64,000 nucleotides of DNA, from contig NW_003314275.1 in NCBI RefSeq assembly GCF_000143415.4, positions 1,903,419 through 1,967,418 on the forward strand, read 5' to 3'. Below the pieces are notes generated by a model. That model saw nothing but the letters and a program-made list of their open reading frames with translations. It was not told the origin of the DNA and made no database searches. Positions 1 to 64,000 of the stretch are shown piece by piece. Every line of letters begins with the position of its first letter. The stretch's first letter is position 1. The translations under genes and the position numbers were made by a program. This DNA is from Selaginella moellendorffii. Its lineage: Eukaryota > Plantae > Lycopodiophyta.

Positions 1-3000
1 TGTCTATGAGGAGGTTGTGTACCGATATGAGTCTATCTCGTGATCTTCACTTTAGTTTTGACTAAGTGTTGATCATGCATAGCTAACCTCTTCAAGGCAT
101 GCTCAGAGCTATTGACTAGATGTGTTGGTGAGTTTAATGCAGTTGAGTTGGATTCGAGTGGTCATTTTTCGTGTTTGTCCATGAACCTTTATCTCGTACC
201 TGGGGTATTACGTTCATGTTGGACAAGAATATGACTCAATGACATGAGTTCAGTGTTGGGTCTTGTGAAGGCAAGTTGAAGAGTGATTGTTGGTTGCTTT
301 GCAACTAGTGATTGCTTGTAGACTTTGTCAAGGACTGCTGACACTTGCTTCGCTCGATGATGATTTAGCAATGATGGGTTTGTTTTACCGAATGGTGTTG
401 CGGAGGATCATGTCGTTAGACTTACATGGGTTTTCCATGTTGCATGTCGACTCTACCTTTGTCGATATCATTTGGTTGTGTTTAGTCTGTGGTGTTGGAT
501 TTCATTGAGTCTTGGACGTGGTGAATCACTCCTTGAGGAAGTGTTATCTATAACTGAGTTTTCCTGAAGAACTAGTCTCAGATACTGAGTAAAGTATCTT
601 TGACTTTGGTTAGCTTGGTTGCTAGAGAGCTTTGAGTGGTGATTCACTTTTGCTTTCTTCTAGCTTTGTTATAGTGTTGATGGCATTGAAGTGATGTCTT
701 GTTATTGACATTGTTGATGCTGAGATTTGAGTGAAATAAGATGTCTTTCCGAAGGATTGATATTGAGTTTCATTAGTCTCGATGAAGATAGTGTTGATGA
801 TTTGGCTATGGCTTGTGTTATTGGCATTCGTGCATTTGCTAGTTAGCAACTGTATTGACGTTCAAATGAACTGAGTGGCAAGTTGAGTTAGTTGTGTTCT
901 GGACGAAATTATTTAGTAAAGGTTGAGCTTTGAGCTTTTCCTTGAAAAGTGATTTAGTCATGGACAACACTAACTCTACAAGAGGAAGAGTTAGTGATTA
1001 ATATTGAAGTGATCAAATCCTTGTTGGATTTGAGTTGGAATATATTGATCACTGATGATTTTTCTTGTACTTGCTATGAAGTAAGTTACGTCTTGCTATA
1101 GATGGATTCATGGAGGATTGTTTGGTGATCACTTGTTGAGCATAATTTCGTTATGCTTCGCTTTTGGATTGATTTGGATATGCTCTTCATTAGCTTTGCA
1201 TTATGAAGTTTAGCTTATGGATTTGTTGAGGAGGATGTTGTGGGTTGTACTATGATTTCTTCTTTAGCATTGAAATTAGTTTATGCAAGACTCGTGATCA
1301 TTATAGGCAAGACTTTGCTATAGGCTTCTTCGAGCTTTTGGTTCTTTGAGTTTTTATGCTCATTGTTCTATTTGTTAGAAGTAGTTGGGGAAAGCATTTT
1401 TGCTTATTAGCTTCGATGTTGAAGTTGGCTTTTGCATCTAGCAATCATTGGTGATGATTGACTTTCATTTAGGACAGTTGATTATCCTTGTCAAAAAGTT
1501 TTACTTGATTATTGTTGATATAGAATGATTCACTATTCTTCGGGATGGTGGATTCCTTCTTTGACAATGATTCTGCATCTCTTTATAGATGGGATGATTG
1601 ATGATCTTTCATGATGGTTCGTTATTCTCTTTGATGGCTTATGGCTTTTCGCAATGCCACATGTTTTTTTGTGGTTTGGTCTAGAGTGGTCTCTTGGGTT
1701 TGAGACATCGATAGGATGTTGCTGACACTTGCTTGAGCAACTCTGGTTCCTTGGTATTGTTGACCGGGATCTATTCAGATTGGCTTCTATGATAGTTGGC
1801 ATGAATCAGTGTTTGTTGGTCTTACCACATTCATTCTGTTCTGTTGATTATTGCTCAAGTTACTTCTGATAGATTGAATGTTATTACCTTTGGGTGATAC
1901 ATTCGCAAGCATCTTGCTTGCCAGTCACTAATACTTTGTATTCTTTGAGTTAGCTTTTGGAAGTTATTTATCATACTGTCTATAATCTTTGATAGTTAAG
2001 TTTTATCATTGAGTATTCTTGATGATGCACTTGCTATTGAATTTTGTTGGATGGTATTCCTATGTTTACCAATTATGATGATCTTGGTGGTTCATATACT
2101 CTAATACTGGTTTATCAGATGATAACTTCCTTGGAATACTTTTGTGTTCTCATATAAGTTTTATTCACTGATAATTAAGACTCTAAGATATCATTGTTTA
2201 ATGACTTTAATATTGTCCATTTATTGATCTTTGAGTTTGGGCCAGTATAGGTAGACTGGCTTCGGCACTTTAGGTGCATGGTGAAATCTCTAGTCATGGG
2301 GTAGCTACTGTCAACTGGTCACATAACCCGCCTCTCTATCGATGTTCCTTATTCTGTTAAAAGGGCGTGACCGTGTAAACAACTCTAACTGCCTGTTTAC
2401 AGTAGTCTATCTAAACCTTACCGACGGGTTTGGTTTCTTTGCTCAGGAGGGTTGGGGCCTCTGGCTTCTCTCTCTATGTCCTTGCGGGCAGGGGCGTATC
2501 ACACTTTTGTAGCTGGGTGACACCCAGAGCAGCAAGGGCGGCTGACTCCGTTGGTCATTTCCTTGTCGGCGACGGCTGGAAGGTGTCTGAGCTGGTAGCG
2601 CATCCGCGTTAGACAAAGAAGTTACCCCTAACTCATTTAAGTTGGTGCATTTCTCACATAGTGTGAGTACCGTGAACTTTTTCTGGAGTTGTTTCCTTGG
2701 CGGTATTCTAGACTCGAGTGTGCATCGACGAGGACATTGATCTTCCCTAGGGGGGGAGAGTGTCGTGAATGTAACTTTGGGTATCGAAAGTTACCTGTCG
2801 GCTAGTCCTTTCAGATATTCTTTCCTTACTGCCACGACGGCAGGAGATCGGTATTGCTGGACCCGTTATTAGTTTCCCACTTGAGCTAGTTGAGAAACTG
2901 GTCAATGACCATGCACTTAGATTGGATAAACATAAGGTAGGAACCCTATGTGTTTCTTGCTGAGCATACTCGGCCTGGTTTGAGAAACTTAAGTCATTGG

Positions 3001-3890
3001 CTTGCGTTTGCTAGTATCAAGAACCCCTGCGTTATTGAGATTGGTCCCTCAATATTCACTAGATGATAGCTTACTGTGTCTGCCAAACACCCTCGCTATC
3101 ATGCCCTTTGTGTTAGTCTCATTGTGGTCCCAAATGCTAATTATGGAAAGTGTCTAGATTTGCTCATTTGGCATATCTACGGAATGTAGAGATCGGCCTG
3201 AACACAATGGTGTTCGTCCCGTGTCCAAATTCGCAATCTAGTGCCATTCTATATTTAGTAAGTTTCAAACTTGTCCCAGAGACTAACTTCTGATACTAAG
3301 GGAGGCTTGGGGTGAAAGCCTAAAGCGTGTGTTCTTGAAGGGGGGGGGGGCTATGGGGGGTTCCAAATGTATAGTAGGGATAGTGGGTAAGTCGGGCATG
3401 GCCGACCAACCTGAGGCATAGTCTAGCTCCCGCTTGCGTGCCTGTCCTTGTTCTGCGTCTGGCTTGGGTCTAAGCCTAAGCTCCACACCATGCTAGCTGG
3501 TGGAGTACCCATGTCCTCGCGTTAGGCCACCGGTATGCTGAAATAGCGCCAGACTCTGTTTGGCTCCGTTTTGCGTGCTGGTCTTGGCATTGGGATGCTG
3601 GTTACTCTAGGACTATTCCAAGTCGCTCCGAACCCCTATCCCTTCACTCCTTGGGCTTTATGCTCGGGAGTTGCTTCGTAGTTCGGTTCCGTCACTCTTT
3701 GGCTTCATGCTTGGGAGTTTGGCACCGTTCCTTCGTTCAGTGGCCCAAGGCTCTGAACCTCGGGTTCCTATGGACATGTGGCATATGACACGTGGCACAA
3801 AGAGGGTTAGGTTCTGCTTCCAGGATTTACCGTAGTGTTATCCTATGGTAAATCACCATAGAATAAAGGGTAAAAACCACGTGCGCTACA
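1..3890 (+). mobile_element. 3' part of family-B LTR retroelement (decayed internal region 1-2760, 3' LTR 2761-3890); 5' part lies outside the window
   Basis: Polypurine tract AGGGGGGGAGAG at 2749-2760 directly precedes TGTCGTGAAT...GTGCGCTACA (2761-3890). The same LTR recurs as a solo copy at 45069-46216. Confidence 0.85.
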
Positions 3891-6824
3891 AAATTAGCCT
3901 TTTCTGGCCAAACTAGCTCCATTGCAGTCCTCCCCCTTACTATACTTTTGGAGCTCACCAAACCCCTCAAGGTCTGGGAGACGAACGCTTTGGGCTTTCA
4001 CCCTCTCAGACTCGAACTCGGACTCGGACTCGGACTCGGACTCAGACTCGGACTCGGACTCGGACTCGAACTTGGGCTCGGTCTCAGCCTCGACCTCGGC
4101 CTCAGTCTTGGTCCCGATCTCGGTCTCAGTCTCGGTCCCGGTCTTGGTCTTGGTTCTGGTCTCGGTCTTGGTCTCGACCTCGAACTCCATCTCGGGTCCA
4201 TCTCCGACTCCATTTCGAACTCCATCTTGGACTCCATCTCGGGTCCATCTCGGACTCCATCTCGGGTCCATCTCGGACTCCATCTCAGACACTTCCACGT
4301 GTCATGTGTCAGTCCTCTTGTATCCCTTTTCTAGAGACTCATTTATCTCTCACTTCGTACTTGTTCCTTGAGCACTTTGCTGGGAGTTCCACTCCCGCTC
4401 TTGACCTTTCAAGTTGGAGCTTTTAGTCCAAACGTGTTACGCTCGTTTGGTTTTGGTTTCGGCCACTACCACATGGCACCCTTCTGGCTCCACTTTGGGG
4501 CCTAGGGATTTTGCCTCTCACAACTCCACCACCCATAGACAAAGTTCGATGTCCTCATCGAACAGTAAACCCTTTTATAAAGTAACACCCGAATGTATTA
4601 CGATTTCCATCCTTGGCACCCAGCCAATATTTGTCTATGGTTTGACACTGAAGGCTCACCATGCCTTGTCCATCCTCTAAGGAGCATAGTCTCTCCAACA
4701 TAGAGACTCATTCGACCACCTGGGGTGGTTTGCTCCCTTTTATTGGTTCAGTTCCCGCTAAACCCATTAAAGACACCTTCTCTAACTCAATTCCACTACT
4801 CATTCTCGAGTAGTCTCAGATTCCATCAACATAACCTTTGCACTTTGGAACTTTTAATTTTGACTTCTCAAAGTCAATTTCCTAGATGTCTCTGACACCT
4901 TGCATTGCACATATTGTGCAACTCCACTTCCCCCTGCTAAGAAGTTCTCTACTTGAGGGCACCATCATCCTCTCTTCGATTTCGTGCCACCTTTGGCACT
5001 AAGTTCCAGTTATCATAATTTGTGCTAGGGCTGTCCACGGCCCTATCATTTGGCTACCTTACCGCTCCCACCCTTGGAGCTTCCACTTTCGCCAAATAGA
5101 AGTAATTGGGAATCCATTCTTGGGAACACATTGCCTTTCCCACAATCTGTTAGCCCCCAATACTTTTCTATTCTTGGCCTAACTTTGCCATTTGGATTCT
5201 TTCCCATGATTCCCATGGCTCTTTACTTAGCCACTAGTATTTTGCTCCTATCCTTGATTGTTGTGCCTAGCAACATGGGATTGCTACCTCCATTTTTGAA
5301 GTATCCTTTTAATCCCATAGCAAAGACTTTGATTTGCCAAGTTCAGAGGGTGTTCACCCTTAGTACGTCTCCTTAGCATTTTTTGCTATGGGCTCTATCA
5401 CAGCCTAACTTTGAGACCCTCCTATGAATCTCTTATATAGACTACTTTCTTCGGATTTATTATGCCATCGCATTGACATATTTCATTTCCCTTAGGTGTT
5501 CTTCCCACTTGGTCACCTTGACCAAGCCACACCATCATCAATAGTTCTAATCAACAGTTTAAACTTGGAATTTTATCCCCTAACCTCACAAGGACCTTAT
5601 CCTTGTTTTGGCCATAAGATCACATAGTGATCTAACCTTGGCACCTTAATAAGTTTGCCAATAGGTACTAGGTCTTCTATACCTTTAAGTTGTTCATCAT
5701 GACCCCGGGGGCATCCCCCACACTTGGCGGTGCACCCAAGCCAGCCCATCTGGCCAATGGTCCATAGCAACTGAGACTGGGTGTCCCCATCTCTTTCACC
5801 ACGTCCTTGGTGCCACTTGTACCAAAGTGTTCAAGCTAGATATGTCGAGCTTTCACACTAAGCAATCTAGCCATGCATCACGACTTCGAGGCATCCCTCG
5901 CTTGGCGGTGTGCCCAAACCAGTCTCCCCACTGAGAGTCCATGACCACCGAAATATGAGTGTCCTCATATTCCAAACCATCACCACATCCTAGTGAGTTG
6001 GGACTCGAACCCAAGCACTAGAGGGTCGAGACTCGAACCTAACCTCCATATATTCATCTATGGACGGCATCACACAGGATGCCTAGCGTGACTCCCCACG
6101 CCGGTGCACCATCCTACACTTAAAGTGTGCTACAGATCACAACTTAGGAACTTAGTTCCTCCACACTGCCAAGTCCTCTCACTTGACAAGTTTGTGATCA
6201 TGCATGGACTCTTCCATGCTTGGCCCTATAGGCCACCCTTTTGAAGTTGGCTCCTTCAACTAGGGTATTCGTTCCCTCAACTTGCCAATCTCACTTAGTA
6301 AGTCATCCGACCACCGTAACATGGTTCTGAAAGTCCTTAACCATCGACTTTTGTTCAAAGCCCTCTCTTTAAACACTCGGGAATTACTTCCCTAACCTTG
6401 ATAGCATCGCCTCTCGGCAAGCTTCGAGACCATGCTTCTGCTGCGCTACTCTGATTTCGCGCGCTCTATAAACCATTTACACTTGGGTGTGTAGGTACTT
6501 ATCTACCTAGAGGGAACATTCAAGGAACTCTGTTCCTTAGCTTGCTAAGGTCTTTCCTTTCGTAAGCTTTCCAATTGCCATATAGTCTAACATGGACAAT
6601 CCTATGTTTTAGACTCTCTATGGCATCGCAGTCGTTAGTAACAACATGCTTGAGCACCCACTTGATTCTCCACTCCCAACTTGCATAACCACCCTTGGTC
6701 ATGCTTGTCAATTCCTATGGTTTGGATCTATCTCTTTACTACTTGCTTTTTGGCCTCATACATTTCCTTTGGTCATTCTACTCCAAATTAGGAAGATAGC
6801 TTTGCACTTTCTACCATGCCTTGG
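3891..6824 (-). mobile_element. Family-C element C0, 3' portion (truncated 3' LTR 3891-4522, PPT from 4523, internal region)
   Basis: Reverse complement of the family-C LTR start (TGTGAGAGGC ends at 4522), adjacent to PPT GGGTGGTGGAGT. The internal region matches the reverse complement of 10138-10456 plus 24010-26007. Confidence 0.85.
4009..4290. repeat. LTR-internal tandem array (GAGTCC/GAGACC hexamers and GAGATGGAGTCC/GAGATGGACCC 11-12-mers)
   Basis: Directly visible. Related arrays occur at about 7059-7430, 26240-27092, 30453-30940, 34062-34520, 35520-35790, 41900-42175, 47497-47750 and 62180-62378. They generate the many low-complexity ORFs. Confidence 0.9.
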
Positions 6825-9800
6825 TGTGAGACACAAAATCCCTAGGCCCCAAAGTGGAGCCAGAGGGGCGCCACATGGAAGTGGCCGAAGCGAAAGCCAA
6901 ACGAGCATAACACGTTTGGACTAAAAGCTCCACCTTGAAAGGTCGAGAGCGGGAGTGGAACTCCCAACGAAGTGCTCAAGGAACAAGCACAAAGAGAGCA
7001 ATAAGCAAGGCTCCAAAAAGGGACTCAAAAGGACCAACACATGACACGTGGAAGTGTCCGAGATGGACCCGAGTTGGAGTCCGAGGTGGAGTCCGAGGTG
7101 GAGTCCGAGATGGACTCGAGATGGAGTCCGAGATGGAGTCCAAAATGGACCCGAGATGGAGTCCGAGATGGACCCGAGATGGAGTCCGAGATGGAGTCCG
7201 AGATGGAGTCCGAAATGGACCCGAGATGGAGTCCGAGATGGACCCGAGGTGGAGTCCGAGATGGACCTGAGATGGAGTCCAAAGTCGAGACCGAGACCGG
7301 GACCGAGACCGGGACCGAGACCGGGACCGAGACTGAGACCGAGATCGAGACCGAGACCGAGACTGAGACCGAGTCTGAGTCTGAGTCCGAGTCCGAGTCC
7401 GAGTTCGAGTCCGAGTCCGAGTTCGAGTCTGAGAGGGTGAAAACCCAAAGCGTTTGTCTCCCAGACCCTGGGGGGTTTGGTGAGCTCCAAAAGTATAGTA
7501 GGGGGAGGACTGCAGTGGAGCCAGTTTGGCCAGGAAAGGCCAGTTTGGCCCAGGAAGGCCGGACCCAGTGTTGGGTGATGAGCTGCCCACTGGGAAGTCC
7601 AAGACTAGAGTGAACACAAGCCGACAAGCGGGGTAGCTTGGTGAAGTGTTCAAGAGCCGGCTCTAGTTCCCCCGGGAGATCGACTAGCCGATGCTCCCAG
7701 TCCAAGTGTGGGTGGCACTACCTACTTGGATACCTGGTGTGGCTCAACGGAACCTCGCTCTAAGCCCATGGCTAGAGCACCCAAAGGCAGAAGGCGAGGA
7801 GAGTACCCATGAAGCCCGTGTAGGGCCACGGTGTTCCAAAATGTTGTCCCAAAGTCCCAGACTGTGGAAAGGAAAAGGAGTAGCCCTCTGGTGTGGTGAC
7901 AAAGGACACGGTCACCTAGTGAGGAAGTCCCAGAGGACAGTTGGACTTAGAGGTTGGGCTTGCAGGCCTTGATCTAATGGCAGTGTTGGTGAACATGGCC
8001 ATCGACAGAGAGGGACTTGGTGGGGACCGGAAAAGATATTGGGGAAGGTTATTCCCCAAGTCTGCGAGCATCCTAAGGATGCTAAGGAGTGGATCTGGGA
8101 TGATCACTCATGGATGGACGGCCTAGTCTATGAGAGACGGGATTGCAATGTAGGTGGTGTTGGACCACCGATGTGACCAAGGTGAACAGGTATGGCCTTA
8201 GCGTAACGGGACGATATGTCGGTGGTACCTTGGGGTGTCAATCATGGGATCGGACACGGGGAGCACTTGGACCAAGTGCTAAGGTTGAGTGGCATGGATG
8301 CCATTCTCGGGGCTAGCAAGCCCCAAGTCTTGAGTTGGACTTATGGAGGTTGTGAATGAGACTCCTCCAAGTGGTCAGAGGTGTGGTTAAGTGACTAAAG
8401 TAGAATGGAAAAATTAGTCGTTTACAATTTGGTATTGGAGTTGTTCCTTAGTCCGACTTTTATTGGTGCTCAAGTATATCACCATTGGTGTTGGCATCGG
8501 AAGGTCCAAGGAGTAGTAGGTCGGGAAGACATGGCTCTCCATTATAGCTCATGTGTGAACTTGTAGACACGGTGGTGGATAGAAAAGGGCCAATAATGGA
8601 ACGACTTTGGGATCTTGGGAACAGTGCAAGGTTTTCCTCATTGAGTTGAGGATGTGATCCGGATGAGCATTTGGCTCATCAAATTGACTAAGGTAGTTTT
8701 GATAAACAACTATAGTTGGGATCACGGGAAAGATAGAGACTCCAAAACAATAAAGGAGTCATAAGATTATCCTCACATAGTTGAGGCAAGTGCTCATAAA
8801 TTTGAGACTGGAATTGATGACCGTGGGAGGTCAAATACGAAAGAGGACACAAGTCCTTGAAATGGTAGCCGGGGCTACCTCTAATAAATGTTGGAACAAC
8901 CCAAGGAGTTGGGGGTGTACTCAAAGGATGACTCATCACATAGACAAGTGGTCCTAAGGGGCAAAAGGTTGCCCTAAGAGACCAAATCAAGTGTCGGAGT
9001 AACACTTGCAAAGATGGTCCTTGTGAGCAGGACTTGAATACAAGAAGTTGTATTCCAGCGAGTTGGCACCTCGAAGACTAAAACCTCGCAGGTCGTTAGA
9101 TTAGCAAAGTCTAAAATGCTGGATGACTCAAGTGGAGTCAGGGAATGGCCCTAAAGGATTGGTTGAAGCATTTGGACTAAGGTGTATGGTGCCCCATGAA
9201 GTATGGGGAGGATCATAAGATCCAAGGATGTGAACAGTAGGTATCTCATTGAGGACAGAATGTGCCATGCTAAAGTTGTGGGAAAGATGTTCCCAAAAGA
9301 AAGCAACTTTGGCCTAGAGTTGGGTGCAAACACTATGGTGCAATGCTAATGGATAATTGGCATAAGAGACAACCATATTAGTCTTGGCAAAAAGACCTAG
9401 ACACAAGTAAGAAGTGTCATAAAGGTAGGCTCGTGGAGCCGATGGTATGGAGACATCGAATGTGCCAAGGCGTGCTGCCTTGAGGTCAAGTTGGCGGGTT
9501 TATGAGAACCCCGTCCAAAGGAATCCTAACGGAAATGGGAATAGCATAGCCTATGCTGGAAGGCATGCGGTTAAAGTGTGGTGACCCAGATAATGATTGA
9601 GGTGTGGAAGCACCAGCAATGAGTTGTAGGACTTGACAATTATGAAGCAACTAAGCAAAAGGTGCAAAATAATTCGTTAAACTGGTAGAAGGCAACTACC
9701 TAAGACTTCTTATTGGGATAAAGAAGTTAGATATACCTTTATGAGGGATAAATTGCTTATGTTGCAATGTAGTAAATCAATGTCGAAAAGGGAATGTTCG

Positions 9801-11116
9801 TTATCAGAGAGGCCATCATTGGGACACCCAGACACTCTAGAACACCAAAAGGTGTTGTTTGGTGTCGTGAGGGCAATGGACAATGCCCAAGGGACAAAGT
9901 CCCTAGAGAATGATGGATAAGAGGTGCTATCCAAATGTCCAAGGTTGTGGAGACGAGAGAAGTCCGTCTACCCGAATTGAACAAAGCCAAAAGGGGATTT
10001 TGGCAAGGCTAGGGATAGGCATATAAAGGCCCATAAGTAGCAACGGTAATCCTAGGGTATGGGATTACAAGGTGGGCACACCCGGATTGAGAAACCACTC
10101 CTAGGTTGTCAGGTAGGTTCATCCCTATGAATACTTGCCAAGGCATGGTAGAAAGTGCAAAGCTATCTTCCTAGTCTGGAGGAGAATAATTGAAGGAAAT
10201 GAATGAGGCTAAAAAGGCAAGTAGTAAAGAGATAGAACCGAACCATGGGAATTGACAGGCATGACCAAGGGTGGTTATGCAAGTTGGGAGTGGAGAATCA
10301 AATGGGTGCTCAAGCATGTTGTTAGTAACAATTGGGATGCCATAGAGAGTCTAGAACATGGGATTGTCCATGTTAGACTATATGGCAATTGGAAAGCTTG
10401 TGAAAGGAGAGACCTTAGCAAGCTAAGGAACAGAGTTCCTTGAACATTCCTCCTAGATGCTCTATTTCGTTAAAGTGGGATTTATTCAGTAAAATGGGAC
10501 TAGGTACAAATTTTCAAGTATTTGAAAATGACGTGAAATTATATGTTTTTTGTCCAGGGGCTAGACATATCTGGGGCATGGTGACTAGCACGGTGACTTT
10601 GTGTCCAGATTGAGTCCATCTGGTTGTATAATAAATCTCATTGTCAAGGTGAATAAGCCGAATCTGAAGCTAAAGAAGAGCGATGGCATGCGCGCACACA
10701 CTATTTGTTTGTTCATTGAGCGTGTGGTGAGCTTTCCAAGATGAACGTCATTCCTATTAGCCAGACATATAACTTAATGGTAAGAACATTTAGATATTAT
10801 TCAATGTTATCTTTTTCTAACGAATCTAATTGTGAAGGTGTAGCAAGAGGCATTGCTAGTCTGGAGAAGTCATTTAACTCATTTGACCCTTAGTGTATTT
10901 TCATGAAACTAAATAACATTCATATTATTAAGGAATTTCTCTAGTACCTTTTTTTTACGACATAGAGGCTTGCATTTCTTTCAAAGGTGATTTAGTAAAA
11001 GGCCTGAGGGCACATGCCATTCTATTTCTCAGACCGGTATTAAGATATACTAGTGCAAAGGGAAAAAGGTATTTGGTGATCAAGTAAATGGCATGAGGGC
11101 ACACGCCATTATAAGC

Positions 11117-11476
11117 CTAAGCGCTAGTGGACACCTCCTTTTTGGTACTCTCAGCAGTACTATCATCCTTCTCCGGGTCAGTTGTTTTGCTTTGGATTGT
11201 TGTCTTTGACGTTACTGGGGCGTTCTCGATAGTTGTTAATGTTGCCGTTTGTTCAGAAAAATGATCACCTGGAGTATAGTACGGGGAGTTTGGAAGACTT
11301 ATATATTCTACATCTTCACCTATCTCCTTCTCCGTCTCCTTTTCTGCCTCACTTACAGATTTTGTGCTTGCCATGAGAACGCTCTTCACCCTAAAATATG
11401 GAGTTCGTTGTGTTATAAAAGGAAACCAACACACACACTGCAAGGGAATGATGGTACATAAAGCACGTAAGCCCAC
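11117..11476 (-). CDS. Small acidic S/T-rich ORF inside the DNA transposon (possible third gene; ATG start MASTKSV gives about 84 aa)
   Basis: Open in both transposon copies (also 56567-56926, plus strand). An acceptor-like TTTTAG lies just upstream of the ATG. No recognisable domain; the copies are too similar for conservation to prove function. Confidence 0.35.
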   Translation of the reverse strand: MGLRALCTIIPLQCVCWFPFITQRTPYFRVKSVLMASTKSVSEAEKETEKEIGEDVEYISLPNSPYYTPGDHFSEQTATLTTIENAPVTSKTTIQSKTTDPEKDDSTAESTKKEVSTSA

Positions 11477-12014
11477 AATATGGGTTTATGTGCCATTAAT
11501 ATGGGCCACACGCCATATTATTAGATTTATGCACGTGTGATTGGTAAATGCATATGTCACATCATCTTTGTTTTACCTCACATACTATATCAGGCCCAAT
11601 GAACTATATCACATGTGCGCACATGCTATATATATGGAGAAGTATTATGCAAGGATAGAAAAATTCAATGCATGATTGTGGAGAGCAATGGCATGAAGCC
11701 ACATGCTAAATAACATTTTAGAGAAAGAATTAAAATAAAAACATGCAAACAATACTGAGTGGACCAAGACTTAGAAGTGCACAATTGAATGAGGTATTTC
11801 TAATAAATATCTCACTCACCTCATATAAAAATGGCTACCACTCTCAAATGGCGTATCGCCTCATGCCATCACCTCGCAATTTGTTATAACAATCCGATGA
11901 ATTCATATTTGGCTTGTTCACCTTAAACTTTAAGTAAGATTTGCTAGAACAACTAAGAATTTATACTTGTTATTTGTATCATCTCACCTAGGAATGGCGT
12001 AAGGCCACATGCCA

Positions 12015-15000
12015 TCACGCCTCCTCTGATTCAGATTCGGATTGTTCACCTTGAAATAAAATACATTAGAAACTTAGTAAAGGAATATTAATGAATCTCA
12101 CCTTGAACCCGGGTTATGAATGCTCTTGCTGCATCTCTTGCATGGTCTGGCAAGGTGATGGTGGCACTCTGCTTCCGCATCCAACCATGCACAACATTAT
12201 CCACCGATATGCTCATGTTGGGATCCCTTGGATTCAGCACCCATCTCTTTTCTAGGCAATCCTTCGTATATCCGGAACTTGGCTTGAACCACTCCACAGT
12301 TACATTGAAGGAGTTAGTTTCCGCATCCTCCTCTGCATCAGTGATGCAGCGCCCCACCCATATCATTTGTTTTTTATTACTGGGTCTGACAAGCACGACC
12401 ATTCCTTTGCAGACCTGTACTGGATTGAATGCTGAATCCGGCTTCTTGTTCCTCGGCCCACAATAGTGATCCTCAACATCGTTATCTGTCACTGCATTTC
12501 CAGAGGACATTGTTCCGCTACTATCTGGTGCTCTGGGTTCTGGCCAAAAGGACTCTTCCAATTCTTCATATATAACCGGCCCATTTTGGATAGCAGATAT
12601 AATCTTCTCCCAGTATTCGAGCAAAGGCTTGCACCTCTGAAAATAGGATTCTCCACCAAACACCAACCCCCTCTTCCAGAAGGCAATATGCTATCTAATC
12701 CCGGCCACTATACTTTCCTGGTCTTTGAGTCCATCTGGGTGCATCGGCCGTGGGGAACCCTGAGGAATCATAGGTTCCCCAGTTATGGGATCTCTCTTGA
12801 AGAGTTCAATGCCGTCCACTGGCAGCCACACTGTGTCCCATTCTCTCATCTTGTACCTCATCACTGGAGCACCGTCACACATGCTGAAATGAAACTGAAG
12901 AGGCTTGGAGTGGCCAATCAGCGTTTCGGATCCGTCCCTGATGTAGCCTCTTACAAACCCCTTAAAGTCTGGAACCTCTGTCAGAAGTGCAACTTCAACA
13001 GTGCCTTTGATGCAATTTTGGAATTCATCGTAGAGTTGTGGGAGGGTGAGGACATTGGATCGCCGGAGGGACTCTGCCAGGTGACTGAACATGGCATCGA
13101 CGTCTTCATGAGTGTGCCCAACCATGAGAAAGCCAAGTGTAACCGTTTCAAATATGCCTTTGGCAACAAGCATCGCCAAGTACGCGAAGACGTACATGTT
13201 TTTGTTCTCACTGCCAGCATTGTCTGTTTGGAGCAGAAGATGGGGTGGAAGGCCACATCGGCCGCAAGAACTTCCTTGAGATTCTGCTTCGTTTGGATGA
13301 GGCTGTGCATTCACCGGGCGACCAGCCTCGTCGGAATGGCATGAGGCCTCACGTGATAACCCTACAATCTGACGGCCAACATATTCACTGGGATGGCATG
13401 GGGCCCCACGCGATACTACAAGCCTTTGCTCCTCCTCCAGCTGAACCCTGTATGGGGTTCGATCGACAAGGGCCTTATGCAAGGGTTGGCCGTTCATCTC
13501 AGTCTGCGCACTTTGCAGAGACCTTAAGTGTTTTGCTAGGGACGCAATCATCATGTTTGCACCCCCGCCACCCCATAGAGGTACAAAGAAGTTCCCATAG
13601 TTCTGGGCACCATGCCCATGAGCGATTATGCCAAACAGAGACACAGGCAGCTGCATGGATGAAGAGATTGCCTTGGGGGCAGGATTGAGTCGAGGTAAGC
13701 ACGTCTTTTTTTGGTCCATTTTGTCGTGGATGATGCAGAGGTAAGAGTCAGGTCTCTCCATGGAGAGAATCCTGTTATGATAATATGCAGTCCTGCAGCT
13801 TCTCTGCTCAATGTTGTGGTCGAGCCGCCTTCTAACCAACGTCTCTCGCTCTTGAGCGATGCAAGAATTCTTCGACAAAGCCATTTTGATAGCAGTGCAC
13901 TCGTCACACTTTGAAAAGCTGGAGTACTTTCCTATACTCACATCCCTGAACCTGTTGCTCCACAATCTACTAAATCTAGATTGGCTCAGCTTCCTGTAGC
14001 CATTACTCTGGAGTTCCCGATTCACATCTTCCAATATGGCCCCCTTGGTATATATGGAAGGGAGAACTCGTTGGGTGTCTCGTGTTCCATCTTCCAAGAG
14101 GCGGGTTTTATGTGGTTGCTGCTCGCTACATGTCTCGATAAACCTCTTGAAGATTGCCTCTCCATATACAACATGACCCTTGGTTTTGTGCGTACCGTCG
14201 TTCCCATGGACTGCCTGTTGAACCCTTTGTTCCTCGAACTCAGTTTTGATTCTATAGAATGTGGTTCGAGGGACTCCATAAATGATTCTCCATGCCTTCA
14301 TGCAGACCAAACCCCTCTGGAAGACCATGCCCCCCACCTGATGTTCTGAAGCATCAACAGATGACCGTAATGCCTCATACACAAAATTGCGAGCTGCCTT
14401 CCAGGGCAATGTCTTGTATCTTGCTCTCTCCTCTTCAATAGCATCGCAATCAGTATGTTGACAGCACCTCCTCTTGCAACAAGCAACTGTCGAGACCATT
14501 CGAGCCTCCATCGCAATTTTCTGCCTTTTCGGTTCGTTGCTCAGATCCCTTTGGCTGCGCTTTAGGAAGGTGTACTTTCTTTTCCCATGAAGAGATGTTC
14601 TGTCATCAGTTGTAGTGGTGTTTGATTGTGAATCCTTCACATTCTCAAACACTAAGTGCCTCAATTTCCACCGCACAATGCTTCCAATAGTCAGACTGTT
14701 TTCTTCTGTGTCAACAACCTCTAAAATCGCAACTCCAATATCATCCCAGCCCAATTCTTGATTAGCAACCGCATCTCTTGGATCGACAACTGTGGCTAAG
14801 CCCTTAGCTACCACCTCCCCCTCGGGGTTGTTTAGAAACACCTTCGCCTGAATCCATGTAGCACGGTTTTTAAGATCCACGGAGGGAACATGCGTCGCAC
14901 TTGCGCTGTCCCCAACATTTGCTTTCTTCTGAAGATTTTTCAAGGCAACAACAACATTTACCCCGACGACCATCTCTCCTCGTTCAATAGCGACCACATT

Positions 15001-15156
15001 CCCATCGAAGACAGTCTCTACTGATACAACAGCATTGCCTTCCCCAAGCCTTTGATAGTGTATAACAAAGTTCCGATCCATAGACACAAGGGTCCCTTTT
15101 GCAACTCTCTTCCCACCATTCAAAATGTAAACCTTTTCCCCAACCCTGAAGGCCAT
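12015..15156 (-). pseudogene. Sola-like DDD transposase (about 1030 aa consensus), one premature stop at 12691-12693; probable terminal intron 12101-12050
   Basis: Candidate catalytic motifs CIIHDKMDQKK, LQTDNAGSENKN and FLMVGHTHEDVDAMFS; CCxxxC and FSKCDEC Cys motifs; two N-terminal Tnp1/En-Spm-like repeats (VAKG..V.DP...LG). The TAG reads CAG in copy 2, joining ORFs 12691-15156 and 12088-12666 in frame. Removing the 52-bp GTGAGA..TTTCAAG intron gives the C-terminus QGEQSESESEEA*. Confidence 0.8.
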
Positions 15157-16451
15157 TCTGAAAGTGCAGAAAAGAAGTTAAGACCATACAAAAAATGATT
15201 GGAGAATGGCCTAAATCATAACATACCAAACAACCTCAATAGCATGAGGCCACATGCCATTATTCAAACATGCTATTGACACCTACGTGAAATTTCGCAT
15301 TCACAAAATTGGCATGAGGCCTCATGCCATCTTGATATACACACAGCTGCAGGCAAGTAAAAACATACATGACAATACGCTAGCCATGAAATTGCAAGGG
15401 CCCAAGATGGCATGTGGCCTCATGCCATTTCTAAATGTGGTCCTAAGCCATTCCATGGTGAACATACCAGGAAGCACAAGTGCCGAATATCAAGAGGAAG
15501 CGGTAGCCACACCAAAGACAGTGCCGCTTGCAACACCGCAACTACTCGTAGCGCCGCTCGCAACACCGCAACTGCTCGTAGCGCCGCTCGCACAAACTGC
15601 CACTCGCATAAACTGCCGCTCGCAATGGCGCTCGCAATGCCGCAACCGCTCGTAGACGCATAAACCACAGCTCAGAACGCCGCTTACACAAGCAGCGCTC
15701 ACTGCGCTCAGCAGAACCAAGAACACGGCGCACAAAAATGATAGACCTAGGAATGAGTTCGAGAATTCAAAAATAACACACGCTTGAACGTCACATCAAA
15801 TCCTCTGACAAACCAGATCTTATGACTCCTCTGACAAATTTCAAACTGAGTAGCTTCTAGACTTTGCTGTCGGAGGTTGAACTTTGTCACATCATGTCCT
15901 TGCCTCGATCCAGCTGTGCCATGTCAATGATTCGAACTTTGCCATGCCATGTCAGCGATCTGCGCCAAGATTATTCGCCGTGTAAAGGAATAATTATGCT
16001 GTGTGTGTACGTCCATTTATGGCAATATAAGGCCACACGCCATTCAAAAAATAATGCTAGTCGAGCATTTTTTGGTGCATTTTTGGGTTTAAAATTGCAT
16101 GAGCCCACACGCTATAAAGTTTACCTGTATCAAAAATAGAAACAGCTTTATTTACTTGGGAATTTAAGTGGTTGAGGCATTTTTAAACTTACAAACACAT
16201 GCCCTACTTACATTCCTTTGGTTGCTTAAAATTCAAAAATATTATAAACCTTTCTTTTTGCATTTTCAATGTTTTCATTTATGGTTTTTGATTTTCGCAG
16301 GACCAGCCTAGTAATCTATTTGCATCCTGTCATGTTTATAGCTAGCTTTCGTTTGTCCCCTTCGCTAGCCTGAGATACATCTGCTCAGCATCTGCCTTTT
16401 ACAGCATTTGCCCAGAAAGGGCATCTTTCTTCACGCAGCATTTGCCACATG

Positions 16452-16477
16452 TTTAGGGTTTAGGGTTTAGGGTTTAG
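16452..16477 (+). promoter_or_regulatory. (TTTAGGG)3+TTTAG interstitial telomeric repeat / telo-box cluster in the divergent intergenic region
   Basis: Directly visible; retained in copy 2 at 51679-51704. A regulatory role is inferred. Confidence 0.6.
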
Positions 16478-18301
16478 CAATTCAGTAGCTTGATAAACAT
16501 GCAAATACAGAACTTGATGCAAAATCCTTTGATATGTCACAATGCCCCTAGGACCATAAACACATTTCAATAGAGAGGGTCCTTTCATTTCATAACTCCT
16601 TACGTAGATCTTAGTGAAACCAGAGTTAGTGAAGTTAGTTTCTTGTGATCCCGCATCTGATTGTGATGTCCCTTTTCAGTGTCGATGCAAAGGTCAATGC
16701 ACACCAAACTGTAAAATCTTGGAGCAAAATAACGGTCGGATTTATGGTAAATGCCCCTGAAACATTGTAAGGCTCGTGTGGTCTCATGTGGTGTTTGATC
16801 GAGATGCTTCTTTGCAGGGTCATCAAGAAAGACATTGTATACCATTCTGTAAAATCTAGTTGCGATCTAACGGTTGGATCTCCAGAAAACTCAAAAAAAT
16901 CTCGCGCGTGTCAGAATATCCTAGGAATATACTCCTATGTGCCCCTGAAAATGGCATGCGGCCCCACGCCATTCAAGAGATAATGCCAGATGACGCCGAG
17001 AATTTTTTGGTGCATTTTTTGGGTTCAAAATTGCATGAGCCCACATGCTATAAAGTTTATCTTTGCCAAATAGAGAAAAGTTTATCTGTGCCATGTGAGG
17101 TAGTTACAGTCCTTTGTGCTCGGCATTTGCCTCTTGCAGCATTTGCACTGAAAGGGAATTTTTCTCCATTCAGCATTTGGCCCTGAAAATGGCATGCGCC
17201 CACACGCCATTCAAGGAATAACGCCACAGGACGCTTGGATTTTTGGGTTTAAAATGTTTAGGGTTTTTTGGGTTTTTTCAAAATATTTTGGGTCCAACGT
17301 TTTTTGGGTTTCTTTGGTTCAAAATTGCATGAGCCCACACGCTATAATATTGATTTGAGAGAAAAATAGAAACAGATAGAATTTCTTTATTTAGCTGAAC
17401 ATCTGCCATTTTTGGAAATACAAGATGCTTTGGAATATCCAATCATGCATGGTATAAATATAGCGAGGGTATTAAATGATATCCCAATCATGATCTTTCT
17501 TTTGGATTTCGCGTGCATGCAGTCCGAGGAATGATGACGTTGTGGATTTCTTTTGGATTTTGCGTGCTTGCATGCGCGGGGCAATCCAGAAATTAATGGT
17601 GGCACCCAAGTCCGAGGAATGATGACGTGGCAGGATTACCAACCGTTGTGACATTTCGCGCGTGTGAGGTTAGGTTTTGCATTTTGCTTCGCGCTCGCAT
17701 CACACTCGCGCTCACATTGCACTCCCACTCGCGATCACGCTCACATTCGCGCTCATCTACCTTCTCTACAGGTTTCTCGTGTGCATCGGCGTTCACTCGC
17801 ACTTGCATCACACTCGCGCTCGCATCGCGCTCGTGTGCATCGGCGTCCACTTCAAGACACACCCAGTTTGTAACTTTGCCGCCAACTCCGCCGCCCACTC
17901 CGCCACCCACACGCAGCCCACTTGGCGTCCCGGGAGATTTCAGCGCCACTCTCCAACTGTTAAGTGGCAGAGTAGCCTTGCTGCTACGATCCGCTGCACA
18001 CACAGTGCACATTCGCCAGCGAGTCCGGCCTCGATTGTCACGCCTCCATTCGGCTTCAAATGGTAAGTCTTTTAGGCCAAGTAGAAAATGGCATGAGGCC
18101 ACATGCCATTCAGTAGCAACATTGGCATGCACCGATTGGGCTTTCGAGTGCAGTCCGGTTACAGATGGCGTGTAGCCTCACGCCATCTTAGGATGCAGCC
18201 TCAAGACATCTGATGCAGTGGTGAATGGCGTGTGGCCTCACGTTATTTCCAGCTGCTAGCTTTTCATCTGTCAGCTCTAATTGTTGTGCATTTCTGAACA
18301 G

Positions 18302-21300
18302 GCGAGGAATTGTGTTCTTCTTCCAGCCACTGTCAATGTGGATGCAGAGAAGGGGGAGGAGCTCACCAGTTGGACTTTCGGGATGGAAGGCGAGGATCTG
18401 AGGCTGTACAACACAGATGGTGGGAGAAAAGAATGCATGGGGATCCTCATCCAAGTGACAGACACTCCATGCAGTTCCATGCAAGAATATGGACTGGCAC
18501 TTGTGGTAGAGACAGCGTCCGCCTTCAAGATCCACCTTGCACATCCTAGCGGCTTCCCGGAGGGGGGCAGCGGCTATGAGGAATTCCTAGAGGGAGCTAG
18601 GGAGAGGTTGTCCAGGAGGCCCACAATTTCAAAGACGCTGCGGGTCTATGAAGATCACATGGAATCCACGGACCTCACCTACGGCGATGTTCAAAAACTA
18701 TATTCCAACATTGAGCCGTTGAGAGTGCCTCTAGTTTGCGAAGCGAAGGGGAAGGGGGTCGATCTGGAAACTACCCCGAAGCAGAAAAGGGTGGTCAAGC
18801 TCAAGCCGACGTCTGACTCTCTTGCTCCAAAAAAGAAGCTACTCGGTGATGCCATTGCCTCGGGTTCGAACACTACACCCACCAAAAAGAAGAGCCGCAA
18901 AGAGCAGAAAGAGTAAGAAGAGGCAGCAAAAATTGTCGCAGATAATAGTACTTGTTACTATTCCAACAAAGTATATACAATCAACGTGAGCCGTATCGAC
19001 ATCCAAAGCAAATACAACCACAGGCTAGTATCTGATGAGTGGGTGGAGAAACTGAAGCAGAAGATGCTGGCAAGTCCAGTAACACCCGACATCGCAGACG
19101 TGATCCCCTACTACCGAACAATGAAGGGCGAGACGAGGTTTCCAGACTTGATCAATAGGAAGGTGTTGGACGATCAGAACATCCGGTTCTATGCCGTCTC
19201 CGGGCAGCATTCTAGCTTAGCGATGCAAGAGATAGTTGTGGATATTATGGTGGGCGAGGAGGTGAAGAAAGTCTTCAAGACAAGAGTTGTCTACCTAATA
19301 AAAGGCAACTCGCCCCTCCGATCTATCATATCCATCTCCCACGCGCAGAATGTCAAGCAAGAAACGTGCTACAAATCGGGTCTACACGAGACATTGGCAC
19401 GAACACGGAAGCTCTGGGTTCAACTGAAGAAGCCACAAAAACCAGGACAAGGACGTGCACTAGCAACTAGCGCCTGGCAGGTAAGCCTCGTTGCATGTGG
19501 CATAGCATGTGGCCTCACGCCATTTCTATTGCAGGAATTCTCGAGTCTTCTCTCGAAAACACTGGGGGTCAATGACACACTCAGCATCCATAACATTCTA
19601 CTCGCGACAAAAGTTGTTTTTGACAAATGGGTAAATGTGCTGACGAGGTACCATGACGGGGAGTTGCTAAACTCAATGGGTGTGGAGGACGGCCGGAAGC
19701 CCAATGATTTGAAGCTCAACGCCTTGCGTTTCTCGCGGTCTCTAGACGACGACGACCTTCTGACAGTGGCTAATGCTCTTCTACGTGGTGAGGTAGTCTT
19801 CAACAAGACCAAAATGACTCCCGGCCATATTGTGACATACGAGGACTTGTGCACGACTCTGAGAGCTCGTGCGCTATTGAAGGATTGGATCTTCGAGCAA
19901 GTGGCCGTGGAGAGGGTGAGCATCGACACCACGCAAGAGATGATGGAAGAGCTAGAGTTGTCAAATGAAGACATCGATGACTACGTGAAGGGGGCCCCCA
20001 AGTTCATCGATCTGCTGCGGGATGCCATGAAAAGTAAAGCTGAGAAGTTGGATCAGTATCCAAATTTCATTAAGAGGGATGTCGACCGCCGGCTTCAGAA
20101 ACAGCTCGACCCCGCAGCAGAGGCCTATCGAGAACCTTACCGGGTATACGTGAATTCGGATGAGGATCAAAGGTGGAGGAGCATCGTTTCCCGCGGAGAT
20201 GAGCAGGTCAAGAACATCTTTTGTGTGATGAACTTCACAAACGAGGAGATCACTCATGCAAACGAAGTCAACTCCATCATTGACTTAATGGTGGGACTTG
20301 CGGAGGTGGAATCTTCAGTCCACTATATGATCTACGACTCCGAATCCTATCACAAGTTCTGGAAGGCCTTGAACGAGGTGAAGGCTCGGTTGAAAGGCAA
20401 GGAGATGCAGGAGATCCATGGGATAATGGCTAAGAAGAAGATACCGACGAATGTCCGCATCTTCACACTCGCCCTTGTTATTGGTCCTGCAGCAGAGTGG
20501 GACTGGAGTGACTTCCCAGCTTTGTTCAACAAGGCCGATCGAATTGATCTGAGGGAGGTCAATTTACCCGTGCCTGAGGAACTGAAGACGGCTATGGAGC
20601 TTTCGAATCCAGAGAAAGCTCCAAGTGTAGCATGGGAAATGCTCAGCTGGGTCTTCAATGCAATAGCACCTGCTTCCGACTCCAAGGGCAAATGCGTTGT
20701 CGAGTACAACTGCGGCGGACTATTCTTTCGAGCCGCACTACTCAAGGGTGTCCCGTGTGTTGCGGTGACAAACTCCATTGAAGAGGTGACTTCAATGAAG
20801 CATATAATTACAGTTGCTAAAGAAAAACAGTATCTTCTTTGCGAACCTGGTGAGTACGCACTTTAAGTTTAAATGTTATCTCACAAGCTCTGTATGCAGG
20901 AGCGTGGCCACCCCCAGATGCTGAAACGGCGTTAACAGCTACTGTTGGGCCGAGCTCACAACCTGCACAAGGTAAGGTCACGTGAGGCCTCACGCCATTT
21001 TGATTATAGATCGTTGTGAATATTCAGACACGAGGACTGAAAAGCGCACTGGTGGCGCGTCGAAGAAGGACAAACAGACAAGCAATAGGAAAAAAGGAGG
21101 TACAAATTATATTTGCAATGGCGTGTGGTCTCATGCCATTCCTTGTAGGAGACACTTCTTCAAAGGCAAAACAGGCAAGCACCAGCCAAACTCAAACTGA
21201 CAGTGGTCATAAAAAGCGAAAGCACGTTGGACAGTCGTCGGGATCAGAGGTGTTTGATTCGAAAAGGAAGAAGGGCAACAAAAAAATGATAGGTAATGCC

Positions 21301-23567
21301 TCGCGGTCACCACCTCCTGACTCAGATTCCTATGGCAGACTCCCCTTCCCCAATCTCAATGGAGAGGTACAATGGATGAGGGATGCTTTTCAAGTCAGGG
21401 CCACGTTTTTCTCATCTCGTCGTCTTCGAAGGGTGCAAGAACGTGCAGAAACCATGTTAAGACAATCGGGTGAGGATACGGTCCTAGGTCACGCACTAAA
21501 ACAGGCTATGGATGTCTTGTATTTTGAGATGGAGACTCGGCCAGATGATTTTCCCAAGATGGTCCTGGAAGAACAAGCCATCCAGCCTGAGCAGCCTATG
21601 GAAGAAATGCAGGAGGAGGATGAGGAGCCAGAGAAAGATAATGAGCAGGAAGAGCAGAAGGACGAAGAGGAGGACAAAGAAGAGGAGGACGAAGAGGACT
21701 TGGATGGTCCTTACAATGGTGACGATCACAATAACGACGACGACGATGATGACGACGATGGCCAGCCTGAGGTGGCCAAAGAGCAGCGGAGGAAGGTCAT
21801 ACAAGACAAACCATCAGGTAAATAATAGTACATCCATTCCTAACCTTTTACCATTTCTAACATTGTCCATGTAGGTTGCAAAGCAAATGGTAAGTAGAGA
21901 TTATTCAGTTGAATTAAGATACAAACTCTAGCCTTTAGTGTCGAGGAAGGATAGTGCCAAGCAAGGGTCGAAACGTATGTCCAATCCTTCAGAATCAGCA
22001 GTGCGCCCAATAGCAGTTGATGGTAAATACAGTATAGTCGATTCAATGTGCTAATGAGTTTGTTTTTAGTAGCCAGTAGGGAGGATACCATCTCAATCGA
22101 AGGGAGATATTTGGACATGCATATGGATCCGCCAGTGGACTCTACTTGCCTGCAAGAGTCATCAGAGCTGGTGGAGGCTACTATCCATATCAACACCAAG
22201 CAAGCTGACCACGCTCCACTTGATGCTGCCCATACCACTGAGTCAATCTTGTCCACGTATCCAACTGACGGTGACCAGGCGCCATTGGACCCGCATGAGG
22301 CCGCCCCAGCCGCCGAGCCGGTCGTATCCTCATTTCCAACGGACTCAACGTGTGCCCAATCGTCTGACTACGCGCCGTTGGAACCTCCCTACACCGCCCC
22401 TGCTGCCTGTTCGGTCATGTCCACTTTGCCAACGGAGGCACCAGCTGAAATGGCGTGTGATCACACGCCATCGGAACCACCCCATGCCACTGTTGAGCCA
22501 GTTGTACTAGAGTCTACAGCTGAAATGGCATGTGCCCACACGCCATCGGATGCGATTGACCCCACATTGCAGAGGAGAGTATTTCCGCCCTTCACGTTTC
22601 CTCGACCAAAACCCTCTGAACGACCATCGGGAGCACCATTCGCTAATATTGTAGATGGTAAAATTGACTTGTACCATTTTTTATGCTGACGCATTTCATT
22701 TCAGAGTCACGGCGAAAGTACTGTATCGTTTTTGATCTGAACGGTGTCCTTTTCTCCCATGAGCATGGCTCGTCCTCGAATGTCACTGCACCCTCCAAAG
22801 CCAGCGGTCGCAAGTTGGTCAAAAGAGACAGATTCACATTAATCACACGGGAGAAATAGCGGGATCTAATAATGACCATGCGACACTTAAAACAGAGGGC
22901 CGGGTTCAATTTGCAATTGGGAGTTTGGACATCCATGATGCGCCACAATGCATTAACGTTGCTACAGATGATGCACGATCAGACGCGAGTAATATTACCA
23001 TTTGACTTTCTCCTAACGCAGGAGGATTGCTTGACTATGGTCCATGTGAGGGGTAGCAAGCCCATCTTCGTCAAGCCAGAGGCTGTAGTGATGAACCGGA
23101 CTGCTAGGTCAAGTGAAATCCTCATCATCGATGACTCGCCGATTAAAACTGCAGCGAACACGCACACATATGCAGTGCACCCCATCTCTTGCAGTATGGA
23201 AACTAGGGAGAAGAAACCGTATGTTCTGGGGGACCTTGCAAAACGGCTTGGAGCGATGGTGATAGAGAACTGGCCAGTCCAGGAGGTGGCTGCAGAAATC
23301 AACCAAATGGCAGATGGAACGGTATATCTGAAGCCATTTGATCGGATAGACACCAGTCATCATTTATGGCATGTATATTGTCTAGCCAAGCATTATCCGC
23401 ATCTCCATAATTTGCTCAACCGGATGGGTTCTTCGACCACTGAACATGAGCGTGGATGTATTAGAGAAGAGATGGCATTACTATTGGGTTTAAATCCTGA
23501 TAGTGTGGAGAGTGATGAAATTCCAAGATTATTGTATAGGCGTTGGAGGCAAAAAATAACAGTCTGA
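18302..23567 (+). pseudogene. Multi-exon cargo gene (about 1620 codons): ParB-like domain + degenerate N4/N6 DNA-methyltransferase-like domain + acidic linker + NIF/FCP1-type HAD phosphatase; two premature stops; 5' end unresolved
   Basis: Predicted exons 18302-19480, 19535-20849, 20900-20971, 21010-21099, 21149-21817, 21875-21889, 21939-22022, 22070-22657, 22705-23567 sum to 4875 nt, all GT-AG and frame-consistent. Motifs: RLVSDEWVEKL..FYAVSGQHSSLA (ParB-like); EMLSWVF..GKCVVEYNCGG..AALLKGVPCVAV (MTase-like); IVFDLNGVL..VWTS..TQEDC..KPIFVK..IIDDSPIK (NIF). Stops: TAA 18914-18916 (CAA in copy 2) and TAG 22857-22859. Confidence 0.72.
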
Positions 23568-24428
23568 GATGGCATGTATTTATTTAAAAATGTAACTTAT
23601 TATGGCATGGGGTTCCATGCCATTGTATTAATATTAAAAGACAATTCTTTGAGAGGATTTGCATTATACTAGAAGTGTTACAGCATGTTATTGGAAGTCT
23701 ACGAAGTTGTTTTATTAATAAGGGGAAAGTAAAGATTGAATGGGGACTTGGGCTCCACCTAGACTCGGAGCAACTGAGCCAATATTAAAAGGATGGAAAG
23801 AAATTGGACGACGATGACAAGGAGAAGAGAGAGGTGAAGCAGTGGCAGGGGGAAGAGAAGTGATTGAGTAGACATTTCCTTGTTTAAAATAAAATGGCAT
23901 ATGCCTCAATGCAGTTGAATTTTGTTATATTTATATACTATATAAAGGTTTGGAAACCTTATTTTACAAGTGGGATAATGACAATTCCCACTTTAACGAA
24001 ATAGAGCTTCTACGTAGATAAGTACCTAGACGTCAAAGTGTAAATGGTTTATAGAGCGCGCGAAATCAAAGTGGCGCAGCAGAAGCATGGTCTTGGAGCT
24101 TGTCGAGAGGCGAGGCTATCAAGGTTAGGGAAGTAGTTCCCGAGTGTTCAAAGAGAGGGCTTTGAACAAAAGTTGATGGTTAAGGACTTTCACGCTTATG
24201 CATGAACCATGTTACAATGGCCAGATAACTTGCTAAGTGAGATTGGCAAGTTGGCGGAACGAATACCCTAGTTGAAGGAGCCAACTTCAAAGGGGTGGCC
24301 CATGGAGCCAAGCATGGAAGAGTCCATGCATGATCACAAACTTGTCAAGTGAGAGGACTTGGCAGTGCGGAGGAACTAGGTTCCTAAGTTGTGATCTGTA
24401 ACGCGCTTTAAATATAAATTGGTGCACC

Positions 24429-24543
24429 GGCGTGAGGAGTCACGCCAGGCATCCAGTGTGATGCCATCCGTAGATGCATATACGGAGGTTGGGTTCGAGT
24501 CCCGACCCTCTAGTGCTTGGGTTCAAGTCCCAAATCACTAGGG
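24429..24543 (+). other. Putative structured cis-acting RNA module shared by LTR families A and C
   Basis: GGCGTGA-GGAG-TCACGCC hairpin, two further hairpins and two GGGTTC(G/A)AGTCCC T-loop-like hairpins. Homologues at 5989-6102 (minus), 36061-36189 (minus) and 61790-61918 (plus) show compensatory changes. Confidence 0.65.
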
Positions 24544-27500
24544 CTTGGTGATGGTTTGGAATATGAGGACACTCATATTTCGGTGGTCATGGACTCTCAG
24601 TGGGGAGACTGGTTTGGGCACACCGCCAAGCGAGGGATGCCTCGGAGTCGTGATGCACGGTTAGATTGCTTAGTGTGAAAGCTCGGCATATCTAACTTGA
24701 ACGCTTTGGTGCAAGTGGCACCAAGGACGTGGTGAGTGAGATGGGGACACCTAATCTCAGTTGCTATGAACCCTTGGCCGTAAGGGCTGGCTTGGGTGCA
24801 CCGCCAAGTGTGGGGGATGCCCCCGGGGTTATAGTCAACAACTTGAAGGTCTAGAAGACCAAGTACCTCTTAGCAACTCTATTAAGGTGCCAAGGTGAGA
24901 TCACTAGGTGATCTTATGGCCAAATAAGGACAAGGTCCTTGGTTGGCTAAGGAATGAAGTTCCTGGTTCAAAATGTTGAAATTGAACTCTTTAAGGTGGT
25001 GTGGCTTGGTCATGATGACCAAATGGGAAGAGCACCTAAGGGAAATAAACTATGTCCGTGCGAGGGCATAGTGAGTCTGAGGAAAGTAGTCTCTATAAAA
25101 GACCCATGGGAGGGTCACGAAGTTGGGCCGTGGATAGAGCCCATAACAGAAGATGCTAAAGAGACGTACTAGGGGTGAACATCCTCCGGACTTGGCAAAG
25201 AAGAGTCTTTGCTATGGAACCGAAAGGATATCTCAAAAATGGAGGTAGCGATCCTATGTTGCTGGATGCAACAATCAAGGATAGGAGCAAAGGACTAGTG
25301 GCCAAGTTTGGGCCATAGAATTTAATGGAAGGGATCCAAATGGCAAAGTTAGCCAAAGAACACTAATGTGTTTGGTGCTAACGGCTTATGGGAAAGGAAG
25401 TGGACTTCCAAGGATGGATTCCTAAGTGCTCTAATTTGGCAAAGTAAAAGCTCCAAGTGAGGGAGTGGCAAAGTAGCCAAAAGATAGGGCCGTGGACAGC
25501 CCTAGCACAAAATATGATAACTGGAACTCAGTGCCCAAAGGTGGCATGAAATCGAACAGAGGATGATGGTGCCCTCAAGTGGAGAGCTTCCTAGGATGAG
25601 GAAGTGGAGTTACACAATATGTGCAATGCAAGGTGTTGGAGACACCTAGGAAATTGACTTCGAGAAGTCAGAATTAAAAGTTCCAAAGTGCAAGGGTTAT
25701 AGCGCTGGAAAGTAAGACCACTCGAGAATGAGTAGTAGGATTGAGTTAGAGAAGGTGTCTCTAACAAGTTTAGTGAGAACTAAACACATAAAAGAAGAAA
25801 ACCACCACAAGTGGTCGAATGAGCCTCTAAGTTAGAGGGGCTATGCTCCTTAGAAGATGGACAAGGCATGGTGAGCCTTTGGTGTCAAACCATAGACAAA
25901 TATTGGCTAGGTGCCAAGGATGGAAATGGTAACACGTGCGGGTGTTACTTTATGAAAGGGTTTACCGTTCGATGAGGACATCGAACTTCATCTATGAGTG
26001 GTGGAGTTGTGAGACACAAAATCCCTAGGCCCCAAAGTGGAGCTGGAGGGGCACCACATGGAAGTGGCCGAAGCGAAAGCCAAACAAGCGTAACACATTT
26101 GGACTAAAAGCTCCACCTTGAAAGGTCGAGAGCGGGAGTGGAACTCCCAACGAAGTGCTCAAGGAACAAGCATAAAGAGAGCAATAAGCGAGGCTCCAAA
26201 AAGGGACCCAAAAGGACCAACACATGACACGTGAAAGTGTCCGAGATGGACCCGAGTTGGAGTCCGAAGTGGAGTCCGAGGTGGAGTCCGAGATGGACCC
26301 GAGATGGAATCCGAGATGGAGTCCAAAATGGACCCGAGATGGAGTCCGAGATGGACCCGAGATGGAGTCCGAGATGGAGTCCGAAATGGACCCGAGATGG
26401 AGTCCGAAATGGACCCGAGATGGAGTCCGAGATGGACTCAAGATGGAGTCCGAGATGGAGTCCAAAATGGACCCGAGATGGAGTCCGAGATGGACCCGAG
26501 GTGGAGTCTGAGATGGACCCGAGGTGGAGTCCGAGATGGACCTGAGGTGGAGTCCAAGATGGACCTGAGATGGAGTCCGAGATGGACCTGAGGTGGAGTC
26601 CAAGATGGACCTGAGATGGAGTCCAAAGTCGAGACCGAGACCGGGACTGAGACCGGGACCCAGACCGAGACTGAGATCGAAGCCGAGTCCGAGTCCGAGT
26701 CCGAGTCCGAGACCGAGTCCGAGTCCGAGTCCGAGTCCGAGTCTGAGTCCGAGTCCGAGTCCGAGTCTGAGTTTGAGTCTGAGAGGGTGAAAGCCCAAAG
26801 CGTTCGTCTCTCAAACCCTGGGGTGTTTGGTGAGCTTCAAAAGTATAGTGAGGGGGAGGACTGCAATGGAGCCAGTTTGGAGTCCGAGATGGAGTCCGAG
26901 ATGGACCCGAGATGGAGTCCAAGATGGACCCGAGATGGAGTCCGAGATGGACCCGAGATGGAGTCCGAGATGGAACCGAGACCAAGACCGAGACTGAGAC
27001 CGAGACCGAGTCCGAGTCCGAATCCGGGACCGAGACCGAGTCCGAGTCCGAGACCGAGTCCGAGTCCGAGTCCGAGTCCGAGTCCGAGTCCGAATACTAA
27101 TACAGGCAGTTGGGTGAAAGCCCAAAGCAATCGTCCCCCAGGGGGGGGGGGGGGGGCTGCGGGGGGTTCCAAAAGTATAGTAGGGAGAGTGTGGGGGTTG
27201 GAGCCCAGTGGAGCCAGCTTGGCCAGGAAAGGCCAATTTGGCCCAAGAAGGCCAGACCTAGTGTTGGGTGATGAGTTGACCACTGGGAAGTCCAAGACTA
27301 GAGTGAACACGGACTGACAAGCAGGGTAGCTTGGTGAAGTGTTCAAGAGCCGGCTCTAGTTCCCCCTGGAGATCGACTGGCCGATGCTCCCAGTCCAAGT
27401 GTGGGTGGCACTACCTACTTGGATACCAAGCGTGGCTCAACGGAACCTCGCTCTAAGCCCATGGCTAGAGCACCCAAGGGCGGAAGGCGGGGAGAGTACC

Positions 27501-28120
27501 CAGGTGGCTCGCGTAAGGCCACGGTGTTCCGAAATGTTGTCCCAAAGGCCCAAACTGTGGAAAGGAAGAGGAGCAGTCCTTTGGGGTAGTGACCAAGGAC
27601 ACAGTCGTGTGGTGAGGAAGTCCCAGAGGACCGTGGGACTTAGTGGTCGGGCCTGTGGGCCTCGATCCAGCGGCAGTGTTGGCAAACACGGCCAAGGGCA
27701 GAAAGGGACTTAGTGGGGACTAACAGAGGGATATTGGGGAAGGCTATTCCCCTTGTCGGTGGGCATCCTAAGGATGCTAAGGAGTGGATCTGAGATGACC
27801 ACTCACGGATGGTTTGCCTAGTCTTGGAGAGCCAAGTCTGTGATGCAAGTGGTATTGGACCACCAATGTGACCAAGGTGAATGGGCATGGCCTAGCGTAA
27901 TGGGCTAGTATGTCGGTGGTACCTTGGGGTGTCGGTCATGGGATCGGACACGTGGAGCACTTGGACTAAGTGCAAAGGTTGAGTGGCATGGATGCCAATC
28001 TCGGGGCTAGCATGCCCCAAGTCCTAACTGGGACATATGGAGGTTGTGAATGAGACTCCTCCAAGTGGTCGAAGGTGCGGTTAAGTGACTAAAGTAAAAT
28101 GGAAAAATTTGTCGCTTACA

Positions 28121-31100
28121 TTATCCCTCATAAGGGTATATCTAACTTCTTTATCCCAATAAAAAGTCTTAGGTAGTTACGTTCTACCAGTTTAACCAAT
28201 TATTTTGCACCTTTTGCTTAGTTGCCTCATAGTTGTCAAGTCCTCCAACTCATTGTTGGTGCTTCCACACTTCCATCATTATCTGGGTCACCACACTCTA
28301 ACCGCATGCCTTCCAGCTTAGGCTATGCTATTCCCATTTCCATTAGGATTCCTTTGGAAGGGGTTTTCATAAACCCACCAATTTGACCTCAAGGCAGCAC
28401 GCCTTGGCACATTCGGTGTCTCCACACCATTAGCTCCACGAGCTTACCTTTATGACACTTCTTACTTGTGTCTAGGTCTTTTTGCCAAAACCAATATGGT
28501 TGTCTCTTATGCCAATTATCCATTAGCACTGCACTATAAAGTTCATGCACAACTTTGCGTTAAAGTATTTTCTTCCAGGAAACTCCTTCCCACGACTTTA
28601 GCATGGCACCTTTTGCCATCAATGAAATACACACTATTCTCATGCTTGGATCTCAAGATCCTCCCCATCCTTCATGGGGCACCACACACTCAGTTCAAAT
28701 GCTTCCATCAATCCCTTAGGATTATTCCTTGACTCTATTAGAGTCATCAGACTTTTTAGACTTTGCTAATCCGATAACCCACGAGGTTCTACTTTTGAGG
28801 TGCCAGCTCACTGGAATACAACTCCTTGTATTCATGTCCTACTTACAAGGACCATCTTTGCAAGTGTTACTCCAACACTTGATTGTTCTCTAGGGGCAAC
28901 TTTTTGCCCCTTAAGACCATATGATGAGAATACCAACTCATCCTCTAAGTACACCCCCAACTCTTTGGATTGTTCTAGCATTTATTAGAGGTAGCCCTGG
29001 CTACCATTTCAAGGACTTGTGTTCTCTTCTGCATTTGACTTCCCACAGTTATCAATTCCGGTCTCAAATTTATGAGCACTAGCCTCAACTATATAAGTGT
29101 AGTCTTGTGACTCCTTTATTATTTTGGAGTCTACCTCTTTCCCATGATCCCAACTATAGTTGTTTACCACAACTACATTAGCCCATTTGCTGCGTCAAAT
29201 GCTCATCCGGATCACATCCTCAACTCTCTGAGAAAACCCCTATACAGTTCCCAAGATCCCAAAGTCGTTCCCTTATTGGCCTTTTTCCATCCACCACATT
29301 GCACACAAGTTCACGCATGAACTTGAGTGGGGAGCCATGTCCTCTCACCATGCTACTCCTCGAGGATAGGTCCATACCTAGGACCTTCTTATTCCAATAA
29401 AAGTGGTGATATACTTGGCCACCAATAAAAGTCAAACTAAGGAACAGCTCTGATACCAAGTTGTAAGCGACTAATTTTTCCATTCTACTTTAGTCACTTA
29501 ACCGCACCTCCAACCACTTGGAGGAGTCTCATTCACAACCTCCATAAGTCCCATTCAGAACTTGGGGCTTGCTAGCCCCGAGAATGGCATCCACGCCACT
29601 CAACCTTTGCACTTGGTCCAAGTGCTCCACGTGTCCGATCCCATGACCGACACCCCAAGGTACCACCGACATACCAGCCCATTACGCTAGGCCATGCCCA
29701 TTCACCTTGGTCACATTGGTGGTCCAACACCACCTGCATTACAATCCCGTCTCTCAAAGACTAGGCCATCCATCCATGAGTGGCTATCCCAGATCCACTC
29801 CATAGCATCCTCAAGATGCCTGCAGACATGGGGAATAACCTTCCCCAATGTCTCCTTTCCGGTCCCCACCAAGTCCCTTCCTGTTCATGGCCGTGTTCAC
29901 CAACACTGCCATTGGATCAAGGCCTATAGGCCTGACCACTAAGTCCAACTATCCTCTAGGACTTCTTCACTGTGTGATTGTGTCCTTTGTCACCACACCA
30001 GAGGGCTACTCCTCTTCCTTTCCACAGTCTGAGACTTTGGGGCAACATTTCGGAACACCATAGCCCTACGTAGGTACTCTCCTCACCTTCTGCCTTTGGG
30101 TGCTCTAGCCATGGGCTTAGAGCGAGGTTCCGTTGAACCACCCTAGGTATCCAAGTAGGTAGTGCCACCCATACTTGGACTGGGAGCATTAGCCAGTCGA
30201 TCACCCAGGGGAACTAGAGCCCGCTCTTGAACACTTCACCAAGCTACCCCACTTGTCGATCTGTGTTCACTCTAGTCTTGGACTTCTCAGTGGTTTTTCC
30301 ATGACCCAACACTTGGGAATAGCTTTCCTGGGCCAAACTAGCCTTTCCTAGCCAAACTGGCTTCATTGCAGTCCTCCCCCTCACTATACTTTTGGAGCTC
30401 ACCAAACACCCCAGGGTTTGAGAGATGAACGCTTTGGGCTTTCACCCTCTTAGACTCGGACTCGGACTTGGACTCGGACTCCGACTTGGACTCAGACTTG
30501 GGCTCGGTCTCAGCCTCGGCCTCGGTCTCAATCTTGGTCCCGATCTCAGTCTCGGTCCTGGTCTCAGTCTCGGTCTTGACCTTGGACTCCATCTCGGGTC
30601 CTTCTCAGACTCCATCTTGGACTCCACCTCGGGTCCATCTCGGACTCCATCTCGGTCCATCTCGGACTCCATCTCGGACTCCGTCTCGGGTCCATCTCAG
30701 AGTCCATCTCGGACTCCATCTCAGACTCCGTCTCGGGTCCATCTCGGACACCATCTCGGACTCCGTCTCGGGTCCATCTCGGACTCCATCTCAGACTCTA
30801 TCTTGGGTCCATCTCGGACTCCATCTCAGGTCCATCTCAGACTCTATCACGGGTCCATCTCGGATCCATCTCAGACTCCATCTCAGGTCCATCTCGGGTC
30901 CATCTTGGATCCATCTCGGGTCCATCTTGGATCCATCTCAGACACTTCCACGTGTCATGTGTCGGTCCTCTTGTATCCCTTTTCTAGATACTCACTTATC
31001 TTTCACTTCATGCTTGTTCCTCGAGCACTTCATTGAGAGTTCCACTCCCACTCTCGACCTTTTCAAGTCGGAGCTTTTAGTCCAAACGTGTTACGCTCGT

Positions 31101-31176
31101 TTGGCTTTCGCTTTGGCCACTACCACATGGCACCCTTCCGGCTCCACTTTGGGGCCTAGGGATTTTGTGTCTCACA
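28121..31176 (-). mobile_element. Family-C element C0, 5' portion (internal region 28121-29461, 5' LTR 29462-31176)
   Basis: Perfect tRNA-iMet PBS TGGTATCAGAGC on the minus strand at 29447-29458; LTR bounded by TGTGAG/CTTACA. Confidence 0.85.
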
Positions 31177-34100
31177 CATTTGACATAGTAAACTGGCTAA
31201 TATAGTTGTGGTAAACAACTATAGTTGGGATCACAGGAAAGATAAAAACTCCAAAATAATAAAGGAGTCACAAGATTATCCTTATATAGTTGAGGTTGGT
31301 GCTCATGATTTTGAAACCAGAATTAATGACCGTAGGAGGTCAAATATAAAGGAGGACATGAGTCCTTGAAATGGTAGCTGGGGCTACCTTTTTTAAATGC
31401 TGGAATAAACCCAAGGAGTTAGGGGTGTACTTAGAGGATGAGTCGGTATTTTTATCATATGAATGGATAGTCCAAAGAGGCAAAAAATAACCCACAGAGC
31501 ATACAAAATAATCAAGTCTTAAAGTAACACTTGCAAATATAGTCCTTGTAAGTAGGACATGAATACAAGAAGATGTATTCCAATGAACTAACACCTCAAA
31601 AAATAGCCAGGAGGGTAGGACATTATGAGTCGTCGAATTAGTAAAGTCCAAAAAGCTAGATGACTTGAGTGGAGTCAAGGAATGGTCCTAAAAAACTGGT
31701 GGAAGCATTTGGATTAAGGTGTGTTGTACCCTACAAAGGATAGAGAGGATTTTAAGATCCAAGTATGAGAATAGTGGGTATCTCATTAATGGTAGAATAT
31801 GCCATACTAAAGTTATGGGAAAGGTGTTCTTGGAAGAAAGCAACTTTAGCACAGAGTTGCATGTGAACACTATAGTGTAATGCTAACTGATAGTTGGCAT
31901 GAGAAACAATTACTTTAGTCTTGGCAAAGACCTAAACACAAGTGAAAAGTATCATAAAGGTAAGTTCATAAAGCCGATGGTGTGGAAATACCAAATGTGC
32001 TAAGGTGGGATGCCTTGAGATTAAATTAGTGGGTTCATGAAAATCCCTTCCTAAAGAAATCTCGATGGGAATAGGAATGGCATAGCTTAAGCTGAAAAGT
32101 ATGTGGTTAAAGTGTGGTGACCCAAATAATGATGAAGGTGTGGAAGCACTAGCAATGAGTTGTAAGATTTGACAACTATGAAGCAATTAAGCAAATGGTG
32201 CAATATAATTGATTGGTTTGGTAGAAGTTAACTACCCAAAATTTTTTATTGAGATAAAAAGGTTAGATATATCCCTTGAGGGGATAAATTGCTTATGTTG
32301 CAATATAGTAAATTAATGTTAAAAAGAGAAATGCTTATTGTTAAAGAAGGCCATCAATGGGACACCTAGACACTCTAAAACACTAAGAAGTGGTGTTTGG
32401 TATTATGAGGGCATTAGATAAGGGCGAAGGGATTAAATTTCTAACGAATAATGGATAAAAAGTGCTATCCAATGTCTAAGGTTGTGGTGACAAAAGAAGT
32501 CCATCTATCTGAATTGGACAAAGCTAAAAAGTGATTTTGGTATGGCTAGCAATGGGTATACAGTGGTCCATGTGTAATGAGGTTAATCTTGATGTTGAAA
32601 GTCACGTAATCGGTATGTGGAAGAATTAGCCGTTTCAAAGATCACGTTGTGTTTTATAGGATTGCTATTATCAATGTTTCGACATGGTTGGCAAGTAGCT
32701 CTCTACCAAACCTGTTAAGGTGCCAAGGTTAGATCACTATGTGATCTTATGGCTAAAACAAGGATAAAGTTCTTGTGAGATTAAGGGATAAAGTTCTAAG
32801 TTCAAAGTGTTGATTGGAACTATTGATGAGTGTGTGGCTTGGTCAAGGTGACCAAGTGGGAAGAACACCCAAGGGAAATGAGCTATGTCAATGCGATGGC
32901 ATGATAAGTTCGAGGAAAGTAGTCTATATAAAAGATTCATGGGAGGGTCTCAAAGTTGGGCCGTGATAGAGCCCATAGCAGAAAATTCTAAGGAAACGTA
33001 CTAGGGGTGAACACCCTCTGGACTTGGCAAATCAAAGTCTTTGCTATGGGATTGAAAAGATACCTCGAAAATAGAGGTGGCGATCCTGTGTTGTGTGATC
33101 CAACAATTAAGGATAGGAGCAAAAGACTAGTGGCTAAGAAAAGGGCCATGGGAATCATGGGATAGAAGCCAAATGGCAAAGTTAGTTCAAGAACACTAAT
33201 GTGTTGGATGCTAACGGATTATGGGAAGGCAATGTGTTTCCAAGGATAGGTTCCCAATTGCTCCAATTTGGCGAAGTTGGAAGCTCCAAAGGATGGAGTG
33301 GTAAAGTAGCCAAATGATAGGGCCATGGACACCCCTAGCACGAATTACAATAACTGGAACTTAATGCCAAGGGTGGCACGATATCGAAAAGAGGATGATG
33401 GTGCCCTCAAATAAAGAACTTCCTTGGAGTTGCACTATGTGCAACGTAAGGTGTCAGAGACACCTAGGAAATTGACTTTGAGAAGTCAGAATTAAAAGTT
33501 CTAAAGTGCAAAAGTTATGCCAATGGAATCTAAGACTACTCGAGAATGAGTAGTGGAATTGAGTTAGAGAAGGTGTCTCTGATGGGTTTAGCAGGAACTG
33601 AACCAATAAAAGGGAGCAAACCACCCCAGGTGGTCGAATGAGTTTCTATGTTGGAGAGACTATGCTCCTTAGAGGATGGACAAGGCATGGTGAGCCTTCG
33701 GTGTCAAACCATAGACAAATATTGGCTGGGTGCCAAGGATGTAAATCGTAATACATTCGAGTATTACTTTATAAAAGGGTTTACTGTTTGATAAGGACAT
33801 CGAACTTCATCTATGGGTGGTGGAGTTGTGAGAGGCAAAATCCCTAGGCCCCAAAGTGGAGTCGGAAGGGTGCCATGTGGTAGTGGCCGAAACCAAAACC
33901 AAATGAGCGTAACACGTTTGGACTAAAAGCTCCGACTTGAAAGGTCAAAAGCGGGAGTGGAACTCCCAGCAAAGTGCTCAAGAAACAAGTACGAAGTGAG
34001 AGATAAATGAGTCTCTAGAAAAGGGACACAAGAGGACCGACACATGACACGTGGAAGTGTCTGAGATGGAGTTCGAGATGGAGTCCGAGATGGAGTTCGA

Positions 34101-36283
34101 AATGGAGTCCGAGATGGACCCGAGATGGAGTCCGAGATGGAGTCCGAGAGGAGTCCGAGATGGACCCGAGATGGAGTCCGAGATGGAGTCCAAGATGGAT
34201 CCGAGATGGAGTCTGAGATGGAGTCCAAGATGGACCCGAGATGGAGTCCGAGATGGAGTCTGAGATGGACCTGAGATGGAGTCCCAGATGGAGTCCCAGA
34301 TGGATCCGAGATGGAGTCCAAGATGGACCCGAGATGGAGTCCAAGATGGACCTGAGATGGAATCCGAGATGGAGTTCGAGAAGGACCCGAGATGGAGTCT
34401 GAAGTCGAGACCGAGACCGGGACCGAGACCGCGACCGAGATCGGGACCGAGACCGAGACCGAGGCCGAGACCGAGCCCGAGTTCGAGTCCGAGTCCGAGT
34501 TCGAGTTTGAGTTCGAGTCTAAGAGGGTGAAAGCCCAAAGCGTTCGTCTCCCAGACCCTGGGGGGTTTGGTGAGCTCCAAAAGTATAGTGAGGGGGAGGA
34601 CTGTAGTGGAGCCAGTTTGGCTAGGAAAGGCCAGTTTGGCCCAGGAAGGCTGTTCCCAAGTGTTGAGTCATGGAAAAACCATTGGGAAGTCCAAAACTAG
34701 AGTGAACACAGATCGACAAGCGGGGTAGCTTGTGTAAGCCACAAATTTTTCCTTTCCAATTTGCCAGCTTACCTCGTCTATCCGTCCAACGCTGCCTTGG
34801 CTTTTGCTAAGTTCCCTCGCCAAGGTTCTCGCCTATGGTACCAGCTCCTACTTGGTTTCAGCTACTCACTGCACGAGCAACGGAGTGTTAGCCATCCTTC
34901 CACGGATTCCCAAATCACTCCCAATCCCCCTCCCCGGGTTAGACTGGACTTAAGGTTCGGCTACACTCCCCGCAAGCACAAGCAGCCAAGCACACCAAGC
35001 TTCCGGGTTCCTAACATCCCTTGGTACCACAAGACTTGATCATGGGACCCTCTAAATCCCAAGTCTTGAGTGCAACACTTGCTTCGGGACACCGGGGCGA
35101 AACACCGTGGCCTAACGACCCGGTATGGGTACCTCTCGCCCCCCACTTCCATCCCGAAGGAAGGCCCAAGCCCCTAGGCAGGGCGAGGACCAATGAGCCG
35201 CATGGTACTCAAGTGGGGCACCACTCCACATGAGCCGGGAGCACCGCAATCGGTTTCCCTTTCGGGAGTGGGAGCTGCTCTTGAGCACTTCCTTGGATGG
35301 CCCCTCCGGCACCAGCCAAGTCCATGCTCACTCCCACCCAAGGCCCCTTGGTTTCAGTCCCAACCTCAAGTCGGTTTGGAAGCCCAACTGGAGAGTCCCT
35401 TCAAAACTGGTTCCTGGACCTCACTATCCCTACTATACTTTTGGAACCCCCTGCAGCCCCCCCCCCCTGGGGGACGCACGCTTTGGGCTTTCACCCCTTG
35501 ACCCGTATTAGTATTTGGACTTAGTCTCTGGCTCGATCTCGGATCCGATTTCGGATCCGACTTCGGATTCGGTCTCGGACTCGATCGCGGACTCGATCTC
35601 GGACCCGATCTCGGGCCCGACCTCGGACTCGACTTCGGACTCGGTCTCGGACCCGATTTCGGATCTCGGACTCCGTCTCGAACTCGGTCTCGAACTCGGA
35701 CTCGAACTCGGTCCCCGAGTCGGTCTTGGACTCGATTCCGGACTCTATCTCGAACTCGGTCCTAGAGTCGGTCTTGGACTCGATCTTTGACTTGGTCCCA
35801 TCCGATGAACTCTTTGTCATTTTGGTCATGCTTTCGGGGTTCCCTTAGCCTACGACACCTCGGCGAGTTGGTTCCTTACAACTCCACCACCCATAGAAGA
35901 AGTTCGATGCCCACATCGAACGTCTCTTTTTTATCCTACGACTTGTTGACCATGTCTCCGGGGGCATCCCCCCACTTAGCGGTGTGCCTAAGTTAGCCTC
36001 CCCGGCCAAGAGCTCATGACAACGGAATATAGGTGTCCCTACACTCCTCCCCTCACCACGCCCTAGTATGGGGTCGGGACTTGAACCCAGCCTTGCTTTA
36101 CTAGGGGGTTGGGACTCGAACCCAACCTCCGTAGAATACGTCTACGGATTCGACATCCCCGCAGGGAGTCGGGCGTAGCTCCCTACGCCTGGTCGACCTA
36201 GCTAACCCATGCTAATTAGCTTACCTTCGGCGCGCCTTCGGGTCCCAATATATGCCATTGCTCAACTTCTCAAATTGATACTT

Positions 36284-39200
36284 TTAATTGAACTTTGCAT
36301 AAGTACATAGAGTTCTGCCATGCAGAAATTCCTCCACTAGATATCGCGCGTTCGCTAGGTTCTCCTCCGGTTCCCATGTTGCTTCGCAGTGTGGAAATCC
36401 TTTCCACTTCACATGGAACTCTCTCACCTCGCGTCCTTGTCGCTTGCTCTTGCGCGCATTGAGGATGGCCTCGACTTCGTATTCCTCCTCCCCTTGGATA
36501 ACCTCAGGTAAAGGTCTTACTTGGTCCTTGCGAAGCGGATCCTCAAAATACGGCTTGAGTAAGTTCACGTGGAACACGGGATGCATCTTCCCCATCTCTC
36601 GAGGAAGTTGGAGACGGTAAGCCACTTTACCGATTCGAGCCTCAATCTCGTAAGGCCCCGCGAACCTGCTTAAGGAACTCAAGATCAATTCATTTACAGG
36701 AATACATGCATTTTTACCTTTGGGTCAACTTCCGGCTGATCCCACTTGGTAGCCTGAGGTTCTTGGTGTTCAGCCACACCTTCTCCCCAGCTTGGAACTC
36801 CACATCTCGACGCTTTTGGTTCGCGTACTTAGTTTGCCTTTGTTGAGCCCGTTCCAAGGAATCCCTCACTAGATTCCAAATGTTGAGTCTTTCCGCCGTG
36901 AATGCCTCCACTGCGGGTAACTCTCCATGATACTCGGCCACGCCGAGTTCCACAGGACCTTCAATAGCTCGCCCATTGATGACTTCCCATGGACTCACCC
37001 CGATGCTCGAATGTGGTGAGTTGTTATAACACATTTCCGCAAGTCCCAAATGACTTACCCAGTCGGTCTGGTCTCCCGAGACATAGCATCGCAAATAATC
37101 CTCCAGCTGCCTATTCACCCTTTCCGTTTGTCCGTCTGTCAAGAAGTGTTAGTGCCATCAATCTTGACTCAATACCCATTACCTGTCTGTGGGTGATAGG
37201 CCGTGCTGAATTTCAACTTGGTGCGATACTGTTCTAGGAGTGTCCTCCAGAACCTACTGGTGAAGATCTTATCTCGATCTGAGATAATCTCTTCCGGCCT
37301 TCCCCGCACTCGAACCACTTGTTCGAAGAACAGCTTCGCCACACCTTCCGCATCCACATCCGTTGTGGTGGGTATGAAATGTGCCATCTTTGAAAATCGG
37401 TCCACCACCACGAATATCGCATCGAACCCCTCGCTTGGGGGTAGTCCCGTGATGAAGTCCATCGTGAGACATTTCCACGGACGATCTGGAATGGGGATGC
37501 TTTGCAACAAGCCCCCACTAGCCTTCGTCACGGCTTTGACCTGCTGACATGTTGGACATGTCTTTACATAGTCTTGGACGTCCTTAGCCATATCTGGCCA
37601 GTGATACTTCCTTTTGAGTAAGCCTATCGTCTTGGGCACTCCGCCGTGTCCCGCGAGAGGTCCGTCATGACACTCTTCCAAGGCTACCTTCCTTAGTTCC
37701 CCTTCTGGAACATACACCCTCGTTTGCTTGTAATATATGAGTCCGTTGCGTTCCGCATAGCCCGTTTTCTCTTCCGTTGGCAGCTCACCTCTCTGGTGAG
37801 CTTCCCGCGCCTCCAGATTCCTTAGCAACACTTCTTGTGCTAGACCATCACTCTCGTATGCGGTCCGCACATCGTCCCAAAAGGTTGCTGTCGCGCTAGA
37901 TATCGCCAACTTCAAGCTCGCTTTTCGACTGAGCGCATCTGCCACGATGTTGCTCTTCCCAGGCTTGTACAGGATCTCGCAATCAAACTCGGCCAAAGCA
38001 TTGGCCCACCGACCTTGTTTTCCCCTTAGGTCGGGCTGTGACAAGAAGTGTTTCGTTGCCACATTGTCCGTATAAACCTTGAAGTGTCTCCCAAGGTAGT
38101 GTCGCCACTCCTTGAGCGCCTTGACCACCGCAAACAATTCCTTCTCGTGGGCAGGCCACTTCCGTTGAGCCTTGTCCAGCTTCTTCGAGAAGAACGCTAC
38201 TGGATGGTTGTCTTGCTTCAAAACTGCGCCCAACGCAAAGTCCGAAGCATCCGTGTCTACCTCAAAGTCCTTACCAAAGTCTGGTAATGCCAACACCGGA
38301 GCCTTCCTCAACTTCCCTTTGAGGTGGACGAATGCCGCCTCGCATTCCGCTGTCCATACCATCTTCCCTTTTCCTGTTTGGTCCGTTAAGGGCAGGGCTA
38401 CTCTCGAATAGTGTCTGATAAACTTTCGATAGTAGTTGCATAGCCCCAGGAACGCCCTCAACTCATGTACATTCGATGGTCGTTCCCATTCCTGGATCGC
38501 TTGGACCTTCTCCGGGTCCACCTTGAGCCCGTCCTGGCCCACCACATGCCCGAGAAACTTTACCTCTTGTTGAGCAAAGTCACATTTGCTCTCTTTAGCA
38601 TACAGTTTGTGTTCCCTTAGTTTCTCAAACACCTTCGCCAAGTGTTCGGCATGCTCCTCTAGCGTCTCGCTATAGATCAGGATGTCGTCAATATAGACGA
38701 CCACGAAGCGATCCAGATAGGGTACAAAGATGTGGTTCATCAACGCCGAAAACGTTGCCGGCGCATTGCACAGCCCAAAGGGCATCACCAAAAACTCAAA
38801 GCTCCCATACCTCGTTCGACAGGTTGTCTTCTCGACATCTTCCTCAGCTACCCTGATCTGGTAGTATCCTGACCTTAGGTCAATCCTCGAGAAGTATTTT
38901 GCCTTTCCCAACCTATCGAACAGGTCCTCGATCCTTGGCAAAGGGTACTTGTTCTTCTTGGTATACTTGTTGAGCAACCGGTAGTCTATGCACATGCGCA
39001 TAGATCCATCTTTCTTTTTCACAAATAGCACCGGCGCCCCATACGGCGACTTGCTCAACCGAACATACCCTTTGTCCACCAACTCCTCTAGTTGGCTCTT
39101 GAGCTCCTTGAGTTCTTTTTCGTTCAATCGATAGGGTGGACGAACCACCACCTCAGCACCCTCGACCAGCTCAATTTTATGTTCTATCGGTCGTGCGGGG

Positions 39201-41056
39201 GGCAACCCCGCCGGTAGCTCCTCTGGCATGGTATCCTGGAATTGGTCCAGCACCTGCTGGATCACTAAAGGTACTTCTTCCGTTCTTGTCTTTTTGTCAC
39301 TCTTCACCGAGAGTAAGCACAAAAAGGCTGCCTTAGTTCCTTTAGTGAGTTGTCCTCTCGTGGACACCAGGTTTAAGCATGACTCTTTGGCCTTGCTTTG
39401 CCCTACCTTTAGATCTTGGGCCTCCACCCTAGATCTTCTTCCTTGGGCATTCGCCAATACCACAAGGTTCCTACCTTGTCCATGCAGGGCTACCACGAAC
39501 CGATTAAACCAATCCATTCCGAAGATCACGTCAAATCCCGCCATGTCCAAGACGGTGAAATCCATGTCCACTTTCCATGTCCCCACTTCGACTCTCGCTT
39601 GTCGAAGTACCTCATCGGTGCTTTGGCTACCTTGAACAAACTCTATAGTCCTTGGTTCGCCTAGCCGCTGCACCGTTAGTCCGGCTTGCCGGACTATGTC
39701 TGCAGCCACAAAATTATCCGAAGCACCCGTGTCAATAAGGATCTTAACAAAGCTACCTCCGAGCTTCCCTCGGAGGGCTAGTAGATGTCGCGAACGACTC
39801 TCTACCAAAGTTGCTCGTGTAATGAGTAACTTTGAGTTAGGGACTGGATCACATACCTCAGTTTGGACTTCACCCGACTTGATGGCCATATTGGCTCTGG
39901 CCTTCTTCGGGTAGGGACATTCCCTCGAGAAGTGTCCCGCTTCGCCGCAGTTGTAGCATACGTTGTTTCCCACGCTGCTATACGACTTGACCTTCTTATC
40001 CGTGGGTTTGTCTTTTTTCGCTTGACTCCCCCACGTACTCGCTCGCTGGCCACCGGATTTGCCTTTCCGGAACCCCGAGGACTCATTCTTAGAGAAACTC
40101 TTCTTGAATTTCCCCTTGCTATATGTTCCCCTCGGTTTGGCCCCTTTGTGAAACGTGGATCCCGACCCCGTCGTGTTTCCCTTTCGCAGATTATCGTTGA
40201 AATGCACCTTGATGGCCGCATCCAACGCTTCCTTGTAGTTGGTCGGGTTCCAGTGCATCACCTCACCGCGAGCCCAGGTTTGCAAACCTGATATAAAAGC
40301 ATGGAACGCATCCATATCCCCCATGTCCGTGACAAGTATCCTCTTTGCCATGAACCCATTCACATATTCCTGGATGGTTCCAGTTTGCTTCAGCCTACTC
40401 AACTCATCTCTCAGATGCAGAGTGGCATTCGGAGGAACGTATGTCGCGCGGATCCTCGCCTTCATCATGTCCCAGGTGGCCACCGGTCCTTCGTTGGCCT
40501 CCGTTGTTCTCCACCAAGACTTGGCATTATCTGCCAAGTATGGTTTTGCACATGGGACCTTCTCCGAGCTCGGTAACCGCAACGCTCGGAAGTAGTCCTC
40601 CATATCGTAAAACCAATCCTCCACAACCTTATAGTCGTTCACTCCCTTGAACACCGGTGGGGGCTTTGGTTTGTACTTGGGAACTGCCTGAGGGACTGAT
40701 TCCACTTCGGTCTGTTCGACCTTGTCTGGTTTTGCCTCAGTCCCTACCGAAGGGTCCGCACCTTCTGCGCTGCCAGCATCCGCAGTCTTTCGCTTTTTCT
40801 TCCGCTTCTCGTCACGCTTTAACTTGCGTACGAGAGTCTCCAGCAGGGCATTGGTCTGTGCCAACTGTCCTTCTAGCACGTCCAATCGAGCCTTGGACGA
40901 CCGAACCTCGCCACCGGACTCTTGTTTGGAAGTTTCCTCACTGGAGTCCTCCTCATGCAAGGATTCCTCATCCATAGCCTCTTGTTCAACCGGAGGCTCC
41001 AGCTCCGGCGGAGGTTCCGTCTCCGCCTGGGTTCGCTTACGCCCTGCCCTTGCCAT
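36284..41056 (-). CDS. Gag-Pol polyprotein (Gag, zinc knuckle, protease, RT, RNase H, integrase, chromodomain), 1557 aa after splicing: join(41056-37183, 37135-36718, 36665-36284)
   Basis: [15 protein letters not shown]; DTGAS; YIDD; [11 protein letters not shown]; HHCC; TMDF/ISDRD/QTERVN; KLTQRFAGPY; chromodomain YEVEAIL..VKWKGF..ATWEP. Exon lengths 3874+418+382 = 4674 nt. Confidence 0.9.
36666..36717 (-). other. 52-bp spliceosomal intron 2 in the integrase GPY/F region (KLTQR^FAGPY)
   Basis: GTAAAA...TTAAGCAG. Removal restores [12 protein letters not shown]. Present in A2 at 61263-61313 (51 bp). Confidence 0.85.
37136..37182 (-). other. 47-bp spliceosomal intron 1 in integrase (HPQT^DGQTE)
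   Basis: GTAATG...CACTAAC (branch)...TTCTTGACAG. Removal restores [16 protein letters not shown]. Present at the same position in copy A2 (60798-60844). Confidence 0.88.
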
Positions 41057-43047
41057 CTCCCAGCAATCCGCCTCTATCCTTCGCTAGAACTGAGATAAAG
41101 GCTCCGATACCAAATTGTAAGCCACAAATTTTTCCTTTCCAATTTGCCAGCTTACCTCGTCTATCCGTCCAACGCTGCCTTGGCTTTTGCTAAGTTCCCT
41201 CGCCAAGGTTCTCGCCTATGGTACCAGCTCCTACTTGGTTTCAGCTACTCACTGCACGAGCAACGGAGTGTTAGCCATCCTTCCACGGATTCCCAAATCA
41301 CTCCCAATCCCCCTCCCCGGGTTAGACTGGACTTAAGGTTCGGCTACACTCCCCGCAAGCACAAGCAGCCAAGCACACCAAGCTTCCGGGTTCCTAACAT
41401 CCCTTGGTACCACAAGACTTGATCATGGGACCCTCTAAATCCCAAGTCTTGAGTGCAACACTTGCTTCGGGACACCGGGGCGAAACACCGTGGCCTAACG
41501 ACCCGGTATGGGTACCTCTCGCCCCCCACTTCCATCCCGAAGGAAGGCCCAAGCCCCTAGGCAGGGCGAGGACCAATGAGCCGCATGGTACTCAAGTGGG
41601 GCACCACTCCACATGAGCCGGGAGCACCGCAATCGGTTTCCCTTTTGGGAGTGGGAGCTGCTCTTGAGCACTTCCTTGGATGGCCCCTCCGGCACCAGCC
41701 AAGTCCATGCTCACTCCCACCCAAGGCCCCTTGGTCCCAATCCCAACCTCAAGTCGGTTTGGAAGCCCAACTGGAGAGTCCCTTCAAAACTGGTTCCTGG
41801 ACCTCACTATCCCTACTATACTTTTGGAACCCCCTGCAGCCCCCCCCCCCTGGGGGACGCACGCTTTGGGCTTTCACCCCTTGACCCGTATTAGTATTTG
41901 GACTTAGTCTCTGGCTCGATCTCGGATCCGATTTCGGATCCGACTTCGGATTCGGTCTCGGACTCGATCGCGGACTCGATCTCGGACCCGATCTCGGGCC
42001 CGACCTCGGACTCGACTTCGGACTCGGTCTCGGACCCGATTTCGGATCTCGGACTCCGTCTCGAACTCGGTCTCGAACTCGGACTCGAACTCGGTCCCCG
42101 AGTCGGTCTCGGACTCGATTCCGGACTCGATCTCGAACTCGGTCCTAGAGTCGGTCTTGGACTCGATCTTTGACTTGGTCCCATCCGATGAACTCTTTGT
42201 CATTTTGGTCATGCTTTCGGGGTTCCCTTAGCCTACGACACCTCGGCGAGTTGGTTCCTTACAGCTTGGTGAAGTGTTCAAAAGCAGGCTCTAGTTCCCC
42301 TGGGTGATCGACTGGCCGATGCTCCCAGTCCAAGTGTGGGTGGCACTACCTACTTGGATACCTAGTGTGGCTCAACTGAACCTTGCTCTAAGCCCATGGC
42401 TAGAGCACCCAAAGGCAGAAGGCGAGGAGAGTACCCACGAGGCTCGTGTAGGGCCATGGTGTTCCGAAATGTTGCCCCAAAGTCCCAAACTATGGAAAGG
42501 AAGAGGAGTAGCCCTCTGGTGTGGTGACCAAAGACACAGTCACACAGTGAGGAAGTCCCAAAGGACAGTTAGACTTAGTGGTCAGGCCTGTGAGCCTTGA
42601 TCCAATGGCGAACACGGCCATGGACAAAAAGGGACTTGGTGGGGACCGGAAAGGAGATATTGGGGAAGGCTATTCCCCATGTCTACAGGCATCCTGAGGA
42701 TGCTATGGAGTGGATCTAGGATAACCACTCATGGATGGATGGCCTAGTCTTTGAGAGATAGGATTGTGATGTAGGTGGTGTTAGACCACCGGTGTGACCA
42801 AGGTGAATGAGCATGGCCTTAGTGTAATTGGCTGATATGTCAGTGGTACCTTGGGGTGTCGGTCATGGGATCGGACACGTGGAGCACTTGGACCAAGTGC
42901 AAAGGTTGAGTGGCATGGATGCCATTCTTGGGGCTAGCAAGCCTCGAGTCCTGAATTGGGCTTATGGAGGTTGTGAATGAGACTCCTCTAAGTGGTCAAA
43001 TGTGTGGTTAAGTGACTAAAGTAGAATGGAAAATTTAGTCGCTTACA

Positions 43048-43218
43048 ACATGGAGCACTTGGACCAAGTGCAAAGGTTAAGTGACATGGATACCATTTTC
43101 GGGGTTAACAAGCCCCAAGTCCTGAATTAGACTTATGGAGGTTGTGAGTGAGATTCCTCTTGGTGGTCAAAGAGGTGGTTAAGTGACTAAAGTAGAATGG
43201 AAAACTTAATCGCTTACA
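43048..43218 (+). mobile_element. 3' fragment of another family-C LTR (host of C2)
   Basis: Second ...AGTAGAATGGAAAA..TCGCTTACA LTR end, abutting gag of A3. Confidence 0.7.
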
Positions 43219-46200
43219 ATTCCCTCGAAAAGTGTCCCACTTCACCACAGTTGTAGCATATATTGTTTCCCACGCGGTTAGAAATTTTGACCTTTTTATC
43301 CATGGGTTTGTCTCTTTTTGCTTGACTCCCCCACATACTTGCTCGCTGGCCACCGAATCTGCCTTTCCGGAACCTCGAGGACTCATTTTTAGATAAACTC
43401 TTCTTGAATTTCCCTTTGTTATATGTTCCCCTTGGTTTGGCCCCTTTGCTAAATGTGGACCCTGACCCCATCGTGTTCCCCTTTCGCAGGTTATCATTGA
43501 AATGCACCTTGATAGCCGCATCCAACGCTTCCTTGTAGTTGGTCGGGTTCCAACGCATCACCTCGCCGCGAGCCCACGTTTGCAAGCCTGATATGAAGGC
43601 ATGGAATGCATCCATATCACCCATATCCGTGACAAGTATCCTCTTTAGCATAAACAAATTCACATACTCTTGAATTGTTCTTGTCTACTTCAGCCTACTC
43701 AACTCATCCCTTACATGTAGAGTAGCATTCGGAGGTACGTAAGTCACATAGGTCCTTGCCTTCATCATTTCTCAAGTGGCCACCGATCCTTCGTTGGCCT
43801 CTGTCGTTCTCCACCAAGACTTGGCATTATCTACCAAATATGGTTTTGCACATGGGACCTTCTCCGAGCTCGGTAACCGCAACGCTCGGAAGTAATCCTC
43901 CATATCGTAAAACCAATCCTCTACCACCTTATAGTCATTCACTCCCTTGAAGACCGGTGGGGGCTTTGGTTTGTACTTGGAAACTGCTTGAGGGACTAAT
44001 TCCACTTCGGTCTGTTCGACCTTGTTTGGTTCTGCCTTAGTCTTTGCCGAAAAGTCCGCACCTTCTGCGCTGCCAACATCCACAATCTTTTGCCTTTTCT
44101 TCCACTTCTTGTCATGCTTTAGCTTGCGTACGAGAGTCTCTAGTAGGGCATTGGTCTGTGCCAATTGTCCTTCTAGAACATCCAATTGAGCCTTGGATGA
44201 CCGAACCTCGCCACCAGACTCCTGTTTGGAAGTTTCCTCACTGGAGTCTTCCTCATGCAAGGATTCCTTATCCAAAGCCTCTGGTTCGACTAGAGGCTCC
44301 AGCTCTAGAGGAGGTTCTAACTTCACCTTGGTTCATTTACGCCTTGCCTTTGCCATCTCCCAGCAATGCGCCTCTATCAGGAAAAGGTTCTGATACCAAA
44401 TTGTAAGCCACAAATTTTTCATTTTCAATTTGCCAGCTTACCTCGTCTATCCGACCAACATTGCCTTGGCTTTAGCTAAGTTCCCTCGCCAAGGTTCCTG
44501 CCTATTGTACTAACTCCTACTTGGTCCTACTTGGGTTCAGCTACTCACTGCACGAGCAGCAGAGCATTAGCCATTCATTCACAGATTCCCAAATCTCTCC
44601 CAATCCCCCTCCCCGTGTTAGACTAGACTTAAGGTTTGGCTACACCGGCTACACTCCCTGCAGGCACAAGCAGCCAAACACACCAAGCCTCCAGGTTCCT
44701 GACATCCCTTGGTACTACAAGACTTGATCATGGGACCCTCTAAATCCCAAGCCTTGGGTGCAACACTTGCTTCGGGACGCCGGGGTGAAACACCGTGGCC
44801 TAACGACCAATACGGGTACCTCTACCCCCCCCCACTTCCATCCTGAAGGGAAGGCCCAAGCCCTACTATACTTTTGGAACCCCTTGCAGCCCCCCCCCCC
44901 CGGACATACACTTTGGGCTTTCACCCCACGACCTGTATTAGTAGTCGAACTCGGTCTTGGACTCGATCTCGGACTCTACTTCGGACTCGGTCTCGGACCC
45001 AATCTCAGACTCGATCTCGGACCCAACCTCGAACTCTGTCTCGGACTTGATCTCGGACTCGGTCTCGGTGTCGCAAATGTGACTTCGGGTATCGAAAGTT
45101 ACCTGTCGGTTAGTTCTTTCGGATATTCTTTTCTTACTGCCACGATGGCAGGAGGTCGGTATTGTTGGACTCATTATCAGTTTCCCACTTGGGCTAGTTG
45201 AGAAACTGGTCAATGACGGTGCACTTAAATTGGATAAACATAAGGTAACAACCCTATGTGTTTCTTGCTGAGCATACTCGGCCTGGTTTGAGAAACTTGA
45301 GTCATTGGCTTGCACTTGCTAGTATCAAGAACCCTTGCGATGTTGAGATTGGTCCTATAATATTCGCTAGATGATAGCTTACCATGTCTGCCAAACACCC
45401 TTGCTATCATACCCTTTGTGTTAGTCTTATTTTGGTTCCAAATGCTATTTATGGAAAGTGTCTAGATTCACTTATTTAGCATATCTACGGAATGTAGAGA
45501 TCGGCCTGAACACAATGGTGTTCGTCCCATGTCCAAATTCACAATCTAGCGCCATTCCATATTTAGTAAGTTTCGAGCTTGTCGCAGAGACTAACTCCTA
45601 ATACTAAGGGAGGCTTGGGGTGAAAGCCCAAAGCGTGTGTTTCTTAAGGGGGGGGGGGGGCTGTGGGGGGTTCCAAATGTATAGTAGGGATAGTAGGTAG
45701 GTCGGGCATGGCCAACCAACCTGAGGCATAATGTAGCTCCCGCTTGCGTGCCTGTTCTTGTTCTGCGTCTGGTTTGGGTCTAAGCCCAAGCTCCACACCA
45801 TGCTAGCTGGTGGAGTACCCATGTCCTCGTGTTAGGCCACCCGTATGCTGAAATAGCGCCAAACTCCGTTTGGCTCCATTTTGCATGTTGGTCCTGGCAT
45901 TAGGATGCTGGTTGCTCTAGAACTGTTGCAAATTGCTTCGGGCTCCTGTCCCTTCGCTCCTTGGGCTGTGTGCTCGGGAGTTGCTCCGTGGACCGATTCC
46001 ATCACTCCTTGGCTCCATGCTTGGGAGTTTGGCACCGTTCATTCGTTCAGTGGCTCAAGGCCCTGAACCTCAGGTTCCGCACCATTGTCCTTTGGACACA
46101 TGGCATATGACACGTGGCATGTGTCACGTGGCATAAAGAGGGTTTAGGTTCCGCTTCGTGGTGTTATCCTATGGTAAATCACCATAGGATAAAGGGTCAA

Positions 46201-46451
46201 AACCACGTGCGCTACACTTGGTCTTGGTCTCGGACCCGATATTGGATCTCAGACTCGGTCTCGGACTCGGTCTCGAACTCGAAGTCAGAGTTGGTCTTGG
46301 ACTCGATCTCGGACTCGGTCTCGAACTCGGTCTTTGAGTCGGTCTCGAGCTCGATCCCAGACCTGGTCTCATCCAATGAACTCTTTATCATTTTGGTCGT
46401 GCTTTCAGGGATCCTTTAGCCTTCGACACTTCGGGGAGTTGGTTCCTTATA
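43219..46451 (-). mobile_element. Decayed chromovirus A3: 5' LTR 44402-46451 (split by a solo B LTR), PBS 44387-44398, gag pseudogene truncated in the zinc knuckle
   Basis: ORFs 43772-44326 and 43214-43663 are homologous to A1 Gag; the LTR matches the A1 LTR. Confidence 0.85.
45069..46216 (+). mobile_element. Solo LTR of family B
   Basis: TGTCGC...GCTACA, homologous to 2761-3890; TSD CTCGG/CTTGG (one CpG transition). Confidence 0.88.
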
Positions 46452-47784
46452 GGGTGGACACCCCCTAAATTTGGCAAAGTATAGCCTTTGCTATGGAACT
46501 AAATAGATACCTTGAGGATGAAGGTAGTGATTCTATATTACTTGGTGCAACGATCAAAGGATAAGAGCAAAAAATTAATGGCCAAAAATGGGACATGAAA
46601 ATCATTGAAAGGAATCTAAATAGCAATGTTAGGTAATGAACACTCCTGTGTTGGGTGGTAATAAATTGTGGGAAAGGAAATGTGTTTCCAAGGATGGATT
46701 CCCAAATGCTCTAATTTTGCAAAGGTGAAAGCTTCAAATGAGAGAGCGACAAGGTAGCCAAATGATAGGGTCATGAAAATCCCTAATACAAATTATGGAT
46801 AAATAGAACTTAGTGCCTAGAGTAACACGAAATAGAAAAAAGGATGATGGTGTCCTCAAAAGAATTCATAAGATGGGGAAGTGGAGCTTGCACAACATGT
46901 GCAATACAAGATGTCGGAGACACCCAAAAAATTGACTTTGAGAAGTCGAAAATAAAAGTTCCAAAGTGTGATAGTTATGTTGATGGAAGTTGAAACTACT
47001 CGGGAATGAATAATTGGATTGAGATAAAAAAGGTGTGGTTTAGCAAGAACTAAACCGAATAAAGGGAGAGAACCACCACAAGTGGTCTAATGGGTCTCTC
47101 AGTTGGAAAGACTATGCTTCTTAGAGGATAGGTAAGGCATGGCAAGCCTTTGGTGTCAAACCATTGACGAATATTGGTTGGGTGCCAAGGATGAAAATGG
47201 TAATCCATGATTAGATTACTTTATAAAATGGTTTATTATTCAATGAGGACATCAAACTTCGCTTATGGGTGGTGGACTTGTGAGACACAAAATCCCTAGG
47301 CCCTAAAGTGGAGCCGAAAGGGTGCCACGTGGTAGTGACCGAGGCAAAAGCCAAATGAGCGTAACACATTTAGACTAAAAGCTCCGACTTGAAAAGTCGA
47401 GAGTGGGAGTGGAACTCCCAACGAAGTGCTCGAGGTAAGTGAGTCTCTAAAAAAAAAAGGATACAAGAGGACCAATACATGACACGTGGATGTGTCTGAG
47501 ATGGAGTCTGAGAAGGAGTCTAAGATAGACCTAAGATGGAGTCCAAGATGGAATCTAAAATGGAGTCTAAACTAGAGTCTAAGATGGACCCAAGATGGAG
47601 TCTGAGATGGACCTGAGATGGAGTTTGAGATGAATCCGAGATGGACCCGAGATGGAATCCGAGATGGAACCAAGATTAAGACTGAGACCAAGATCGAGAC
47701 CAAGACCGAGTCCGAGTCTAAGACCGAGTCCAAGTCCGAGTCTGAGTCCGAATACTAATACAGGTTATTGGGTGAAAGCCCAAA
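46452..47784 (+). mobile_element. Old family-C element C3: internal remnant and start of the 3' LTR (from 47279)
   Basis: Matches about 25180-26007 and the family-C LTR start; cut by transposon copy 2. Confidence 0.75.
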
Positions 47785-48234
47785 AAGCTCTATTTCGTTA
47801 AAGTGGGAATTGTCATTATCCCACTTGTAAAATAAGGTTTCCAAACCTTTATATAGTATATAAATATAACAAAATTCAACTGCATTGAGGCACATGCCAT
47901 TTTATTTTAAACAAGGAAATGTCTACTCAATCACTTCTCCTCCCCCTGCCACTGCTTCACCTCTCTCTTCTCCTTGTCATCGTCGTCTAATTTCTTTCCA
48001 TCCTTTTAATATTGGCTCAGTTGCTCCGAGTCTAGGTGGAGCCCAAGTCCCCATTCAATCTTTACTTTCCCCTTATTAATAAAACAACTTCGTAGACTTC
48101 CAATAACATGCTGTAACACTTCTAGTATAATGCAAATCCTCTCAAAGAATTGTCTTTTAATATTAATACAATGGCATGGAACCCCATGCCATAATAAGTT
48201 ACATTTTTAAATAAATACATGCCATCTTAGACTG

Positions 48235-49890
48235 TTATTTTTTGTCGATGCTCACCCTCTCCACGGCCACTTGCTCGAAGATCCAATCCTTCAATAGCGC
48301 ACGAGCTCTCAGAGTCGTCCACAAGTCCTCGTATGTCACAATATGGTCGGGAGTCATTTTGGTATTGTTGAAGACTACTTCACCACGTAGAAGAGCATTA
48401 GCCACTGTCAGAAGGTCGTCGTCGTCTAGAGACCGCGAGAAACGCAAGGTGTTGAGCTTCAAATCATTGGGCTTCCGGCCGTCCTCCACACCCATTGAGT
48501 TTAGCAACTCCCCGTCATGGTACCTCCTTAGCACATCTACCCATTTGTCAAAAACAACTTTTGTCGCAAGTAGAATGTTATGGATGCTGAGTGTGTCATT
48601 GACCCCCAGTGTTTTCGAGAGAAGACTCGAGAATTCCTGCAATGGAAATGGCGTGAGGCCACATGCTATGCCACATGCAACGAGGCTTACTTGCCAGGCG
48701 CTAGTTGCTAGTGCACGTCCTTGTCCTGGTTTTTGTGGCTTCTTCAGTTGAACCCAGAGCTTCCGTGTTCGTGCCAATGTCTCGTGCAGACCCGATTTGT
48801 AGCACGTTTTTTGCTTGACATTCTGCGCGTGGGAGATGTATATGATAGATCGGAGGGGCGAGTTGCCTTTTATCAGGTGGACAACTCTTGTCTTGAAGAC
48901 TTTCTTCACCTCCTCACCCACCATAATATCCACAACTATCTCTTGCATCGCCAAGCTAGAATGCTGCCCGGAGACGGCATAGAACCGGATGTTCTGATCG
49001 TCCAACACCTTCCTATTGATCAAGTCTGGAAACCTCGTCTCACCCTTCATTGTTCGGTAGTAGGGGATCACGTCTGCGATGTCGGGTGTTACTGGACTTG
49101 CCAGCATCTTCTGCTTCAGTTTCTCCACCCACTCATCAGATACTAGCATGTGGTTGTATTTGCTTTGGATGTCGATACGGCTCACGTCGATTGTATATAC
49201 TTTGTTGGAATAGTAACAAGTACTATTATCTGCGACAATTTTTGCTACCTCTTCTTGCTCTTTCTGCTCTTTGTGGCTCTTCTTTTTGGTGGGTGTAGTG
49301 TTTGAACCCGAGGCAATGGCATCACCGAGTAGCTTCTTTTTTGGAGCAGGAGAGTCGAACGTCGGCTTGAGCTTGACCACCCTTTTCTGCTTCGGGGTAG
49401 TTTCCAGATCGACCCCCTACCCCTTCGCTTCGCGAACTGGAGTCACTCTCAACGGCTCAATGTTGGAATATAGTTTTTGAACATCGCTGTAGGTGAAGTC
49501 CGTGGATTCCATGTGATCTTCATAGACCCGTAGCGTCTTTGAAATTGTGGGCCTCCTGGACAACCTCTCCCTAGCTCCCTCTAGGAATTCTTCATAGCCG
49601 CTGCCCCCCTCCGGGAAGCCGCTAGGATGTGCAAGGTGGATCTTGAAGGCGGACGCTGTCTCTACCACAAGTGCCAGTCCATATTCTTGCATGGAACTGC
49701 ATGGAGTGTCTATCACTTGGATGAGGATCCCCATGCATTCTTTTCTCCCACCATCTGTGTTGTACAGCCTCAGATCCTCGCCTTCCATCCCGAAAGTCCA
49801 ACTGGTGAGCTCCTCCCCCTTCTTTGCATCCACATTGACAGTGGCTGGAAGAAGAACGCAATTCCTCGCCTGTTCAGAAATGCACAACAA
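48235..49890 (-). pseudogene. Truncated cargo gene (ParB-like part only), frameshift near 49420-49440
   Basis: Near-identical to 18281-19928; ends at the deletion junction (about 48243). Confidence 0.8.
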
Positions 49891-52800
49891 TTAGAGCTGA
49901 CAGATGAAAAGCTAGCAGCTGGAAATAATGTGAGGCCACACGCCATTCACCACTGCATCAGATGTCTTGAGGCTGCATCCTAAGATGGTGTGAGGCTACA
50001 CGCCATCTGTAACCGGACTGCACTCGAGAGCCCAATCGGTGCATGCCAATGTTGCTACTGAATGGCATGTGGCCTCATGCCATTTTCTACTTGGCCTAAA
50101 AGACTTACCATTTGAAGCCGAATGGAGGCGTGACAATCGAGGCCGGACTCGCTGGCGAATGTGCACTGTGTGTGCAGCGGATCGTAGCAGCAAGGCTACT
50201 CTGCCACTTACAGTTGGAGAGTGGCGCTGAAATCTCCCGGGACGCCAAGTGGGCTGCGTGTGGGTGGCGGAGTGGGCGGCGGAGTTGGCGGCGAAGTTAC
50301 AAACTGGGTGTGTCTTGAAGTGGACACCGATGCACACGAGCGCGATGCGAGCGCGAGTGTGATGCAAGCGCAAGTGGACGCCGATGCACACAAGAAACCT
50401 GTAGAGAAGGTAGATGAGCGCGAATGTGAGCGTGATGGTGAGTGGGAGCGCGATGCGAGCGCGAGTGTGCGAGCGCGAGTACGAAGCAAAATGCAAAACC
50501 CAACCTCACACGCGCGAAATGTCACGACGGTTGGTAATCCCGCAACGTCATCATTCTTCGGACTTGGGCGCCACCATTAATTTCTGGATCGTTGCGCGCA
50601 TGCATGCATGTGAAATCCAAAAGAAATCCGCAACGTCATCATTCCTCGGACTGCATGCATGCACGCGAAATCCAAAAGAAAGATCATGATTGGGATATCA
50701 TTTAATACCCTCGCTATATTTATACCATGCATGATTGGATATTCCAAAGCATCTTGTATTTCCAAAAATGCCAGATGTTCAGCTAAATAAAGAATGGTAT
50801 ACAATGTCCTTCTTGATGACCCTACAAAGAAGCATCTCGATCGGACACCACATGAGACCACACGAGCCTTACAATGTTTCAGGGGCATTTGCCATAGATC
50901 CGACCGTTATTTTGCTCCAAGATTCTACAGTTTGGTGTGCATTGACCTTTCCATCGACACTGCAAAGGGACATCACAATCAGATGTGGGATCACAAGAAA
51001 CCACAGCAACCACAGCAACCACAGCAAAGTCTAGAAGCTACTCAGTTTGAAATTTGTCAGAGGAATTATAAGATCTAGTTTGTCAGAGGATTTGATGTGA
51101 CGTTCAAGCGTGTGGGCTCATGCAATTTTGATCCCAAAAAATGCACCAAAAAATGCTTGGCGTCATCTGGCGTTATTTCTTGAATGGCGTGGGGCTGCAT
51201 GCCATTTTCAGGGGCACATAGGAGTATATTCCTAGAATATTCTGACACGCACGAGATTTTTTTGAGTTTTCTGGAGATCCAACCGTTAGATCGCAACTAA
51301 ATTTTTCAGAATGGTATACAATGTCTTTCTTGATGACCCTGCAAAGAAGCATCTTGATCGGACACCACATGAGACCACACAAGCCTTACAATGTTTCAGG
51401 GGCATTTGCCATAGATCCGACCGTTATTTTGCTCCAAGATTTTACAGTTTGGTGTGTATTGACCTTTCCATCGACACTGCAAAGGGACATCACAATCAGA
51501 TGTGGGATCACAAGAAACTAACTTCACTAACTCTGGTTTCACCAAGATCTACGTAAGGAGTTATGAAATGAAAGGACCCTCTCTATTGAAATGTGTTTAT
51601 GGTCCTAGGGGCATTGTGACATATCAAAGGATTTTGCATCAAGTTTTGTATTTGCATATTTATCAAGCTACTGAATTGCTAAACCCTAAACCCTAAACCC
51701 TAAATATGTGGCAAATGCTGCGTGAAGAAAGATGCCCTTTCTAGGCAAATGTTGTAAGAGGCAGATGCCGAGCAGATGTATCTCAGGCTAGTGAAGGGGA
51801 CAAACGAAAGCTAGCTATAAACATGACGGGATGCAAATAGATTACTAGGCTAGTACTGCGAAAATCAAAAACCATAATTGAAAACATTGAAAATGCAAAA
51901 AAAAAGGTTTATAATATTTTTGAATTTTAAGCAACCAAAGGAATGTAAATAGGGCATCTGTTTGTAAGTTTAAAAATGCCTCAACCACTTAAATTCCCAA
52001 GTAAATAAAGCTGTTTCTATTTTTGGTACAGGTAAACTTTATAGCGTGTGGGCTCATGCAATTTTGAACCCAAAAATGCACCAAAAAATGCTCGACTAGC
52101 ATTATTCTTTGAATGGCGTGTGGCCTTATATTGCCATAAATGGACGTACACATACAGCATAATTATTCCTTTACACGGCGAATAATCTTGGCGCGAATTG
52201 CTGACATGGCATGGCAAAGTTCGAATCACTGACATGGCACAGCTGGATCGAGGCAAGGACATGATGTGACAAAGTTCAATATCTGACAGCAAAGTCTAGA
52301 AGCTACTCAATTTGAAATTTGTCAGAGGAATCATAAGATCTGGTTTGTCAGAGGATTTGATATGACGTTCAAGCGTGTGTTATTTTTGAATTCTCGAACT
52401 CATTCCTAGGTCTATCATTTTTGTGCGCCGTGTTCTTGGTTCCGCTGAGCGCAGTGAGCGCTGCTTGTGTAAGCGGCGTTGTGAGCTGTGGTTTATGCGT
52501 CTACGAGCGCCATTGCGAGCGGCAGTTTATGCGAGTGGCAGTTTGTGCGAGCGGCGCTACGAGTAGTTGCGGTGTTGCGAGCAGCACTGTCTTTGATGTG
52601 GCTACCGCTTCCTCTTGATATTCGGCACTTGTGCTTCCTGGTATGTTCACCATGGAATGGCTTAGGACCACATTTAGAAATGGCATGAGGCCACATGCCA
52701 TCTTGGGCCCTTGCAATTTCATGGCTAGCGTATTGTCATGTATGTTTTTACTTGCCTGCGAAATTTCACGTGGGTGTCAATAGCATGTTTGAATAATGGC

Positions 52801-52899
52801 ATGTGGCCTCATGCTATTGAGGTTGTTTGGTATGTTATGATTTAGGCCATTCTCCAATCATTTTTTTTATGGTCTTAACTTCTTTTCTGCACTTTCAGA

Positions 52900-55800
52900 A
52901 TGGCCTTCAGGGTTGGGGAAAAAGTTTACATTTTGAATAGTGGGAAGAGAGTTGCAAAAGAGACCCTTGTGTCTATGGATCGAAACTTTGTTATACACTG
53001 TCAAAGGCTTGGGGTGTATCAGTAGAGACTGTCTTCGATGGGAATGTGGTCGCTATTGAATGAGGAGAGATGGTCGTCAGGGTAAATGTTGTTGTTGCCT
53101 TGAAAAATCTTCAGAAGAAAGCAGATGTTGGGGACAGCGCAAGTGCGACGCATGTTCCCTCCGTGGATCTTAAAAACCGTGCTACATGGATTCAGGCAAA
53201 GGTGTTTCTAAACAACCCCGAGGGGGAGGTGGTAGCTGAGGGCTTAGCCACAGTTGTCGATCCAAGAGATGCGGTTGCTAATCAAGAATTGGGCTGGGAT
53301 GATATTGGAGTTGCGATTTTAGAGGTTGTTGACACAGAAGAAAACAGTCTGACTATTGGAAGCATTGTGCGGTGGAAATTGAGGCACTTAGTGTTTGAGA
53401 ATGTGAAGGATTCACAATCAAACACCACTACAACTAATGACAAAACATCTCTTCATGGGAAAAGAAAGTACACCTTCCTAAAGCGCAGCCAAAGGGATCT
53501 GAGCAATGAACCGAAAAGGCAGAAAATGGCGATGGAGGTTTGAATGGTCTTGACAGTTGCTTGTTGCAAGAGGAGGTGCTGTCAACATACTGATTGCGAT
53601 GCTATTGAAGAGGAGAGAGCAAGATACAAGACATTGTCCTGGAAGGCAGCTCGCAATTTTGTGTATGAGGCATTACGGTCATCTGTTGATGCTTCAGAAC
53701 ATCAGGTGGGGGGCATGGTCTTTCAGAGGGGTTTGGTCTGCATGAAGGCATGGAGAATCATTTATGGAGTCCCTCGAACCACATTCTACAGAATCAAAAC
53801 TGAGTTCGAGGAACAAAGGGTTCAACAGGCAGTCCATGGGAACGACGGTACGCACAAAACCAAGGGTCATGTTGTATATGGAGAGGCAATCTTCAAGAGG
53901 TTTGTCGAGACATGTAGCGAGCAGCAACCACATAAAACCCACCTCTTGGAAGATGGAACACGAGACACCCAACGAGTTCTCCCTTCCATGTATACCAAGG
54001 GGGCCATATTGGAAGATGTGAATCGGGAACTCCAGAGTAATGGCTACAGGAAGCTGAGCCAATCTAGATTTAGTAGATTGTGGAGCAACAGGTTCAGGGA
54101 TGTGAGTATAGGAAAGTACTCCAGCTTTTCAAAGTGTGACGAGTGCACTGCTATCAAAATGGCTTTGTCAAAGAATTCTTGCATCGCTCAAGAGCGAGAG
54201 ACGTTGGTTAGAAGGCGGCTTGACCACAACATCGAGCAGAGAAGCTGCAGGACTGCATATTATCATAACAGGATTCTCTCCATGGAGAGACCTGACTCTT
54301 ACCTCTGCATCATCCACGACAAAATGGACCAGAAAAAGACATGCTTACCTCGACTCAATCCTGCCCCCAAGGCAATCTCTTCATCCATGCAGCTGCCTAT
54401 GTCTCTGTTTGGCATAATCGCTCATGGGCATGGTGCCCAGAACTATGGGAACTTCTTTGTACCTCTATGGGGTGGCGGGGGTGCAAACATGATGATTGCG
54501 TCCCTAGCAAAACACTTAAGGTCTCTGCAAAGTGCGCAGACTGAGCTGAACGGCCAACCCTTGCATAAGGCCCTTGTCGATCAAACCCCATACAGGGTTC
54601 AGCTGGAGGAGGAGCAAAGGCTTGCAGTATCGCGTGGGGCCCCATGCCATCCCAGTGAATATGTTGGCCGTCAGATTGTAGGGTTATCACGTGAGGCCTC
54701 ATGCCATTTCGACGAGGCTGGTCGCCCGGTGAATGCACAGCCTCATCCAAACGAAGCAGAATCTCAAGGAAGTTCTTGCGGCCGATGTGGCCTTCCACCC
54801 CATCTTCTACTCCAAACAGACAATGCTGGCAGTGAGAACAAAAACATGTACGTCTTCGCATACTTGGCGATGCTTGTTGCCAAAGGCATATTTGAAACGG
54901 TTACACTTGGCTTTTTCATGGTTGGGCACACTCATGAAGATGTCGATGCCATGTTCAGTCACCTGGCAGAGTCCCTCCGGCGATCCAATGTCCTCACCCT
55001 CCCACAACTCTACGATGAATTCCAAAATTGCATCAAAGGCACTGTTGAAGCTGCACTTCTGACAGAGGTTCCAGACTTTAAGGGGTTTGTAAGAGGCTAC
55101 ATCAGGGACGGATCCGAAACGCTGATTGGCCACTCCAAGCCTCTTCAATTTCATTTCAGCATGCGTGACGGTGCTCCAGTGATGAGGTACAAGATGAGAG
55201 AATGGGACACAGTGTGGCTGCCAATGGACGGCATTGAACTCTTCAAGAGAGATCCCATAACTGGGGAACCTATGATTCCTCAGGGTTCCCCACGGCCGAT
55301 GCACCCGGATGGACTCAAAGACCAGGAAAGTATAGTGGCCGGGATTAGACAGCATATTGCCTTCTGGAAGAGGGGGTTGGTGTTTGGTGGAGAATCCTAT
55401 TTTCAGAGGTGCAAGCCTTTGCTCGAATACTAGGAGAAGATTATATCTACTATCCAAAATGGGCCGGTTGTATATGAAGAATTGGAAGAGTCCTTTTGGC
55501 CAGAACCCAGAGCACTAGATAGTAGCGGAACAATGTCCTCTGGAAATGCAGTGACAGATAACGATCTTGAGGATCACTATTGTGGGCCGAGGAACAAGAA
55601 GCCGGATTCAGCATTCAATCCAGTACAGGTCTGCAAAGGAATGGTCGTGCTTGTCAGACCCAGTAATAAAAAACAAATGATATGGGTGGGGCGCTGCATC
55701 ACTGATGCAGAGGAGGATGCGGAAACTAACTCCTTCAATGTAACTGTGGAGTGGTTCAAGCCAAGTTCCGGATATACGAAGGATTGCCTAGAAAAGAGAT

Positions 55801-56028
55801 GGGTGCTGAATCCAAGGGATCCCAGCATGAGCATATCGGTGGATAATGTTGTGCATGGTTGGATGCGGAAGCAGAGTGCCACCATCACCTTGCCAGACCA
55901 TGCAAGAGATGCAGCAAGAGCATTCATAACCCGGGTTCAAGGTGAGATTCATTAATATTCCTTTACTAAGTTTCTAATGTATTTTATTTCAAGGTGAACA
56001 ATCCGAATCTGAATCAGAGGAGGCGTGA
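52900..56028 (+). pseudogene. Sola-like transposase pseudogene, copy 2
   Basis: Near-identical to 12015-15156; small deletion near 53013; stops at about 53061, 53541 and 55431. Confidence 0.85.
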
Positions 56029-57575
56029 TGGCATGTGGCCTTACGCCATTCCTAGGTGAGATGATACAAATAACAAGTATAAATTCTTAGTTGTTCTAGC
56101 AAATCTTACTTAAAGTTCAAGGTGAACAAGCTGAATATGAATTCATCGGATTGTTATAACAAATTGTGAGGTGATGGCATGAGGTGATACACCATTTGAG
56201 AGTGGTAGCCATTCCTATATGAGGTGAGTGAAATATTTATTAGAAATACCTCATTCAATTGTGCACTTCTAAATCTTGGTCCACTCAGTACTGTTTGCAT
56301 GTTTTTATTTTAATTCTTTCTCTAAAATGTTATTTAGCATGTGGCTTCATGCCATTGCTCTCCACAATCATGCATTGAATTTTTCTATCCTTGCATAATA
56401 CTTCTCCATATATATAGCATGTGCGCACATGTGATATGGTTCATTAGGCCTAATATAGTGTGTGAGGTAAAACAAAGATGATGTGACATATGCATTTACC
56501 AATCACACGTGCATAAATCTAATAATATGGCGTGTGGCCCATATTAATGGCACATAAACCCATATTGTGGGCTTACGTGCTTTATGTACCATCATTCCCT
56601 TGCAGCGTGTGTGTTGGTTTCCTTTTATAACACAACGAACTCCATATTTTAGGGTGAAGAGTGTTCTCATGGCAAGCACAAAATCTGTAAGTGAGGCAGA
56701 AAAGGAGACGGAGAAGGAGATAGGTGAAGATGTAGAATATATAAGTCTTCCAAACTCCCCGTACTATACTCCAGGTGATTATTTTTCTGAACAAACAGCA
56801 ACATTAACAACTATCGAGAACGCCCCAGTAACGTCAGAGACAACAATCCAAAGCAAAACAACTGACCCGGAGAAAGATGATAGTACTGCTGAGAGTACCA
56901 AAAAGGAGGTGTCCACTAGCGCTTAGGCTTATAATGGCGTGTGCCCTCATGCCATTTACTTGATCACCAAATACCTTTTTCCCTTTGCACTAGTATATCT
57001 TAATACCGGTCTGAGAAATAGAATGGCATGTGCCCTCAGGCCTTTTACTAAATCACCTTTGAAAGAAATGCAAGCCTCTATGTCGTAAAAAAAAGGTACT
57101 AGAGAAATATGAATGTTATTTAGTTTCATGAAAATACACTAAGGGTCAAATGAGTTAAATGACTTCTCCAGACTAGCAATGCCTCTTGCTACACCTTCAC
57201 AATTAGATTCGTTAGAAAAAGATAACATTGAATAATATCTAAATGTTCTCACCATTAAGTTATATGTCTGGTTAATAGGAATGACGTTCATCTTGGAAAG
57301 CTCACCACACGTTCAATGAATAAACAAATAGTGTGTGCGCGCATGCCATCGCTCTTCTTTAGCTTCAGATTCGGCTTGTTCACCTTGACAATGAGATTTA
57401 TTATACAACCAGATGGACTCAGTCTGGACACAAAGTCACCGCGCTAGTCACCATGCCCCAGATATGTCTAGCCTCTGGACAAAAAACATATAATTTCACG
57501 TCATTTTCAAATACTTGAAAATTTATACCTAGTCCCATTTTACTAAATAAATCCCACTTTAACGAAATAGAGCTT

Positions 57576-60500
57576 CAAAGGGAAATTCAAGAAAAGTTTC
57601 TTTAAGAATGAGTCATCAAGGTTCCGGAAAGGCAGATCCGGTGGCTAGCAAGCAAGTACGTGGGGGAGTCAAGCAAAAAGAGACAAACCCACAAATAAAA
57701 AAGTCAAGTCTGCTAGTAGCGTGGGAAACAATGTATGCTTCAATTGCGGTGAAGCGGGACACTTTTCGAGGGAATGTCCATACCCAAAGAAGGCTAGAGC
57801 CAATATGGCCATTAAGTCGGGTGAAATCCAAACTAAAGTACGTGATCCAGTCCCTCACTCAAAGTTACTTATTACACGAGCAACTTTGGTAGAGAGTCAT
57901 CCGCGACATCTACTAGACCTCTGAGGGAAGCTCAGAGGTAGCTTTGTTAAGATCCTTATTGACATGGGTGCTTCGGATAATTTTGTGGTTGTAGACATAG
58001 TCCAGCAAGCTAAACTAACAGTGCAGTGGCTAGGTGAACTAAGGACTATAGAGCACCGATGAGGTACTTCAACAAACAAGAGTTGAATTAGGGATTTGGA
58101 AAGTGGATATGGATTTCACTATATTGAACATGGCGGGATTTGACGTATTCTTTAGGATGGATTGGTTCAATCGATTCGTGGTAGCATTGCATGGACAAGG
58201 TAAGAACCTTGTGGTACTGGCAAATACCCAGGGAAAATGATCTAGAGTGGAGGCCCAGGATCTAAAGGTAGGGCAATGTAAGGCTAAAGACTCCTGTTTG
58301 AACCTGGTGTCCACGAGAGGACAACTCACTAAAAGAACCAAGGCAGCATTTTTATGCTTACTCTCAGTTGTAAGCAACCAAAGGGATTGACATTTGGCAG
58401 GTCCAATTTGCTCCCGCTGGGCTCGACCCGAGGGGTAGGGTGTCAAAAGAGCAGGGCTCTCGGGAGAGCTGCGGCTCTCAACTTCCGTTCACGAGGGCGT
58501 GAACTTGTAGGGAAGCATGGTGGATTATAAGCAACCAAAGGGAACGACTTGAAAGACAGTCCATGGGGTTCAAATATAGAGGGAAAGGGCCCATGAATAA
58601 GAGTGCACCCCCTTTTCCAATCGGTCAAGGGTCTTGGGATAGCTGGAGTTAAATGTCCTTGGGTTTGAATAGTACTGGGCTGGGTGACCTCCTGGGAAGT
58701 CCAAATTCAGGAACTTACATCAGTGAGGAGTGACAAAAAACTAACTTAAGGAGTTGGTGGAAAAAGGGTATGTTAGGTTAAGCAAGTCATTGTATAGTGC
58801 ACCGGTGTTATTTGTGCAAGCTAGTAGAGGGTGCTAAGGCGGTGGTTCGTCCACCCTATTGTTTGAACAGAAAAAAACTCGAGGAGCTTAAATGCTAACT
58901 TAAGGAGTTGGTGGAAAAAGGGTATGTTAGGTTAAGCAAGTCACTGTATAGTGCACCGGTGTTATTTGTGAAAAAGAAAGATGGATCTATGCATATGTGC
59001 ATAGACTACTGGTTGCTCAACAAGTATACAAAGAAGAACAAGTACCCTTTACCAAGGATTGAGGACCTGTTCGATAGGTTGGGAAAGGCGAAATACTTCT
59101 CGAGAATCGACCTAAAGTCAGGATACTACTAGATCAGGGTAGCAAAGGAAGATGTTGAGAAGACAACCTATTGGACAAGGTATGGAAGTTTTGAGTTTCT
59201 AGTGATGCCCTTAGGGCTGTGTAATGCACCAATAACATTCTCAACGTTGATGAACCATATTTTTGTACCCTATTTAGATCATTTTGTGGTCGTCTACATT
59301 GACGACATCTTGATCTATAGTGAGACACTAGAGGAGCATGCCAAACACTTGACAAAAGTGTTAGAGAAACTAAGGGAACACCAGCTGTATGCTAAAGAAA
59401 GCAAATGTGAATTTGCTCAACAAAAGGTAAAATTTATCGGGCATGTAGTGGGCAAGGACGGGCTCAAGGTGGACCATGAAGTGATCCAGGAATGGGAACG
59501 ACCATCGAATGTACACGAGTTAAAGGCATTCTTGGGGCTATGCAACAACTACCGAAAGTTTATCAAATACTATTTGAGAGTAGCCCTACCTTTAACAGAC
59601 CAAACGGGAAAAAGGAAGATGGTATGGACAGTGGAATGCGAGGTGGCATTTGTCCACCTCAAAGGGAAGTTGAGAAAGGCTCCCATGTTGGCATTACCAG
59701 ACTTTGGTAAGAACTTTGAGGTAGAAACGGATACTTCAAATTTTGCATTACGTGCAGTTTTGAAGCAAGAAAACCATCCAATAGTGTTCTTCTCAAAGAA
59801 GTTGGACAAGGCTCAGCATAAGTGGCCTACCCATGAAAAAGAATTGTTTACGGTGGTCAAGGCGCTCAAGGAGTGGCAACACTACCTTAGGAGACACTTC
59901 AAAGTTTACACGGATAATGTGGCAACAAAACATTTTTGTCACAACCCGACCTGATAGGGAAATAGGGTCGGTGGGCCAATGCTTTGGCCAAGTTTGATTG
60001 CGAGATTTTGTATAAACCTGGGAAGAGCAACATTGTGGCAGATGATCTAAGTCAAAAAGCGAGCTTGAAGTTGCTGATATCCAGCGCGATAGCAACCTTT
60101 TGGGATGATGTTCAGATAGCGTACAAGAACGATGGTCTAGCACAAGAAGTGTTGCTAAGGAACCATGAGGTGCGGGAAGCTCATCAGAGAGGTGATGGAA
60201 GAGAAAACAAGTTATGTGGAATGCAATGGACTCATCTACTATAAGCAAACAAGGGTTATGTTCTAAAAGGGGAACTAAGGAAGGTAGCCTTAGAAGAGTG
60301 TCATGACAGACCTCTTGCGGGACATGGCGAAGTGCCCAAAATGATAATGATAATGATGATACTCAAGAGGAAGTATCACTGGCTAAATATAGCTAAGGAC
60401 GTTTAAGACTATGTAAAGACATGTCCAACACGTCAACAAGTCAAAACCGTGACTAAGGCTAGTGGGGGCTTGTTACAAAGCATCCCCATTCCAGATCGTG

Positions 60501-63168
60501 CATGGAAATGTCTTACAATGGATTTCATCACGGGACTCCCCCCAAGTGAGGGGTTTGATGCGATATTCGTGGTGGTGGACCAATTTTTGAAAATGGCACA
60601 TTTCATACCCACCACAATGAAGGTGGATGCGGAAGGTGTGGCGAAGCTGTTCTTTAAATAAGTGGTTCAAGTGCGGGGAAGGTCAAAAGAGATTATCTCA
60701 GATCGAGATAAGATCTTCACCAATAGGTACTGGAGAACTCTCCTAGAGCAGTATTGCACCAAGTTGAAATTCAGCACAGCCTATCACCCACAGACAGGTA
60801 TTGGGTATTAAATCAAGTTTGATGGCACTAACACTTCTTGACAGACAGACAAACGGAAAGGGTGAATAGGCAGCTGGAGGATTATTTGCAATGCTATGTC
60901 TCCAAAGACCAAACTGATTGGGTAAGTCATTTGGGACTTGTGGAAATGTGCTATAACAACTCACCACACTCGAGTATTGGGGTGAGTCCATGGGAAGTCA
61001 TCAATGGGCGAGCTATTAAAGGTCCTGTGGAACTCGGCGTGGCCAAGTATCATAGAAGGCTACCTGCAATGGAGGCATTCACGGTGGAAAGACTTAATAT
61101 TTGGAATCTAGTGAGGGATTCCTTGGAATGGGCTTAACAAAGGCAAACCAAGTATGCAAACTAGAAGCACCGAGACGTAGAGTTCTAGCCTGGGGAGAAG
61201 GTGTGGCTAAACACCAAGAACCTAAAGCTACCAAATGGGATCAACCAAAAGCTGACCCAAAGGTAAAATGCATGTATTTCTGGAAAGGAACTGATCCTAA
61301 GTTCCTTGAGCAGGTTCGTGGGGCCTTACGAGATTGAGGCACAAATTGGTAGGGTGGCTTACTGCCTCCGACTACCTCGAGAGATGAGGAAGATGCACCC
61401 TGTGTTTCATGTGAACTTACTTAAGCCGTATTTTGAGGATTTTCTTCGCAAGGACTAAGTAAGGCCTTTACCTGAGGTTATCTAAGGGGAAGAGGAATAC
61501 GAAGTCGAGGCCATCCTCAATGCGCACAAAAGCAAGTGACAAGGGCATGAGGTGAAGGAGTTCCATGTGAAGTGGAAAGGATTTCCACACTACAAAGTAA
61601 CATGAGAACCGGAGAAGAACTTAGCGAATGCGTGGGATTTAGTGGAGGAATTTTTGCAAGGTAGAACTTTATGTACTTATGCAAAATTCAATTAAAGAAT
61701 CTATTTTGAGAAATGAAGCAATGTCATATGTTGGGACCCAAAGGCATGCCAGAGGTAAGTTAATTAGCATGGGTTAGCTATGTTGACTAGGCATAGGAAA
61801 CTACACCCAACTCCCTACAAAGATGTCAAATCCGTAGACATATTCTACAGAGGTTGGGTTCGAGTCCCGACCCTCTAGTAAAGCAAGGCTAGGTTCAAGT
61901 CCCAACCCCATACTAGGGCGTGGTGAAGGGAGGGGTACAGAGACACCTATATTCCATTGTCATGGGCTCTTGGCCAAGGAGGCTAATGTAGGCACACCGC
62001 TAAGTGGGGAGATGCCCCCAGAAACATGGTCAACAAGTCGTAAGATTAAAAAGAGGCATTTGATGTGGGTATCGAACTTCTTCTATAGGTGGTGGAGTTG
62101 TAAGGAACCAACTCCCTAAGGTGTCGAAGGCTAAAGGATCCTTGAAGGCATGACCAAAATGATAAAAAGTTCATCAGATGAGACCGAGTTCAAGATTGAG
62201 TCCGAGACCAACTTCGAGACCGAGTTCGAGACCGAGTCCAAGACCGAGTTCGAGACCGAGTTCGAGATCTGATATCGAATTTGAGACCAAGTTCGAGATC
62301 CAGTCTGAGGTTGGGTCCAAGATCGAATCCGAGACCGAGTCTGAAGTCGAGTCCAAGATCGAGTCCAAGACCGAGTCCAAATACTAATACAGGTCATGGG
62401 TGAAAGCTCAAAGCGTGTGTCTCCCAGGGGGGGCTGTAGGGGGTTCCAAAAGTATAGTAGGGATAGTGAGGTCTAGGAACCAGTCTTGAAGGAACTCTTC
62501 AGTGGTGCTTCCAAACTGACTTGAGGTTGAGACTGGGGCCGAGGGGCCTTGGGTGGGAGTGAGCATAGACTCGGATGGTGCCAGAGGGGCCACCCAAGGA
62601 AATGCTCAAGAGTAACTCCCACTCCTGGAAAGGAAACCGACTGCAGTGCTCCCGGCTCATGTGGAGTGGTGCCCCACTTGAGTACCTTGCAACTCATTGG
62701 TCCTCGCCCTTCTTAGGGACTTGAGCCTTCCCTTTGGGATGGAAGTGGGGGAGTAGGGGTACCCATACCGGGCCGTTAGGCGATGGTGTTTTTCCCCGGT
62801 GTTCCGAAGCAAGTGTTGCACCCAAAGCTTGGGATTTAGAAGGTCCTATAATCAAATCTTGTTGTACCAAAGAATGTAAGGAACCTGGTGGCTTAGTGTA
62901 CTTGGTTGCTTGTGTCTGCAGGGAGTGTAGCCGAACCTTAAGTCCAGTTTAACCTGGGGAGGGGGATTGGGAGAGATTTGGGAATCCGTGGATGGATGGC
63001 TAACACTCCATTACTCGTGTAGTGAATAGTTGAAACCAAATAGGACCAAGTAAGAGTTGGTAGAATAGGTGGGAACCTTGGCGAAGGAACTTAGCTAAGG
63101 CCAAGGCAGTGTTAGTTAGATAGATGAGGTAAACTGGCAAATTGGAAAGGAAAAATTTGTGGCTTACA
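57576..63168 (+). mobile_element. Decayed chromovirus A2 (5'-truncated in gag; pol pseudogene with both introns; 3' LTR 62099-63168)
   Basis: Gag knuckle, RT (YIDD), RNase H, integrase and chromodomain remnants with many stops; PPT before 62099; LTR ends GGCTTACA. Confidence 0.9.
58369..58719 (+). mobile_element. 351-bp Cassandra-like solo LTR carrying a 5S rRNA-derived segment (58647-58702)
   Basis: TGTAAG...CTTACA termini and perfect TSD TCAGT. AGTTAAATGTCCTTGGG..TAGTACTGGGCTGGGTGACCTCCTGGGAAGTCC resembles the plant 5S internal control region (AGTTAAGCGTGCTTGGG..TAGTACTAGGATGGGTGACCTCCTGGGAAGTCC). Confidence 0.8.
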
Positions 63169-63683
63169 ATGGCAAGGACATCCTAGAGGATAATGGAACT
63201 TAGTGGTCGGGCTTGTGGGCCTTGTCCTAGTGGTAATGTTGGCGAACACAGCCATAGATAGAAAAGGGACTTAATAGGGACTATAAAAAGGATGTTGGGA
63301 AAGGTTTTTCTCCATGTTTATGGGCATCCTAAGGATGCTAAGGAGTGGATCTGGGATGATCACTCATGGATGGATGGCCTAGTCTTTGAAAGACAGGATT
63401 GTGATGCAGATGGTGTTGAATCACCGATATGACAAAGGTGAATAGGCATAGCTTTAGCATAACGGGCTAATATGTTAATGGTACCTTTGGGTGTCAATCA
63501 TGGGATCAGACACATGGAGCACTTAGACCAAGTGCAAAGGTTGAGTGGCATGGATGTCATTCTCAGGGCTAGCATGTCCCCAAATCTAGAATAAGACTTA
63601 TGGAGGTTGTGAGTGAGACTCCTCGAAGTGGTCAAAGATATGGTTAAGTGACTAAAGTAAAATGGAAAATTTAGTCGCTTACA
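63169..63683 (+). mobile_element. 3' part of a family-C LTR (probably the remainder of the C3 LTR into which A2 inserted)
   Basis: Matches about 27600-28120; ends TTAGTCGCTTACA. Confidence 0.75.
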
Positions 63684-64000
63684 CAATCCCTTATGTAATA
63701 CTTTTGCAATTTATGGCAACATTAGTGCAGACATAATGGAACATCTTTGATGGTGGATCCTATTGTATATGCCTCTCTAGTTTATATTAATGAACCTCAT
63801 ATATTTGTACAGTGTTGGCTTTGAAATCTATAGATAAGATGTCAAGTAATCCATTAAATCTTCAAGTGCATCTATAAATAAAAAACAGTTGAATTGCTAA
63901 AACCTCTAAAATCTAGAAATATTTGAATTCCTACAATGAGATATGTAAGAATTTACTCTAAACTTGAAATTATATATTTGTGTACTCTTTATTATCACTC

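Follow-up and report, generated by a model that had tools for sequence, protein, structure and literature searches.

Evidence for introns within the integrase coding region of a Ty3/gypsy chromovirus from Selaginella moellendorffii

Based on homolog alignments and aligned sequencing runs we found that a young LTR retrotransposon of Selaginella moellendorffii, here called A1, carries two short introns (IN1 and IN2) inside its integrase coding region, and that these introns are almost certainly genuine and inherited. The element lies in a window of 64,000 nucleotides, the whole stretch of DNA that was analysed, and belongs to a successful family that needs splicing for its integrase yet keeps its introns. 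According to the accessible text of PMC12786077, retrotransposition is classically proven by the loss of an intron on the way through RNA, and reporter assays are built on this. As a rather probable explanation for the persistence of the integrase introns, we propose that a leader intron strips the PBS and the end of U5 from the mRNA, which would leave unspliced RNA as the sole template for copying.

Architecture of the element and of its interrupted integrase

A1 occupies 34733-42263 on the minus strand, as do all of its features given below. Its LTRs have TG...CA ends and are bordered by a matching 5-bp TSD pair (42264..42268 = 34728..34732). The 5' LTR (41116..42263, 1148 bp) contains a 12/23-nt tandem repeat block and includes the leader donor at 41155, and it differs from the 3' LTR (34733..35880) by 6 mismatches in 1148 positions. 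Three nucleotides past the end of the 5' LTR, and inside the leader intron, lies a 12-nt PBS (41101..41112), which we take to be of the tRNA-Met type. The Pfam positions give the domain order GAG-PR-RT-RH-INT, and a chromodomain (PF00385, E 5.5e-16), encoded by exon 3, is found at the integrase C-terminus. Domain order and chromodomain, together with the LTR ends, the 5-bp TSD and the PBS beside the 5' LTR, are those of a Ty3/gypsy chromovirus. A1 is one by membership, as the initial annotation of a young, TSD-flanked chromovirus had it, and its expression strategy sets it apart as a variant.

In a FastTree analysis of RT-RH-INT with 125 rows (the query and 124 near-full-length matches of 262, without labelled clade references), A1 was sister to P0267 with a support of 0.989. 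The pair fell inside a clade (0.991) with chromodomain elements of about 1535 aa from Melia, Linum, Helianthus and Camellia, which we take to be Galadriel. Judged by eye, the A1 chromodomain shows the pattern Tyr...Trp..Phe at what are presumably the aromatic-cage positions. In the accessible part of PMC6317226, the aromatic-cage chromodomain is described as limited to non-seed plants, and the Tcn1 clade as self-priming and without a tRNA PBS. Assignment of A1 to the Tcn1 clade was rejected because of the PBS-type motif 3 nt after the LTR.

Two further copies are present in the window. A2 (57576..63168, plus strand) is a decayed sister, about 87% identical, whose pol region, as far as it was compared, is broken by 13 in-frame stops. 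It holds IN1 at 60798-60844 and IN2 at 61263-61313, the same places as in A1 and as originally claimed, and also the region of an additional intron, G. A3 (43219..44863, minus strand) is a partial copy consisting of an LTR end and gag, in which the leader donor and the PBS are present and the leader acceptor is deleted. A CG/CHG mutation bias was also seen, and together with the aromatic-cage chromodomain it would point to a host among the non-seed plants.

The frame that opens with the ATG at 41056 encodes 1295 aa and ends at a stop within IN1. Coding exon 1 (37183..41056, 1291 codons) covers Gag, the zinc knuckle, protease, RT, RNase H, the integrase HHCC motif and two catalytic aspartates, Asp1200 and Asp1260. 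It is followed by IN1 (37136..37182; 47 nt, phase 1, GT...AG), which contains an in-frame stop and a CTAAC motif 17 nt before its 3' end. Coding exon 2 (36718..37135, 138 open codons) supplies the rest of the integrase core, including the catalytic Glu of D(35)E, 36 residues on. IN2 (36666..36717; 52 nt, phase 2, GT...AG) separates it from coding exon 3 (36284..36665, 126 codons), which encodes GPY/F-SH3 (PF24626) and the chromodomain and then reaches a stop. When the three exons are joined, 1557 residues are obtained, each split codon being written as X. Frame and domain positions agree with the earlier statement that the product of unspliced RNA would be 1295 aa long and would lack both the catalytic Glu and the chromodomain.

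Precise removal of both inserts was claimed to restore HPQT^DGQTE and KLTQR^FAGPY, and this was supported by the alignments. Junction 1 is spanned by 119 of 120 homologs with no gaps within 5 aa, and Asp stands at the split codon in 112; junction 2 is spanned by 93 of 120, of which 80 are gap-free, with Arg or Lys at the split codon in 89. Exon 2 is 42% identical to positions 1322-1456 of P0267 and in the PDB it matches Ty3 Gag-Pol 7q5b_A at 1269-1389 (E 4.5e-5). There are 8 and 9 frame-compatible GT...AG pairs at the two sites, and the RNA-type contigs described below use the two pairs that restore homology. Frameshift or read-through was excluded, since the inserts would add residues that are absent from all gap-free homologs. 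An assembly error was excluded as well, both inserts being found in A1 and A2 and in DNA contigs and being spliced in RNA.

The initial annotation described the pol frame as broken only by the 47- and 52-bp GT-AG inserts. This holds for the reading frame, but the element has two further introns, of 66 nt (the leader intron) and 157 nt (G). As in spliceosomal (U2-type) introns, GT...AG ends were found in all four introns, and their T content is raised, at 0.29-0.35 compared to 0.12-0.18 in the flanks. A branch-site search gave CTAAC at -17 only in IN1, weaker candidates in IN2 and G, and none in the leader intron. It had also been proposed that splice signals and branch site are kept in A2 while the intron interiors drift. 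All eight GT/AG bases are unchanged in A2, but CTAAC occurs in IN1 and in none of the other introns. Taken by itself A2 says little, because intact GT/AG would be expected by chance with a probability of 0.40. The drift was not confirmed: A1 and A2 differ at 12 of 99 intron sites and at 135 of 1238 exon sites (p=0.74), so the introns do not change faster than the exons. When compared with fourfold-degenerate sites, of which 59 of 302 differ, the introns showed 11 differences in 98 sites, which is not significant (p=0.067).

Splicing in RNA-type data and state of the genomic DNA

Seven of 24 sequencing runs were aligned (X1, X4, X15, X17, X18, X23 and X24). X23 and X24 are recorded as RNA, and X15, X17 and X18 are guessed to be RNA. 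A check of RNA across both integrase junctions had been suggested, and spliced reads and contigs do exist. One 1083-nt contig in record 1 of X15 omits exactly 52 + 47 nt with GT-AG ends. In X18, which comes from another study, IN2 is omitted, and a second contig starts at 37183 with 77 unplaced letters. From the recorded-RNA runs came 10 reads (X23) and 2 reads (X24), of which one was informative: a single read of X23 carries the 47-nt IN1 joint, and no joint was found in the two partial reads of X24. By run, IN1 joints were thus seen in X15 and X23, IN2 joints in X15 and X18, the leader joint in X15 and the G joint in X17 only. A contig of X17 retains IN1, which means that spliced and unspliced forms are both present, although this contig may be DNA, and in record 23 of X4 IN2 is intact in a contig crossing the site. 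With an identity of about 97%, and hence a difference of about 3%, the expressed copy is a sibling of A1 and not A1 itself.

The leader intron (41090..41155, 66 nt, GT...AG) was seen in record 13 of X15, where 41156-41733 is joined onto 40327-41089 and exactly 41090-41155 is skipped; a loose contig end agrees with this joint. The intron takes in the final 40 nt of the 5' LTR (U5), then 3 nt of spacer, the PBS of 12 nt and another 11 nt, and in X17 a contig continues unspliced into the PBS. A hairpin is predicted in U5 at 41118..41155, which would pair the leader donor with the terminal bases of the LTR. Its fold z value was -2.5 in A1 and -3.3 in A3, and three other LTR ends gave -0.8, -1.2 and +0.9, which are not significant. 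Covariation of the U5 stem was discounted as support, as it amounts to one change between two families. Speculatively, the hairpin could bias a molecule toward the unspliced fate.

The optional intron G (39700..39856, 157 nt, GT...AG) is in frame if retained and contains the DTGA motif of the protease. Its removal was detected as a 39699/39857 skip in one X17 contig with a depth of 4.7 and a short side of 30 letters. Two contigs of X15 border it, one stopping at 39701 and one starting at 39857, with nothing between them. Past the G acceptor the frame stops at the second codon, and the product after removal of G would therefore be a Gag that is about 400 aa long and ends after the zinc knuckle. 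As judged from the one contig, intron G has the features of the shGAG introns, namely a position over the protease, a frameshift and a stop just past the junction. Since the interior of G is uncovered in X15, the IN-spliced RNA of this run may be Gag-only mRNA.

Between A1 and A2, at a pS of about 0.3, dN/dS was 0.17 from RT to the integrase core, 0.21 in exon 2 (p 2e-6) and 0.16 in exon 3 (p 1e-8). Both lineages carry the introns, and the low dN/dS therefore means that translation reached the exons past the in-intron stop during the time in which the introns were passed on. The differences of the expressed copy in exons 2 and 3 point the same way, with 10 of 12 at third positions (p=0.0005) among the 40 listed of 158 rows.

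The state of the genomic DNA was determined from the DNA run X1, of which 84,625 contigs were aligned. In the three IN bins that contain introns, summed depth was 0.97-1.10 million compared to 0.80-1.25 million across the internal region; at 37170, inside IN1, it was 693k, and the remaining internal sites in the list gave 444-994k. Single long contigs (8 shown) had a depth of 107-163. Depth is no copy number, but it points to roughly thousands of copies. Among the best 15 of 122 joints in X1, with depths of 240-462, there were no splice joints. Abundant intron-less copies, which according to the initial annotation would have spoken against it, were not seen; a common intron-less class is unlikely, and a rare one could be hidden, as contigs drop rare variants and the joints of X1 are not all countable. 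The splices in RNA-type runs of three studies, the purifying selection and the flat DNA depth together uphold the claim that the full integrase needs spliced RNA and that the DNA keeps the introns. Splicing may in addition be a switch for integration competence, as the initial annotation put forward.

A proposed separation of translation and replication templates

In the mechanism that we propose, the element would make at least three RNAs. The first, unspliced genomic RNA, would carry the PBS and act as the template, and its product of 1295 aa would have neither the catalytic Glu nor the chromodomain. From the second the leader intron, IN1 and IN2 would be removed and G kept, giving the full 1557-aa Gag-Pol from an RNA that could not be primed. 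In the third G would be removed too, and Gag alone would be made, which would adjust the proportion of Gag to Pol in the manner of BARE1 and EVADE; the protease would come from the G-retained RNA and the excess Gag from the G-spliced RNA. A leader-spliced RNA could not bind the tRNA primer and would be without the U5 attachment end. If the leader and IN splices are coupled, the mRNA would never be copied and the introns would never be lost. The model needs this coupling because an IN-spliced RNA with the leader kept would be primed and would lose its introns. The leader splice and the IN splices were found on separate contigs, and the form with G retained and the IN introns spliced was not observed as one piece. 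Splicing itself would separate the templates of translation and replication in this mechanism and would leave the coding region free to gain ordinary introns. A wider reading is that a highly amplified LTR element has turned into a multi-intron gene in which the leader splice splits translation from replication and has allowed constitutive introns to be gained and kept in the catalytic core of integrase, host splicing gates integration and the U5 hairpin decides the fate of the molecule; for this reading as a whole we consider the chances to be even.

It is also conceivable, if unlikely, that the introns are real and the replicated RNA is a separate, never-spliced pool, set apart by an uncapped second start as in BARE1 or by packaging or export signals, with the leader intron being incidental or a safeguard. 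In the accessible text of PMC3735527, BARE1 replicates only its unspliced TATA1 transcripts, which are the sole carriers of the R domain. The long LTR of A1 has room for two starts, the contig with the spliced leader sets in at 41733 and thus deep within the LTR, and the absence of intron loss would be explained without coupled splices. However, the leader intron takes out precisely the U5 end and the PBS, which alone is enough to block priming, and no second start was seen in contigs, which cannot show start sites.

Coupled splicing would keep intron-less copies from arising. A quite improbable alternative is that they do arise but fail to spread, either because expression or export depends on the introns or cis-signals lie within them, or because silencing acts faster on copies without introns. 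The comparison of intron sites (11/98) with fourfold sites (59/302) is compatible with mild constraint, and contigs hide rare variants; however, the p value of 0.067 is not significant, and steady intron-less insertions should leave some copies behind, whereas no splice joint was among the best 15 of 122 DNA joints, where the lowest depth is 240 compared to about one million.

That copies with the inserts form a defective sublineage which autonomous copies without introns sustain, with the joined contigs being intron-less DNA, is very improbable and already largely refuted: X15, X17 and X18 are RNA by guess and not by record, but the IN1 joint is present in one recorded-RNA read, the X15 leader contig is without the LTR end and the PBS that a replicating DNA copy needs, the DNA depth is undiminished over the introns, and the A1/A2 values (pS about 0.3, dN/dS 0.16-0.21 past the in-intron stop) mean that the intron-bearing lineages were themselves selected for integrase.

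Comparison with known systems and origin of the introns

To our knowledge, plant LTR elements are without introns except for Ogre and the gag splicing of copia elements. The initial annotation knew of no description of integrase introns in an LTR element, and none was found in the mostly open-access literature searched; the REXdb supplements of PMC6317226 or the host genome paper could mention the family. The accessible text of PMC13148404, PMC12477816, PMC5718144, PMC7730604, PMC7197481 and PMC2864245 likewise held no precedent. Each ingredient of the A1 arrangement has a partial precedent; the combination, or codon-splitting integrase introns in an LTR element, was not found in this partly accessible literature.

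The closest parallels to intron G are in Ty1/copia elements. BARE1 of barley, so far as the accessible text of PMC3735527 describes it, is a copia element with an optional intron, which produces Pol from unspliced RNA. In BARE1 the RNA pools are kept apart through a pair of TATA boxes, through capping and through the R domain, and loss of the PBS plays no part; the integrase is without an intron. Similarly to intron G, the shGAG intron of EVADE and other Arabidopsis Ty1/copia elements lies over the protease and causes a frameshift with a stop past the junction (PMC5580714, PMC12786077, accessible parts). According to the same parts, the shGAG RNA terminates early and the EVADE-type integrase needs no splicing, in contrast to that of A1, and no such conserved splicing was found in Arabidopsis Ty3/gypsy elements.

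Among Ty3/gypsy elements, Ogre (Tat) resembles A1 in that part of its transcripts is spliced for the whole polyprotein and the DNA keeps the intron, as given in the accessible part of PMC6317226. An Ogre-type arrangement was rejected for A1, in which Gag to the integrase core is one open frame. Cer1 of C. elegans also needs both spliced mRNA and unspliced genomic RNA, but there the spliced product is the accessory export protein CERV, and Gag-Pol comes from unspliced RNA (PMC10309623, accessible text).

In foamy viruses the major donor lies ahead of the PBS and, as the leader donor of A1 does, within the LTR, there in its R region; Pol including integrase is made from spliced RNA (PMC3694450, PMC7828637, in the text accessible). 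From the donor position in these sources, the spliced pol RNAs would be without the PBS. The foamy viruses described there have a separate pol ORF, one large leader-to-pol splice and integrase coding without introns, whereas in A1 Gag and Pol share one ORF.

Outside LTR elements, Penelope-like elements keep introns after retrotransposition as A1 does, and in Penelope and Chlamys-3_cRei a 5'-UTR intron crosses the terminal-repeat boundary similarly to the A1 leader intron; they are not LTR/integrase elements. The accessible text of PMC8557442, from which this is taken, calls intron retention in retroelements highly unusual and its significance unknown. Ginger1 DNA transposons have a gypsy-type integrase with 1-4 GT-AG introns, but they have TIRs and are without RT (PMC2836005, accessible part). 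Their introns are no paradox because they move by cut-and-paste without RT. A1 was rejected as a Ginger DNA transposon, as LTRs, PBS, gag, PR, RT and RH are present.

The junctions of A1 provide a built-in marker for how genomic RNA is told from mRNA, as each of them can be followed in total RNA, in polysomes, in particles and in new insertions. ORF-based pipelines would call all copies of such a family defective, and for this reason intron-bearing autonomous LTR families may be under-counted.

Intron-bearing relatives of A1 were also sought in viral, prokaryote and metagenome collections and at the protein level, and none was found. A pattern for IN1 (one fixed Gln codon and a 40-70 nt intron) had 0 matches in viral contigs and 23 in metagenome contigs, and 23/23 of the latter were without similarity to the polyprotein. 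Queries with exon 2 and RT gave no locus in viral or prokaryote collections, and exon 2 as a stand-alone protein query gave 1 weak match only. Three IMG/VR relatives are without an intron at junction 1, with unbroken alignments. HPQT-type motifs in homologs continue with D/N-G in 279 of 294 cases, and none of the remaining 15 has the signature of reading into an intron and then a stop. As the IN1 pattern was tied to that codon and length range and the collections may miss the host lineage, these negative results do not make the arrangement unique.

The closest relatives (P0267 and the P0177 cluster, 56-60% identical) have uninterrupted ORFs through integrase and chromodomain; these nearest-relative ORFs are 1484-1578 aa long and come from metagenome-type contigs. 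Given these unbroken ORFs the introns seem to have been gained, and gain in the A1 lineage would be the simplest reading of the sequences. Short repeats flank the integrase junctions, 5 bases at IN1 and 4 bases at IN2, which would fit insertion with a short duplication. With such 4-5-nt repeats at both junctions, the introns of A1 would offer a datable case of intron gain.

Leader and termini of the chromovirus A1

The transcribed leader of the A1-type element (A1 being the minus-strand Ty3/gypsy chromovirus at 34733-42263) is at least 580 nt long within 41057-41733, and it carries seven upstream ATGs, none of which lies in the leader intron (41090-41155, minus strand). At the other end of the element, the stretch just before the 3' LTR (35881-35900) is purine-rich to a moderate degree only, and a long polypurine tract is absent from it.

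Divergence of A1 from its sister copy and the stop inside IN1

Comparison of A1 (36284-39170) with its decayed sister copy A2 (58819-61700) gave C-to-T differences at 94 of 310 CG, 46 of 192 CHG and 92 of 929 CHH sites, an enrichment at CG and CHG over CHH. We take this bias to be a methylation signature of the land-plant type and not fungal RIP. At site 37170, inside the first integrase intron (IN1), the base differed from that of A1 in 684k of the 693k of summed contig depth in the DNA sequencing run X1, the dominant base being that of A2. The codon at this site is a stop with either base, and therefore the in-intron stop of IN1 is kept.

Family B, a second LTR family

LTR ends of family B were located at 8388-8426, 28082-28120, 29462-29500, 43009-43047, 43180-43218 and 63645-63683. 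These terminal 39 nt share their length and stem layout with the chromovirus LTR (10 matches, 0.01 expected). In two copies a PBS-like motif precedes a stretch of pyrimidines that leads into an AG, an arrangement resembling the chromovirus leader acceptor. The family B regions tested showed no similarity to the polyproteins compared with them. Family B may be a non-autonomous partner of the chromovirus.

Other elements in the window

A2 is interrupted at 58369-58719 (plus strand) by a 351-bp insert with TG...CA ends and its own 5-bp TSD, of which 58629-58716 matched 5S rRNA in Rfam (38.1 bits, cut-off 38); in these features it is similar to Cassandra-type TRIMs reduced to a solo LTR. Long inverted copies of another element, 96-97% identical, pair 10436-17049 with 51107-57594 and 17383-19928 with 48243-50794. 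A 649-aa ORF of this element had no Pfam match, and other ORFs bear DUF7869 (PF25273); the element is probably a young DNA-type transposon.
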